Notes under the pieces: generated by a model
What the model was told of the DNA's origin: nothing
The model's input: the letters and a program-made list of their open reading frames with translations, nothing else
Database searches by the model: none
Made by a program: the position numbers and the translations under genes
Source of the DNA: Leptogorgia sarmentosa
Taxonomy: Eukaryota
DNA length: 64,000 nucleotides
Assembly: GCA_964658305.1 (NCBI GenBank)
Contig: OZ210885.1
Coordinates: 18,166,001-18,230,000 of the forward strand
Reading direction: 5' to 3'
In this document: piece by piece, positions 1 through 64,000 of the stretch
Position numbering within the stretch: the first letter of the stretch is position 1
Layout of the letters: each line of letters starts with the position of its first letter

Positions 1-542
1 ATAATAATAATAATCTTTATTTCATCGATAAAATACATATCGTATGTTACATGGTAAAAAGTTTCCACCTCTATTTACAACTGTTTTGATTAACTATTTT
101 CTAAAATCTAAATTCCCAACTCGTGTTCAAAAATTAACCGATTCTAAAAACAGTTCTTATACCTAGTAGTGTTTATCTTTGGCTTCGGGATATGTTCAGT
201 TCTGAGATTATGTCCAGTACTTCTTATCTTCGGCAAGAACTCATATAATGGATGGTTCTCTAAAATCCTAACCTTGTTAAAAATCCTTTTATCTTGTTGG
301 TTTAACAATAATTTAATGTCAATTGGCTTAGAGATATAGCCACGCTTTTTGCAGCGATCTAAAAACTGCTGAACACTAGAAAGTTCTGGATTTGAGGCTC
401 CATACACTGACAATCCATATGTGATGTTAGGCATAACCAAAGCTTGAAATAAATGGTCTATTTCATTCTGGTTGTAACCTTCCTTTCGTAAAGTCCTTAA
501 CACAAATAGAGATTTGTTGGCTTTGCATAGTTTATTTTTAAT
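1..542 (-). mobile_element. 3' end of a CR1/L2-group LINE (RT C-terminus, 3' UTR, (TTA)n tail)
   Basis: ORF 144..503 (LRTLRKEGY...LFQALVMPNITYGLSVYG...NTTRYKNCF) is a typical post-RT region. ATAATAATAATAAT at 1-14 is the tail. The frame joins 11684 (..RFNIHI|KNKLCKANKSLF..) once 543-11680 and one AAT copy are removed. Confidence 0.88.
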
Positions 543-584
543 GGGCTATTCCATTTAATATCCGTACCCCCCCTGTCGAGGATA

Positions 585-1149
585 GGTGGAATTCTTTGGG
601 GCTTATGTAAAAACTACATGGAAATCTTCAGGGGTGAGCATATGATTTAGCATGGAATTCTGCAGGGTGCATGTAAATTTAGCGTGGAATTCTTCAGGGG
701 TGCGTGTAAATTTAGCATGGAATTCTGCAGGGGGTGCATGTAAATTTAGCATGGAATTCTTCAGGGGGTGTGTGTAAATTTAGCATGGAATTCTTCAGGG
801 GTGTGTGTAAATTTAGCATGGAATTCTTCAGGGGGTGTGTGTAAATTTAGCGTGGAATTCTTCAGGGGTGCGTGTAAATTTAGCATGGAATTCTGCAGGG
901 GGTGCATGTAAATTTAGCATGGAATTCTTCAGGGGGTGTGTGTAAATTTAGCATGGAATTCTTCAGGGGTGTGTGTAAATTTAGCATGGAATTCTTCAGG
1001 GGGTGTGTGTAAATTTAGCATGGAATTCTTCAGGGGTGCGTGTAAATTTAGCATGGAATTCTTCAGGGGGTGCATGTAAATTTAGCATGGAATTCTGCAA
1101 GGGGTGCATGTAAATTTAGCATGGAATTCTTCAGGGGTGTGTGTAAATT
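585..1149. repeat. Left subterminal tandem array, ~16-17 x 33-35 bp (TAGCATGGAATTCTTCAGGGGTGTGTGTAAATT)
   Basis: Near-identical units read directly, immediately inside the left TIR. Confidence 0.95.
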
Positions 1150-1704
1150 AATAATTAATTAAAGGTAATTACATGTTACATGGGTGCCAGTCATGTATTA
1201 TTCTCATTTTATGGACAACTGTGTAAGTTAGTGTTCTCTTTCCAAAAGCCAACAAGTGCAAAGAGGGCCACCCAGAAGTTGTTGGGGTCTCTCAGAGCAA
1301 GATGAGCAAAATTTCCTTTGATACCCCTTCCTCTTAAAAATAACAAAAAATAACAGGGTAGTTTTACATCCTACTTTTATAATATTATTACGGCCCCAAA
1401 GCCTGAGGGCGGCCCTGACCATATAGCCAAGGGTAGAACAAATATTGAGTGTAATTTCCTATTTGAAAGGTTGCCACTTCAGCTACCTTGTTTTATCTAA
1501 GAGGAATCATATAATCTAGTGTATCTAGTGTATACACCACAGTGACACCAGTGAAAAGGCATTATCGTTCACAAAAAATTCTAACTGTGACATGTCAAGT
1601 TTGTGTGTTCAATCACTGATTAATGGAATATGAGATTGAATGAGGTTGAAATAATTTTAAAAAGGATAAACGTTAAAATGGTTAAAAAGATTCTAATTGA
1701 AAAG

Positions 1705-2732
1705 TTAATCCTGTTCATATTCATCTTTGACAGAAGCAACTATAGTGTCCATTTGCTCGTCTTCCAAAGGAGGACAATCTGTTGAAATATCGAAGGTTTC
1801 CATCTCCCTGTCACTGCTCTTTTTGGTATTGATTTCCTCATTAGAAGATATCTCCGATCCAGTTCTTTTGTACTGTTCAATTGATCTGATAAGATCGCAC
1901 TGTGCTGACTTAAGATCAGAAAAAACCGCGTCAAATTGATTTTCTAATTCATCTCTTCTTTCTCTCCGTCACTGCGACTTATTTCCTCACAGAATTTCTT
2001 ATAGCCCTTGTCTGTAAGAAACTGTGCCTCATTGAGTTTGTCTGAATTTTTTAGCACAGACGTTAAATTAACTTGGCTCGCTTTTTCCATTCCCATCGTT
2101 AAATTGGAAATTTCGAGTTCCTTAACGTAACTGTTCAAAAGCTCAGTCTTTTTTAGTGTCCAGTGGACATCTATAACGCCACATATTTCTTGAAATCCCC
2201 AAGTGTCAAAAAATGCATCATTAGAAATTTCTTTTACTTTCTTGTTTGCGAAAATCATTCGTTCTTTCTCGAATAGTCTTAACGCATTGTTTATTTCATC
2301 GTCGCCGTATATTATGACATATTTTTGTTTTTCCGAATCTTTTTTCCCAATGGCACTATGACCTTCCTGACACCACGTGACTGAATCCCTTTCTCGCTTT
2401 TTCGATGCCGCTGAAGCCTCTGTGAGTGTTTCGCTCGTGGGTTTAGTGCTGTCACTGCTACTTCTAGCTACTTCGGTTATTTTTACATCACACAAGTACG
2501 TTTGTGGCTGGTCCAACTTCGTTACACACTGTGCCACACGATACTTTTTTTCCTGTTTTTGATTTATTGATGTTCCACACACTACAAAGCGATAATCAAC
2601 ATGAGAAGACTTTGCAAAAAAAATGGTTTTTTGCCTTATTTCTGCTAAAGTTGTTTCCAGATCTACATCTGTAATTGCCCCAACAGTTTCGTTTGTGTCA
2701 CTGTTCCGTAAATAAAGTTGTACCGATGACAT
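1705..2732 (-). CDS. Cargo protein A: ubiquitin-like N-terminus + HMG-box-like + coiled coil (frameshift near 1955)
   Basis: ORF 1944..2732. An alternate frame continues DELENQFDAVFSDLKSAQCDLIRSIEQ...EQD* to 1705. Aligns by eye to 3607..4548 (TVG..../TL.E.R, IY...EI..A...EK.R.IF, I...W, SD.K..Q). Confidence 0.7.
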
Positions 2733-3094
2733 TGTTGGTCTTGGATAATGTCGATGAAATCAGTAGTCGCTGTCGTTTATACGAAATCACTGTGAAACCA
2801 CAGGCATCCCATGCACGTTACGTCATTTTAGTATAATATAATATACTAAGTCTAAGGCTGGCAACTCTTTTACGATAAAAATAGACATGCAATTACACTT
2901 TCGCTTCAAACAAATAAAATAACACGACTTTCTGAAAAAAAACTAGATACAAATGAACTTGGATACCTATTCTAAATTTCTACATAGTTTTTGCGTAAAA
3001 ACAACGTTCCGAAATACTTAAATTTGTTCAATAAAAAGTGTTTTTTATCGAAATTTTTTTTGTAGATTTGCGGGATGCAAAATGCCCTACAAAC

Positions 3095-3394
3095 CATAGG
3101 CAGCCCAGTGATCTGGGGTTTTATTATGTTAACTAAAGTTGAATAGGGCTATTTCATCATCCTTAGTTGTTTATATGCGTGCGCCGACAATACGGTCACT
3201 CGCGTATGTAATTAATAGTTATAATAATTGACAATTTTATAACTATTGTAATTTTAGTCAATTATTATAACTATTAATTACATACGCGAGTGACCGTATT
3301 GTCGGCGCACACATATAAACAACTAAGGATGATGAAATAGCCCTATTCAACCTTAGTTAACATAATAAAACCCCAGATCACTGGGCTGCCTATG
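3095..3394. mobile_element. P-element-like palindromic MITE
   Basis: CATAGGCAGCCCAG...CTGGGCTGCCTATG with ~137-bp near-perfect inverted arms. 7-bp TSD TACAAAC (3088-3094 / 3395-3401). CAT...ATG termini. Confidence 0.85.
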
Positions 3395-3606
3395 TACAAA
3401 CGTCATCTTCGGAAACCGCTTCGGCTGAGCTCTTATTGGCTGTTGACAACTCGGAAACCTAAATCTTAGCCAATGTTGAACCGATGTTGATATTTGATTG
3501 TGCTATTTATACTGTTTACCTACGATGTTCCAAATATGGATTAGCAACGTTTTCACTTAATCGGGAATCGGGAAGGTGACGAAACGTTAACGTGTAGTCG
3601 TGTACA

Positions 3607-4548
3607 ATGAAAGCAATCAAAGTGTACTTGGATGGAAAAACGGTTGGTGTTTTACCAGCATTTGAGGAAGGAGTCACTTTGTCAGAACTCCGCAATGAAA
3701 TTTGGGAGGATTTTGGGCTAAATAATTTTCGTTATTTACACGAAAATGAGCCAATTAATTTAAGCACGGAAACACTTGTTAAAGTTGGGTCTGTCGCAAA
3801 ATGCGAGGGTAAAAACAGCAATTGTTTATCCATTGAGCTAACATCCAGTGGTGTGTTATGTCGAAGCAGCAACAACACCGCTTTTAGTTCGGCGGGCCAT
3901 GACGTGTCTCCTGTCTCGGATGCCAGTCTAGCTGTCGATCAAGCTGATGAAAGTCAAGTATTTACTGAAACACAAAGTGATTCATCAAGCAGTAAACCCA
4001 CGAGCATGTTTTTGCGAAGTCCCAGTTCTTGGGAAGTACGGGGTATCAAGATTTACACGAAAAAGAACGAAATAGAATCGGCAAAGGGAATAGAGAAACA
4101 AAGACGCATTTTCTGGAATGACATGGCAAAAAAACTGTGCAAAGAAACCAAAAAATCTAAACAGGTTATTGCACAAATTATCAACGAGTCGTGGAGAAGT
4201 GAGCAAACTAGCTTATTGATTACGAAAAGTAAAGATTTGCTAGATGCAGCTAAAGAAATAGAAAGAACTGACAGTAAAATGAAGCCCAACACTATAGCAA
4301 AAAATATCCAGAGAATCAAGGGCAGCCAGAAAGAATTGGAACGGATTAATGCAGAAATAAAGGAGGCTAGCGCTTTGGTGGGGCAAAGTCCACAGGGGAA
4401 TAGAATTTGCAAGAGAAAGCACGAGCTGGAGCTGGAAGAATTACAACGCGCCAAGAAGTATCACCTTTCTGATATCAAGAAAGGTCAAGACACAATGCGG
4501 AAAAATTTAAATTTAAAACTGTCTGAAGTTCAAAACCTTATGAAATAG
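3607..4548 (+). CDS. Cargo protein B (313 aa, intact): ubiquitin-like N-terminus + Ser-rich linker + HMG-box-like + coiled coil
   Basis: IKVYLDGKTVG...TLSELRNEI...FRYLHENEPIN fits a beta-grasp pattern. RRIFWNDMAKKL...IAQIINESW resembles HMG helices 1-2. Heptad-rich C-terminus. Confidence 0.72.
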   Translation: MKAIKVYLDGKTVGVLPAFEEGVTLSELRNEIWEDFGLNNFRYLHENEPINLSTETLVKVGSVAKCEGKNSNCLSIELTSSGVLCRSSNNTAFSSAGHDVSPVSDASLAVDQADESQVFTETQSDSSSSKPTSMFLRSPSSWEVRGIKIYTKKNEIESAKGIEKQRRIFWNDMAKKLCKETKKSKQVIAQIINESWRSEQTSLLITKSKDLLDAAKEIERTDSKMKPNTIAKNIQRIKGSQKELERINAEIKEASALVGQSPQGNRICKRKHELELEELQRAKKYHLSDIKKGQDTMRKNLNLKLSEVQNLMK

Positions 4549-5137
4549 TACATTTTCGCTATTCCATAACTTTTCTTGCTGTTACATACTTTATATTGTT
4601 CACGTAGTCGTTGAGATATTTATACGTATATGTTAGTGTTATAGCAGGCCAATTATTTCCTCAAATATATTCAGTATACTGTTATAAAGTAAAAAATATT
4701 TACAATGTCTTGCCCACTGACCTTGCCTGATGGGTATCTTTCCAAAATTGTCTTAGCGAACTTGACTTACTTCCATCATAAACAAATTGAGTTATTCAAA
4801 AAGGGAATGTATGATATTTTGGTAAGTCCCAAGTAGACTCGTCTACACTTAATTTTATGGGGCAAGTACACATGTAGCTATTTGCTGAAAATCTGGCGTG
4901 CCTATTTTTTAGCAAAGCTGCAAATGTATCTGGCATAAAATTGCCAGATGAAAATTTATGAGACATCATGTACTCGGGGCTTTTCGATGAAATATTCTGA
5001 ACATTGCAAGGTCGATGCCTGGTTGATTGTCATTATGAAATTTACAAGCAAATATGTAAACAAAATCTGATTGGCCAATTGCAAAAGAGCAACCAATCAA
5101 CTGGTAAGTTTATAAATATTTTATTATGAATTTCATA

Positions 5138-5265
5138 CAGGGTTGCCATCTTGGCTTTTTTTAAGCCAAATTTTGCGTTTTTGGCTTTTTTTGGAGGCGT
5201 TTGGCTGGGAAAAAAGGCCTTTGGCTTTTTTTAAGAATTTGGCTTTTTTTGGCTGTTTTTTGAAA
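5138..5265 (+). mobile_element. hAT-like MITE end fragment
   Basis: CAGGGTTGCCA terminus followed by repeated TTTGGCTTTTT motifs. Partner end not found. Confidence 0.4.
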
Positions 5266-5484
5266 ATGCGAGTATGAATTCAATTATTGCTATAATAGGA
5301 TGAAATAATTAATAAACAGCCTTGGAAATTGGAATGAGTATTGTATATTTTAAGGCACTACAAGTTAACTAGCTAGTTGGCTGAAAAGTGCTGACATTAA
5401 CTTGAAAGAGTACGAAATTTATATTGTTGATAATGACATTTAATATGTGTTGATTATCTTTTCTGTAAATGAGACAAATATATT

Positions 5485-6732
5485 TTGATTCAAATGCTAT
5501 TTAAAGATGCAGTAAAGTCCGTTCTGCGCATTCTTTCTGCTCATAACAAAGACTTACAAGGTTCGGTATTGCGGGAGTATCTTCCCAAAATATCTTCAAG
5601 ATATTTTAATTGCGTTTTCAAACCTGTTTTGAAGCAAATCGATTCGAAAAAATTACTGAACGTTCACAGTTTAGAGGAAATTCTACCCGAAAGTATGTGC
5701 ATAAATCTACGGGCTGAACTTTCGTCCAAGGAACTTTCGCATCAACCAAATATAAATAGTTTCGATTTGACAAAAAACCCTACGGGCACTGGCAAGTTTG
5801 TTGTAGATCTTCCTGTTTTTGGGATGATAGACAAAAATGGACTCCAAGATATGATAAAGCTACATAATCTTCGGAAGACAGTTAAAGAAGTGGAAGACGA
5901 AAGAAGTTGGGTAACAAAAGCGGAAAGGCAGCTCAGATCCAATAAGGGTTTAAAAGAATTATTACAACCTGTGAAGGAGTACGCCAACGCGCTTTGGTCA
6001 AGTACAGGGAAAGATAAAGCATTTGGAATAAACATCAAAGACACCATGCGATTAGCGTGTGACCGATGGTTCTCAGATGATCTTATTGAGTGTTTCTTTT
6101 CTATGCTTGATGCGTCGTCTGAAGAGCATATGTTTCTTGTTTTTGATCCTCTAATGACCAACCCGTCACATTTATTAAAGCGAGTTGAAGCGAGATTAAA
6201 TAACACAACTAAGTATTTACATTTTGCTTTGAATGTCAAGTGTACTGGTATTAACTTGGCCACAACAATAGGGAATGGAAATCATTGGGTATACGTCCTT
6301 GTGACTAATAATGGAGAAGACATTATATATGGTGACCCTAAAGGCTGGAAAATGCCAGATGCTTTACAATCCATCTTCGAACCTGTACTTAACATACTTA
6401 GAAAGAGACATGGATCGCAAACTAACCCCATTGTTAGGCAGAAAGTAATGCATCATCACACTTTTGGAACTGTGCATAATTGTGTAAAAGGTTGTAGTAA
6501 CTTGTTCCCAGTACAAACCTGCCAGGATTTTTGTGGGGGCATTGTAATTCTTGTTTGCGCATTAGCGATTTTATTACCGGATTTGTGGAATCACATGATA
6601 TTTGAAGAAAATTCTTTTAATGGCCGTGAGGTAACAACAGAATACAACACTTTTATAAAACTGTTGAGGAACCCGTCTTCTCATGCTTTGATATGGAGAT
6701 CACTAATGATATCTTGGTTGGTACAGAAGTAG
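5485..6732 (+). CDS. Ulp1/SENP-like (peptidase C48) cysteine protease
   Basis: RWFSDDLIECFF, GNHWVYVLV (His), IYGDPKGW (Asp), PVQTCQDFCGG (oxyanion Gln + Cys). True start uncertain. Probably once fused to the next ORF (frames overlap at 6710-6732). Confidence 0.75.
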   Translation: MIQMLFKDAVKSVLRILSAHNKDLQGSVLREYLPKISSRYFNCVFKPVLKQIDSKKLLNVHSLEEILPESMCINLRAELSSKELSHQPNINSFDLTKNPTGTGKFVVDLPVFGMIDKNGLQDMIKLHNLRKTVKEVEDERSWVTKAERQLRSNKGLKELLQPVKEYANALWSSTGKDKAFGINIKDTMRLACDRWFSDDLIECFFSMLDASSEEHMFLVFDPLMTNPSHLLKRVEARLNNTTKYLHFALNVKCTGINLATTIGNGNHWVYVLVTNNGEDIIYGDPKGWKMPDALQSIFEPVLNILRKRHGSQTNPIVRQKVMHHHTFGTVHNCVKGCSNLFPVQTCQDFCGGIVILVCALAILLPDLWNHMIFEENSFNGREVTTEYNTFIKLLRNPSSHALIWRSLMISWLVQK

Positions 6733-6733
6733 T

Positions 6734-9700
6734 TTGCCTTATTCACAGTTATCACATAAATCATACGTAAACAAAACAGAGAGCGAAAAGATGGAACACG
6801 ATGAGAAAAAAGAGATAAATGATGAACTTAATATGAATAAAAAGATCCCATTTTCAAAACTATCGCCTAGCTGGTATGCATTGCAGCTATCAAAAGAAAA
6901 GCTTTGCTATCCACGTTTGTCAAAAAAGTGGTTTGAGAAGCAAAGTTTCGACAAGCCACAGCATGATCCAAGTATTTCTCCCAACTGTAATGCTGATCAA
7001 CCAGACATTCCTTTAAATTCTGAGATACCTTGCTCGCACAAAGATGACAAGACGTTACGAAAAACTGTTGAAGAGAATACAAACAGCCAAATTCCATACA
7101 AAGGTATATCTAAACAATGGTACAAAAGAAGAGGCGCACTTTCACTTAAAAATAGAAGCAGAAGCAAGCAGGTAATAGCTGGAGGGAGTCTCCAAGAAAA
7201 TCTTAAGGCTATCATAGATACAAACCAAAACCTTGCTGCTGGAACAAAAAAACATGAGGTGAATAAAGCGATGATAAACGTTGGGACTTACATATTAGAA
7301 AACGGCCCTTTAATCGCCACTCAGGATCTCGGTAAGGTTTTACTCGGAATAAGACCCGAGAAGAGTGGAAAGAAACGAAAACCTCGCTCGTCTGAAATTC
7401 TAAGAAGAATACAAAACCACTTTAATGTGATAGAGGTTAAACTAAGAGGGAAGTCATACATAGTGGAGAACAGGAGTCAGAATATTTCCAAGATTGCTAC
7501 AACATTAGAAGAAATAATTGGACGTTGTTCAACAGAAAACATTAATACTCACCTTGAGACAAAAATTGGGACTCTTTTCAAATCGGCTGTAAGATTCGCC
7601 GATCGTGATTTGATTAAAGGTTTATTTGCTACTGCAACAAGCGTAAAATTCGTTGCAAAAATGCTTGACGTGAAAAACAGAAACTCCATTCAGTCTGCAA
7701 AAGACGAGCTTGCCTTTAAAATATCCAAATTTCTAGAAGTTGAAAAAACGTCGCAGATCGTGAGGAATGATATGACCAACGAACAACAAAGAAGGACAAC
7801 TAAAAGAATAATTGCGCAAAGGAAGACAAATAATTTCAAACTGAAATACGAAACAAGGGGACGAATGATGCTCGCTGACAAATTTCCTGAACTCAAAATT
7901 GTCTTGGAAGAAATATTTAACGCAGGGGTTACTGGGATGCATGGTGGTCTTGAAAGTCACCCAAGACTTACTACAGATGTACTATACAGGTCACGAGACA
8001 ACACATTATTTATGCATCAGGCCCGCGAAATCCTGCTTCAAGTATCACCGCCAGGGTTCGGTATATCATTAAAGTCGTGCTACAACTATACAGAGTCGTA
8101 TAAAGACAAAACATACTCGGCAAAACGCCATCATGTTGGTAAAGATGTTAATGCGAAAATATCCCTTAATCGTCCTCCTAGAATTGGTGTTTCTAAGCAC
8201 GTAGTCAACTTGCATTGGACAACCAAGAACGTAAACTTGCTGCTTGAAAATCTGGAGACGAGCCAGGATGATTGTGTGATCGATTCAAAGGATGCAAAAG
8301 CCATTGTTTGTGGAGATATCCAGCCAGTACAAAATCCAGGAAAGAGTTGGAAATCCATCACTTATGAAGATCACACATTTGAACAAAGTCGAGTGAATGC
8401 TGTTTATCCCATGACACATTTATTTATGGAACCGAAAGAAAGTATTGATGAAAAAACCAACACAGCTAGAGTTACCAGGACAGGACAGGCGGTTGTTCTC
8501 ATTAACATTGCCTTCTTTGAACCCGAAACTACATTTCGCGCAATGAACGAAATATTGTACTTGTTAAGCAGACCATCCTTGGACAAAATTTTTAGAAATC
8601 CAGTTACAGGTAACATTAAATCCGTCTTTTCATTTATTGTCGATAATGGTCATGGTGAAGACCCAGATAGCCCACTGACTCAAATGTGCTTGTCGAGGTT
8701 ATTGTACTTGCTCTCCCTTACCAAAATTAGCCAACGGTCTTTTGCTAAATATCACAGTAAAAGAAACTTTGTTGAAAGAGTGCATGCTGCTGAGAATTTG
8801 GCCTTGTCGCGACATGGCTCCTTTAACAGCAAAAAAATTCACAGCGACCCAGAAGTAGGCAGTAAAGAGCACGCCGAAAATATGGAAGAAATGGCACTTG
8901 ATGTGAAAGACTGCATTTCTGAAGCTCGGTTTGCCGGACGTTTTCTACAATGTTTCAGAGGGATCAACAACAATAACGGAGTTTTTGACGACGAAAATAA
9001 ATTAAAAGAATTTTTGAGTCTTTCAGAAGAACGGAAAGAAGAATGCACCTGGATATACAAAGCGGAAAGTATCAGTAATTCAATCTTCGAATCACTTGTC
9101 ATGGTCTGGAATGTGCCTGCAGATTTTGAAAGAAGATACATTAGCGATTATAAAGTTGTGATGAATAAAGAAGAGAACGTTAACTGTTCAGCATGGAAGG
9201 ATAAATATTCTACAACACTTTACAGTGGCATAGATGAGAACAATTTTGAGTTTCAACCTATACCAGATTATGTAAGATGGTTCGAAAGTAACGGAGAGCT
9301 TCATTATCTGTCATACGAGAAAACAGTGGCGCTATATGAAGAGATACAAATTGACATACCAGCGTTACTCCTGCCATCCACTGTCTTGGATTGGTTGTTT
9401 GTAAAGAACAGCACACCACCGGATGATGTACTTTTCGAAATCTCGATTCTTGCTTGGCTTCCAGTACAGGATGTGACAAAGTATTTCCAATTAAAACGTG
9501 ATAAAATGGAAAAAGACTTTAAGAAAGATCTCGCAAGGGAAACATGGCGAAATCACACATTGTACAAAAAGTCAACGGGAGAGTTACAACAGCAATGTAG
9601 AAAAGACAGTCTTTCACCTTCAGGACAAAAGTACGAGCTTGTGCAAAGATTGGCATTGGCAAGAGGGGAACAAGACAGAAGCAAATTTCAGCCTTCATAC

Positions 9701-10378
9701 TGTGGAAAATTATCATCCCTACCTAAATCTCTCAGTGAACTTAAGAAAATGCCAATTCCGACCATAAAGTACATTTTAAAGTCCAACGCAATTTCATATG
9801 CAGGTAATAAAGATGAGCTGGTACTACGACTATACCTTCTTATCCATGGACGTTCCTATTTAGCATTTTACGAGCAAGAGAAGCAACTAAAACGATGCAT
9901 CACAACTGTGAAGCGAATCATATCACTCGAAATTAAACAATCGATATTGTCGTGTAATAACATACACAGAATCCGAACTTGCACTACTTCCAACTCGATT
10001 GCAAAATCAAAAATTATGATCCCCAAGAACATACAGGCGATTACCGATTTACACAAACTGTTTTCGGCTCTCCTAAATTATGTTGACCATCTAGTTAACC
10101 GAGATTTGGACGACTCAAGTGCAGATGAAGACGTTATTGAAGATAATTCCGACGAGTACTGTGAATATTTTGAAGTTGGGAAGCAAGTTAAAGTCAAATG
10201 GACAAAGGATGAGATAGGGGATACAGGATGGAGAGCCGGTTGGTATAACGCAGAGGTGCAAAAAAGCAATATATCATCGGATGAAATTACCATTGTCTAT
10301 GTTTCAGAGCCCGAGTCCATATATAAAGTTGAAGTTACCCCACTGTTGGCTCATGGAAAGTTGAAGTTAAACAAATAA
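6734..10378 (+). CDS. Zator-like DDE transposase with two SAP domains and C-terminal Tudor/Agenet-like domain (1214 aa open)
   Basis: IDSKDAKAIV, YEDHTF, FIVDNGHGEDP and HSKRNFVERVHAAEN parallel the Zator motifs DDKA/DHDF/DGGPDE/S..N.VER. SAP-like ELQQQCRKDSLSPSGQKYELVQRL and IKYILKSNAISYAGNKDELVLRL. Tudor-like FEVGKQVKVKW...GWYNAEV. Confidence 0.82.
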   Translation: MPYSQLSHKSYVNKTESEKMEHDEKKEINDELNMNKKIPFSKLSPSWYALQLSKEKLCYPRLSKKWFEKQSFDKPQHDPSISPNCNADQPDIPLNSEIPCSHKDDKTLRKTVEENTNSQIPYKGISKQWYKRRGALSLKNRSRSKQVIAGGSLQENLKAIIDTNQNLAAGTKKHEVNKAMINVGTYILENGPLIATQDLGKVLLGIRPEKSGKKRKPRSSEILRRIQNHFNVIEVKLRGKSYIVENRSQNISKIATTLEEIIGRCSTENINTHLETKIGTLFKSAVRFADRDLIKGLFATATSVKFVAKMLDVKNRNSIQSAKDELAFKISKFLEVEKTSQIVRNDMTNEQQRRTTKRIIAQRKTNNFKLKYETRGRMMLADKFPELKIVLEEIFNAGVTGMHGGLESHPRLTTDVLYRSRDNTLFMHQAREILLQVSPPGFGISLKSCYNYTESYKDKTYSAKRHHVGKDVNAKISLNRPPRIGVSKHVVNLHWTTKNVNLLLENLETSQDDCVIDSKDAKAIVCGDIQPVQNPGKSWKSITYEDHTFEQSRVNAVYPMTHLFMEPKESIDEKTNTARVTRTGQAVVLINIAFFEPETTFRAMNEILYLLSRPSLDKIFRNPVTGNIKSVFSFIVDNGHGEDPDSPLTQMCLSRLLYLLSLTKISQRSFAKYHSKRNFVERVHAAENLALSRHGSFNSKKIHSDPEVGSKEHAENMEEMALDVKDCISEARFAGRFLQCFRGINNNNGVFDDENKLKEFLSLSEERKEECTWIYKAESISNSIFESLVMVWNVPADFERRYISDYKVVMNKEENVNCSAWKDKYSTTLYSGIDENNFEFQPIPDYVRWFESNGELHYLSYEKTVALYEEIQIDIPALLLPSTVLDWLFVKNSTPPDDVLFEISILAWLPVQDVTKYFQLKRDKMEKDFKKDLARETWRNHTLYKKSTGELQQQCRKDSLSPSGQKYELVQRLALARGEQDRSKFQPSYCGKLSSLPKSLSELKKMPIPTIKYILKSNAISYAGNKDELVLRLYLLIHGRSYLAFYEQEKQLKRCITTVKRIISLEIKQSILSCNNIHRIRTCTTSNSIAKSKIMIPKNIQAITDLHKLFSALLNYVDHLVNRDLDDSSADEDVIEDNSDEYCEYFEVGKQVKVKWTKDEIGDTGWRAGWYNAEVQKSNISSDEITIVYVSEPESIYKVEVTPLLAHGKLKLNK

Positions 10379-10461
10379 TAAGGGAGCTACAGGAAAAGTA
10401 CATGTTCACCTGCCATATCAGGGACAATTTTATTTTACCTTAATAATGTATATTAGACTTA

Positions 10462-10807
10462 GACTACATTTACACGATGCCGGTATTATGTGAAAACGGT
10501 AGAAAAATTACGATAGTTTGCGAATGTGCCGTTTACCTGTTGCGTTTACACGGTGCCGGTAAAAATAATGACGGTTTGTCATGTGATATTCCTTGTCCAA
10601 TGACATTTAACCATTGTCGAACTCTTGCGGCGCGGGCGTTTACACGGTGCTTGTTACTGTTCCGTTTTCACACTTCGCCGATAAGGACGACGTTTTCGTT
10701 TTTTGCCGTTTTCATGGCATTTTCTGCCGGTATCGTATAAACGCAAGGCCAAAACGGCATAATTTCGTTCCGTTTTCAAATGAAAACGGCATCGTGTAAA
10801 CGTAGTC
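10462..10807. mobile_element. Harbinger/PIF-type MITE
   Basis: 21-bp TIR GACTACATTTACACGATGCCG / CGGCATCGTGTAAACGTAGTC (1 mismatch). TSD TTA on both sides. Confidence 0.85.
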
Positions 10808-11311
10808 TTAATAAGTGAAATTCTACATGTTGGATGCGTTCACATGTCTTGTGGGGTCCTGTGGACACGTTTTTCATCAATTTTCCTATAAAATTCTATA
10901 ATTGTCAAAAAAGGTGAAATTTCAGGTTGGTTTTTAGGAAAAATCACTTATGTTGTTAGAAAAGTCAAAAACATGTAACATTGTGATTAATCTTTTTAGA
11001 CATTTTTATATAAATATCTAGATGTTTATATAAAAATATCTAGAAGGTTTGACTGTTGTTTACCTATTTTATATCTACATATAACTTTTTATGAGGGCCA
11101 CAAGTTCATTAGTTGCTACAACTATTATGTGTCAGCCTCGTTAAATAAAGTTTAAATGAAAATGAAATGAAACCAGAGCAATATAAAAGGACATATTGTA
11201 TATATTACATATTGTATAATTATATTATGCTCACTAGTGTCAGAATGTTAATATATAAAATACAGGTTTTTTGTGAATATGAGGGAGCTTGATGAATTTA
11301 CTTACTTTCAA

Positions 11312-11620
11312 CGGGTGGAATTCCTCAGGGGTAGGGCATTTTGAGGGTGGAATTCCTCTGGGGTATGGCATTTTGAGGGTGGAATTCCTCAGGGGTAGGG
11401 CATTTTGAGGGTGGAATTCCTCAGGGGTAGGGCATTTTGAGGGTGGAATTCCTCTGGGGTATGGCATTTTGAGGGTGGAATTCCTCTGGGGTATGGCATT
11501 TTGAGGGTGGAATTCCTCAGGGGTAGGGCATTTTGAGGGTGGAATTCCTCAGGGGTAGGGCATTTTGAGGGTGGAATTCCTCAGGGGCAGGGCATTTTGA
11601 GCGTGGAATTCTTCAGGGTT
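11312..11620. repeat. Right subterminal tandem array, ~10 x 31-32 bp (GGGTGGAATTCCTCAGGGGTAGGGCATTTTGA)
   Basis: Read directly. Shares the TGGAATTCYTCAGGGG core with the left array. Confidence 0.95.
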
Positions 11621-11680
11621 ATATGTTTGAAAACAATGTATCCTCGACAGGGGGGGTACGGATATTAAATGGAATAGCCC

Positions 11681-13305
11681 AATATGGATGTTGAATCTGC
11701 AGTTGCTTCGTAATCCCATTCCTAAGACAGTCAGTTCATTACATTGTGGAATGTAGTCCTCAACATTTCCTTTCTTTCGAAATATAAGTTCATGACATTT
11801 CTCTGGATTGCATGCCATTTTATTATTTTCAGTCCAATTGAAGAATTGATGGACAACTTCACCCGAATTATCCTCCTTACCTCTGAATACTGGGACTGCG
11901 ATCGTGGAATCATCTGCATACTTCGCTAAAAATTCTTCTACAGTGAGATCGTTTATAAATATATTGAACAAATATGGACCGCTAACGCTTCCCTGTGTTG
12001 TTCCCCTATTAACAAACTTCCAATTACAAGCAATTCCATTCGAAAGGACACGTTGTTTCCTATCCTGAAGGAAATTTATATACCAATTTATAATGATCGG
12101 GTGGAGAGGCAACTTCTTAAGCTTTTCACATAATAGAGAATGGTTAACCCAGTCAAACGCTTTTGAGAAATCCATTGCAAAAAGTCTGACTGCCTTAATA
12201 TCCTTATTATCTAGATAGCCACATAAAGTATCCTGAATTGAGAGCAAAGCATCCACACAGCTACCACCTTCCCGATAGGCGAACTGATTACCACAGAGAT
12301 GACTCTCTATGATATCCTTGCAGAAACATTTGTAGACTGTTTTCTCAAAAGCTCTAGCAATTACTGGTGTAACATTAATACCACGATAATCTGAATCTTG
12401 CACCGGTGTGTCAGTCTTGGGTAATGGATCAATATTCGCTTCCTTCCATGCCATTGGCCATGTCTGCTTGCGTAACGATAAATTCCAAAGATGAAGTACA
12501 ATTGGAGCTAACTCGTCAACATAATCCCACCATACCCAAAATGGGATCCTATCCGGGCCAGAAGCAGTTTTCTTGACAGTAGCGAGTGACTTAAGAACTT
12601 GAAATGTTGTGAGCTGTGGAACATCCATGCTATAAGTCATACTGACAGGTTCAGTTGTATTGTAGTTTGGATCTGAACACAGATTTCCAAAATAGTCATT
12701 AAGTCGGTTCAGAGTTTCGACATCAAGTGCTGACCGAGGTCTGTATTTTCTGTTAGAGAGTTTATCTACCCCATCCCACCATTTCCTGCAACCAGTATTT
12801 CCAACGCTTCTCCAGTTCCTTCTGTTTTTTGATATTAAATTACCAATCTTTCTATTTAATATTTTTTTGCTTTCACCATCAGTAAGCTTAGATTTCTTTT
12901 TGAGTAAGTGTTTCAGGAGTGGTGTCATCCACACAGGGTCTCTTATAGACACGTTCACAGATTTCAAAGGCATGCATTCATCCATCATCCGTAGTAAAGT
13001 ATTATTAAATTCAGTAACCGTGGTGTCGATATTGTCCTTAGATAACACATCACTCCAATCTTCCATTTGTATACGTCTGTAGAATTCTAGCTTTCTATGC
13101 TCTCTACGATCTCTCAATTCTCGCTTCATACGAACAGGTTTAAGCTTATTAACAGGAGGTAACACAACACCTTTATGATCAGTTTTTCCGGTGGCATCTA
13201 CAGCATAACACGAATGAAACAGGCTTGGGCAATTGGTTAGAACATTATCTAAGATATTACTACCTCTCGTTGGGTAATTAACTAAAGCGTCAAATCCCAA
13301 TTTTG
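11681..13305 (-). mobile_element. 5'-truncated CR1/L2-group LINE: end of APE endonuclease + reverse transcriptase
   Basis: PTRGSNILDNVLTN..DH (EN end), ASGPDRIP, QFAYREG, MDFSKAFD, GTTQGSVSGPYLFNIFINDL, KYADDST. Confidence 0.92.
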
Positions 13306-13336
13306 TTGCATATTTTTTTATTAAGAGACTCGGATT

Positions 13337-15126
13337 TTGTTTAATAATTTTTTAGACTCAGACACTGATGTCGCTGATGAGCCTAAGTCCCGTTTCAAGC
13401 GTCGAATTTTGGTCGCATCGAATGCAATTCAAACAATGGATAATGAGATGACTAACTTCATTATCCATTGTTTGAATTGCATTCGATGCGACCAAAATTC
13501 GACGTATGAAACGGGCCTAATTCAAGAGGTACTCAATGGTCTTCAGTGTTATTGTCAAAAATCACTGCATTGCTATCATAGCATAAATTCAATTATGAAT
13601 ATATTATGACATCTTAGAGCATAGCTGAACAACAAGGAGGTAATGTATCACTTTGTTTTTAAAAAAATCATTGCAGAATTGCAACATACATCATGGTGTT
13701 CTGCTCATGATGAAGTCAATGCCCTGAAGATGGAGAATGAGGAGCTTAAGACACAGATAAAAGTTCTTGAGGAAAAATTAGCACTAATGGAGGAAGTCCC
13801 TTGTTAATAAGCAGCAGGAAGTCATCGAACTATTCAAGGACATTACAGGATCTGGCTGTTTCCTTAGTGGCATACTATCTCTGTCTGAGAGAAATGCAAT
13901 CAAGGATGAGGTCAACAAGGCCAAAAAGCTCTTTGACTTTGGATGTAGAGATGAAGAAATGGACTTAGCTGAAATATTTGATCCTGATTTATTTAACAAG
14001 CTACAGAGAAACATTAAACTAGAGTGTCCCACTATAAGTAATGTGTTGGAGCAGTTAGTCCTATCCCCCAATGCCAGCAGAAATACCATACCAATGAAGA
14101 TGAAAGCAGCTGTCCATGTCATGTCTTGTCCGTCTGCCCCCTTTTTAGCCAACCCATCTTTTTTCAGCAAGCCTCATATTACACAATATTTTTACATTAT
14201 TACACCAGGTTAATTCCAGCCCACCCATATAGGGGATATGTTGAACTTACTATGTATGATTTCTAGAGCAGGTTCATCACAATATGTTTCATTTCCAGGA
14301 CCAGTGTCTTGAAAAGGCAACTGCAAAAGTACAAGGAAATTCTGGCAAAGAGAGCCCCAGCTAATGCACCAATAATAACATACCAAGACAACATGCAATT
14401 GACAAGGACTTCAATGAGGCATCTCAGGCTATCAAAACTACAAAAGGAGAAAGTCAAACAGGGAACGTTCTGGGATGTCACAGTGAGGGGATGGAGGGTA
14501 GCAGATGTCACTGGAATTGATGATTTGTTTGAGAAGAAAGAAACAGCCCTGGATCCACAGAAAGAGATTGCATCCTTAAAATATGAGGATATCAAAATAG
14601 GTGCAGAGTTGCAATTGCATGTATATATAAAGAATCAAATCATGTAAAAGAGCCAAAATTGTTTACTAAGTGGGCCAATGGTTTCTATTTAGTGGCAATT
14701 TAGCCATCATCACTAAACCAGAACAGACTAAGAAAGGGCCAATGAAGAACACCAGGAATTATGGATGGCTTTTAAGAGAAGAAATTTGCTCCAGAAGCTT
14801 GACACAGCCCTTAATAACGTCAATCTAACAAGTGACGAGATCAGTAATGCTCCTCAAGAAACCTTACAAAAGGCAGCACAAGGTGCAGAGGAAGCCAAAG
14901 CCAGTGGGAAAAAATTCAAAATTGATTTTCCTGATTTATCTGATAAGAAGGCCCAGATTTTTCCTCTTCCCATCCCACCTAACCCTAACTACTCTAGGCA
15001 CTGCAAGTAACTTGGATTTGTTTGCTAGTGAGTTTGATTTCAAAAGACAAAGTGTAAAGGAGAAGTTCCTGCCTAAACACAAAGACTATAATCTTGATAA
15101 GGCTTATGAAAGATGTGCCTTTTTAA
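13337..15126 (+). pseudogene. Academ-like transposase, N-terminal part (fragmented)
   Basis: Fragments include IITYQDNMQL (candidate first Asp). The frame ..AYERCAFLK continues SYEKQKEY.. at 20867 after Kolobok removal. Confidence 0.6.
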
Positions 15127-16414
15127 AGGGGAAGTCAGGGTTCACAACAATTTGCACTCAAATGAAAGATCATATATTGCCTACCTCACATGCAAAGTCT
15201 CTTGTCTTCAGATTAAATATAAGTCTAGAAATAAAGCGTTGAAATTGCTAAAATTTACATATTGCGCGCCGCCATAGTATACATCGCAGCGAAGCCGCGA
15301 TCATGCAGCGGTTTTACCTCGTGACGTCATTGCGCGGTTCGCGGTAGCGCCTAATATTCAAATTTCTAAACATCGAAGCGACATTTAGCGAATAAGCGAT
15401 CTTCACAAATCACAGCAGTATTTAGTGTTTTAAATACACATTGTTTTGTTAAAATGCCGTATTGCATGGTGCCTGGTTGCACAAATTGTTCAAAAAAGAC
15501 AAAAGGTAGTGATATATGGTATCATCGTTTACCGAATGATCAACATACACGCAGAATGTGGCTCAGACGTGTTCGCCGCGAAAATTTACCAAAACCAAAC
15601 TCATGCTACGTTTGTAGCGCGCATTTTACTCCTGACTGTTTTGAATTGTCTCTCAAAGAGATGTTTGGTATAAAGTGTAAGAAGGCTCTCAAGCCTGGAA
15701 GTGTTCCATCAATATTTCCATTTTCAAGTCACAAACCAGAACGTGTATTATCACACAAGAGGGCACAAATTAAAGAAAAGATTGCACAAGTCCAGGTAAT
15801 TGATGGGAATAATATATACATTGTGGGAAACACTACAAGAATTTACTACTACAGTAAACCCTCTATTATATGTTTCAGAATATATTATTATTCAAGGGGG
15901 AAGGGGGGGGGGAGGTGAGGGGTCATTGGACAAGTTTACAAAATAAATCAGACTCATTGCCATAAATGCTATAAACTATACTACAAGCAGTCAATATACA
16001 TGAATAATTACAAATAATAAATATTACCAATATTAGTTCATACTGGTTTTACATGATTTAAATACTTTTCATTCAAATCTTGCAAAAATTGGGTTTCTTT
16101 CCAGGAAGTAGAAAATATTTTGAACGACACAGTACATGAAGATGATGCAGGTGATATGCAATGCACTGAACAGGACCCAGCCAATTATGTTCCAAATTTT
16201 GATGCAGGAACACAATGTGAACCCAGAGTTTTGTTGGATGCAGAGACCCAGTCTGACAAAATATTAAAACGTAGTATTGGCATACAAACACTTGCACCAC
16301 GTAAAAAGAAAACTAGAAAATCCCAAAGGCTACATACATCATTGAGTCCAAATGTCAATTGTCCACTTGGTACACTGTCAACACCGATGGAAATAAAACA
16401 ACACAAGCCATCCG

Positions 16415-17697
16415 CAGGCGCGGATCCAGCTTTAAATCTGACCGTGGCAGGGTCGAAAATTCACATAACCAGGGGGGGAGTTCGGGACACCCCCCCCGGT
16501 AAATTGTCGAAATTTGAACACATTTCCCTGCGTTCAGAGCATCGAATTCTATCATATAATTCGCCATTAATTCCGCCATGTTTTAGAGAGAAATAACGAA
16601 TCGCACTCAATGAACTTAAATCGAGATCATATTACTATTTGACCAACTTCAAATAATTTACATATAAAATTTGCATACACAAATATTCCCTGGCCCTAAG
16701 GCAATTGCAAATTTAATATAAATCTATTAAAATTTCTTACTTAACACGGATATTAGGCCCAGATCTTTCAATTTGACTCTTGGGGAACTGCAGTTTGGAA
16801 AATTCGCACACTCGCAGCACGATGTCGCCTGTAGATTTTATACGGCGCAGCTTTCCTTCAGTGATAAATTTATATTTATCACACTGTTGCCTCAAGAGCG
16901 ATAACTCCCCTGAAATATCTTCGCCCTGGTTCAATTTTTGAAAGATTTCAACGAGCTTCTTCAGAACATCGACCTTTTCAAGAGCCTCCATTCTAACAGC
17001 ATTCGATTCAGCGAACTGATCAATATAGCTTGTTATGAAATTCTACCCGTCAAGTCCGACGAGTACCCGAACTCATCGTTCATCATTTGCATTGCGCAAT
17101 GAAAATACGCTCACCGTGGCGCACCGTGGCGCACCGTGGCGCACCGTGGCGCACCGTGGCGCACCGTGGCGCACCGTGGCGCACCGTGGCGCACATGACC
17201 ACATCTAGCCCTGTGATTGGTTTGCACCTCTGCACCGTGGCAGAATGTTACTATATTTAGTAACAATTGCGAAACTTTTTGCACGCTGACCGTGGCAAAA
17301 TTTGTGGCTGTGATCGCAGGCGGCAGCTTCAAATTTGCGAGTGTTTACCGAACATATTCGGCATACTTCGGTACGGTTTCGGCTGTTGTTATAGTTCAGT
17401 GTTAACTGAATGATTATGCTATTGAAGAAACATAATATTTCGGCGTTTTCATTGCGTTTGACGCGAAATACGACACCACATAAAATAATGTGAACAATCC
17501 GGGAAAATGTTATTCAAATTGGCTGTTTTAGAGTTTAGATGCAGATTTCCTTGATTTTGAACGATTTATTTCAAATTATTATTCATATATATATACTTTA
17601 ATCTAATTTGCGAAAAAGGTGAACCCCGGAAAATCTAAGGTGGGAAAAATCTGACCGTGGCTCGCGCACCGTTCGCCACGGTCTGGATCCGCGCCTG
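16415..17697. mobile_element. Non-autonomous hAT-like element with 5-bp TSD (hAT5-type)
   Basis: TIR CAGGCGCGGATCCAG / CTGGATCCGCGCCTG. TSD ATCCG (16410-16414 / 17698-17702). Removal restores KPSAARALYNNG in the Kolobok frame. Confidence 0.87.
17112..17194. repeat. (CACCGTGGCG) x ~8 minisatellite inside the hAT5-like element
   Basis: Direct reading. Confidence 0.95.
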
Positions 17698-19807
17698 ATC
17701 CGCTGCTCGTGCTCTTTACAATAATGGTCCTGATTCAGCCCTAACTGTGATGAAAGAAACAGACACAAATGCAAAATATAACTCTGAGCCTGAGGAAACT
17801 GATAGTTTAGCAGATAACACATCAGACAGTGAATTCACTTCAAATACTGACAGTGATGAGGATTATTTGTGTTCTGAATCAGAAAGTACAACTGATGAGT
17901 CTGATGAGGAGGAACTAAAAAATGAAAGCAAATTTGTTGTGTTCGAAAGCATGCTTGACCAACTTTTTATTAATTGCAAAACTTGTGGCTCTTTATGTGA
18001 GATTGAAAAGTCTGTCACTGGGTAGCATGGTATCAGTCAAAGCAACCTGCTGTAAAAACCATACCTTTCACTGGAGATCACAACCACAATTAAATAACAA
18101 GCCTGCTGGTAACATTTTAATTCCTGCAGCAATTGTCTTTTCAGGTGGATCATATGAACCGTTGAAACAATTCTCAAATGCACTTAACTTGAAATTTGTG
18201 AATAAGGATCAGTTTTATGATGTGCAAGACAAGATAATTTTCCCAGTCATCAATAATGCCTATAAAAAACAACAAAAGGATATCATTGAAACATTGAAAG
18301 ATGAGGAAACTGCAGTGAATTTATGTGGTGATGGTAGATCGGATAGCCCTGGTCATAATGCTAAATATGGCACATACTCACTAATGGATGAAGCTACTGG
18401 AAACATAGTCGATTTCTCTCTTGTTCAAGTCTCCGAGGTTACTTCATCCAATGCAATGGAGAATGAAGGGTGTCAAAGATCTCTGAACAAAGTCCTTTCC
18501 CAGGATGTAAACATAAGATCATTGGCAACAGATCGTCACACAACCATAACTGCAGAAATGCGGAAAAAGTTCCCTCTATTATTCATCAGTATGATGTGTG
18601 GCACCTGTCAAAGTGGGTTACCAAGAAGCTGAGCAAGAAAGCCAAGAAAAAAGGAAACAAGCCACTTTTTAAATGGATAAAATGTGTATCCAATCATTTG
18701 TGGTGGTGTTCACAGACTTGTGGTGGTAATGCTGAAGCCCTGAGGGAGAGGTGGGTGTCCATTTTGAACCATGTGGTGAACAAACATAAATGGAAGAACA
18801 ATAAACATTTCAAAAAGTGTGAACATGGCCCCATGTCTAAAAGAAAAGAAAGAAAAACAAAATGGTTAGATGTAACATCTTCAGCCTATGTTGCCCTAGA
18901 GGAAGTTGTTCTAAACAAAAAATTTCTAAAAGATATTGGAAAACTTACAGAATTCCATCATACTGGTGAGCTCGAAGTTTACCATTCTCTGCTGCTTAAG
19001 TACATTCCAAAGCGTCTGCAATTTTCGTACAAAGGCATGGTCGCTAGAACTCAATTGGCAGTGCTTGATCACAATACGAACACTGGAAGAGAGCAAGCAA
19101 AAATTACTAAGGGCGATAACAAAGGGCAGAAAAAATACAAGTTGGTTTTTCCAAAAGGACAGAAAAAATGGGTAGCAAAGCCGATCAAGACCGGAAAGTC
19201 TTTTTCATTTGTTGAAGACTTGATGGAAGCAGTTGTTTCCATCAAGAATGATACAGATGAAAAAGACACAAGTGATAGTGATGACGAAGATACCACCTGG
19301 GCACCTTGTATTCCAAACAATATCGCTCCCATACCAAGACCCAGTAGAGAGGAAGTAATTGCAGCCCACAGAACCCGGATGTTGAAAAAACAATAAATTT
19401 ATGTTACCCTACAAGAGTGCTACCCTCAAATATACTATTTCACCCGTCGACAAGGTTCAGTATGCGGCCTGCCGCCTGTGTACATGAGTAGTGGATAAAA
19501 ACATCAACAAGCAGCAAAAGTTCTACTCACTACCTAAACGATACAATAAGATTCAAACTTCAATATGTGGCCAGTGTAGGTAGTAGATAACAACATCAAC
19601 AAGCAACAAAAGTTCTACTTACTACCTAAACGATACAGCGAAGACTCAACGTTATAGCTATTTGAACCAGTGTCCAGTGATTACACTGTTAATATCAAGG
19701 ACAAGTTTAACAATTGTTGAATGACTGTAAATTTGTATTATAATTGAAAGTAGATTAATATGTCAAAAATAGCAAATATTGAAGCAATGTTTCAGAAGCA
19801 GAATCCC

Positions 19808-20562
19808 CTACTCATCTGCAAATTTAAACCCTTTAAAAACAAAGTCCTCTTCTAAACCTGGTGGTGGAAAATGAGCTCTAATACAGCTGACTACACAAGA
19901 GGGCAATGGGACCCTTATATCCTTGCCCAAGATATCCCAACACCACCTAACAAACGTCCTATATGCGACATGTCGATTTTTTTTGTGTTCAGGCCCTTCA
20001 AATGCCTTTGCACCATATTGCTGTCGGTAAGTACTCCAGGAAAGTCGCAATACCCAGTAACTTAAACATAAATGCGTGAACACAGGATTATCAGTTATGC
20101 ATTCTGGAATGTCTATGCCCTCAATCTCAGTGGATTCTTGGTTGATAGCAACACAAGCTGGGATCTCCTGGCAACAAACACCCTCTTCTTCCCTATCCAT
20201 TATCTGGCAATGGGTACAAAGACACCTACAGTACGAAGTCGAGATATTTCCTGTGATCATTGGTGATATGTCGATCAATTTATAATATATCCTAAACCCA
20301 CACTATCATTTTTTATACTATTGAATGTAAATGATAATTACCAGTTTGTGTCTTGAAGTCTTGTATTTTCAGACGAAGAAGACCCTGAAGCCATCTCTGA
20401 TCCTGAGTCATCTCCGCCGCCACTCGAGTCAGTTTCAATCGGCTCATATGCATATGGCTGGATGAAATTCACGCCTGCTCCCACGTTCACTTCTTCGCTA
20501 GAACCCGACCCATTCATTTGAGAACTATCACTTGAAGATCCGTTCGAGTAATCAACATCCAT
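19808..20562 (-). CDS. KolX protein (Cys-rich, P2X7-ballast-like), 2 exons
   Basis: Exon 1 from 20562 to a TG|gtaatt donor. Exon 2 starts at 20225, giving NWCLCTHCQIM..E..CCQE..CIT....F...RHVAYRTFVRW..LGKDIRVPLPSCVV..IR..FP. Confidence 0.82.
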
Positions 20563-22569
20563 TTTTTCAATATATTCCTTGTATTTTAAATTACTTCGAA
20601 ATATGCTGTATTTTGTGGAAAACAACACCGACTGCGAATCTATGGCGATAGCGAACCGCGCAATGACGTCACGAGGTAAAACCGCTGCATGATCGCGGCT
20701 TCGCTCCGATGTATACTATGGCGGCGCGCAATATGTAAATTTTAGCAATTTCAACGCTTTATTTCTAGACTTATATTTAATCTGAAGACAAGAGACTTTG
20801 CATGTGAGGTAGGCAATATATGATCTTTCATTTGAGTGCAAATTGTTGTGAACCCTGACTTCCCCTTTAAAGTCATACGAAAAACAGAAGGAATATGAAC
20901 TTATTTTACGAAGACAACCAACTCGATCTGATGGCACTATGAATAATGAATTGGAGGAGGACCATTTTATATTTCAGAGCTGTGAACGTAATACTAGTAG
21001 TGATGATGTATCATAGAAGTATGATGAAAGTTTTAAAAATAGGTACAGAAAGTGTACATGTATCTGCGCCTATGTAGCTTGATGATCAAGTCTTATTTGT
21101 TTTCAGCCTTTCATTATGTTATGTTATGTTATTGCGTCTTTAAAATAGACACAGCGCTTTGCGATTGTGAAAAATGTGGCTCTCTAAAAACCAAATTTAC
21201 CTTTTCAATACCGTATCATAATATATTCATATACAATATATTCCGTCCATTCATGCGCATTTGCGTAGACGCTAAAGTGTATGTATGATCGGTATGCGCA
21301 TTACGCGTAGGTTCAAAACAGAATACTTGAAACTATATATGATTTCGTTTGTTTTGTCTCGCGCTTAATAAACACACAAACCCGTTTTATTACAAGCTAC
21401 AAAATCTATTCTCCTGGGATTGAGTGTTTCAACCATTCTGTATGGCGAAGCGTCAAAATATAGTAGATATTCCGTGATCACAATGACACCGCAGGCAATC
21501 CAAACATGTACACTGTACAGTGTGTCAGTGCGACAGCGCCGACACGCTAAAGTATCATAGGGAAAATATACGCGCTATTGTGTCAAGACATTAAACTCTT
21601 TCATAACAAATATTCGCTGTGTTCAATTGTATAAATTGCTTCATGATATTTTTGCTTTGATGATCTAAATTGCATAGCGAACTGCGAACGCGAACCTTTT
21701 AATTCATGATATTTTTGCGTATAAATTTCCTTAGTATAAATAGTGTTCTAAACGACATAAACGCTCATAAATTAACCTCTATTTCAGTGAAGTCACTCGT
21801 AGCTGCGAACATTATATTTTCTTTTTATCTGGATATTCATGCGAAACAAAATCCACGATCAAACAGACAAACACATCACCACTCTTTAGCTCACGCCTAT
21901 ATCAGCCGCCATTTTGTAATATTTAGCCCGCAAGAACTCCACGTTGGTTCCCTTAAATTTGCGGGTAGGCTCAGTGAGAATTACATCATCTCAATGTTAC
22001 GTTGTCGCCTATTGGCTAAATTTAACTAACGAATTCGATGATTGGCTGCAAGCTAACAGTTAACAGCTAACAGCTAACAACTCGATAGCAATATATCTGC
22101 TGCGCAGATACAAAAATGTTTGGAACTGTATCTATCTATTTTATGCAAAATAGTACATGATTTAGCCTACTTACACAGGCATTTCTTAAGCTCTTTTCTA
22201 TATTGATTTTTGTATTAAACGTAAACTTTGAAGATATCTAAAAGCATGGTTTATATTTTCTCTTAAGTTGTAATGTATCTTGCTGGTTTCTCAAGCTTCC
22301 AAACTGACAGCTTTTAGCCTGCAGTCCTTTTTCATTGTCTTATTTACAAAAACTGCTTTATTGCTCTTTTTGGTTCCTTGACCGAAAAATCTACCCAAAC
22401 ATTTTCGATAAAAACTGTAAGCGAACCATCCACTACAAGAAACTGTGTAACCATGACTAATGGTTAATAATGATGACAGAAAAAAACACTGGAAAACCGC
22501 GAACTCCCTTTCCAGAGAACCGGAAGTCCCCGTGATCATCCACTTTGAAAGCTGCAAAAAGTTGGCAGT

Positions 22570-24285
22570 CAGAATTATTTTGGAAAAATGTCAGAGTTAA
22601 CCTGGGAATTTCTTAAAAATAACGTTGGTATATCTGAAGTGAATGCAGAAATGGACACATGATGTAAAGCAATATTTAATACAATAGAAGATATAACGTC
22701 AGTTTATGATAACGACAAAGTTTTGGATGAGCGCATAAGGGTGTTAAAGCATGTTTTGTTACCAGCAGAAGACCAGTATGGTCGAAGTTTGCTTCATCTT
22801 GCAGCATCAGTTGGAAATACAAGGTTGGTTCGAAGCCTGGTTTGTTCTGGAGCACTAATTAACAACATGGACAGGATAGGACAAACGCTGTTGAGTCTGT
22901 CATTGTATAAAGGGCATACAAACGCAGCAAAATTCCTAGTGACGGTGTCTACAGCGGAGGACCTGTGTGATGCTGGGAAATTGGGTGTTAATGCTCTGGA
23001 CTTAATAAAGGACAAGGCCCCAGAACTAGTAAGCTTGGGAAAAAACAAAATAGACGAATATCAAACATTATTACATAACCTAAAAACAGCTTTCTCTGTA
23101 GAAGACATAACTGAAGACATGGAATGCGAAGACACCAGTTCCTATGCACAAAACAAGGAAAATTTCGGACATGCTGTAAATATCAACGTCGGTGATGAGA
23201 AGAACACTAACTATTCAGGGTTGTGAAAACCGTTGTCCGATCGATATTCTGTCCACGTTCCTGGTGGAGGGGACTTCCACAATTGCGGGTATATTAATGA
23301 GTCTATTGCACGAATTGCGGGTCAAGGAGGTTTTTGGAATGTTACAGAACACATACTCAAAAGGCCAACAATAAATCCATTGTCTTTCAAGAAGAAATTC
23401 AAGGACAATAACTTTAACAATAACGAGGAAGCTCTAATTGACTATGATGACAGTCTGTCAATTGCGATGATAAGAAAATGTGAAGAATAAGAATATTTTC
23501 CGACAGAGAATGAACTTGATGAGTGTATGAGAATGACAGGTTCTCATAACAATATTCTGCTTGAAAGGCTCGAAAAATGGATAGGTGATCAATCTTCTGA
23601 TGCAGTTTTTTCCTACCATGCTACCTTTATTAAAGACTTGATGCCGATAATGAGGTGGTGCAAAGAAAGTACGAGATATGGAAATGGTTTATCCATGGAA
23701 GATGTGTGGATGCTTTTGCCACAGCTTTATGCACAAGTTGGTAAAACGAATTACAGAGACGAAGCATTCACACAGTATGTATATGCTGTTGCACATCTCC
23801 CCCTGGCATATAGGAAAATGTACCAGCAGAACCGTTCAGTGAATGTTGATGGGAGGCAGGGGCGACAACTCGCAGGTGATGAGTGGGTGGAGAGCTACCT
23901 CGTACGTCCAGTAAAGCAATACGCCAGTGCACAAAGTTCTTTTGCTATGGTGCAACTAATGTCTTGTAGTGTAAGTCTATTGGAGATGAACAAAAGCATG
24001 TATAAGGATCATGGAGCATTTGACATCCACAACACAAAAAAACATAAAAAGCCAAGTTCAATGTATGACTGCCTTAAAGTTGCACAATTTGCAACCAACG
24101 AAAAGTGGTTTGAGTCCTGTGGTAGAGGCAAAGTTCCAAAGTATGCATGGGGAGGCACATCATGCAAGTCAGAAGATTCAGTCGCCTCCCAGTACATTGA
24201 CCCTCTTTCAAAAGGAGATAAGAAAGCAAAAGAAGAATTTATCCCTTTTTTGCACAGAAAGTACTCAAATCACATGGATAAATAA
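22570..24285 (+). pseudogene. Academ-like transposase C-terminal part containing ankyrin repeats
   Basis: Ankyrin: GRSLLHLAASVGNTRLVRSLV..GA.IN..D..GQT. Then NVGDEKN, GGGDFHN, GKTNYRDE and AGDEWVESYLVRPVK (Academ/DUF6589-like catalytic motifs). Stops and frameshifts present. Confidence 0.65.
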
Positions 24286-24540
24286 ATGATGATGGTTTCA
24301 ATTGGTTTAATCATCATGAAATTATGAAATATAAAAATTGTTACTTCTGTATATAGTATCAATTCCTTAAATTCCTGGAATTTAGATCAACAGTGTTGGC
24401 TTTCTAGATCACACTGCCTGTGCAACACCACAGCGTTTTTGGATTACATTTGAAATGGTTCTTTTTAATAAATGGTAAACTTCACCCCTTGTGGTTCTTG
24501 ATCCACTGTTTTTTTGTGCAGCTTTCACTACACTGAAAAT

Positions 24541-26482
24541 TTATTTAACTTTCTCAAATTTATGAACATGCATGTTGAGTGCTAATAATTCATGGGCTTT
24601 TGAACCTAAAGTAATATAAAAACAAATGTTTCTACCTTTCTTTACAACTTTTTCAGCAAGGATGTCCTTAGCAATCAAAATGTGCAAAAATTTCTCGAGC
24701 AACACAACTGCAGTGAACTTATTTTCTAAAGAACCATAATTGTCTAAAGCATCCATTCCATTGTCTTTAATAACCTTTTGATTGCTCTTTGCCAGAAATA
24801 ACTTCAGAGTATTGCATGTTATTTCTTTCCCAGAAAGTTCCACAATGGCTTGAACAACTTTCATGGCATCTGTTGTTCCATCATTTATTGCATATGTCCC
24901 CCTACTCTTGCAATTATCACATGCTGACACACAAATGAAGTTTTCTCTTGTTTCACCATAGTATGACATGACTGCTTTATGTCGGCACTTGACTGGGTTT
25001 TCTAAGAAGGCAACTAGTTCAACCACATTTGCATATTGTACGTCCTGTGCATTGTTTTCCTGGATGTTAAACAATTTGTATAAGGAAGCCTTGTCTGAAA
25101 AATTGTAGTAGAGATGACACAATGCAGAAGAGCCATCTCGTCCTGCATGTCCACACTGCTGGAAGTAATCATCCATACTTGGAGGTATGTGAGTATGGAT
25201 AACAAATCTCACATCAGAGCGATCCACACCCATTCCAAATGACGCATTTGCAACAATGACTTGAGCAGACTGATCAATCCATTTATTCATGCTTGCAGTT
25301 TTCACTTCCGCACTAAGGTGACCATGATACTTCACAGCATTAATTCCTCTTTTAACCAATTCAGAATGAATTTTAGCAACATCACTTGGCAGTACAGCAT
25401 AGATGATACCACACTGTCCCTCTTTTTCAATAATTATGTCAGTTAAGTCATCATATAGCTTTTTACCTTTTTCTTGGACTTCCAAGTGCAGGTTTGCTCT
25501 AAAAACAGAGTGTCTATACACACTTATATTTCCAAACATTTGTATCAATTCAGCTTCAGTCTTGTGATTAATTGTAGCACTTAGAAGAAGTTTGGTGCAA
25601 GATGTTCTTGCTAGCCTTTGGCAAACAAGTTTATAGGCAGGACGAAATGTTAGATATTGTGTGTGCCTCGTCGAACACCACACATTCTATGTCAAGACTA
25701 TCACACAACGAATATACCTTCTCAGAAAAAGCTCCATGTTCAAGCATTTCTGGAGTGCAGAATATCAGCTTATAACGTTCCAAATTTTGTGTTTGACTGT
25801 CTTTGATTTCAACGGGCATCTCACCAGTAATATGGCAAGCAGCTATGTCAAGCTCCTCGCACCTTCGTACTTGGTCAAAAATCAGCGACTTGATTGGAGA
25901 AATTACAAGCATTGGTTTGGAAGCCAGAACAGCTGGTAGCATATATGTTAGGCTTTTTCCACCTCCAGTATTTAGGGCAGCGAGTACACTTGTTTCACTT
26001 ACTATAGCTTCTATAACTTCTTTCTGAAGTGGGCGAAATTCTGCGAAACCAAAGTATGTTTTTAGAGTGTTCTCGATCAAAGGCGAATTGTTGCTTTCAC
26101 ATACAGACGCCTCTCGGCCGTCAAACAACTGGTTAATTGTTCTTTGAGAGTTGTCATTAACTACGTTGGTTGTTTGACTATAAACTTCCATGTTATGGGT
26201 GGAAACGTGGGGTAAGTTTGCCTTCTTTGTAACTGCATATCTGTATAAATTGGAGTGATCAGTAACTTCCACAAGTGTCACGTTGATATCACTCAGAACA
26301 CCCAGTTCAAGTAAACCAAATGAAGCCTTCAAGGCTGCTTCGTATGCAGAAATGGCTTCAACATGTGTTTCGAATGCTTTTCCAGCCTTCACAGAGTATC
26401 TGGTCAATACATGTTCAGCATTGGTTGGCAGGGAGGCAACTTTTTCTAAAACACGTTCTACTTCGCTACAGGACGCCGCCAT
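24541..26482 (-). pseudogene. RecQ-like SF2 helicase of AcademH (frameshift near 25650)
   Basis: FRPLQ, TGGGKSLTY, SPIKSLI.DQ, DEAH, LSAT, FGMGVD..DVRFVIH, QQCGHAGRDG, RQC Zn CRH..C..CDNC. Intronless. Confidence 0.9.
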
Positions 26483-26729
26483 TATATACACTATTTTGCA
26501 GTAGTGTTGTCAATTTCGGAACAAATATCTCGGCCCCTCTCCTACACAGGATATTTTGGTATGCATAACTTACATGCGCGAAGTGTCAACGAATTGTTCA
26601 ATTTTGGCAGGCATCTCCTCCTCTTCTTCTCCTTCCCCTCCCCCTCCCCCCTTCGTATTTTTGTTCACGCCACAGGTACCCAAGATAAAAGAGGTCAGAT
26701 CCAAGGAGATGCCTGCGGAGGAGGCTAAT

Positions 26730-26897
26730 CGAGACCATTGAAAGAATTCTCGCACAGTGAAAAAGTATTTGTGAAGCCCAACCCTAGTAATAAACATAAA
26801 CCATGGTTGTTTGGTGAAGTAATTGACAAACCAGAGCCACAGTCATGTGTCGTACAGACAGCGAAAGGTGAAGTTTGCCGAAACCACAGACAGATAA
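26730..26897 (+). mobile_element. Gypsy integrase C-terminal fragment
   Basis: KVFVKP....PWLFGEVIDKPEPQSCVVQTAKGEVCRNHRQI matches the W..G.V...PRSY.V.T..G..RRNR pattern. Confidence 0.55.
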
Positions 26898-27222
26898 AGG
26901 CTATCTTTAAAATGGGGAACAGGGAACCGGGGAACCAGGAACTAGGAACTGCGAACCAGTGGAGAACTGGGAACAAGTGAGAAGTATAACTTGGAACAGT
27001 TTTATGAGGTTAAATCAGCAATTATCAAATATTTCGTTCAATAAACCGAAACATATATAGTGTAAAGGAATAAAAGAATATTTCTATAGAAATACGCCAA
27101 CTACATTCGCACACAAAAATGACGTTCCTGCATGGACTTCGAAACTCAATGTGTTTACTTCCCAACTTGTACCTTTAATTTGAATTTTTTGCATATGAAC
27201 AAAGCGATGACATTAACCCAGG

Positions 27223-27451
27223 GGCCGGTTGTTCAAAGCTAGGGTAAGGCTAATCCTGGCCTGGGTTAAAATTTAATCCAGTGTTTTAGTCTGTGTATTT
27301 CTGCATATCTGTTTACTTCAAAACTTCAAAGAAGAAAACTGTTAATGATTCCGACAAGATTTCTAGAGGAACATTCCTAAATTCATGAACAAATTGTGCT
27401 TTGAATTTTAAGTGAACCCAGGGTTAAACTAACCGGCTTTTAAACAACTGG
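27223..27451. mobile_element. Harbinger-type MITE (degenerate)
   Basis: GGCCGGTTGTTCAAAG ... CTTTTAAACAACTGG imperfect TIRs. Internal AACCCAGGGTTA motifs. Confidence 0.5.
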
Positions 27452-30400
27452 TGTTTTTACGTATTAATAACTTATATACAACAAGTAATACAATCAGCTA
27501 TTCATAGTCGGAAAACTTTCCTTAGCTCAAACGTTTCGAAGGAATGATAAATCAGATATAAGTACTTTAAAATTAGCATTTACATCCCATAAATGATAAC
27601 TAAACTCAATGCAGTTATATAAAATACAGAGGCATTATTATGCGGGATGAATTCATTTTCAGTTTTCATCATGGCTGAAAGACCCAGTTAAACTCTTCTA
27701 CGAGCCTTCGAATGTGCTCCACTTTCAAATGGGAATGGAAATCTGCAGTTACAACCAGTTCCCTACCTATGAAACTGGGATATTTTGCTCGAATGCAGGC
27801 CGCTCTGAGATGAAAATGCACATTTTGTGGCTCGCTTGTGTATTGCAGAAGCCCGGTATTTCTATCCCTGTATTGACGTATATCATGATATACAACAACT
27901 AGATCATCTGGTAGTGACTCTGGAGGATTTTTAATATCTTTGTTGTAACCATAACATCGTGAAATACGTGTTCCAGGTACCCATTTCAGCCTAAAGTTGG
28001 GTTCTGATGGTGTGTTGGTAGCAGGAGAGATGTTATTACCAGCAGGTAAATTTTGGCTGAAAGGCTGCTGATTGTTTGTACACGGAACTGTTTGTTGAAA
28101 CGACCATCTACGAGGCATGGGACCAGTACTCGTAATATTTGAGGTGACTGGCGTTGGTTGTGTGCTGATAGCGGGGTCAATGGGAGCAATGGAGATCTGT
28201 TGAGCTGCTGATAGGGGGTGCGGATTTTCTGTTTGTGTGCTGGAAGAGCCATATCCATTCTCATCAAGGAGATCTCTTACCTCGGTGACTGGAGTTTTCG
28301 GACGATTACTCCTCTTTCGATTACTCCTGCGGTCTTTGGTGCACCTCCCAATGCCATATCTAATAATCTTGGACCACGTTTGGACCTTTTATACCAAGCA
28401 AAAAACTCACTTAAACTTCCACGTGTTTGGGCCACTGCCAGGATATGTTCGCATAATTTGGTGGAATTATTCACACAATCACGATCGCACTTCAGAGACC
28501 CGTCTTTCCCAGGAGTAACTATGTGGATTGTGTTTGAGTATCCTGAAACAATATATGACCCATCTGTGGCACCTGGTTTTAGAGTGATGTTTTCCGGTGA
28601 ATCTAGAAGACGATTTGCCTTGTCAAATATTGTCTCTAGAATTGGCATTGGTATAGTCGTTATACCACTTTCGAGGGCAGTGAAGGGAAGATGCTTATCT
28701 GATGTCGTGGTTTCGCTGGCACATGTACGCGCTGTGTCGTCATCGTGGACATCTATATGAGTTATCTTTCCTTCCATTCCAGTCTTCTGGTAAGCTTCCA
28801 GCTTTGCTACCCTTTGAGCATGGTCATCCTACTCCATTTCTGGTCGTCCACCACCAAATGTTGGAATTCTTCGCGAACCTATAGGAATTAGCCTTCATAA
28901 ATTGATGCATGTGCTACATATGAAATCATACGTGGTATAACCCGTATAGTGGCCTCGGGTTTTATGTGGTTTTACCTTGTACATGCCCTTTCCAAATACG
29001 GCCTCGATCTTCATTGCGGTATTGGGTTTCTATGATGTTCTTCACCTCCTGGATAAATTCTTGTGGTTTTTTGGCGTCAAACTGCAGAGAATGCTTGATA
29101 ATGAAGTTGGCTGATTCTGGGTCGTTGTTCAAATACTCTTTTGGTGGATCTCCCAAACCAGCTTCGATTCTTAATGGCTTTAACATTGATCCTTTCATAT
29201 CATTTGCCTGTTTTAAAAAGGTATCGACTTTGATGTAAGAATATTGTTTTGAATCATTCAAACTTTGGGTATAAAGACTATAGTCTGACTTGAGAAACAA
29301 TTCAACCATGAAAAATACCAATCGCCGAATTTTTATGCTATATTTTTCCCTGCTGATGCCGAATTTTTTCTTAATAAAAGTGTACACCTATTTCCTAGGT
29401 GCCACAGGCTAGACATGCAACAAGTATTGACAACAAGTATTGGTATATAGTATTGGTATATATTTTTGCGTTAAAAATTATAATTATAATAAACCTTTGA
29501 AGTGCTACATGCTACTGTTCATTCATGCATGTAAATACAATTCCCACATTACATTGCGATATATTGTTTTAACACTGGTACAACGTAAGCACTTTAAACA
29601 TTTATTAAAATATGTGTTCTATAGTCTTTTTTGAAAATGTGTTCTTCACCTACATTCAATGCATGCAAAAATAGTAGGTTTTTTCTCTAAAACTTACCTT
29701 TTCTTTGCAAAACCATTCGTAAAAACTAACACCACCTTTGTTCGATCGACCACATTCAGTTTCTCGCGCGTCCCATTTTTGCTTCAATCCGGTCAGCTTT
29801 ACATCGAATTCTTCTTCCGAGTTGCAATCAACCAAACCTTGATGCATTGTGTTTCCTTGTTGCTTACCAAATATTTCCGTAATAAATTCTTCGATTGTCT
29901 TATTAGGAAGACCTCGCCTTTCAAGCTCTCTCCTCAAATTATCTCTGAAATGAATAAAACATCTCAGGAACAATGCAAACCGAAAATTGCGTTTCAATCC
30001 ATCAATCAAGGCTTTCTCGCCGTCTGTTCTGCATGCCAATAATCCTTCGAGCTCAGAACATTCCGTTGTGAGGAAATTACCAAACCTGGCATATGTTTTC
30101 CAGTCCTTGTGTTGGTGCATGAGTAGAGGACCGATGAAGACTGGTGGGGTATTCGTTCTTTTGTTATCTAACTTCAGGTTTCGGTACGTTGTTACGGTCA
30201 AACTAATGTTCTCTTCGAATATGTTGAAAATTGGATCAACCCCAAAGATGCAAAAGTCATTCGGATTGGTACAGAATCGCTTAAGATCTTCAAGCTGTCG
30301 ATTGGTCGCAAGAATGACAAGAAAATCGGGATGGACTCTGCACTCCCTGATGAAGGTTGCGTCACTAGATATTTCTTCCTCACGTTTTGCTTTCTCGAGA

Positions 30401-30994
30401 AGGGCCCAGATTCTGTTAATTTCGCCCATTCCGTTATTCCTCAATGACTTCCGTTTTGACGAAAATCTCATGTTGTACAAATCCGTCGGACCTCTTGGTA
30501 GCTCTCCAATACTGCGTGCTTTTGTGACATCTCCCACAGAGCTATAAACTTTATCAAGCACCTGTTTGGGTGTTTCTTTCGAAGATGATTTTTTTAATGC
30601 ATCTCTTGTACTTGCAAGTATACGATGGTATGGCTTCTTTTGTTTGGCATTTCCATGAGGCAAGATAACATCCACAGCATGCTCGTTCCCTTGGAAGAGG
30701 TACTGAACAAGTGTGTATTTCAACATTTTGCCACGGTAATCTAAAAAATGTTAAAAGCTCAAACGAACGTTTCGATATAATTACGAAGTGTTTTTTATCA
30801 ATTTTTTTAATTGACCTGTAAGTGCTTTTGATTTTTGAAGAACAATATAAGCACTTCTCAATTATACTTCGTTTTGCTGATAAATATTTCTTATTTTGTT
30901 CTCCTTCTTTCCGGTTGTCAACTTGTAATCAGTGGAATGGGGGTATTCCACGAAAAATTAACCGAGGGATAATGCAATATTAATATATTCCAAG

Positions 30995-31166
30995 CAGGGC
31001 CGTCGCTAGAACAGTAATTGGAGGGGTGCATATTCATATTTTGGCGTTCTGCCGACTGATTTCTTTAGAAATTAATTCATAAACAACTGATTTCAGTCGG
31101 CAGAACGCCGAAATATGAATATGTACCTTCCCCCCCCCCCCAATTAACGTTCTAGCGACGGCCCTG
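30995..31166. mobile_element. hAT-like palindromic MITE in an intron
   Basis: CAGGGCCGTCGCTAGAAC / GTTCTAGCGACGGCCCTG plus internal inverted GGCGTTCTGCCGACTGA. No clear TSD. Confidence 0.7.
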
Positions 31167-34100
31167 ACGGCCCCGAGGGTGTGTATAGCCCGAGCGGTTG
31201 TGCTAGGTGCGTGGCGTAAACGCGTGACGCATGAGCAGGTAATTCAACCATATTCACCGCTGAATATGGAGTTGTCACTTGTTTCCATCTTGCAAACTGA
31301 TGAGACATCATTTTGAGATTGTATCGTCCCCCCCCCCCCTTTTTTTAATGTCAAAGTTAGTAAACCCGTTGGGATTAGGTTGAGGTTAACGGTTGGTTTA
31401 GGGTAAGGGTTAGTCTCAGTAAAATGATGTCATGTTAGCTTGGTAGATGGAAAAAAATAACGACTTTGAAAATGGCTGAATTCACCTTTATCCAAAAAAA
31501 GCACTATAAAATTAAGTGAAATACCGTATAAAGAATCGTTGTTATGTGGTAGGTATACTGTACTTGGCATGATTGGACAATTTAAATTTGAAGTATATTA
31601 TAAAAATATTATTATAATAAATAATATTAGCCTGCTGTCGTAGACTATCGGAGATAAATAATGAATTAGTTGATTTATAATTTTTTCCCTTACCTTGCAA
31701 AGTAGAAATGATCTTCCGAACATCATCACTTGAATTGTTTACGTAATATATCCTCTTTAGAATATACATGCTGGAATCTAATTCACCGACTGACGTTTCG
31801 ATTCTTCGAACATGTTGGATTTGCCTCACGTTTCCATCTTTGTCTCGATCAACATGAAAAATACTTTTTGGTGTTCCCGAATGCTTCCACGAACCCATAT
31901 CGTCACATTTGATGTCGTCAAGATTTTTTATCTTAGCATCATCGATAAGGAACGCAACGTTATGTTGAATGTCGATGGGTTGAGAAACACATAAGCGCTC
32001 AGTGTCATGATCTTCCAAAAGTATCCGAACCAACTCTTCACGCGTATAGCCGTCTTTCCTCCATGAGAAAACGGGGGTCATTGCATCATTGTTATATAAC
32101 GCTGACTGCTCATATTCTTGTTCGTCCAAACTAGACGCCGGACTGCAAAATTAAGAGATCAAGTTCTTATTAATCCTCCGGCTACTCAGAGTCCCAGTTA
32201 GAATCTTGTGTTGTGTTTAGCGGCTATGGTGTTCACAAGTCCACATATTCGAACTTTATTACATGCATGAACAATGCAATCTTATGCTAGCCACCACTGG
32301 TATTTTTCTTTAGACGCGACGTAATTACAATAGTACACTCTTGTATGAAAACATGAGATTTCAATTTTCAAATATATAATAATATCTGACGGTAAAATTA
32401 AAATATCAGTACCTGCTAGATCTCTCCACAACGTCATTCTCTTCGCTATTGGCGGAATCAAAAGGCGTATCGTCATCACATTCGTTATGCTGCAGTATAT
32501 CGAGTAAATTAAAAAGTTAGTAATATAAACCAAAACTAACTTGAACAACAAGGTAGTCTGTGGCAATTTTGCAGTCTTAAGCTTGTTCTCCAAATATGCC
32601 AAATTTAGGAAAAGATGTATGCATAAACTTTGCAGACATTGTTATTAGCGCGCAAATATTTCTGCTAGGGAATAGGAGCTAGCTTACCATTTTGGCACGT
32701 AAAATTTTATAATATACTCCATTTGTATTGTATACATACTTCAGTTGCTCAAACTATGCAAATCAACATTCTGTGACATAACTAAAATTTAAATTTTACT
32801 ACAAATTCACCGACAAATACTCACAGGTGCCGCCATTCCGGGTACAAAATCAACCATAATAGGGTAATCACTTGATGTTGAAGACCTCTCTACATCACTG
32901 TTATCCGCACTATCATCAGTATCGCCTTATTGAAACATAAAAAATCCACATGCAGTGTGAATGAATGAAACATTGAACCATTCAACAAAAGGCTAAGTTA
33001 TCGAAAAGTTCTTATACTGAACGTCCCAACCAGCAGGAACAATATCGTTTTCTAGCGAATCACAAATTGAATGCTGTATGAATTGTGGTGGACACGCTTG
33101 CTGCTTGTATGAATTGGACCCACAATCTCCATCGTAAAGAACTTCCTATTAAAAATTATTTACCTTAACTTATATAAATTAAAAACAAACTTACCACATG
33201 TACACTTGGGAGAACTTCAAACTCTTCTAACGAGCTTTCCAGTCTCGATATTTCGGAAATATCAAGCTGTTCTGCGGAAGTATCTAAATTAAATGTCATA
33301 TTTGAATATTGGGCTCCATCAGTCCAAGTTAAATTTCATTTGTGTATTTTTAAACGTATACGTTCATTTGGAAACCGTTTAAATACAGAAAACTACAATT
33401 TAACCATTGAGTTCTGCAGAAAAATTCTGCAGTGCACAAGTTTTTCTCAGAAGTTACTGGAAAATTTGCTTTGATTTTTAGTACATTCACTATAATTGGA
33501 AAAGCTATATTTAACGACACGTACACAAACCTCTCATATCTGTGAATGGCATTAACCATGCAAAACTTTGTGCCTCACTCCCACTTAATCCACTGCCTCT
33601 GAGACGCTTCAAAATCCACTGTACCAAACGTGTGCATGAGCGTGAAGTTCGATCATTCGTTGCCACTACAATTCCATTTCCGTCACCACCTTGGTCTTCC
33701 CCAATGGGGTGCGTGTCCACCACAAAATAGGAATTGTTGTGAATTCCAACCAAAAAGGTGTAGGGGCTACAAGTATAGATGCCTGCTCGATCTTCTGTTA
33801 CTGCTTGTTGGTGGAGCAATGCATCCAGAAACTCTTTTCTGCCTTCTTCCGAGAATACTCCGTTCGCCGATACGCATTCTTCAGACAAATCATAGTCGTT
33901 TCCAAGTAGTTCATTGTCCTTCAAGAGCGTCTTGGCTTCCGATGGCTCATACAATATTGATTGATCTCTTTTATCATTGATCCTCAGTGGCAAATTGGAT
34001 GTTATTTCTTCTGCCAATGTAACTAGATCATCCCACGAGAAATCATCTTGTTCTTTAACTTTCTGCAAAAAATGCGTCGCCTATTGCCATTGCCAAAAAC

Positions 34101-34328
34101 ACACAAGCGTTGGTGCCATCGTTTTTGGGAAATCGTTGTTCGAGGACAGTTGTACAATCTTCAATTTCCGCTGCTAATTCGGAATCAGCAATCTCCAGTG
34201 CAGAATTCTGGCTGACATTAAGATTTTTAACGACAAGAGATGCCACTAGATCGTTAGCCTGCGTGCAGCCTCAACCCGAATTTTTAAAAAATATCTACTT
34301 GAGTCTGCGCATCGGGAGAGAAAAGCTT

Positions 34329-36860
34329 ATCTAATCTAATACCCCAGATGTATATCTACGCAAAAAACAAAATATGTGTTAAATAACGCATGCTAAATCG
34401 ATAAAGCCAATATGTGGCGTTGGTCATAGAACTGTAAAAGTTCAAAGCATAAAGCCGATCAGTAATTGTCTCAACATGCAGCTTAAAGCTGACAACACAA
34501 CAAATTTGAATGTGATAAGATCAACAATTTGGGCGAAAAGCCTCTTCAAACCATAGTCTCAAAGCGAGAACTGGGAATGTGGGTGTTCTGGTGGCTTTCA
34601 GCTCCCTGTACATAGAGCTTTGCAAACGATCTCGTGGGTCCCATAGGCCATGTGCGACGTGGGTGCCTAGGGTAACTGTATAGCCGCCATATCCCGTATC
34701 GCTAGCGTCTGTGTACACGGCTGGACATGTGGCTACTGGCTCTTTGATACAGTAACCTTGAAAGCCGTCAATATTGTCGCACCAAAATCTTAATTCGTTT
34801 TGCAAGCATCTGTTTATTCTGACAGTGTCATTCCAAGATGTTCGCTGCATTATACAGAAATACATTTGCCTGGTAAAAAGCCTTGTTGCGGGACCTATCG
34901 CCAAAGAAAGCGAAATTACGAAACCCGCGACTCGTGCAATATCCCGATAGGTTGCAGACTTGGAATCAATAATTTTCGTAACTAGGGACTTTGTTTTTGT
35001 GATTTTAGAAGGGGTTATTTCAAAACGCATATCCACGGTGTTGATTAGCGTACCTAACCATTCGCCTTTTTGTCTAGGGTTCCAATCGCATTTTTGGGAG
35101 TTTTCGGTTAATCCGGCGCTTTTTAGATCTTTTTGTTGTATTTGGCTAGCAGCAATGGCGTCGCATTTGGTAGGGTGACCTGATATACCGTCGTCTAAAA
35201 ACACAATTGCCGCGTGTGACATACTGCGCCACCGGCGGACGGGGGGTCTCAGTAGCTTAGTAAAACAATAACAAGCCGTGCTGAGGCCGAATGGTAACAC
35301 ATTGAACTGAAAATAACAAAGGACACCTTTGATTGGCGATGCGAATCCTAAATATGTGCGATGTGAAGGGCATATGTCTACGTGATGATAACCTGACTTC
35401 AAGTCCCAAGTGAAGAACCAGTAGTCCTTACTAAACATCTGAGACAACGTTTTTAAGTCTTCGTATTTAAAAGTTGGTTTAACTAAAAACTTATTGACAT
35501 GCCGTAAATCCAAGACTAAGCGCAATTTCTTGCCCTTAGCTACTGTCAATGGGTTAACGCAATATGGAGGTGCGTGCAATTTCTCCACGCAGCCTGTAAG
35601 TAATAATTCTGATATAGCGGTTTCTACGAATTGGGGTTCGTCCAAGCTAAATTTGTTGTTTTTAAGAAACGCTTGAGGAGGACAACTAATGAAAGGGAGT
35701 TTGTAGCCATTTCGAATGATATCGCATATTGCGGGCGAAGCATTTAGCGTGTCAGTCCAAAAATGAATACATCGGGATAAATTTCCCCTAACCGTGATAG
35801 GCTCACTGTCGGAAACAAATTCGTACTGTTTGAACATGAAATCAAATACTTCCTCGCCTATTTCACACTCGTTACTCTCATTAGAGACTAGACTAGAACT
35901 ATTTATTTCTGTACCAAATGTACACTGCTCACTTATCTCAACAATCTCTTCTGTTCCATATAGTCATTTCTGGGCTGCGTTGGGCGATATTAAAGGCGGG
36001 ACGTTGGGTTGTCTTGGGGTTGGCGTCCATCGTTTGTAACACGTTCTTTGCAAGTGACCATAAGTCCCGCACTATAAAAGATACGCACAAATATGAAAGA
36101 GCAATCTCAAAAAATTAAACAATCCCACACTACCGGTAGTTGTAGACTAAAACCGCTATAACAGAAGAATTGCATGTAAAATGTTGACTGTTGTGACGAC
36201 AGCTAGGAGAAACTTCTGCAGCGACTTAGCTCTTATATAGGGAGTAATTTGCATAACATAGTTGAGTGCTCATGCCAAGCATTGAATTCGAACAATAGTA
36301 AAATACGCTTAGATATCAATTATCTGCTAAACTGCGTAACGCAGATAATTAGCACATCTAATCTAATACCCCAGATGTATAAGCTAATATTAAAGTAAAC
36401 GAAGAACACTCGTTGTATAAAGCCATTTTGTTTGTTTGCTGTCGCCTGTCGTTATACAATCTAGGAACATTAACAAAGCTAGTTCGGCCTATTTGTGGAT
36501 AGGATAAAGAACATGTAATAACTGGAACATGCCATGATATACTAGTACTATAATACTTATCTTGAAACATGGGCCAATTAACTGTTGTTGTGCGAAGTTG
36601 CGCGAAGGGGCAACTGGGGAAAATCGTCTGAAAGGCAGGCCAGGGCCGAATCTCTGTGTGGTGACCTTATCCTTCTTTCGCTTAGCTGCCTTCTTCTCGG
36701 CAACCTTTTCGGCCTTATGGATTCTTTTCTCGTCGTCCGAGTTATCGGCCAATTCATCGGTGATATATTTGGACACTGTCGACCATCCATGTTCACTCTT
36801 ATCGGCGAGCAGAATCAATTTGCAACGAGTACTAGCAACGGCTATTATGGTCTCGCCTAC
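34329..36860 (-). mobile_element. DIRS/Ngaro-like retrotransposon remnant (gag, RT, truncated RNase H; no recombinase seen)
   Basis: Gag LADKSEHGWSTV..Y..DELADNSDDEKRI.KAE. RT KLRLVLDLR, DLKSGYHH, LPFGL, FLDDG. RNase H YTDASDTGYGG, RELKA. 26-bp direct repeat at 34329 and 36356. Confidence 0.82.
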
Positions 36861-37461
36861 CAAGAACAGCTGCTGGGATAAGAGATGATAGTCCTGACAT
36901 GGTGAACATGCCGTCCACATCTGGGAACAGAATGAACAGTTTCCCTCTGAGTTGTAATGCAATGCAACCCACAAACCCTGCGTCACAATTGAGACCACGA
37001 CTCTTCAATGCACTAGCAAACTATGGCGTGCTGCAACAACAAGGAAGATCAGGACCTGGACCAACTAGGCAGTTATCATCTTTCATCCAGGGATGGATAA
37101 AAGACAATTTTTTAAGAATTTTTTTTCTTTTTTCTTTTATTGTCTTTTATTTTTTTAAACAAAATTAACAAATACAAATTTTTATAAATGAAGTTTCAAA
37201 ACGTAAACCCACTATACTAATATTGTAATTACTGTTGTATACTATACTGTGTATACATAATGGTTTTTTTCAAATGTCTTGTTCAAAGTATTGACCACAT
37301 TATCACAACAAAACAAAGTACTTGTATATATTACAAACGTTTCACAGCTAATAATCGTGATCTTCAACAAATTAAATGAATCCTTGATACAACTAAATGG
37401 AAATTATGTATTGTGCATACAAAACTCCTCAGAATGGTTCACAAAAATACTTTCAGTGTAA

Positions 37462-39424
37462 CTAATCTTCCTCAACAACATCCATACTGTTATCGCTTTC
37501 AACATCATCCAAAACTTCAATGCTGTTAATTTGAAGAGTGTTTGTCTTTATATAGACTAGCTTCCTCACCTTTTCAGGATCGAGCCGGTTACGTAGCTTG
37601 GAATGTACAAATCCAAAGGTTGAAAAGGTACGCTCTGAGGCAGCACTAGATGCTGCCATTGAGAAGACTCGCATAGCAAGGTTTTGCAATAGAAGCCAGT
37701 CTGTTCCATCAGCAATCCACCATTGCAAAATAGATTTTGACTTTCCAAGCATTTTAAAACGGAATGTGTTTTGTTGCCTCTCCTTCAATGACTCTACCCA
37801 AAATCTTCTATCTCATTTCTCAGGGTGCGTGACATACCATCGCCCAAATAACGAGGATCTAGTAGGTAGGCAACACCGTGGGCATCCCCATACATGAAGT
37901 CAAATCTTTCACGAACCAACTTGACCAAGTAAGCTTTCTTATCTTCACTGACATCGGTCAATTTGCGCATCATGTCTTCCAGATCAAGAAAGGCCTTGTA
38001 AACATTGGAGCAGGGCACTGCGTCGGACTGAAAGATCTTTATAAACATATCAATTGGGGTTAGTATCTTGATACATTCGTCTAACTTCTTTACAAAATCT
38101 GAATCAGTTATGATCGCTTTAACTGCAGCTCGTTTTTCTTTTTGCTTGGCTGTCTCCTTGATGGTAAAATCCCGCTCAGACACCAAGCCATTTAGTATGC
38201 TATCTGCAGCCCAAATGGATTTGAAGCAACCACTAAGTGTACCCCAACGAGTTGGGGCTGGCTGGACTACACCACTTAACTTTGCTGCATTAAGTGCCTT
38301 TTTAGCTTCGCTTTGGGGGCATGATGATTGTGAAAAAATGCAACCACATCTTTGCAGTCAATTGAGAACTGCTGCAGCTCTTCAAATGGATATCCATTTG
38401 GACATTCTGCAGGACCACCACAAGTGCACTCAGTTTTCTTTGCTGCAAAAATATCTTTCACTAACAGGTGCAGGCCATGAGACACACACCCATGGAAGAA
38501 ACATGATGGGTATTTTTCCTCCAGCTCACCCCAAACCTTTTTATTGGTAGCTGTGTTGTCAGTGACAGCACCAACAACATTGCTGCCAAGATTGTCTATT
38601 ACATGACTCAGGTCTTTGGAAATCCATTCTGCATCATGCCCCTGTTCTTCCGTGTTCACTGATTCCAAAAACAGTGAGTTGGTTGGAGATACAGCCATAT
38701 AATTTACAACTGGCTCATTTGCTATATTCGACCATGCATCACTTGTTACACAGACATACTGACCATCAGATGATAGCACTTTATCCACTTGACATTTAAC
38801 TTTTTGATAACATTCTTCAAGCAGCCCACCTTCAGAATCATCTGCTAGTTGCTTGCGCGATGGCAGTTTGGCTCCTGGTCGTGCTACTTGTATTGCTCGC
38901 AGCAGAAATGGATCTTTAATTCTTTGGAAGCTTGTTCCAGTGCAGTAGAAGTGCATTGCAATTTCATAGTTAAATCATTTTTGTTCTGAAATACTGAACA
39001 GAGGTACAGCAAATGACCTTGCTGATGGCTGGGAACTGGTACTACTAGAACTTGTGCTTGAGAATTTGCTCTTCGTAAATGAGGTTTCTTTTTGGGCTTT
39101 ATCATTCCACCATTCTGGTCGATCATTGACATTTGTATTCAGCATTACCTTCTTGAATTGCTTGCATCTTTTCAGGTGATTTCTGACAGATGCGGTTTTA
39201 TGGTGGTGCCTAACCAACTGTTTACAATGCTTACACAAAGCATGATTTGACATGGATTTGGAATGCACATTTGGCTCAGAAAATGCATAACTCCATACCG
39301 AGTGAACAGGAGCTCCTCGCTTTGCTTGGTTAATATCAATAGGTTGATGTTCATTAACTCCATTTGTCCCAGTCATTTGACTCATTTCAATTTCGTTTTC
39401 CGGCATTACAAGCTGCAATAACAA
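37462..39424 (-). pseudogene. hAT transposase (BED finger, DUF659-type core, dimerization domain), frameshifted
   Basis: VWSY..CKHC..NHLKRC; TSDAWSN; VTDNTA; GCVSHGLHL; AYLLDPRY; WW..LAMRVFS..SSAASERTFS..RNRL. Confidence 0.88.
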
Positions 39425-40182
39425 AAATTAATGTAGTTGCAAAAGTTAAAATTTATTATTTTACAAACTGGGCTATAACAGTATAACATTATAACTCGCG
39501 TTTACTCTATAGCCTATATCATAGTGGTTACTGGTTACTGGTCTGGCACTGCATACTGCATGCTAGCAATAGCATTGAATATTGCATAATTCTAAATAGT
39601 TAAGTAAATAGTAAATACACTGCCAATTGGCCATTTGTTATTTGATAATATTTGTGCATGTTCATATTTCATGTTTTTCAGCTTTATGACGTTTTACAAA
39701 AACGTTGATTTGATAATGTCATGTTTGAATGATTCATGTTTTATTAAAATTTTAAATATGTAAATTTTTACCTCATTTGCTTCAACACAATTTGCATTCG
39801 CCATCTTGAATTTTGGGACTTTTCCCCAAGCTCTCACTCGTAATAATTTCATAGTGTACGTACTTGTGTGCAAAATATATACCCGTATACCAATAATATA
39901 CATGTAAAAATAATAATAATTGCTGTTTTAAAGACAGCTGTTAGATGCCCGCGATATTTTTTGAGGAATAGAACAAATTTAAAAGAAAAACATTAAAAGA
40001 GGGTGGTAAAGGGGGGGTATGAATCACATTTCACAGAGAAGAAAACAGCCATTTCACGATTCACATGCCTTAAAAATGCGATCTCACGTTTCACGGAAAA
40101 TTGGATTGTAACAATAATGATAAAATAATAACACGTTCATTTATTTTATCGTTTGTACATCGGCAGCTATAAAGAATAATTT

Positions 40183-43100
40183 TTACATCCAGAGCATTGC
40201 TCTGCTTGATGTCTTTACCACCCGTCCACTTCTTGTTCTTCCTGATGCAAACAAAAAGTTTAATTCTCTGTTTTGTACATGATTCTCTACTTCTTCGTTT
40301 CCTCCTCCACATTCTTCTGCTGCAAATTCACTACCTGAAGAATCGTCATATTCGGATAGCTGATCAACTTCAGACTCAATAGCATTTCCGACCAAATGAT
40401 TCTCATTCACAACACCTCCCAGTTGTTCCTCATTCTCAGAATCTTTTGAATGTCCCTCATCTTCAACATCATTCAATTGTTCTTCATCTTCAACAAGAAG
40501 AAGATCTAGTCTTTCACAGCGGTGGACAGCAGTCTGATACATGTTTAGTGGGAGAGTCCCTGCCTTGTATTTTGTGGTTTCCTGCTGCACTGTGCGTTGT
40601 CTAACACATTTCCCATTGTCTCTAGCCCATAACCGCATTAGTTCTTGATCTTCTGAACGCATTTGCGGTTTGTTTTGTTGCTTCATTCTTGGAAAATCTT
40701 GCAGATGCATTTGCGTTGATGGTACTGGGTAGTACGACGTGGGGTGAGTGAAATAAAAGGCAGACCATTGGGTCATTCTTTTGGCGGCTTCGAGAGCTGT
40801 CTCACCAAAGTCTCGGGCATACTGCAACTGCATGCAAATTTTCAACTTTTACGGTGAGAAGAGCTTCTGGATTGAAGGCGAGTTCTGGATTAATCGTTTC
40901 TATGGTCTTAGTAAGACGCATCAACCCTTGATTTATCATGCCCACAGATTTGACGGTTTTACTTGCAATGGTACCTTCAGGTCCATTGATCTTTTTACTT
41001 GTTCCCAGAAGAGTTTGTACCGTCTGAACGGTATTTTGAAGGTACTCAAAGACAGCTTTGGTTTTCTGCTCTGCTTCTTGGAGAGTTCAAGTGTGTCGTC
41101 GCTTGTGCTTTTGATGGACTGAAAATGCCTCGTACAATTTCCCCAGATTTTCGGGAAACTTAACAGCAGAACTGGCATCTGTTATTAATTTAACAGCTCC
41201 AACTTGCGCATCAGTAACGAGAATATTCTTCTTGTTTTCAGTACAAATACCCATAGGTTGAGAAAATGATGCTTCAGTTCCGTCATTATTACCTTCCTCC
41301 CCCCAAGCCAGCGAGTAGCACGATTTCTTTGTTTGTCTTGATCTTAACTTGTCTGCTACCCATATCCACAAATGCAATATCTTCATGGTTGCCAATAGGG
41401 GCTATGCCTTGCACCTCTGTGCAGGAAGCAGATCCGTTGGATAACAACAAAGAATCCTCTTGAGTTTCGAGGTCGATCGCTGAAATGCCGTTGTTATGAG
41501 AAATGAAAAGTGTACCATCCAAATGGTACATGTCCAGTACACAATTGCAATTGACAGGATATTTTGATAAATCCCTTACCACTCCTGCAACTCCTACACC
41601 ATCAAGTGAGAGTTCCATAAAATAGGAACGGGAGTCAGTGTCTGAAGCCACAACTATCATATCATCACTGGCAAGGCAAATTCTGTCTACAATCACATTT
41701 CTGTCAGTATTTACTGCAGACATCAATTTTCCAGCTGTGTCGTACTCGTTTCTCAACCTTATAAGGAATTTTTGTAGTCGCTTTCTGAGCTCAACCATGG
41801 TCCCCTCATCTGATAATCGTCTACTGCGAAGAGCATCCTGGAGAGACTTCTTTGTTTTCAGAGTTGACGGTTTCAGGGAAACTTTCTGTTCAATCTCTAC
41901 CACTGTGATAGCCTTTTTCCCTCTTTCTACCACCAAGGCAATACCTTTGCTACTTAGATATACCATACTCCTGGCATCTTGTAAAACTTGATTTCACAAC
42001 ACTTACACGAACAGGGTTATGCATGTCGGCCAAGCATAACCTTGTCTCCCTCTTCAGCGGAGCGTAATCCAGGAAGAAAAATTTCCCATTTGGCCTGAGA
42101 CAAACATTGATCGGGTGAGGATACATTCCAACTTTGTTGTTATCAGTTGGTCTGTATTTGTCAGGAATTAGAGTGTGGACTACTCTTTTCTTTAGTGACG
42201 ACAATACTTTCAGTACATCTGGGCTGGACAATCTTAAAATTGGCTCCACGGCCATCCGATCTTTATTCTGGACATCTTCTTTAGTGAGACACCTTCTTAG
42301 ACTAGACCTAATAACAGGATTACTATCGTCTCGTAACGTATGTATCACTGAAAGAGACATGCGACTTCCGTTGAACAGGCAGAACCAATTAGAAAAACTG
42401 CATTTGCAACTCTTTCCTACATGCACTGCGTCAGGGAGATAAACACAAAATTCAAGCTCTGGATCGACCAAGCAATCCAGCTGGAGTTGTTCTAAAAGTT
42501 CCATAGCCTTTTTGTTTCCTTCTTCACAGTCAGATGACAGAGCAAAAATGGCGAGGTGAACACACTGAATATTATTCGACAAACAGCGACTACAGGCTCT
42601 TAAAGCTGGAGAGTAGCTAACTTGGCCAGTTTGATGGCAGTCGTCACATAGACTTTTCCCCTCCCAGCAGGTTTCACATTTCTTATTGCAGATGTTTCTG
42701 TTGCACTGAGAGATTAGCTCATTGGCGCCAGTATTTTCAACACAAGCTTGACAGCATTGCAATGATTCGATCTGTTTAGTGAACATACTCAAAATGTCCT
42801 GGCCAGTCTTCCCTGCCTTCGTCAAGTATTCCACAGCCACTTGCATACTGATGGTGTCACAGAGTGTTGTTATCATTGAAACATTAGCCTCGGTTATAAC
42901 ATCTGATTTCAGAAATGCTGCATCTGGAGAGGGGTTGTCCTTTACGAACTGGAGATCAACCTTTGTCTTCAAGCCGACATTACGCTTTAGACCTTCATCA
43001 AACATTATTCCTGGCTGTAATGCTGTGCCATCATTTTGTATCGCCGCACCAAATATTTTCACAATTGGTGCATTGATAACAGGAGCTATCTGGGCTGTTT

Positions 43101-45461
43101 CACCTGATGCAAGCTTGAGAAATCCCAGATGCATGTCTTTCAAAACACCACTAGCTGTTGTGTAACCACCTTTCATTTTCTGTCTGGTGGGCTTTGATGG
43201 TCCACCAAGGTTAGGATTTGCTTCTTCTGGCTTCTTTATACCCCCCTTTCCTGTGCCGTGAAACATAGGCCCTCTCACAAAATTTACTGTGCTTTCTCTA
43301 CCCAAATGTTCGATAGTGTTAAAAAACTCGACAACTGATACTGATGATTGGGGTCAATCAAAAAGTAAACTATATCTCGTAAGTACTTATACATTATTCT
43401 ATCTCTTGAAATCAAACCTCTCCGAATAAGATCATTTAGTTTCATGCAAACATCATCTGCCTGATCTAGTGTTATTGGATATGTAAACCAATCATGATCT
43501 AATATCTTTTCATGATCGTCATCTGTTCCCTGACAGGAATTACTGTCAGAATTAGTAATAACTTCATGATCCCAACTGGCTAGTTTATTGGCAGCAAGAA
43601 ATTGGATACTGTCAAAACTGTCATGTGAATCGTCCCGTTCAATATCTACTAATGGCATCATCTCATTGTCCAGCTGCATAGTATCAGTCAAAATATCTGG
43701 GTCAGTATTCTCAGCATCATACATCTGCTTGCTAAAATTTTCAAGGCCAGTTTCACTATGAACAAAAGATAAACATTGAGATTGATCTTTGTTGACAAGC
43801 AACAGTTTGTGAACAACAAACTGCTTAATGCTGATCTGCATGTTCCAGGACAAAACCAATTTATTAAAGAAACATAATACAAAAATATTTTAACACAAGT
43901 AACATTAAGCTCATATTAATTTTCTGTTTTGGCAAATACAATAGAGTAACTTTACTGTAAAATTATAAAATAAGAAAATCCTACAGTGTTCGTATAGTAT
44001 GTAGAGTAGAAAAGACAATCACATTTGCAAGTCTGGGTCACTTTCTTGAGCAGGACCATCCACACCTTTTGTACCTTGAACAAAAGATAACATACTCTGT
44101 GCATGGCACACTTTTCCTTTTGTTTTAAATCTTTCTTCACACAGGCATCATAATGTTCTAAATTAACAAATGATCAAAATGAAATCAACTTTTGAGCTGT
44201 TTCTTGTCGTTCCTGATTGTACTTGTATCATGTTCAAGGGACCATGGCTCAGACAGGTACTTTATAACATGTCTGACATGGTTACAAATTCAAAAAAAGG
44301 ACATGTCATAAAGACTATAACTTACTTTCTTTGAAATACTGTATTGTCTTAGTGGCACTTCTGTCTGAGACAAGTTTCTTTTTTTGAGAACAAATTCCAC
44401 ATTTAACTTCATTCTCACTTTCTAAAATACTGCCACTAAGTTGTACAATACCTAAAGTAGAACATAATATCATTAATGAGGGTCCTGTACATAGGGGTAA
44501 AATGGGAACTGGGATTTGCTTCTTTTTGGCTGGAAAAATGGGATTTCATGCACTGGGATTGGGATTCATCAGCCAAAAAACAAATAGAAAATGGAAATGG
44601 GATTAAGACTTAGAACAGGGGATTTAGTCAAAATTTGGGCAGGGAAATGGGAATAGGAACCCCCTTTCAGGACCCTCATTAAGTAATGACAATAATCATT
44701 GATCAATATGCATTAAACATATATTTAACCTTCTTTTAATTTTTTGTATTTTTCCTCATTTTTTTCTTCTTTATTTGTCTTTCTCTTCCGAGTCATTGGG
44801 GTCTTGCTGCTGTGTGGTTCCTGAGGCTCTTGAGCATCGCGAGAATCAGATAACTCATTCCCAATGACTAATTGTATGACTGGTGTATGTTCGGCAAATA
44901 TAACCACTCTTGGAACAACATCCACTGTGAATAGAAAATGGCAATAGATAGATAAACAGACTAACGCTAAAAACGCTCAGTGTGTATCATTGGGATATTG
45001 GAGACCCTCTTCTTTCTAATATCATAGTTTTAATAACACTTTGGTTAAAATTTCAAGTACAAAAATTTAGTCAATACTACACCTTGCAAGATATTATTGC
45101 GTTCCATAACTAAGGGCATTTCATTCTCCCACTGACTTTGAGTTCTTATCGAAAAACTCTCTACCAAACTAGTTGAACCAGGATGTCGAACGGTGCGTAA
45201 AAATGAACAGTCGATATTGAGTCCGAGGCCTTTCTGGCCAGCCAAAGGCCTAATGTCGCAGAATTCTAACACATCTCTCTGTAGCATTTCCAAACGAATA
45301 TGCTTCATATTTGACAAAGGAAATCTGGTTTTCTCTTTATGGATTAAAACTTTCTTTTTAGAAGCATCTGCCAAGTAAAAACTAATGATAACAGTGACAG
45401 GAAATGTCACGCTTCCTTGACTGTCTTGACTTGAAACTTGATTTGCATTTTTGGCCTCCAT
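40183..45461 (-). pseudogene. Multi-exon P-element-like DDE transposase with Cys cluster, SAP and NHL repeats (frameshifted)
   Basis: GGPSKPTRQK, IQNDGTAL, LSSDCEEGN, LPDAVHVGKS, KDRMAV, TVKVENLHAV. SAP LQDALRSRRLSDEGTMVELRKRL. NHL GNNDGTEASFSQPMGIC..ILVTD...VKLI. Confidence 0.68.
44478..44677. mobile_element. MITE with GAGGGTCCTG termini
   Basis: GAGGGTCCTG / CAGGACCCTC. Flanks ATTAAT / ATTAAG (6-bp TSD, 1 mismatch). Internal AAATGGGA repeats. Confidence 0.78.
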
Positions 45462-48400
45462 GATGATTGATATTGACGTGGGGGGTCTGGGTACGAGGTT
45501 TATTTATAGCTATTATATCGCTCGAGTTTGCGCAATTTGGGCCTCAACTCCCCAAGTCAGTCAAAACATTGAACTAAATATATAGTTATATTTAGTTCAA
45601 TGGTCAAGACTCAAGTGTGGAAAATCCTCATTATAAATTATAAATAAATGTAAAATAAATCAAAATAGACAAAATAAGCTAGAGAAAATCATAATTCACG
45701 ACAAAGACAGTTTAATTCTCGTTTCACGGAGTGTTTTTATCGACAATCACGGCTCACGGCGGCAATTCAAATCACGTTTCACGACACAAAATTTAGTCAT
45801 TTCACATTTCACGATAGCAATTATTGGGCCATTCACGGCTCACGAAAATACCCTTTACCACCCTCTTAAAAGACAATTAAAGACAAATTTTACACAAAAT
45901 TAGAGTTTTCTTTTAATGGTTTAAAACAATTAAAGACAAATTATTAAAAGACAAATTGCCATCCCTGCTTTCATCGCTAATGATGAATTAACCATTGCTT
46001 CAACAAAAAGCTTCAAAGACGATACAAGTCGATGCCACTCAATGAATGCAGTACTAGCAAATCTCATCTGGGAGTACACTGTAGCAACAGTACATTTTAG
46101 TTGTAGCTGGCTTGCTGTTGATTCTAAAATACTTCGACCTGAAAACATTTGGAATATTTAGCGTAGCAAAATGACATGTAATTGGGTGAGGGCTATTTCA
46201 GATCCGTCAGAGCACCTAGTTACCAGGACTTTTAAGATTCTGGCTGCTCGGCCACAAAATTCAAGATGGCACCGAATGAAGGAGTGGAGAATTTTACTCT
46301 TCGATACTTTCTATGCTTATTCACAATTCACACACACGATTCAACATAACGTAGTATGTATATATTTAATCAACTTATTCCTACTAATAAATATTTATTT
46401 TAAAAGACAAAGGAGGGCACTAGTTCTTTACAAGTGTGTTTACAAGTTTGCTTTTACAAAAATGCCCAAGGAAATATGGAAAAGCCACCCCAACGCCGAA
46501 GAACTGGCCAACGAATACGCTGAATGGTGCCAGAAGCTGAAGAATATTCATAGATTTGTATGAGTTTTACAAATGTGCGAGGCATGCGAGCCACGATGCG
46601 AGGCGTACGAGGCATGATGCGAGGCGTGCGAGGCATGATGCGCAAATCTCACAAGCCGCAGAAGGATGTGTTGAGGTGTTATCAAGTCTGAAACAAGGCT
46701 TGTAAACGCATCACGCACGTGGCTTCCAGCGCGCTTGTTACAACTTGTGCGATTCTTGGTGTGTAGCAATATACAAAATTTCATGTACTCGTTGGACTAA
46801 TACTAATTACTATACGCTATTATGTACTGCTACATTGTATAATTCTTTTTTACTGTTTTTAACCGTTAACAATATAAACCAAACAAAATGAAACTCTAGG
46901 TATAGTATTAGTGTTCGCTAAATTGCAACAAGAAGAACATCAGTTATTTATGTAAAAGGAATTAATAAGTACATTGCTTTCGCTCTCAAAACTTAACGTC
47001 AGTTAGTTATGCCGTAGTCATAGATCCTTCTTAATTGACATGTCGATCAATCTATGAAACACCAAGCAGTTGCTTTTGCTCGAGACTTAAATTCGAGTCA
47101 AACTGAAGACTCATCGTAGACGGATTGTATGGTTGAATAAAAGAATTACGCGGCATTGCGGAAATGCATCGTAGTTTGGGGCAAAAAAAGAATGTCCTCG
47201 TTATCCAGTGCCGCATTATCGTTCTGTAAGGTCCGTCTGTTGTGACTTGAAGATCACCATCACGTAGAACAGCTTTACACGCAGCACACTTTGCATCCAC
47301 TATCGAATTACGGTGTTCAACTCTGTAGCTTTGCTCTTTACGTGTCGGGAGTTGCGCTAGAGTCACGTTTTCTGGAAAGGACTGCAAAATAGTTTCCCAT
47401 TCAGCAGCAGAATAGCGCTTTTTATAAAGGTTCATCTTTCCCTAAATGTAGAATGTTGTGTAATAGCCATGTGGCGTGATGACATTTGTTGGTGCAAAAA
47501 GAGGACGAACAAGTGACAGATTCCTTCGAGATTTTTATGTCCTGTAAATAGCCCATAGTATCAAGTAATTTGAAGTGAAATTGTGTCATGCTGCTGTTAT
47601 ATTCCACGACATCCATTGTGATGCCCTCAACGCGTTTCTTGAAAAATTGTAAATTTCTCTTGTTGGTGTGAATCTCAGCTCTTTGATGTGAACGTTGGTG
47701 TGAACCTTTCTTCGATTTGTCTGCTCTATGAGTATCTCGAGTGTTTACGTGGTATTCGTCTTCGACGTCTTCAATATCGGACAACGACTTGTACCTTTCT
47801 GCGTTTTCATTCACAAATTGTACTGCAGATGCTGAGCGTTCCCTGTCAAAATTTAGCATTTTCCCCTCTTTTTCAGATCTGTCTGCGGCAGTTGGGCCTT
47901 TACCAACAGTCTTCAGGCCACTCTTTTGTCGTCTGACCTGTGCAGCTTCCAATACAGCGGCAGAACAGACAGTGGTAACGACGTCAAGAAGTCGCTTTCT
48001 GTAACCCAAGCAAGAGACAGAAGTGGCGTTTGCCACTTCAGCGGATGACGCGTTTGTTATGCAACTGGCTCGGCACCATTTTTGCCATCGTATTCTGCGC
48101 CTCCACCACCACTTCTTAAAGTTCGTCATTTTCGATAAGTTAGTTGATCGACTTTGTATAAGTTTTTCCAGCTTATTTTCTGCTTCTTTCGCTTCGATCG
48201 ATGTTGCTGCGTTCAGTGCATCGTTCATGATCGTTTCAAACTTTTTCTGGTCCGTTTTTGTTTTAAAGTACTTGCAGTGTCTTCGTATGTCCTGTTTTAC
48301 ATGAAATTGTCTTATTCTTAACACAAGTACCTTTTACTTTACACAGTCCTTTCCAGAGTGCACCTCCCTCGTCTCCAACATACGCTGGTGGATCTAACCC

Positions 48401-49769
48401 TCTGTTCGCAAACTCAGACGCAACAAGTCCATATTCCTCTGCAATTGCGGGAAGGATTTTGTTGACGGCACTGTCAAAGACTTCAACCATTTTTGCAACA
48501 TTCTCAGAATTTTCCCCTGGTTTAGGAGCAAATAAAGTAACAAGCTTCATATTGCGGCGAAGAAGTGGAAAGTAAGTTGTCATTTCGACTGCAGTGAAAC
48601 CTTTTGCAATACTTTCACAACCATCAAGACTAACAGGTTCATTTACTACACCAATCGTTATTAATGCTGCAAGACGCAACTTTTCTTCAGAGGACAAAAT
48701 AACGTAGTTATCACCAACTTCGAGTATTAGGTTGTTATCAAGGTTTCGTTTTAAGAAGTCATCCTTAAGTAAACGTATTGCCTCCAGGTCAGATCCGCCT
48801 GGCAATTTTTCGTCGTTAATAACAGATTTAAGGTACTGTACGTGTCTTGGATTGCTGTACTCGTCAGCAACATCCTCAATTTCCTTCACACCTTTTCCAC
48901 TAAGCATTGCTTCCCTGATTTTCTCCACTTGGATTTGCTTTGTTGTACTTGTAGGCCGAGTTTTCAAATAATCTTCTAGTTTTTCCTTTTCTGGCTTTTT
49001 CTCTTGAGTCCTTGGTGAGCAGTTATGGGTACCGATATATACCACTGTCATGTCCTTATGGCAACGATCATGTTCAACGTACTTTCTTGCACAACATTCT
49101 ATGGGTAAAGCATTCGCCTTGCAGTGGATACATTTCTTACTCATCGTAAAATCTACTTTGTTGGTTTCTCGGTGGATCTTTTTGTATATACACTGTGAAT
49201 TACGACATTCAAGAGAGCCTTTGCAGATCTGTAGAGTCCGTCTCCCTCCATTACAAAATCCTTTTCTATTACATGGTTGGGTACGCCCCCAATTCCAGTT
49301 ATCGGACACTGGGGCAAGAGGATCTTTTTGGTTGTATTCTACCTTGTATTTTGATGGGCCATTGGGTCATGCAGGCACTTTAGCTGTTGATAACGTTGGC
49401 AATTTATCAATAACATCTTGGTTTAGACATGACCGTTTTCCCTCTTTATGGAGAAAAATGACATCTCTATAAAGAAATGGAAATAATTATATATTATTCA
49501 GGCCTGATATACGATATTTCGGAAAGAATCATCTAACTGCAGCACATACTGCCAAACATTTAGAAACTGACGTGCAGCACAGTACATTTTATTATTCATT
49601 TTCGAGGTGACTTCAGTTTACCTCAAGACAAGTTAGACAACAAAAGTCGATGGTGAGTGTTCACTTGACTTCTTTTTGTCCGTTGTAGTAAAGACAGTCC
49701 CCCCTTTCTGTCACAATTCTCCTTCGTTAATCCGAAATCCTCATTATTATGTTTTGAAATGTTAATTTA

Positions 49770-49962
49770 TCCGCCGGATAGTGGGTTAAACGGTCTCATG
49801 AGACCGTTTAACTTTATCCATCGTTTAGCCAAAATTTAACCAGTGGATACCGCTAAACGGGCTTCGTACAACGCAATTTCTCAATCGTTTAAATTTTGTC
49901 CGGCGGATAGCGAGTTAAACGGTGTATAGCGACTTAAACGGCTTTCGTACAACCGGCCCCTG
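49770..49962. mobile_element. Harbinger-type MITE fragment in intron
   Basis: Ends CTTTCGTACAACCGGCCCC with repeated GGATAG/TAAACGG motifs. Confidence 0.45.
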
Positions 49963-50819
49963 GTCTTATCATTACTGGTTAGTGCTTTAATTCAGTGATC
50001 TCATAGTAGTGTACACTGGATAGAAGCTTCCTTACCTATTGAAAATTAAGCCCAAATTAATGGCTTTAATTACTTTATAATAATGGGTAAATAAATATCA
50101 TTTATAATAATACTCAATTCTAATCTTAAACCTCATTGCCATGATAAAAAAAACTATATCAATATGCCACATTTTAATATTATTTTTCATTATATTTTAA
50201 TATGTCTGTCACTAATAGAACCAGTATCCAGTTATTTTCTCAACCAGTATCCGAGAGACTACAATCTGGTTCTATCCAGTATCTGGTAAAGCAGTATCTG
50301 GCATGTCCCTAAGTTTACTAGGCATACATTTTCGTTTTGTTTTGAGTCACACCTGTATTTTTCTTCCTTTGAAAATGCTCACACCAGGCTGATACTCTTC
50401 TGGACCAGACATAAAAAATTGCTGTGCACCTTCTCAGCAACTACAAAGATTGTTACCATATTTACAGTATAAACATACATTTGTTAGTAGCAATTGATTC
50501 AAAAAACATTTGCAACATTTTCTAATAAGTGTCAATATTAAAGCATAATTACAATGATATTCTGATTGGTCTGGAGTGTTCATACATTCTTCATCTAATT
50601 TGCATGGTCTGGTCAGCAGCATATAATGTGAACCAGTGTATGCAAGAAAAACTGAGGATTCTCTTTTCCCATCAAAAGGTGTTGTTTTTGTTAATCGCTA
50701 AAATACATTGAAAACAAATTATGGTCATTCTAAACTCAGCTGCCCATTGCTTACACATTACATGGAGTCTTGGGAAACCCTCCTTTTAGAATTCCACGAA
50801 CTGTCTCAAAATTCTTACT

Positions 50820-50930
50820 GCTATTATATTATTATTATTATTATTATTATTAAATATTAAAAAAATATTATCTTATTATTATTATTATTATTACTGGTTG
50901 TTGTTGTCGTTGTCGTTGTCGTTGTTGTAA
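50820..50930. repeat. (TTA)n / (GTT,GTC)n microsatellite
   Basis: Direct reading. Confidence 0.85.
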
Positions 50931-52741
50931 TTGATACTGTTATTGTAGATTACCCCTGTCCAATCAATGACATTTATATTGATGGAAAAAAGAGATGCAG
51001 CTGAACGGATAACTACATGGTTTGTCATTTCATTCCTTAATGCCAGTATGCATTTCTTCCATGTTTTGGGTCGTTCTTTCAGTGCTGGGAAATCAGCATC
51101 TGATAAAAAAGACATGAGATCCTGTTCCTCCATAGTAGCACCCTAAGGAAATAAAACCACAGCATATAACCTTGTAGTATAAACAATATTTACATTTCAT
51201 ACTGCATACACTACAGATTATGTGCAGTATTTTTGGTGGTACCTGGGCTGAGGCTACACTACCCATCTACCATAGTCCAGGTCTTGTTTCGAACTGCAAT
51301 ACATCCGCAGTCTAGCAGTGTTAAAACAGTAGTAGCCGGTGCCACTGCCATCTACCTACTATTATTAGAATTTATAGTAAAACTTTCAATGATCTCACAC
51401 AAGAAGTTCAATAAATATTCAAATGCAAAGGTAATGTTTGATTTGATTAAAAAAGACCGGAGAAACACTCACGCTATTCCTGACCAAGACAACCTGATGG
51501 GACATCATGTAATCTTCAATTAGACGTATCGTCTCCACAATGTAGATGCTTAAGTATGTTGATATGCATTCGTAAAAGCATCGATTTTTTGCCCCCGATG
51601 GATCGAAGCGTAGACAAAATCCCAGTTTCCTCGCTTGCAGCAAACACTGCAGCCGCCTGTTTTCCATCTGTTTTGCATATAATACATAAATTAATACGAA
51701 TTATTTCGTTGTGAATGAGTGGATAAAAACGAATTACACTTACTAAAACAAAAATGAAAACTTACTTGGTGATCAAATATAACTTGAGTTGATTGAGAAC
51801 ACACTATGACTATGACAGTATAGTAGCACAAAGTCGAAGCTTCGGGTTCAGAGCAGTCAGAATCAGCTTCAGGCCACATGCACCAAACCGGAAATAAGAA
51901 CCGGAAATATACGCCTCGCAGGCTGCCTCGCACACCTCGCGTGCCTCGCTGCCTCGCAATTTGTATCACTCGATTTGTATCGTCCTGTAAAAAACACTTT
52001 TTATAAAACATTTTTTAATAACTTATGTAAATAATTTTGGTTAATAAAAACCACTTTTTATGAAAAACATTGTTCCAAAAACTTATACGGGGGGTGCGAC
52101 ATCCACTAAGAAGGGGGGTGGTATCCGTAAAATAGGGGGTGTGGAAACACATCATAAAGGGGGTAAGAAAACACGAAAAATACACAAAAAACTCCACACG
52201 AGATACAGGAAAAACTCCACGCAACTTCCACGCAACGCTATATTCTCCACACAATATCCACGCGCAACACCCGAATCCCGTCTATAATACCAGTATAGTA
52301 CTACTGGCGCCATCTTGAATTTTGTGGCCAAGCAGCCAGAATCTTAAAAGTCCTGGTAACTAGGTGCTCTGACGGATCTGAAATAGCCCTCACCGTCTGT
52401 AAGGATTTGTTTGATGTTGTGTCGGTCTATGTTTGTGTTTTTCTTGGTTGTTGGATTCTTTTGAGTCCATTTATTGGTTTTTTTAGTGTGTTTGGTTATG
52501 TTGTTAGGCAATTTGTATTTGGTCGTGGTTTTTGTATCCTGTAATCTTTTTGTGGTTTGTTTGGTAGTTATTGTTGTAAGTGTCTTGTTGTGTATTTTAA
52601 GCAAAGTTCATTGGTTTTGTCTATTATTTTCTGTGCTGTGTTTTTTCGTTGAATTTTATTTTAAGTTGGTGTGTCCTGTGTTGTAGTTTGTGTTTTGTAT
52701 CTTTAATCATGTGTTAGTGATAGGCGATTGTGATATCTAGT

Positions 52742-55675
52742 CAGTGCTGTAACAGTTACATTTTATTTGCAACTAGTTACAGTTACATTGGCAGAAATTT
52801 AACTAGTTACTGCTACAAGTTACAGTTAACAAATTGTAACTAGTTACAGTTACAAAGTTACAATGTATTTTTTGTAACTTAGTTACAAGTTACATTTTAT
52901 ATTGATTAAAATTATTATTTAAACTGACTGAGTTACTAAGTCACAGACTTTTGTGTATTTTCTGTGGACTTCTGTGTACAACTTTGTTGTACCAAATGCC
53001 GCATCGATACATGTGTCATACAAAATGTGTATAATGTGTATATCACATCTTCACATCTTTATTGCATTTTACCAGGATGCAATTTTCAAAATTTGTATCA
53101 GTCATGCTTGAGCGATGTGGCCTGAAGATCAGTCCACCAGCACTGAAACGTCTTTCACAAGCAGCACTGGCTGGCAATGGTGTGTTGAGTTCAATAAAGA
53201 GTTTGCGAAGCAAGGGCCATCTTGTATATTCACAAAGTTTTTCAACAGGACTATCAAGAAATGACTTTAAAGTACAATCGCTTGATCTCCTGTTTTTAGC
53301 TTGGAAGAAATCTGCCTCACTCTCATCTTGATCCTCTGAAGAGGACTGTCCATGTTGATCAAGCACTGGTTGTATCATACCTTCTAATTTCTCATTTATG
53401 AAGGAGATGCCTAAAATTTATAAACAAATCCCACAAATAAATCCATGCTGTCTATAATAGGGATACTTACTAATTTACTTCATATTTAAGTTATACATAT
53501 TGTATTTGTTACCTCTTTCAATAACATCAGAATCAGTAGCCCAGCTTTCTTTAAATTTGGGGTGAAGAATTGCAGCAGCAATGATCTTTTTGTCATTTAG
53601 CATGGAATCAAATCGCTTATCAATTCCATTTAATAGTGCTTGGACCAGTGGTTTCATAGCTGGAATATCCAACTTCTTTGAAAGCTTATCTCTCTCAGTA
53701 CAGTTATCGTTGGTGCCAGATAACCCATGTAGGCATTTGAGTGGTTTGTTTCTCCCTGTAGAATGTTAAGTGCTTGTGCTACTGGTTTCATCACTTGAGC
53801 ATAATGACTAAGGAATGCAATTTCTGCAGGTTTAAATCCAAACAGAAAGGTTTGAAACAAATACACTTAGCTCATTAAATTAACTAATCTATGTAATATG
53901 CTGAGTGTTTAGTTACAATTATAAATACTGTACTTAGGAACTTCTGCTAGGGAGCAGACACTATGAATGACATTTTCTACTTTTTCCTTGATGATTCGAT
54001 TGATGCGCTGGACATGCAGCCATGAAAAATGGAATTCCATCGAGTTGCATTTGGTTTGATCAGACTTAAGCCACACTTCTCTTTAACCATTTCTGCAACT
54101 TGAACAGAGCGGGAGCTCTTATTCCAGAGGCTGCTGGAACACTTTGCAAAGGTACTCCTGCTAAGTCGTTTGTAGTTTCCATCAGCCTCAGCTTTCTCTG
54201 CATCAGTTGTTGAAATAAGATTAAGAGAATGTGCTGCACAACGTTCATGCGGTGGAAGCTGGTACTCCAGACATGCGCTTGCCTGCTTTAAATCATCAAA
54301 GACATCTTCAAATTGACGCTCTTCATCTGTATCTGGATCATCACGATTTTCTTGGTCTTTGTCAGCAAAAACAAGAAGGCTTTTACAAAGTTTGACCCAT
54401 TGTTTGTAGTGGTTTTAGAAACTTTGGATCTTATTTCAAATTGTGTATGAATGTCTTCCAACTGGCTAGCAAGTACATCATATGTGTGTCTACCTTTGAG
54501 ACGCCGACAAGCAAGAACACAACTTTTTCTTTCCAAAGTCTCAGGATCAATCCAATGTCCAGTTACACCAATGAATGAACGACCATGAGCACTCCAACAA
54601 TCCGTAGTTGTTGCAACATGTTCCACTTTATCCATGGCTTCTTTCAAATTTTTCTTCACTAGACTGGCTTTGTCATTGATTCACCGTACCACTGTAGCTC
54701 TGCACATAACTGATCGATTTGGCTGAAGTCCTAAGACAAATTCTTTAAATGCAGGCTGTTCAACCAATGAAAACGGCATAACAGCTTCTGTGATGAACTT
54801 AATCAGCAAATTATTCACTTGGGCTTGGGTAACCATATTGGCATTGTACTTGACTTTAGAGGAAAGCACGGTATCCAACTTTTGTTGTTTAGGAGCAGAT
54901 GGTGTGCTCCACTGTCTCCGGAATCACTATCACTCCGTCTCCTTGTCATTGAACGCATTTTTCTTTTAGCCTCATCACATAGCCTGTTGAAGGCAGGTAA
55001 TTTATGTTGATGAACTCTATAAAGTATTAAATTATGCAATAATATTAAACAACAGAATGGAATATGTACATCTATCATTCTTTCATTTAATCAAGGGGTC
55101 AGATATATGTAGGGAAGACACAGGGCCTATGTGTCGGTAGGGTCGTAACTGACGTCCTGTTCACAATATTACTCATTAGTCATTCCGATGCGACTTTTAT
55201 GTGATTTTTATATGACTGATGGCAGTCATATAATATTCCCTGTTTCCGGGTTCTAACTTCTATAGATACTAGTCATACTCTAGCTCAGTAAATGTAATAG
55301 TAATTGGAAATACAACATTGTGTCATTGTGCAACATGACTAATCACGTGACGATAAGCACGCACGGCCGGGAGTAAATGAGGCATTCCGATTAGTTCCGA
55401 CGTGATACGCGAAATAAATAAACGCTTCGAGCACTATCCGTAGACTACATCATTTGAACTACGTGGATGATTGGGTCGAGGATTCAAGCCAAAAAAGTAA
55501 CTTGTAGTTGTAATGAACATAGGTTCGCATTTGTAATCGTTTCAATTTTAAGCTATTTTTTGTAACGAGTTACCGTTACATGTTCCCAAAATGTAACGAG
55601 TTACCGTTACAGTTACTGAAAAATGTAACGATTACTTGTAATTAGTTACTTTTAACGAAGTTACTTACAGCACTT
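52742..55675 (-). mobile_element. hAT (Ac/Tol2-like) transposon
   Basis: CAGTGCTGTAA / TTACAGCACT(T) termini. 8-bp TSD TATCTAGT (52734-52741 / 55676-55683). GTTAC/GTAAC subterminal repeats. Confidence 0.9.
53043..55020 (-). pseudogene. hAT transposase, multi-exon, frameshifted
   Basis: PFSLVEQPAFK, TTDCWSA..RSFIGVTGHWID, TTNNGSNFVKAF, AAILHPKFK, NTPLPASAACERRFSAGG. Confidence 0.88.
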
Positions 55676-56080
55676 TATCTAGTAGAGCATGGGGGTCATC
55701 TGTTAGAGTGCTCTCCCAGCACTCTCCAAATTGCTTATGTAATTCGAAAGTGCATTTGTGGTTGATTTTCAGTCCAGGTGGTAGTGTACTTGTATTTTTG
55801 TGCTCTATCAGTTGATCCGGTTTAGTTTCAAGTTTGTTAAGTTTCAGTTTGAGTGTGCATATAATCCCAAAGGATGTTAGTAGCTTTGGTGGTACGTCTA
55901 TAAAGGCGGTTTTGTCCTGTGATCGGTTTAGTGGTTTGTTGGGTGTATTGTTATTGTTTTCTAAAGTGGTGTGGGGGTTGTCATCGTCTTCCATGTTGTG
56001 TTGCTTTGTATTGTTGATTGTGCTAGTCATATTCAAGTTTTGGACATAGTTGTGTTCTGCATTGTGAAGTATGTCCATGT
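55676..56080 (-). mobile_element. Possible Penelope-like N-terminal fragment, split by the hAT (continues below 52741)
   Basis: LPPGLKI..W...L motif. The frame ALLD|ITIAYH continues across the TSD. Strongly A/C-skewed coding strand. Confidence 0.35.
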
Positions 56081-56609
56081 CATGTTTGTGCCACTAAAAA
56101 AAATAGGCACGCACTATACGTGCATGCGTCTACGTTGATGCTACACATTTTGAAACTCACTGTATGATCACTAATATTGCAATCCGAAAATATAGGGAAT
56201 GTGATGCAACAAAGTTCCAAATGTTATTCTAAATCCCCCTCATCCAGGCTGGAGTAGGTTTCGACTTTCGAGTCCTTGAAGTTTGCAATTGAATGAATTG
56301 ATGATATACAAATACAGGTTGTCTCAAATAAAACGGAACAGGCATAAATTAGTTTAATAATATGTATTGGCTGAATATTCACATTAAAATAATTATTATT
56401 AAGAATGGTCTGATGAACTTGATTTTTTTTAGTCTTTCGGATTTCATATTTTGTGTAATAAACATGTGAGTGAAAATGCTTTAGAAATCACTTTATACCG
56501 AAGCTTTGAAATTAGTCCTTCGAATGAACGTTTGAACAACGCGCACTGGTGTCCCAGTTGATTTGGACCCCCGTAGATTTGGACATGCCACAGTAAATCA
56601 CATACTTCA

Positions 56610-57580
56610 CCTGGTTGCGGCTGGTCACGTGACTGGCGAATAATTAGCTGCCTTAGGGGGTGACAGAAGAGTGTCATGTTACATGCTTCCAGTTGGTGTA
56701 CTTTTCCTGTCGCGTTGCGCCATGCTGGACTACATTGTGTTTTTGTCTTGCTTGGAGTTTGCCGTTTTAAATAGTTTCTATGATGAGATTTTCTTAAAAC
56801 CGAAGCAAGTTGTTTGCCTCGAGAGCATGTATTTGCCAACAGGCTATGGCAAATCTTTGGTTTTCCATCTTCTGCCAATGTTATTGTTTGCGAGAGGCAG
56901 AATTTGCACTGATTTGCTTGGTTGGAAGTCAAAAGATATTGCTACCGCCGCAGTTTCCTCGATTGTTATGGTTGTATCTCCATTAAATTCGCTGATGACT
57001 GACCAAGTTTCCAGTTTATATGCGAGTGGTATTCGGGCATTGGTTATCGATGTTAGCAAACAAACGAGACACTCACTGCCGTAAACACTATCGGCGTTGC
57101 GTAAAATTCGAATATCCAAATAAATTTTTACAATGTTTCAGATCCCCAACAGAATAACAAAGTCTGCAACGCGATAACCGTCGATACAGATATACTTTTG
57201 TAGATTTTCTTCGGCGTGCCTCCACTAGTAGCCATCCAGGAGAACTGAATGAATATCCTTTTGAAATTTGACCTAACCCCATGCTTAAAATGTAATTCGA
57301 TGCTTTGTTTTTTTGAGGTCATGACGTTAATTATGTAATTGAATTGCAATGGTATTATATTCGAATTCTTTGAAATATTTTATGAGCGCAACATACAATT
57401 TCATGATTTTCAATTCTGATTCATGAAGATTTTCAAACACAGTACATACACGCTCCTCTACCACCCCTCCCTAAGTGTACAAACAATTAAGCACCCAGAA
57501 TCTGGGTGCCACATGACCAGCCGCAACCAGGGTCTCTCCTCCCCTTAGGGTTATGATGAGAGAACCTGGGTACGAGGTTG
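56610..57580 (+). mobile_element. Non-autonomous Academ-like remnant with RecQ N-terminal fragment
   Basis: LKPKQ..LPTGYGKSLVF..VVSPLNSLMTDQV. Right end CCTGGGTACGAGGTTG. Inverted CTGGTTGCGGCTGGTCA at ~56610 and ~57515. Confidence 0.62.
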
Positions 57581-58799
57581 GAGTTTTTCTTGCTACAAGA
57601 AATACTGTAGGCAGCTGTTGCATGTCCCTACACTGAGACTGTTCATCATTGGTTGCAAGCGATGGTATGTTACATGCGCATACATGGCTGGCGGGAAAAT
57701 ACTGTGAATGCACATTGCGGTATCGGTTTGTTACTTTGTTTAATGTAAATTGTCAAGCGGTTTCAATATCAGGAATTGCATATCTCTTTTCAGTACATTT
57801 TGGCAGGATTCGACAACGTATTTGGTGAAATATGGATGTGCAACTGTTAGATGAAAATTCTAGAAAACCTTTAGCAATTTTATTTGATGTTGATAGCCTG
57901 ACATAGTTTCATTGGGCCAATCGATGTAACAGTGGAGATGTTTAGCATCAAACTTACCTAGTGAGAATGTCTTTCAAAAATTTTAAAATAATCGGAATAT
58001 TGGGAAAATATTTTCTTTCGTTGAAAATGCTCAAATAATTTAATTTCATATAAGAAAATATGTCTACACTTTAAAATAGAACAGATTTTGACAGAATGTA
58101 CAATGTTCATTATGAAACTCTTGCAATCCAAATATTGACTTCGTTCTCTCAAAATAGAAATCCAATCGAAGTGAAACTCACACAGCATTAATACTTCATA
58201 TAGGCCTACATTCTGGCAAAGGTTGAAGGATTTTCATTTTTTTCATTTTACCTGTCTACCCTGGCAGTCTCGGAAAGCCCCTCTTAATGAGGTTTGACAG
58301 GGCAATGGTAATCTTAGCAACTGTTGTATCTCTTGTGTTGTTGAGGATCACTTCACCTTCAGGAATATTAACTGTGTTGCATTGAACCCTGATATTCTTT
58401 AACACGTACAAGTTGCCAACTAGGACCTTCTCTATATGATTTTCTCAAAGGATCGTCTGCAAAGAAACACTCAATTTTGCATAACTCATATGAATAGCCC
58501 ATTTGTACAACTGCGTCTTTTGCAATTACTTTGACGACAAACCCTACCAAGTCCATATCCATCAAATTTTTGCTTATAGATAGCAGATCCATTTACTGGA
58601 TCTTGCGGTCCATGAACTGAAAGTTTTATTCAGATGAATTTGGCATAGCCATCTTTGTGATGTCATTGTTTTCTCCAGGGATCTATAGGGATGATCAGAT
58701 AAAGCAGCATCAAGTATGAAGTTCTTGCTCCTTGTGATCACTACTTTATGAAAGGTTTAAATACAGTATTCGAAAGTATTCGAAGCCATAGAACTAGAC

Positions 58800-59207
58800 A
58801 ATTTATAAATTTTGAGGTATTCATGTGGGCAACCTGGTCACTTTGCACGGCAGTGTCCAAATAAAGGAAAATCCAGGAGTAAATTGTGGTGCAATACTTG
58901 TAGAAGTCCTACCCACAATGATAACACCTGTCGTAGAGCCAAACAAAAAGGAAAAACTAATCATCTAATCAAGCTAATAAAACATCTGATGTTCAAGAAA
59001 GAGAGCATTCATTTGCTTTCCAAATTAAAGCACAGCATGGTGTGAATAAGATAAGTCCGGGTTTGTCCAACAAACTTCTGGTAGATTGTGGTGCAACTGC
59101 CCATATTATTACAGATGAATCCAAATTCTCGAGTTTTGACCAGTTATTTAGACCAGAATCTCATTACATTGAACTCGCTGATGGAACTTGATCAAATAAT
59201 GTCGCAC
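58800..59207 (+). mobile_element. Copia gag zinc knuckles + protease fragment
   Basis: SCGQPGHFARQC, WCNTCRSPTHNDNTC, LVDCGATAHII, IELADG. Confidence 0.75.
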
Positions 59208-59780
59208 ATGCCCTGAAAGATTGGGAGACCCAGAAGTTGTCAAGTCGTGAGCTGCAGGTGGGGCACGATCCGGACAGTTGGAGCGATTGTGGCCCTCTTT
59301 GCCACAACCAAAACAAAGACGCTTCTGGCCTTTGTGGTGCACAAAACACCAATGGCCAGCTATACGGAAGGGGATGTGCTGCTTTATTTCCATGAGGACA
59401 TGCCTCACCCCCATGTAGATGTTTGAATAGACCTCAGGTTTCATCTGCCGGATCTCACCAAATCCACTGAGGGCTTTGGTAATTTCCTCGTCCGGAACAC
59501 CGTAGGACAAGTGGGTTACATTAACCCACATAAATTTGGAAACAGGGCGGAATGCTACAGGAAGGCCCCGCACTGTCAACCCTGAGTGTTCGGCAGCTTC
59601 CATTTTTCACGCCGTCTTAAAGGTGACGCAAAATCGACCTGGGACCATGAGGACAACAGCCTCAAACATTGTAGTGTAGTCATCAATGACTTCCCACACA
59701 TTCACTCTTTGAACCTCGATGCTATCCGCAAGGATCACATCGCAGGTGCGATTAATGTGAGGAATCATCCTTACCACGCT
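59208..59780 (-). mobile_element. Tx1/L1-clade ORF1 fragment
   Basis: VNVTHLSYGVPDEEI..ALSGFGEI..GVRHVLM..IP..GQKRLCFGCGKEGHNRSNC. Confidence 0.78.
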
Positions 59781-59800
59781 TTACTTTTAACTATATTATG

Positions 59801-60215
59801 TTCGAGAACAAAATCTCGAAAAAAACACTTGATTCTAGAGCCAAAGTCTCGAGAATAACCTAATTCGAGAACCAAAGTCTCGAAAGACAAATTAACCTAA
59901 TTCGAGAACCAAAGTCTCGAGAAAAAAGAAAGAAAAAGACTTAACCTAAATCGAGAACCAAAGTCTCGAAAAACGAATTAACCTAATTCGAGAACCAAGT
60001 CTCGAAAAACAACTTAAATTGAATTGAGAACCAAGTCTCGACTATCAACTTAACCTAACTCGAGAACCGAGTCTCGAGAAACACACTTAACTTAACCGAG
60101 TCTCAAAAACTAACTTAACTTAGCTCGAAAACCAAGTCTCGAGAAGCACACTTAACTTAAATCGAGAACCAAGTCTCAAAAACTAATTTAGCCTAATACG
60201 AGAACCCAGTCTCAA
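59801..60215. repeat. ~11-12 x 35-45 bp tandem array with internal inverted repeat (TCGAGA-ACCAAAG-TCTCGA)
   Basis: Direct reading. Lies upstream of Tx1 ORF1 on the minus strand. Confidence 0.88.
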
Positions 60216-60499
60216 AGGATGAAGAAAGGAGGAACGAATCCCTCCAGAAAACAAAAGAAAAGGGGCCTGCCCTAGCGTTTCCCCCTAGATGGCCCCACAA
60301 TCAGGCACAGCCACACGGTGCACCACCAAGGCCGAAGCCAAGGAGGCCTGAGCCGACCGACACGAACCAAAGGAAGGCCCAAGACAGGACAGGACCACCA
60401 AACTGAACAGCACCACGGACCACAGGAAGGATATCTTCTTGAGCATGAAGCAGACTTCGGTAAGGCCTCCTTCACTAATGGGCTGAACCACTGATGTCC

Positions 60500-62560
60500 G
60501 AGCCATTCATTCACGCTTTTTTCCCCAAACGAAAGCAAAGACGATCTTGTTAACTTTAGCCACAACTACTTTTGCCATGTCTAAGGCTGTTGCCTGGTAC
60601 CAAAAAAGTGATAAACCGAGTGTGTTGACTATCAGTGCTCTCCCTCGAAACGACAGTTGGTGCTGTTTCCAGACACCCAACTGCCGTTCCAACTTTTCCA
60701 CTAAGGTGTTCCGATCGACACCCTCTTCATTCTCTCCCTGTTCAGCAACTGGAAGCCGTCAACATTTAAGTCCTTTTTGATGGCACACGAGATTGTTTCG
60801 GCCACAATGATGTAGAGTAAAGGAGAGAGAGGACACCCCTGATGAACTCTCCGAGTGACACTAAAAGCACCGCTGGTAAAACCATTTACTAAAACACGGG
60901 AAAAGATATTCGTGTATAGGAGCTGGACCCACCCACAGAAGGACGGACCGAAATTCATTTTCTCTAAAACTTGCAGCATGAACCCCCAATCGACCCGATC
61001 AAAAGCCTTTTCTTGATCCAGTGATACGATGGCACCCCCAGTATTATTATTACAATGATTGACTAGATCTTGCAATGCCCTGACATTCAAACCAGAGAAG
61101 CGTCCAGGAACACCACAGGCTTGGGATTCGGAAATAACCGAAGATAAAACGGTACAAGATTTTGTAGTCGGTACACAGAGAGAAATTGGTCGCCAGTTTC
61201 TAACATCTAGCTAATCATTTTTCTTAAATAGGAAGAGATTAAGCCAGTGCGTTGGGAAAAAGAAAGAGCACCTCGTGCCAGGCAATCGTTGTAGACTGCT
61301 ACTAGATCAGGACCCAAAATGTCCCAAAAGGACTGGTGGAACTCATAGGGTAGCCCATCCAGACCCGGAGATTTATTTCATTTAAAAGAATTCAATGCAC
61401 GCTGGCACTCCTGCAGAGTGACCTCTTCTTCACAAACCTGGGCTTCCTCTGCAGACAAAGATTGCTCTAAACTGTTTATGAAAAACGACTGATCCGAGGA
61501 AGATAGAATAGATGCGGAAAAAAGTTGGACATAAAAAATGCACCAAACTCGCAAAATGGTGGATATGGATCTTACTATAGTTCCCTGAGCGTTACGAATG
61601 CCGGTGAACAAGCGCCGCAATGCGCGGACCTTCTCTTGACAAAAAAAGAAAGCAGAGGAAGTTTCACCTTCCTCTGCGCACTGTTCCCTGCCCCGAATGT
61701 GTGCACCTTCTGCTGCATAGTGATGCTCAAGCTCCAGTTTGTCCTGTGCCTCCTTTATTAGATGCACCACATCTTCGCCGTTAGCAACCCGTTGATGAAG
61801 GTGTTCGAGGGTGGATTGCAATTCGGTCATATTCGACCGCCTTGATCGAGCCTTGGCTCGAGAAAAGCGACAGATGATTTCTTTCAGGCGGGCCTTGCCC
61901 GCATCCCACCGGATAGCCAGGGTCGAAAAAGTGTCTTTCTCGGACTGCCACGAGACCCAGAAGTTGCGGACCTCCGCGCACAGTGTCTCATCGCGCAGCA
62001 AAGATGTGTTGAGCTTCCATACACCAGGACCACGTTCCGGTAGTGTTGGAAAGGCTACACGGAGGAAGACATACGAATGGTCCGAGCGAAAAAAGGGAAA
62101 AATGGATACCTCAGATACATGTTCGTGTAATGACGAGAAAATGAAAAACATATCTAGTCGGGATGCCTGGGAGCCATTGGCCCGGTGCCACGTGTAACTC
62201 CGCTTATCTGGGTGCGTTAATCGCCAAGTATCGACCAGATCACACCGATCGGTCAGTGATGAAAGAGAAGCCGGCCAGTTGTATGCCCAAGGAGAGTCTG
62301 GATTGCAACCTAGGCGGTCAATATGGGGGTCCACTACTACATTAAAGTCCCCACACAAAATAGTGGGAAGAGAAGGATCGATTTTGGGATGGAGGGAGGC
62401 AAAAAATTCTTCACCAGCTTGTATCTTATTCGGACCATAGATGTTAGCAACCTGGATAAGAGACTCAAGATCGGTATGTTTCAAACGAGCGACAATAGCA
62501 CGACCGTCTGCGTCTCTGTCTACATGTTCTATTTTAAAGCAAGGCTTGTACAGTAATGCT
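60500..62560 (-). mobile_element. Tx1/L1-clade ORF2 fragment (APE endonuclease + RT), degenerate
   Basis: NIYGPN, CGDFN, SRLDMFF, SDH, GPGVWKLNTSLL, SLDQEKAFDRVDW, QGCPLSPLLY. Confidence 0.9.
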
Positions 62561-62983
62561 ATAGCATTTACGCTGTGTATGGTCAGTGGCTCCGCACTCT
62601 CTGCATGTTGCGTCTTCAATGCAGTCTCGTGCAATGTGGCCCGTTTTGTAACATTTTCGGCATGTTTGCGGTTGTTGGTAGTACCGTATGCATACCTGGT
62701 GTTTGCCGACAAAAACGTATGATGGGATGTCCTTTTTGATTTCCATTACTATTGTTCGTTCCCCTGTGGCCAGTCCGTAGCTGTCATTTACAATTGTGAC
62801 GTCGCCGGTGCGTTTGCCGTATTGGCCCAATACCGTGGTTAAGTCATGTGTCTCGCCGTCAATGGGGTAATTGTAAACATGCACCAGTGCAGTGCATTGA
62901 CGGTTGAAGGTCGGGTTCGGGTGATCGAGGATAAGTCGTTGTCCTCGTGCGGTAATCTTTTTGTTGAGAAACTTGTTATGTGT
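62560..62983 (-). mobile_element. Tx1 ORF1 fragment with two zinc knuckles
   Basis: TGERTIVMEIKKDIPSYV..QPQTCRKCYKTGHIARDC..CRECGATDH. Confidence 0.8.
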
Positions 62984-63124
62984 TACCGAGACAACCCGTG
63001 GCCAGGGCGAAGCAAGCTTCAATCCCATGGCCGAGGTCCAAAAATCAGTTTAATATATGAGTTAGGACATTGCCTAACATATCAGATATTAAGCTGATAA
63101 GAACAGATACTACACTTGATCTTA
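62984..63124 (-). ncRNA. U2: U2 snRNA fragment (about nt 22-163; truncated at both ends)
   Basis: Minus strand TAAGATCAAGTGTAGTATCTGTTCTTATCAGCTTAATATCTGATA (branch-point recognition GTAGTA, stem IIa). Sm site GATTTTTGG. SL III GGCCATGGGATTGAAGCTTGCTTCGCCCTGGCC. Confidence 0.93.
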
Positions 63125-64000
63125 TTTTGTTTTGAACGACGACAGGCTTGTCGACTCCGACGGTGCAATGGAGCCTGGACCCAAACAAGTCGCCGCACCC
63201 AGGGGGGTCACTACAGGTGACGCGGATCGACAGGGGTGGTGAGCCCCTCCCCCGTGCCATGATGCAACCGTGAGTGGATTGCTTCAGGGATCCCTAATGA
63301 TGGTGAAATGGTCAGATGATGATGTTAAGCTAGACAATTACAACAAGAGCAGCAACCCCTACATCAAAACCTGTGCAACCCGCTCGGAACAAGTCCAAGC
63401 GAACCACAGGGCAAAAATTGGAACAAACAGACAACCCAATCCGATACAGGCAGTACAACCAATAAAGGCGACCGTCGAGACCCTAGATCACTACATAGAA
63501 CACAAAGAACGAAAAAGGGAAAAGAGGGAGGGAAGAGAGAAGGGGAACTTAGGTAATAAAGTCCTGAGTAAACCGGATCCAATCCTGCTCAATGAGCGTT
63601 TGTATCAGCCCGTCAGCCAACCACTTGTGAACAAAACTGTCCCGAGGGCAGTGGCGCTTGTGCATGCACACCAGAAAGCGAAAGGTGGTCTTTGCTTTCT
63701 TCAGGGTGGTGGTAACATCTGGGGCAGTGTGGTTGAACCATTGGGCGTTGCGGCTTAGCCAAATGTTGTGTCGTAGCACACCCAGCAGGGCAGAAAAGAC
63801 AACGGGCACATGGATATTGGGAGAGAATCCAAATAAAATAGTATTCGCTGGTAGTGAAGGAGCATTCGGCCGAAATTTACGAAAAATTGACTGGAACCGG
63901 TCGAGGACCGATACCGAAAACGGGCAAGAGCAAACTCTCTTGCGCACCACAAAAGCACAGCGGGTCGACTCTCATGCCAAAACGGACCAGATGATTGGCC
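63125..64000 (-). mobile_element. 3' end of a Tx1-clade LINE joined to U2 (Keno-like)
   Basis: ORF2 C-terminus (ILFGF...RHNIWLSRN...F), ~420-bp 3' UTR, and a short A-rich end CAAAACAAAA abutting the U2 fragment. Confidence 0.75.

What the first reader, a model, noticed from the sequence alone, without database searches (positions are those of the whole stretch)
543..11680. Giant Zator-like transposon carrying its own ubiquitin-like proteins and an Ubl protease
Seen: one element bounded by perfect TIRs and a TSD holds a DDE transposase with SAP-SAP-Tudor-like domains, an Ulp1-type protease with intact His/Asp/Gln/Cys motifs, and two divergent paralogous genes with a Ubl-like N-terminus, HMG-like middle and coiled coil. 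Known: Zator elements are usually described as single-transposase elements with TWA TSDs, and Ulp1 capture is known from MULEs and Zisupton. Inference: this is a multi-gene Zator lineage whose protease may process or regulate its own Ubl-fusion DNA-bending proteins, or strip host SUMO to escape silencing. I know of no description of this architecture.
Basis: partly seen in the sequence, partly recalled or inferred. Interest (0 to 1): 0.88.

Follow-up and report, generated by a model that had tools for sequence, protein, structure and literature searches.

The report
Zator-related transposon with swappable protease
This is a damaged 11-kb copy of a jumping-gene family of marine animals that carries, besides its DNA-cutting enzyme, a protease predicted to remove ubiquitin- or SUMO-type tags (a different such protease in most relatives) and two helper genes with a ubiquitin-shaped domain, likely a kit for handling the host's protein-tagging controls.

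Summary
The element is real: 543-11680, 42-bp perfect TIRs, AAT duplicated, inserted in a LINE reverse-transcriptase gene. Four whole relatives and many MITEs in other animals' DNA share the GGGCTATTCC ends; their 3-bp duplication is mostly AWT, not the TWA recalled for Zator. The DD43E transposase is distantly related to a Zator-type element (E 1e-5). The protease has a full Ulp1-type His/Asp/Gln/Cys set and hits SENP1 weakly. Most relatives carry an OTU deubiquitinase in the same slot, often fused to the transposase (24 of 81); one coral gene model fuses this same Ulp1-type domain. Ulp1-bearing transposases are not one clade, so the module was exchanged. Proteins A and B are paralogues with a predicted ubiquitin fold, but 0 of 43 have a Gly-Gly after it and some relatives lack the domain, so self-processing is unlikely. 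HMG and Tudor labels stay inconclusive. This copy is damaged (A frameshifted, protease tail deleted, nested MITEs). Protease swapping is known from Ginger1; this lineage and the A/B family were not found in the papers searched. Repbase/Dfam could not be checked.

The parts
540..542 (.). Left target-site duplication AAT
   Evidence: family consensus AWT
543..584 (+). Left TIR, 42 bp, begins GGGCTATTCC
617..1149 (.). Left subterminal array of 33/34-bp units with a GGAATTC core (16 copies of the core; none in the 10-kb interior)
1705..2732 (-). Gene A: Ubl domain, helical unit, coiled coil, acidic tail; frameshifted in the 1944-1968 overlap
   Evidence: (P0243 covers both halves at 52% and 51%)
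3099..3390 (.). Nested palindromic MITE flanked by TA, very high depth in the runs laid
3607..4548 (+). Gene B, 313 aa: beta-grasp Ubl (res 1-83), disordered linker, helical unit with FWN...W motif, coiled-coil hairpin
5138..5340 (.). Fragment of another repeat (raised depth); not characterised
5501..5550 (.). 50-bp piece of a high-copy repeat that forms the first codons of the protease ORF; homologues start further in
5494..6732 (+). Ulp1/SENP-type cysteine protease, 412 aa (H264, D281, Q341, C347); tail lost
6729..6730 (.). Junction of an internal deletion: contigs of two other runs leave or join the window sequence exactly here
   Evidence: X7 ends at 6729 with 10 loose letters, X4 starts at 6730 with 67; homologues continue about 45 aa
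6710..10378 (+). Transposase frame (1195 aa from Met 6791): N-terminal LPxxxLSxxWY repeats, RNase H-fold core D501/D618/E662, two SAP domains, conserved C-terminal beta domain (Tudor-like label unproven)
10462..10807 (.). Nested MITE flanked by TTA, high depth
11313..11618 (.). Right subterminal array of 32-bp units with the same GGAATTC core (10 copies)
11639..11680 (-). Right TIR, 42 bp
11681..11683 (.). Right target-site duplication AAT
11681..13351 (-). Host site: 5' part of a LINE reverse-transcriptase ORF; its 3' part continues at 542-144

Best explanation
This is a damaged copy of a cut-and-paste DNA transposon lineage related to Zator, whose transposase likely carries a tag-removing cysteine protease as its N-terminal module (Ulp1-type here, OTU-type in most relatives) and which also encodes one or two helper proteins whose ubiquitin-shaped domain likely serves as a docking surface rather than a cleavable tag. 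Shown: TIRs, 3-bp AWT duplications, MITEs with the same ends, an invariant D-D-43-E triad in a predicted RNase H fold, the same slot filled by OTU or Ulp1, in-frame fusions in relatives, and A/B genes inside the TIRs. Inferred: the transposase binds the TIRs and subterminal arrays, excises and inserts with a 3-base stagger. The tethered protease likely strips host ubiquitin or SUMO/NEDD8 marks from the transposase or nearby chromatin, slowing degradation or silencing. A/B likely oligomerise through the coiled coil and recruit partners. In an intact element the protease exon is likely spliced to the transposase; in this copy that junction is deleted.
For: Mobility: 4 of 4 whole relatives in G001 (7.8-13.9 kb) have the same termini and a 3-bp TSD; 10 of 12 end pairs have a 3-bp TSD, ATT 5, AAT 4, ATG 1. 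Catalysis: D501, D618, E662 in 61 of 61 rows; model pLDDT 84.7, top Foldseek rows are Mos1 (E 0.008), VIA Z 8.9, rmsd 3.6 over 183 residues. Fusion: P0097 (Porites lobata gene model, 1560 aa) has this protease at residues 29-410 ahead of the transposase, E 7e-88; 24 of 81 homologues have an N-terminal OTU (4 of the 24 were profile seeds); G001:C59 has a 2282-aa open frame from OTU to transposase, and its OTU is split by a GT-AG intron. Exchange: Ulp1-bearing transposases fall in two supported clades beside OTU-bearing ones; holding them together is rejected, p-AU 2e-50. Ubl fold: Z 8.2-8.7, rmsd 2.2-3.1 over 70-75 residues to ubiquitin, NEDD8, ISG15. Precedent: Ginger1 transposases end in OTU or Ulp1 (PMC2836005, passages).
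Against: In the closest four-gene family the protease (433 aa) and transposase (977-994 aa) are separate ORF calls, and the OTU of L001 is a separate ORF too; splicing is inferred. Only 1 of 81 homologues shows the Ulp1 fusion, and it is a gene model. 56 of 81 show neither protease, although many are partial ORF calls. The SENP1 match is weak (E 0.005) and Pfam gives no C48 hit. The decayed transposase loci in G002 and G003 gave no A/B, OTU or Ulp1 hit. Substrate, activity and the role of A/B are untested.
Confidence: 0.55

Rival explanations
1. A self-contained system: the element's protease recognises or cleaves the element's own Ubl proteins A and B to mature or regulate them.
For: The Ubl fold is real; the closest Foldseek rows are SUMO chains; the genes travel together.
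Against: No Gly-Gly within about 16 residues after the last strand in 0 of 43. Four whole elements keep a protease but their A/B proteins lack the Ubl. The Ubl persists when the protease class changes from Ulp1 to OTU (L005-L007).
Confidence: 0.12
2. The protease is a separate gene whose product acts in trans, for example against SUMO-dependent silencing across the nucleus, and is not tethered to the transposase.
For: Separate ORFs in the window, in the closest family and in L001.
Against: In-frame fusions in P0097, L003, L007 and G001:C59, and introns in this gene in G001. The transposase frame is open upstream of its first Met and carries an N-terminal repeat there.
Confidence: 0.2
3. The protease and A/B genes are passengers with no role in transposition or host control.
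For: The window copy is damaged in A and at the protease tail yet has perfect TIRs; MITEs with the same ends move without any gene.
Against: Catalytic residues are kept at 28-79% identity; the slot was refilled with a protease of another clan; the A/B family spans 211 clusters. Damaged copies and MITEs can be moved in trans.
Confidence: 0.1

Closest known systems
Zator superfamily (Bao et al. 2009, not held, features recalled; PMC10045372, PMC7386202, PMC5718144, passages read)
   Same: DDE transposase of the IS630-Tc1-mariner neighbourhood, 3-bp TSD, GG termini. The core matches a single-ORF 3.9-kb element in G001 that has GG ends, a TTA duplication and the same D-43-E spacing (hhalign E 1.3e-5, hmmsearch E 4e-7; none of 26 ISAzo13, IS630 and rve controls under E 0.9).
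   Different: AWT instead of TWA (recalled), TIRs of 39-43 bp, 8-14 kb length, 1200-2300-aa transposase frames with SAP-SAP and a C-terminal beta domain, a protease module, and one or two extra genes.
Ginger1 DNA transposons (PMC2836005, passages read)
   Same: Transposase carries either an OTU or a Ulp1 protease domain, in cnidarians and other invertebrates; a role against the ubiquitin pathway was proposed there.
   Different: Gypsy-type integrase and a C-terminal protease; here a Zator-related core with the protease in front, and separate Ubl helper genes.
Ulp1-bearing Mutator elements and OTU/VTD-bearing Helitrons (PMC2836005, PMC9741609, PMC6431247, passages read); Zisupton (recalled)
   Same: Mobile elements that keep catalytically intact deconjugases, with one class replacing another.
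   Different: Unrelated transposition enzymes; no Ubl-helical-coiled-coil helper family reported in the passages read.
SENP1 / Ulp1 (peptidase C48) and integral ubiquitin-like domains
   Same: Order and context of Trp, His, Asp, Gln, Cys; beta-grasp fold of A/B.
   Different: Too distant to assign a substrate; the Ubl lacks the Gly-Gly end of conjugatable modifiers.

Membership tests
Zator | DDE transposase with RNase H fold, near IS630-Tc1-mariner | tested here: met
Zator | Sequence similarity to Zator transposases | tested here: met
   Weak but specific match to one Zator-type element of G001; that element's label rests on recalled features, not on a database
Zator | Similarity to TP36/ISAzo13 (PMC10045372) | tested here: inconclusive
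   E 0.42-0.45 against 8 ISAzo13 proteins, although the D, D, E motifs align; the Zator-type reference also fails this test (E 0.4)
Zator | 3-bp TSD (PMC10045372) and GG termini (recalled) | tested here: met
Zator | TWA target (recalled) | tested here: not met
   0 of 10 TSDs are TWA; ATT 5, AAT 4, ATG 1; AAA, AAT, ATT in three further large copies
Zator | Single transposase gene and 25-34-bp TIRs (recalled) | tested here: not met
   Two to four coding units; TIRs 39-43 bp
Zator | Placement inside the clade of Repbase Zator families | not testable with these tools
   No Repbase or Dfam; the single outgroup had a very long branch
Ulp1/SENP (C48) proteases | His-Asp-Cys triad with oxyanion Gln in clan CE order | tested here: met
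Ulp1/SENP (C48) proteases | Profile match above the family cut-off | tested here: inconclusive
   No Pfam hit; 8 best PDB rows are SENP1/Ulp1, E 0.005-0.11; UniRef names P0097 by this domain; no structure predicted
Ulp1/SENP (C48) proteases | SUMO specificity | not testable with these tools
   Needs probe assays
Conjugatable ubiquitin-like modifiers | Beta-grasp fold | tested here: met
   B modelled; A by profile only
Conjugatable ubiquitin-like modifiers | Gly-Gly after the last strand | tested here: not met
   0 of 43
HMG box | Three-helix L-shaped domain | tested here: inconclusive
   3 of 43 members hit HMG_box, best E 0.002, model positions 6-44 of 69 in the two rows seen; not among the listed top families for 78 others; the model runs one helix from 185 to 216
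Tudor domain | Five-strand barrel with aromatic cage | tested here: inconclusive
   Conserved W/Y motif in 39 of 81, doubled in L006 and L007; no Pfam or PDB sequence hit; not folded
Ginger1 | Gypsy-type integrase with C-terminal protease | tested here: not met
   No rve match; protease lies in front

The most novel reading that the evidence does not exclude
An undescribed superfamily-level sister group of Zator, widespread in marine invertebrates and defined by GGGCTATTCC ends and AWT targets, that runs its own ubiquitin-system toolkit: an exchangeable deconjugase on the transposase, a new family of Ubl-helical adaptor proteins that dock on it or on host ubiquitin receptors, and in one relative an F-box/LRR ligase adaptor.
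Probability: 0.3. Interest if true: 0.8.

Novelty: new variant of a known kind. Interest (0 to 1): 0.6.

Why it matters
It adds a large multi-gene branch to a superfamily usually taken as simple. It gives a natural experiment on an open question: transposon OTU domains were stated to be untested in PMC9741609, and here OTU and Ulp1 replace each other on closely related transposases, with apparently intact copies available (G001:C59). The A/B family has 211 clusters and no Pfam model, and would be a rare case of animal DNA-transposon helper proteins with a ubiquitin fold. Automated annotation already mislabels members (one is named Vertnin).

Tried and rejected
No whole genome is held for the window. 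The protein Atlas gave no answer. No RNA holder was listed; this says nothing on expression. Protease with the Ubl of B in complex prediction: no verdict, score 0.00, alignments not used. No hit in plasmids or viral contigs. PF07592 was not found in G001-G003. NCBIfam gave nothing above cut-offs. The wide structure search of B was filled by coiled coils, and no HMG box was listed in any of three searches; a profile of the middle region gave only coiled-coil rows. One HMG hit in G001 was too little for a profile test. A 28-nt GT-AG intron at 6720-6747 would put the two frames in register; I rejected it as too short and because one search shows a deletion inside it. An assembly error is unlikely: run X1 has one 4959-base contig with no difference across the junction, but X1 may be the source sample. 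Depth was not used as copy number. The careful tree did not finish; quick trees were used. One search dropped P0098 (87 of 88 rows), one search used 39 of 87 rows, and P0020 was added to the held group after the first tree was seen. Literature: 10 searches; none listed a Zator with a protease or Ubl genes, or an AWT-target transposon. Bao 2009 and Yuan and Wessler 2011 are not held. Supplements were searched only for PMC7386202; unseen supplements, Repbase Reports and Dfam may already hold this lineage.

Full report
Observation. The element runs from 543 to 11680. Its TIRs are 42/42 identical and AAT is duplicated on both sides. It interrupts a LINE reverse-transcriptase frame (RVT_1, E 3e-25) whose reading continues on the far side. 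Both ends carry tandem arrays with a shared GGAATTC core, 16 and 10 copies against none in the interior.

State of this copy. Gene A is frameshifted: homologue P0243 covers both halves in one protein. The protease stops about 45 residues earlier than its homologues. Contigs of two other runs leave or join the window sequence exactly at 6729/6730; read by eye, one continues the protease frame and the other is open in the transposase frame. I infer an internal deletion. MITEs flanked by TA (3099-3390) and TTA (10462-10807) and two repeat fragments are nested inside. The transposase frame is intact.

The lineage. The transposase core found 81 homologues; the named ones are from Paramuricea, Exaiptasia, Clytia, Porites and Mytilus. 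Seven loci came from metagenome contigs and seven from three genome handles, whose contigs I take to be animal host DNA because of their introns and eukaryotic repeats. G001 holds four whole elements of 7.8-13.9 kb with GGGCTATTCC termini, 39-43-bp TIRs and duplications ATT, AAA, AAT, ATT. A terminal pattern gave 70 matches in the three handles against 2 for the reversed control. I analysed 29 of the 30 loci returned: 10 of 12 end pairs have a 3-bp TSD (ATT 5, AAT 4, ATG 1; one pair shares an end with another), 30 of 36 ends abut ATT or AAT, and most pairs are MITEs of 240-590 bp.

Transposase. D501, D618 and E662 are present in 61 of 61 rows and fall on the first strand, after a later strand and at the start of a helix of the model. 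Mos1 ranks first in Foldseek (E 0.008); VIA gives integrases and Mos1 at Z 8-9.4. The core matches a single-ORF 3.9-kb element of G001 with GG ends and a TTA duplication (hhalign E 1.3e-5, hmmsearch E 4e-7), and none of 26 ISAzo13, IS630 and rve controls. That element fits Zator by recalled features only. The direct ISAzo13 test is inconclusive, since the reference fails it too. The TWA target and single gene recalled for Zator are not met, so I file this as Zator-related, not as a member.

Protease slot. The protease profile ranks SENP1 and Ulp1 in its 8 best PDB rows (E 0.005-0.11), and the catalytic set is conserved. Of 81 homologues, 1 carries this domain N-terminally (P0097) and 24 carry an OTU there (4 were seeds); 56 show neither, many being partial calls. 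L003, L007 and G001:C59 have OTU in frame with the transposase N-terminal region, and the G001 OTU is split by a GT-AG intron. Against fusion, the closest family and L001 show separate ORFs. On a quick tree the Ulp1-bearing transposases sit in two supported clades next to OTU-bearing ones; joining them is rejected (p-AU 2e-50). So the module changed at least twice.

Proteins A and B. The B profile finds A (E 3e-5) and 211 clusters. Of the 150 listed, 149 passed a rescan: 65 cover the Ubl, 132 the helical unit, 58 both; many are fragments. The model of B (mean pLDDT 87) has a beta-grasp domain matching SUMO, ubiquitin, NEDD8 and ISG15 (Z 8.2-8.7). No Gly-Gly follows it in 0 of 43. All 4 family hits in G001 lie inside the four elements and lack the Ubl. 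L005-L007 (L005 and L006 are one element) carry two divergent Ubl-bearing genes ahead of OTU. The decayed loci in G002 and G003 gave no cargo hit. The HMG resemblance covers two helices only and is weak.

Mechanism. Cut-and-paste insertion with a 3-base stagger follows from the TIRs, TSDs and DDE fold. That the protease is tethered and removes host ubiquitin-type marks is inferred from the fusions, the conserved catalytic residues and the exchange between two protease clans that share only this kind of substrate. That A/B act as oligomeric adaptors is the weakest step.

What is known. PMC2836005 (passages) reports OTU or Ulp1 domains on Ginger1 transposases and cites Ulp1 in Mutators; PMC9741609 (passages) reports OTU/VTD exchange in Helitrons and says transposon OTUs were untested. 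PMC10045372, PMC7386202, PMC8533490, PMC5718144, PMC4455052, PMC5751038, PMC10294476, PMC12239620 and PMC10941475 (passages with Zator) mention no extra genes. PMC6431247 has no occurrence of Zator. PMC3024977 (passages) notes a transposase-like HTH in vertnin. Ten searches found no description of this architecture; Repbase, Dfam and Bao 2009 were not available. Earlier notes of this scan list protease capture in several other superfamilies; they are unchecked and lowered my view of how surprising the protease alone is.

Verdict. Real, recurrent and apparently undescribed as a lineage; a new variant of a known kind. Interest 0.6.

Noticed in passing
L007:5256-6065 (+): An F-box/LRR ORF (F-box-like E 2e-10) lies between the A/B genes and the OTU-transposase of a relative, so one element may carry both a ligase adaptor and a deubiquitinase.
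   Followed up: partly
G001:C87:679619-683490 (L023, L074): A 3.9-kb single-ORF element with GG ends, 33-bp TIRs and a TTA duplication; used as the Zator-type reference.
   Followed up: partly
window 6710-7125: Four LPxxxLSxxWY-type repeats in the transposase N-terminus; 12 of 81 homologues have at least one by a strict pattern. Function unknown to me.
   Followed up: partly
L006:13791-14202, L007:13503-13940: The C-terminal beta domain of the transposase is tandemly doubled.
   Followed up: partly
G001:C87:632466-645238: One copy has about 5 kb of extra DNA between the transposase and the right TIR.
   Followed up: no
window 15122-20871: A 5.7-kb element with 221-bp perfect TIRs, a THAP ORF and an opposite P2RX7_C ORF; Kolobok-like by recall.
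   Followed up: partly
window 22663-26509: RecQ-type helicase ORFs facing ankyrin-like and transposase-like ORFs; Academ-like by recall.
   Followed up: partly
window 37794-39427: Broken hAT-type transposase (DUF659).
   Followed up: partly
window 46185-52394: A 6.2-kb element with 89-bp TIRs and two ORFs without a Pfam hit at E 0.001.
   Followed up: partly
window 4055-4070: Gene B differs from a 99% identical homologue (P0006) by a short replacement that adds one codon.
   Followed up: no
G001, G002, G003: These prokaryote genome handles contain long contigs with spliced transposon genes, which look like animal host DNA.
   Followed up: no

What the first reader, a model, noticed from the sequence alone, without database searches (positions are those of the whole stretch)
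1705..4548. Head-to-head pair of diverged paralogues (Ubl-HMG-like-coiled coil)
The two proteins share ordered blocks: TVG.../TL.E.R/YRF-FRY/.IN, then IY...EI..A...EK.R.IF, I...W, and SDLKSAQ vs SDIKKGQ. No DNA identity is obvious, so the duplication is ancient. Both starts face an ~870-bp spacer. Inference: co-expressed from a bidirectional promoter, possibly as a coiled-coil heterodimer that bends the long subterminal arrays, analogous to HMGB assisting RAG and Sleeping Beauty.
Basis: partly seen in the sequence, partly recalled or inferred. Interest (0 to 1): 0.7.

Follow-up and report, generated by a model that had tools for sequence, protein, structure and literature searches.

The report
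Twin accessory genes of cnidarian transposon
The two back-to-back genes are very distant copies of an uncharacterised gene that an 11-kb jumping element of marine invertebrates carries beside its transposase, usually once but here twice (one copy broken by a frameshift); they likely encode nuclear helper proteins for transposition.

Summary
The paralogy is real. BLASTP barely sees it (E 0.038); profile-profile gives 96.8%, E 3e-10, score 76.8 against 15.5±2.5 for 60 shuffles. Both genes lie in an intact-ended 11.1-kb DDE transposon (543-11680, 42-bp TIRs, AAT duplication) with a Ulp1-like protease and a Zator-like, SAP-bearing transposase. Corrections: A is frameshifted here, and SDLKSAQ lies in the shifted frame. 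About 640 of the 874 spacer bases are high-copy repeats. The pair is the exception: of 87 loci with a related transposase, 22 carry the gene, 21 once and 1 twice. A and B are not sisters (p-AU 3.5e-5). B is basic, A acidic. The N-terminus of B looks ubiquitin-like; HMG-box membership is unproven, and single-copy relatives lack the long arrays. 26 of 148 relatives carry a PIP-box-like motif (shuffled 0.7), absent from A and B. Best reading: a conserved transposon-encoded nuclear adaptor, here split into two charge-complementary forms. I found no description of it in the papers searched; Repbase and Dfam could not be checked.

The parts
540..542 (.). left target-site duplication AAT (right copy 11681-11683)
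   Evidence: the LINE RT frame is open across the empty site
543..584 (+). left terminal inverted repeat, 42 bp, begins GGG
617..1149 (+). left subterminal array, about 33-34-bp units with a GGAATTC core
1705..1959 (-). gene A, out-of-frame 3' part (end of helical hairpin with SDLKSAQ, acidic tail)
1944..2732 (-). gene A, 5' ORF of 262 aa: Ubl-like domain, linker, acidic helical core, truncated hairpin; 1-bp deletion near 1960
2733..3606 (.). 874-bp spacer; about 2852-3494 is high-copy interspersed repeat
3099..3390 (.). palindromic MITE flanked by TA, 138-bp arms 99% complementary; contigs lacking it exist
   Evidence: joints 3045/3064 to 3394/3395
3607..4548 (+). gene B, intact, 313 aa: Ubl-like domain (1-80), linker, basic helical core (134-208), helical hairpin
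5494..6732 (+). Ulp1/SENP-like cysteine protease, 412 aa, His264-Asp281-Cys motif present; fused to the transposase in 5 related loci
   Evidence: SENP1 E 0.047; no Pfam C48 hit
6791..10378 (+). DDE transposase, 1195 aa, conserved D501, D618, E662; SAP domain(s); Zator-like motifs (recalled)
11313..11618 (+). right subterminal array, 32-bp units with a GGAATTCC core, same orientation as the left array
11639..11680 (-). right terminal inverted repeat

Best explanation
A and B are two deeply diverged members of an uncharacterised gene family that rides in one group of DDE transposons, and they likely encode nuclear adaptor proteins that help the element's transposase reach and act on DNA. Shown: family membership, position inside TIR-bounded elements, usual single copy facing away from the protease-transposase unit, conserved core, non-sister status of A and B, opposite charge, and the frameshift in this copy of A. 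Inferred: the basic two-helix core binds DNA or chromatin without sequence specificity; the C-terminal hairpin oligomerises or binds the transposase; the N-terminal Ubl-like module is an optional interaction module (absent in many members); the basic patch plus PIP-box-like motif of many relatives would import the protein and tether it to PCNA, coupling transposition to replication or repair. In this lineage two forms are kept together: B would be the DNA-facing subunit and acidic A its partner or regulator. With A truncated, this copy would need A in trans or be impaired.
For: Homology. 208 clusters at 50% identity, no Pfam family of their own. Gene present in 22 of 87 transposase loci, 20 of 28 with at least 3 kb upstream; 6 TIR-bounded elements hold one copy. 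A and B homologues share 8 contig lengths, 8 of the 12 A-bearing contigs over 3.9 kb, at three divergence levels (indirect, no DNA seen). dN/dS 0.17 (L021/L039). PIP-like motif in 26 of 148, two of them C-terminal and probably chance, shuffled mean 0.7, max 5 (motif definition recalled). Net charge of core plus coil: A clade -1.6 and -3.4 (n=5), B clade +3.7 and +7.1 (n=9). Neighbouring cargo is ubiquitin-system: Ulp1-like, OTU (L001 above the Pfam cut-off, L005 just under), F-box-LRR (L002, L021).
Against: No function is tested. A and B themselves lack the PIP-like motif (0 of 10 close members). 8 of 28 loci with room lack the gene. Models are weak (pLDDT 59.8 and 50.3); A's N-terminus did not fold as Ubl. 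The hairpin matches only generic helical bundles (Z about 10). dN/dS rests on one informative pair of relatives, not on A or B; two other pairs were saturated, and three near-identical pairs (0, 5 and 9 differences; omega not defined, 1.06 and 0.53) are uninformative. The clade members are related, so the charge contrast is one evolutionary event, not 14. Orientation in the other A+B copies is not known.
Confidence: 0.45

Rival explanations
1. The proteins are anti-silencing factors: with the Ulp1/OTU protease and F-box cargo they would counter SUMO- or ubiquitin-dependent host repression of the element, rather than take part in the transposition complex.
For: Recurrent ubiquitin-system cargo; Ubl-like domain; fast divergence into 208 clusters. 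TE-encoded anti-silencing proteins such as VANC are recalled, not tested.
Against: PIP-like motif and basic core point to DNA and replication; the Ubl is dispensable in many members; no diglycine follows the Ubl in A or B (sequence).
Confidence: 0.25
2. One reading: an A-B coiled-coil heterodimer with HMG-like cores bends the long subterminal arrays, as HMGB1 does for Sleeping Beauty and RAG.
For: Invariant Asn and Trp with near-invariant Phe give a helix-turn-helix spacing like HMG helices 1-2 (HMG pattern recalled); one member hits HMG_box at E 0.0022; opposite charges of the hairpins fit a heterodimer; this element has long arrays. HMGB1 bending in Sleeping Beauty: PMC7827188, passages.
Against: Below the Pfam cut-off; the model of B continues helix 2 for 34 residues with no HMG-type third helix; A's core is acidic; relatives keep the gene without long arrays and without a second copy.
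Confidence: 0.15
3. A is not a functional partner of B but a xenologue picked up from another element of the group (perhaps with the Ulp1 gene), acting as a redundant copy or an acidic dominant-negative regulator; the head-to-head layout is a by-product.
For: A+B monophyly rejected. Nearest transposase relatives share contig lengths with B-side members and L001 has OTU, whereas Ulp1 homologues sit with a distant transposase clade. The pair in L002 is of other subtypes. A is broken here.
Against: A and B co-occur across homologues only about 55% identical, and A keeps a conserved core, so A has been under selection beside B for a long time. Deep branches of both trees are poorly resolved (quick trees).
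Confidence: 0.15

Closest known systems
Zator DNA transposons (IS630-Tc1-mariner group, related to TP36)
   Same: DDE transposase with motif order recalled for Zator; 3-bp TSD; short TIRs (Zator-1: 33-bp TIRs, TAA/TTA TSD, PMC12905397 passages).
   Different: TSD is AWT (22 of 24 ends), not TWA; elements of 7.8-13.9 kb with SAP domains, a Ulp1 or OTU protease and an accessory gene; no Zator sequence could be aligned here.
PIF/Harbinger and Pangu two-ORF elements (PHIS)
   Same: Transposase plus a second ORF; Pangu has ANT TSDs, AG/GG ends, a second ORF without known domain, and occurs in cnidarians and a mollusc (PMC4482050 passages).
   Different: No DDE_Tnp_4 hit in 27 transposases; Pangu averages about 3.5 kb; no Myb/SANT domain here. 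Pangu ORF2 could not be compared.
Zisupton/KDZ transposons
   Same: F-box association (PMC12062965 passages); SAP and Ulp1 cargo (recalled).
   Different: No KDZ or CxC Pfam hit; 3-bp TSD; cargo partly in separate genes.
HMGB1 as host cofactor of Sleeping Beauty and RAG
   Same: Possible HMG-like helices beside a transposase with subterminal repeats.
   Different: Element-encoded, below HMG-box cut-off, third helix not evident, A acidic.
SDE2 (Ubl + PIP box + SAP; recalled, not tested)
   Same: Same kit of modules spread over the accessory protein and the transposase.
   Different: No sequence relation shown; no diglycine cleavage site after the Ubl.

Membership tests
Paralogous pair (A, B) | significant similarity over more than one domain, in the same order | tested here: met
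Paralogous pair (A, B) | sister genes from a lineage-specific duplication | tested here: not met
   p-AU 3.5e-5, 10 rows against 25, quick tree, group named after a first tree was seen
HMG box | Pfam PF00505 score above 25.4 bits | tested here: not met
   best 18.8 bits; 3 of 88 members at E<=1; A and B none
HMG box | three-helix L-shaped fold | tested here: inconclusive
   low-confidence model shows two helices then a hairpin; the core was barely tested by fold searches
HMG box | binds and bends DNA | not testable with these tools
   only charge: B core +9, A core -3
Ubiquitin-like (beta-grasp) domain | beta-grasp fold | tested here: met
   B only, and weakly: strand-helix order; most top Foldseek rows are Ubl/SUMO/NEDD8/PB1, probability up to 0.99, target TM up to 0.63, but E>0.1. 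A follows by homology; its own model failed
Ubiquitin-like modifier | C-terminal diglycine for processing or conjugation | tested here: not met
   none after the domain
Zator | 3-bp target-site duplication | tested here: met
   window and 5 of 6 TIR-bounded relatives have matching 3-mers
Zator | TWA target consensus | tested here: not met
   AAT 16, ATT 6, AAA 1, TTT 1 of 24 ends, many of them redundant copies
Zator | transposase clusters with Zator/TP36 | not testable with these tools
   no reference sequence available; no Pfam or NCBIfam transposase hit; motif likeness is recalled
Pangu (PHIS) | ANT target-site duplication | tested here: met
Pangu (PHIS) | PHIS-type transposase | tested here: inconclusive
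   no DDE_Tnp_4 hit in 27 members; no Pangu sequence to align
Ulp1/SENP protease (neighbour gene) | His-Asp-Cys triad in clan CE order | tested here: met
   alignment; SENP1 tops the PDB list at E 0.047; no Pfam hit
PCNA-binding (PIP-box) protein | Qxx[LIMV]xx[FY][FY] motif in A or B | tested here: not met
   0 of 10 close A/B members; 26 of 148 wider relatives

The most novel reading that the evidence does not exclude
An undescribed lineage of large, multi-gene Zator-related transposons with AWT target sites encodes its own PCNA-tethered targeting factor and ubiquitin/SUMO toolkit; in this branch the factor has split into an acid-base heterodimer (A acidic, B basic), a eukaryotic counterpart of clamp-guided targeting by Tn7 TnsE (comparison recalled).
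Probability: 0.2. Interest if true: 0.75.

Novelty: new variant of a known kind. Interest (0 to 1): 0.5.

Why it matters
Few eukaryotic cut-and-paste elements encode accessory proteins. This family (208 clusters, no Pfam entry) marks a widespread group of invertebrate transposons that carry a second gene and ubiquitin/SUMO-system cargo. If the gene links a transposase to PCNA or counters SUMO-based silencing, it gives a direct test of how such elements time their jumps or evade the host, and it names many 'hypothetical proteins' in cnidarian genomes as transposon cargo.

Tried and rejected
Complex prediction of the A and B C-terminal modules: no answer (score 0.00 twice, alignments not used); no evidence either way. 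Sequencing runs: no RNA holder listed. A close-up of reads over the frameshift was not obtained, so the position of the one gap seen in run X4 over 1892-2418 stays unknown. No whole genome is held, so copy number and dN/dS among copies of this element are open. ESM Atlas: no usable hit. PDB sequence searches with family profiles gave only coiled-coil or chance rows; VIA searches were filled by the hairpin. No A/B relatives in metagenome or viral contigs; no transposase relative in viral contigs or plasmids. Earlier findings: none. Intron reading of A's break rejected: P0039 is colinear. The 'Vertnin' label on one transposase relative is read as an OTU-like module, not tested. Bao 2009 and Yuan and Wessler 2011 were not held.

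Full report
Observation. Gene B is an intact 313-aa ORF at 3607-4548 (+); gene A starts at 2732 (-), 874 bp away. A's ORF ends at 1944 after 262 aa, and the last shared block (SDLKSAQ) lies in another frame. A near-identical database protein, P0039 (339 aa), is colinear through this point, so this copy has a 1-bp deletion near 1960. Contigs of two runs of one sample match 1120-2945 with no difference (the sample may be the window's source). BLASTP finds only the first 33 residues (E 0.038). Alignments of 10 B-type and 8 A-type proteins match at 96.8%, E 3e-10, 258 columns; score 76.8 against 13.4 reversed and 15.5±2.5 for 60 block shuffles; N-domain and core match separately, the coil alone does not. 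DNA similarity is limited to 18 bp.

Setting. The genes lie in an element at 543-11680 with 42-bp TIRs and an AAT duplication, inserted in a LINE reverse-transcriptase gene whose frame is open across the empty site. It also encodes a Ulp1/SENP-like protease (triad motif; SENP1 E 0.047) and a 1195-aa protein with SAP domains and conserved D501, D618, E662. That protein has no transposase hit in Pfam or NCBIfam; its motif order resembles Zator as I recall it. Named relatives come from Paramuricea, Exaiptasia, Actinia, Clytia, Mytilus and Ruditapes, so the host is inferred to be a cnidarian. The spacer holds a 292-bp palindromic MITE, and its middle is covered at about 28 to 240 times the element's depth, with pieces starting near 2852 and joints ending near 3494. 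Only about 230 bp may be native.

The family. A profile of B finds 208 proteins among 50%-identity representatives; many score equally with the A profile. None of 74 scanned has a Pfam family covering the core; one gene model carries CIDE-N in place of the Ubl. I fetched 87 loci by transposase similarity (80 of 86 found, 7). 22 carry the family gene: 20 once on the strand opposite the transposase, L021 once on the same strand with an F-box gene opposite, and L002 twice, head to head. These are roughly 11 independent element families, since many loci are near-copies. Of 28 loci with at least 3 kb upstream, 20 have the gene and 8 do not. Six TIR-bounded elements have one copy. Their ends resemble the window's and are flanked by AAT or ATT at 22 of 24 ends. 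So the usual layout is one accessory gene facing away from a protease-transposase unit; two copies are the exception.

History of the pair. A-type and B-type homologues share 8 contig lengths, including a 3,997-bp one, at about 75% and 55% identity to the window's proteins, so the pair has persisted; orientation there is unseen. In a tree of 83 cores, A and B fall in separate branches, and holding them together costs 42.6 log units (p-AU 3.5e-5, 35 rows). Either a very old duplication was followed by repeated loss, or one copy was captured from another element. Selection: dN/dS 0.17 for the family gene and 0.15 for the transposase between L021 and L039; the other five pairs were saturated or too close. 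Between A or B and their homologues under 90% identity, the core keeps 60-89% identity and the linker 9-67%.

Anatomy. B's model (pLDDT 59.8) shows a beta-grasp-type N-terminus, a disordered linker, helices 153-180 and 185-218, and a hairpin 227-312. Foldseek returns mostly ubiquitin-fold chains for the N-terminus, all at E>0.1. A's model (pLDDT 50.3) did not reproduce this. The core has invariant Asn and Trp with a spacing like HMG helices 1-2 (recalled), but only 3 of 88 members touch HMG_box, under its cut-off. B's core and hairpin are basic, A's acidic, across both clades. 26 of 148 representatives carry Qxx[LIMV]xx[FY][FY], 24 of them in the linker or N-terminus, mostly after a basic patch (shuffled mean 0.7); A and B do not. 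Complete single-copy relatives lack the long GGAATTC arrays (5 examined).

Mechanism. Most likely (0.45) a transposon-encoded nuclear adaptor: DNA or chromatin contact through the basic core, oligomerisation or transposase binding through the hairpin, PCNA tethering in part of the family, and in this lineage a split into basic B and acidic A. All functional steps are inferred. Rivals: anti-silencing with the protease and F-box cargo (0.25), HMGB-like bending of the arrays (0.15), captured or regulatory extra copy (0.15).

Literature. I saw passages only, of PMC7386202, PMC8533490, PMC5751038, 10.1101/2021.09.26.461848 (Zator as an ITm-related superfamily), PMC12905397 (Zator-1 TIRs and TAA/TTA TSDs), PMC4482050 (Pangu), PMC7827188 (HMGB1) and PMC12062965 (Zisupton F-box). 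Searches (listings only) showed no description of this element group or accessory gene. The library lacks most subscription papers, Repbase and Dfam; no supplements were read. The element group may already be catalogued there.

Verdict. Real, ancient homology; a new variant of a known kind (multi-gene DDE transposon with an uncharacterised accessory family). The specific HMGB-like heterodimer model is possible but not favoured. Interest 0.5.

Noticed in passing
window 10462-10807: MITE-like inverted repeat flanked by TTA inside the element's right arm, high copy; Harbinger-like by recalled ends.
   Followed up: partly
window 617-1149 and 11313-11618: Left and right subterminal arrays share a GGAATTC...CAGGGG core in direct, not inverted, orientation; the core is palindromic.
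   Followed up: partly
window 4055-4070: B has a local change (YTKKNEI) where all nine homologues aligned are one residue shorter, in the conserved core.
   Followed up: no
window 5138-5551: High-copy repeats between B and the protease, overlapping the protease's first codons; its true start may be further down.
   Followed up: no
L002 5256-6062 and L021 48-809: F-box-LRR genes carried beside the accessory gene and transposase.
   Followed up: partly
L007, L008, L013, L017, L021, L039 versus L001, L005: The protease slot before the transposase holds either a Ulp1-like or an OTU-like enzyme, fused or separate: an exchange of two unrelated isopeptidase folds.
   Followed up: partly
L081-L087: Contigs of prokaryote-labelled genome bins carry these animal-type transposons, four with TIRs and TSDs; they look like host DNA in the bins.
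   Followed up: no
L083/L084: Two near-identical copies in opposite orientation on one contig, family genes 100% identical: recent activity in that host.
   Followed up: partly
P0191, P0136: Family members with a CIDE-N domain (Pfam E 2.7e-13) or a SAM-like stretch (by eye) in place of the Ubl; may be gene-model fusions.
   Followed up: no
window 15370-20302: THAP, transposase fragments and a P2RX7_C ORF on the opposite strand: Kolobok-like element by recalled layout.
   Followed up: no
window 22663-26509: Ankyrin, DUF6589 and RecQ helicase ORFs, probably another helicase-bearing transposon.
   Followed up: no
window 37797-39427; 34524-35963; 60704-62745: DUF659 (hAT-like) transposase pieces; further reverse-transcriptase and endonuclease ORFs.
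   Followed up: no
window 40186-43889: Minus-strand ORFs with a weak SAP hit, unclassified.
   Followed up: no

Follow-up and report, generated by a model that had tools for sequence, protein, structure and literature searches.

A probable transposon of a divergent P-derived lineage in Leptogorgia sarmentosa, with a predicted β-propeller inside its transposase

The element, its ends and its neighbours

The window analysed here, a stretch of 64,000 nucleotides of Leptogorgia sarmentosa DNA (contig OZ210885.1 of assembly GCA_964658305.1, positions 18,166,001 to 18,230,000), holds a whole terminal-inverted-repeat (TIR) transposon, the features of which are given in Table 1. All motifs named in a preliminary description of the locus occur on the minus strand in the stated order, spread over five reading frames. 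The copy is dead as assembled, with breaks near 43340, 41983, 41299 and 40830 and a stop at 41087-41089. Some of these lesions may be private to this copy or assembly errors; those at 41299, 41983 and 41088 are absent from contigs of public runs X1 and X4. Near 43335 the X1 and X4 contigs read as the window does and X12 differs, and contigs of X1, X4 and X12 carry additional letters at 40827-40837. Exon borders and introns were predicted from sequence; run X23 yielded one 207-bp piece.

Table 1. Features of the transposon, numbered from the first letter of the window
Feature	Position	Strand	Basis and remarks
Whole TIR DNA transposon, 5867 bp, broken copy	39999..45865	gene on -	TIR, target-site duplication (TSD), empty-site joint
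TSD TTAAAA, left	39993..39998	+	sequence
15-bp TIR, gene 3' end	39999..40013	+	inverted-repeat pair, GAGGGTGGTAAAGGG
Subterminal TCACG-type repeats, putative transposase binding sites	40024..40097	+	repeat families
C-terminal domain, acidic tail, conserved TRSGR-like end	40183..40840	-	alignment
C-terminal helices of P-type insertion domain	40841..41180	-	HHalign; catalytic Glu at their end, 40843-40841
Predicted six-bladed NHL-type β-propeller	41180..42190	-	model of homologue P0003; crosses three frames here
SAP motif between propeller strands	41763..41855	-	E 2e-4; helices 607-645 in P0003 model
P-like N-terminal catalytic half (helical DNA-binding region, RNase H strands, insertion-domain start)	42190..43353	-	model and fold match
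D1; D2; DxxH	43032-43030; 42531-42529; 42432-42421	-	within catalytic half
Ten-Cys cluster between D1 and D2	42562..42753	-	alignment; putative metal binding
C-x2-C-x22-H-x3-C zinc finger	44140..44451	-	motif; predicted GT-AG intron 44325-44158 inside
Nested 200-bp MITE, ends GAGGGTCC	44478..44677	.	flanks ATTAAT/ATTAAG (5/6); in predicted intron
Part of putative second exon	44854..44925	-	tblastn to P0074 residues 110-133, E 2e-4
Putative first coding exon, N-terminal domain of unassigned type	45075..45461	-	tblastn to P0074 residues 2-113, E 7e-11; predicted borders
Subterminal TCACG-type repeats, other end	45686..45844	+	four repeat families
15-bp TIR, gene 5' end	45851..45865	-	inverse of GAGGGTGGTAAAGGG
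TSD TTAAAA, right	45866..45871	+	sequence

The 15-bp inverted repeat is perfect and begins GAGGGT, with TTAAAA flanking it on both sides. At the window site alone, a duplication of 6, 4 or 2 bp would fit, a shorter one implying longer ends; the 6-bp length is settled by other copies, in run contigs and at metagenome locus L054. Contigs of public runs X1, X4 and X10 contain a joint from 39992 to 45866 that omits 5873 bases, that is, 5867 + 6. The short side of this joint has only 22-31 letters, and the joint may come from a paralogous repeat instead of this locus. In run X1, 14 contigs diverge immediately past 45865. L054 holds a whole 5878-bp relative, which encodes a homologue, ends in GAGGG..CCCTC and has ACATTG at each side. 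The 4-bp and 2-bp readings were ruled out by L054 and by L102 (TGCCTA).

L054 is one of 80 metagenome loci, and terminal pairs were counted over all fetched loci plus the window. Filtering for xAGGG..CCCTx inverted pairs at 12/14 left 35 distinct pairs, and exact 6-bp duplications were found at 6 of the 12 GAG pairs and at none of the 23 others. The six GAG elements with an exact duplication (the window and five more) always had one of 6 bp, which provides the TSD statistics that the preliminary description had called for and, together with the empty-site joint, supports its 6-bp TSD. The six duplicated targets (TTAAAA, TATTTA, TAATAA, ATTTAG, ACATTG and TGCCTA) are mostly AT-rich, and no strict target motif was found among them; the flanks at L128 match at 5/6. 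GAG..CTC termini occur in 6/6 complete elements but are not a strict rule, two unpaired ends (L014 and L066) reading CAGGGTGGTAAAGGG, the window's TIR except for an initial C. At L014:1054-1070 and L066:968-986 the sequence is near-identical to the window's TIR and repeats, yet begins CAG; these ends possibly represent a subfamily with P-like CA termini.

The TCACG-type subterminal repeats are likely transposase binding sites, and arrays like that at 45686..45844 occur in L001, L009, L014, L022 and L059. A GAGGG-N5-9-GGG motif, defined post hoc after inspection of the loci, lies 3' of the gene in 9/16 loci and in 7/126 background windows. In the metagenome-assembled genome (MAG) G001 the G-rich pattern, which served for locus choice only, was not enriched (88 against 106 in the control). 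Internally deleted derivatives of the element appear in run contigs as joints 40144->45712, 40148->45657 and 40161->45657.

Loose contig ends lie at the border of the nested MITE (44677), and its depth, which is not a copy number, exceeds that of the surrounding gene more than 100-fold. Its ends resemble those of L054, L001, L059, L098 and L128, and because they are shared with these loci the MITE was likely moved by a sister subfamily.

Other elements lie elsewhere in the window. A broken hAT-type transposase (37794-39427; DUF659, E 4e-25) with a BED-like finger is found about 600 bp from the element. At 46185-52394 there is a 6.2-kb element with 89-bp inverted repeats; its ORFs (47422-49366) had no Pfam match at E ≤ 0.001, and its GAGGG pair has no 6-bp duplication. 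A 5.7-kb element at 15122-20871, which we take to be Kolobok-like, has inverted repeats of 238 bp, is bordered on each side by TTAA and gave a weak PF20700 match (E 2e-5). At 23491-25686 a DUF6589 ORF lies opposite a RecQ helicase ORF, presumably an Academ-like arrangement, and 5473-10375 carries two long ORFs, one of 419 aa and then one of 1222 aa that has two SAP-like matches and no further Pfam match.

The transposase and its relatives

The catalytic half of the window copy was modelled as 388 aa with a pLDDT of 90.0. Foldseek returned two matches at E ≤ 0.001, both of them P transposase (6p5a and 6pe2; best E 1.9e-6, TMq 0.47-0.49), and VIA, run against 48,161 chains, gave 6p5a at Z 12.7 (rmsd 3.8, 259 residues aligned, P residues 155-420) with a runner-up at Z 6.3. 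The proposed comparison with Hermes and RAG1 gave E 0.058 and 0.22, respectively, in Foldseek. For profile comparison, a P control group (A5) was assembled starting from a P-like gene of MAG G002, with 58 proteins aligned out of 120 listed; it matches 6p5a at E 2e-12. HHalign aligned the family core, taken without the Cys cluster and propeller, to A5 over 404 columns (97.2%, E 4e-11), whereas the reversed control gave 0.2% and block shuffles at most 0.6% in 10/10. The helices past the propeller (P0003 834-1062) matched A5 at 95% (E 3e-8) and the N-half by itself at 23%. Direct profile searches of PDB sequences with the family alignments did not reach 6p5a, and those with N-half and C-half alignments found nothing relevant. 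Among 48 homologues scanned, PF21787 passed its cut-off in two near-identical Mytilus sequences, P0016 and P0074, and through it a Mytilus member is already labelled 'P transposase-like RNase H domain-containing'. On the models and alignments, then, the catalytic half has a P-type fold and the family is P-derived: the enzyme is P-like, as first described, with Foldseek and VIA pointing to P transposase and HHalign to the P control profile, and is not the unplaceable one that the same description took it for.

The distance from D1 to D2 is about 167 aa in the family, 73 in P and 91-103 in A5, and that from D2 to Glu is 539-612 as against 228 in P. Since the catalytic-half match covers P 155-420, the propeller begins at about P residue 420. 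By fold match and profile, P-type helices lie on both sides of the propeller, and the D2-Glu spacing without the propeller, about 220 aa, is near the 232-248 of the control group. Both points argue that the insertion domain was kept. In the models and alignments it appears interrupted by the propeller, not replaced, as had first been proposed.

The reading of a built-in NHL propeller with SAP was itself supported. In an AlphaFold2 model of P0003 (pLDDT 85.8, pTM 0.82), VIA matched residues 495-834 to six-bladed propellers at Z 23-25 (Z 24-25 for NHL and Pizza6), the profile of the transposase family matched SOQ1 and NHLRC2 (E 3e-20 to 4e-17), and fold searches with the full-length model found propellers only. 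The SAP match in the window falls below the Pfam cut-off and is above it in 5/48 homologues scanned; in the P0003 model its helices sit between propeller strands.

The family comprises proteins of 1,000-1,400 aa. Besides Priapulus, members with a named source come from corals (Desmophyllum, Oculina, Acropora, Montipora and Porites) and mussels (Mytilus). Searching for longer proteins yielded 31 relatives, and further, more distant ones came from a profile search; P0003, P0008 and P0023 are examples with open frames. In alignment A2 (98 rows, P0003 numbering, gaps excluded from counts), the motif series of the preliminary description proved near-invariant: D215 in 72/74, D382 in 76/77, D415 in 71/77, H418 in 75/75, D472 in 73/74 and E946 in 62/62. 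The multi-Cys cluster claimed between the first two Asp was likewise confirmed as ten Cys at 308-371, conserved in 76/80 to 79/79, which likely form two or three zinc sites. The absence of a THAP domain also held, Pfam scans of the window and of 48 homologues giving no THAP match. In its place is the C-x2-C-x22-H-x3-C finger, which recurs in P0016, P0019, P0022, P0074, P0078 and P0097; it was checked in homologues with an N-terminus, most database proteins starting past this exon.

Viral contigs gave 15 pattern matches and no relatives. A bacterial occurrence was rejected: the three 'prokaryote' loci look like animal DNA binned into MAGs, judging by their MITEs and P-like genes. The MAGs concerned, G001 and G002 (L081, L082, L121), carry bacterial labels and include seemingly animal sequence in which MITEs and P-like transposases occur. 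The NCBI label Sedimenticola on P0010 and P0262 is probably due to contamination.

P transposase is described in PMC7776569 as the sole transposase that uses GTP, with eight contacts (D528, K385, K400, V401, S409, F443, D444 and N447). D528, the one contact with a reliable mapping, lies three residues ahead of the catalytic Glu. Its position is D in 58/58 A5 rows and in at most 1/63 family rows, where L, T, V, M, I and C make up 60/63. An Asp one residue past this position, present in 16/63 family rows, could stand in for D528. By a putative mapping of D444 and N447, the A5 control also lacks a clear pattern at these two residues. The A5 proteins (the P0262 group) have KMRNHLAE and FRD motifs instead of the fly-type insertion-domain residues, and HHalign places P's KMRNHL one helix before the DRMAV motif, which leaves the equation of DRMAV with KM.V in the preliminary description tentative. 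Mainly through one residue, D528, the alignments point weakly to a family that is likely independent of GTP.

Proposed mechanism and alternative readings

We consider it probable that the locus is a broken TIR transposon of a divergent lineage derived from P, with a 6-bp TSD and xAGGG ends (mostly GAGGG), whose single transposase has a predicted six-bladed propeller and SAP motif in a P-type insertion domain and likely cuts and pastes without GTP. The enzyme likely moves DNA in a manner so far undescribed. The C2HC finger would bind the subterminal TCACG repeats, the helical region ahead of the RNase H fold would bind the TIR, by extension from P, and D215, D382 and E946 would act on transposon ends and target alike, cutting the former and attacking the latter at points 6 bp apart; the most likely course would be cut-and-paste by a DDE site of P type, staggered by 6 bp. 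More tentatively, and at less than even odds, the likeliest role of the propeller and SAP would be to clamp flanking or target DNA and steady the insertion domain, one chain doing the job of GTP in P and that of RAG2 beside RAG1.

In a different reading, possible if doubtful, the transposon is the same and the propeller serves for targeting or for docking on the host (chromatin, RNA or protein) and is dispensable for cutting, with GTP or another nucleotide possibly used. It is favoured by the nearest propeller folds, which include teneurin and the TRIM71 and Lin41 NHL domains (solved with RNA), by the AT-richness of most targets, by the established role of SAP as a DNA- and chromatin-binding motif, and by the greater variability of the propeller region (median identity 0.27, core 0.39). 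However, the six sites share no strict motif, and a propeller region of 318-384 aa is kept in 40 of the 41 rows that span D1 to Glu, the exception being a 382-aa fragment, while core identity (median 39%) falls to 23%. No propeller-less close relatives were found in protein and profile searches either; the profile search with representatives was crowded by NHL-repeat proteins, so such relatives were out of its reach. A propeller of this variability is equally compatible with a catalytic role and with one as a scaffold or in variable host binding. It is extremely improbable that the locus is a host gene, or an accidental joining of a P relic to an NHL gene, that does not move. The broken copy and the contig depth of the coding part, about equal to that of the flanks, would suit such a gene, but TIRs, duplications, derivatives and one architecture across three phyla speak against it, and the complete ends in L054 together with the empty-site joint largely refute it.

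The rank and novelty of the P-derived lineage also allow other readings. That it forms a superfamily of its own, sister to P as Dada is to MuDR, seems somewhat unlikely to us. Its ends, TSD length and zinc finger are its own and it has three insertions, all of which favour this rank, as does a quick tree in which a long branch (SH-aLRT 100) separates the family (37 rows) from the P control (20 rows). Repbase, according to PMC4455052, allows peculiar features to outweigh sequence convergence. Against it, PF21787 passes in the two Mytilus sequences, and the tree, with a single P subgroup and without an outgroup, does not separate a sister position to P from a nested one; the DDE phylogeny that had been suggested thus yields the split from the P control and not its rooting. 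Coral and bivalve repeats are well sampled in Repbase, where unclassified 'DNA6/DNA-6' families are present. These families and the existing PF21787 label would suit the idea that Repbase or Dfam already lists the lineage, whether as a P subgroup or as an unclassified 6-bp-TSD family, and that only the structural reading is new, which we hold to be not very probable. Members might be present in the bivalve library of PMC10294476; a passage on this curated set lists no P consensus among its superfamilies. Full-text literature searches found no paper on a transposase with an NHL propeller or on GAGGG elements with 6-bp duplications (PMC5753468, PMC5751038, PMC6446971, PMC5718144 and PMC2872659 were among those consulted), and P itself is described with 7-9-bp duplications and THAP (PMC3698922, PMC7776569) and with a DDE + D(2)H core (PMC3698922). 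The most far-reaching version appears quite unlikely: an undescribed sister of P at superfamily level, spread over cnidarians, molluscs and priapulids, which has lost the GTP cofactor and acquired a six-bladed propeller within its insertion domain, a one-chain, independent parallel to RAG1-RAG2, and which is the source of abundant GAGGG 6-bp-TSD MITEs.

A P-derived enzyme that lacks one GTP contact and carries a 340-residue propeller in the same domain would make the origin and necessity of the cofactor testable, and the homologues with open frames make an assay feasible. The family would also provide a parent for GAGGG MITEs with a 6-bp TSD, which are abundant in the DNA of marine invertebrates. 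Furthermore, an insertion domain able to carry a whole folded module bears on the origins of RAG-like partnerships and on transposase engineering.

Comparison with known systems

Among known systems, Hermes is far below P as a fold match (TMq 0.23), and its hAT-type motif is C(2)H where the family has D(2)H. GAG or purine-rich ends are known from Sola2/Sola3 and Kolobok, and 6-bp duplications from IS3EU and hAT6; Sola and Kolobok targets are 4-bp or TTAA. Sola3 and Kolobok were rejected because ACATTG at L054 and TGCCTA at L102 are unreadable as TTAA. No Pfam or fold link led from the family to Sola2/Sola3, Kolobok, IS3EU or hAT6.

The family resembles RAG1-RAG2 and ProtoRAG in joining a DDE enzyme with a six-bladed propeller, which is the fold of RAG2. 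RAG2, however, is a separate protein of Kelch type, whereas the family has its propeller, of NHL type, in one chain with the enzyme. RAG1 and Transib have CAC ends and a 5-bp duplication, unlike the family, and match it weakly in fold (VIA Z 5.0 for RAG1 and 4.3 for Transib), so the parallel first drawn with RAG1-RAG2 stays an analogy. The propeller is like those of SOQ1, NHLRC2, TRIM71 and teneurin in sequence and fold, but sits inside a transposase and has a SAP motif interrupting it.

Of the P-like proteins, the mollusc group A5 (P0262 and 57 relatives, with PF21787) aligns over the whole core, including the helices past the propeller. It differs in having neither Cys cluster nor propeller and in keeping the NSD..EN motif; the ends of its control element were not found in locus L125. 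With the P superfamily (Drosophila P 6P5A/6PE2, 1360, Galileo and THAP9), the family shares a helical region followed by a split RNase H fold, the order D, D, D(2)H, E, a helical insertion domain between β5 and the Glu helix, short TIRs with subterminal repeats, introns (predicted here) and MITE derivatives. It departs from that superfamily in its 6-bp TSD as against 7-9 bp, its C2HC finger as against the C2CH of THAP, its ten-Cys cluster, its propeller of 320-380 aa with SAP, and its GAGGG ends, P termini being CA..TG. Cleavage by P depends on GTP and is staggered by 17 nt. Core and insertion domain agree with P; THAP, duplication length and termini do not, and for this reason we file the family as P-derived and not as a plain P member. 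It is a distinct lineage, as the preliminary description held, but one derived from P, with its own ends, TSD length and architecture.
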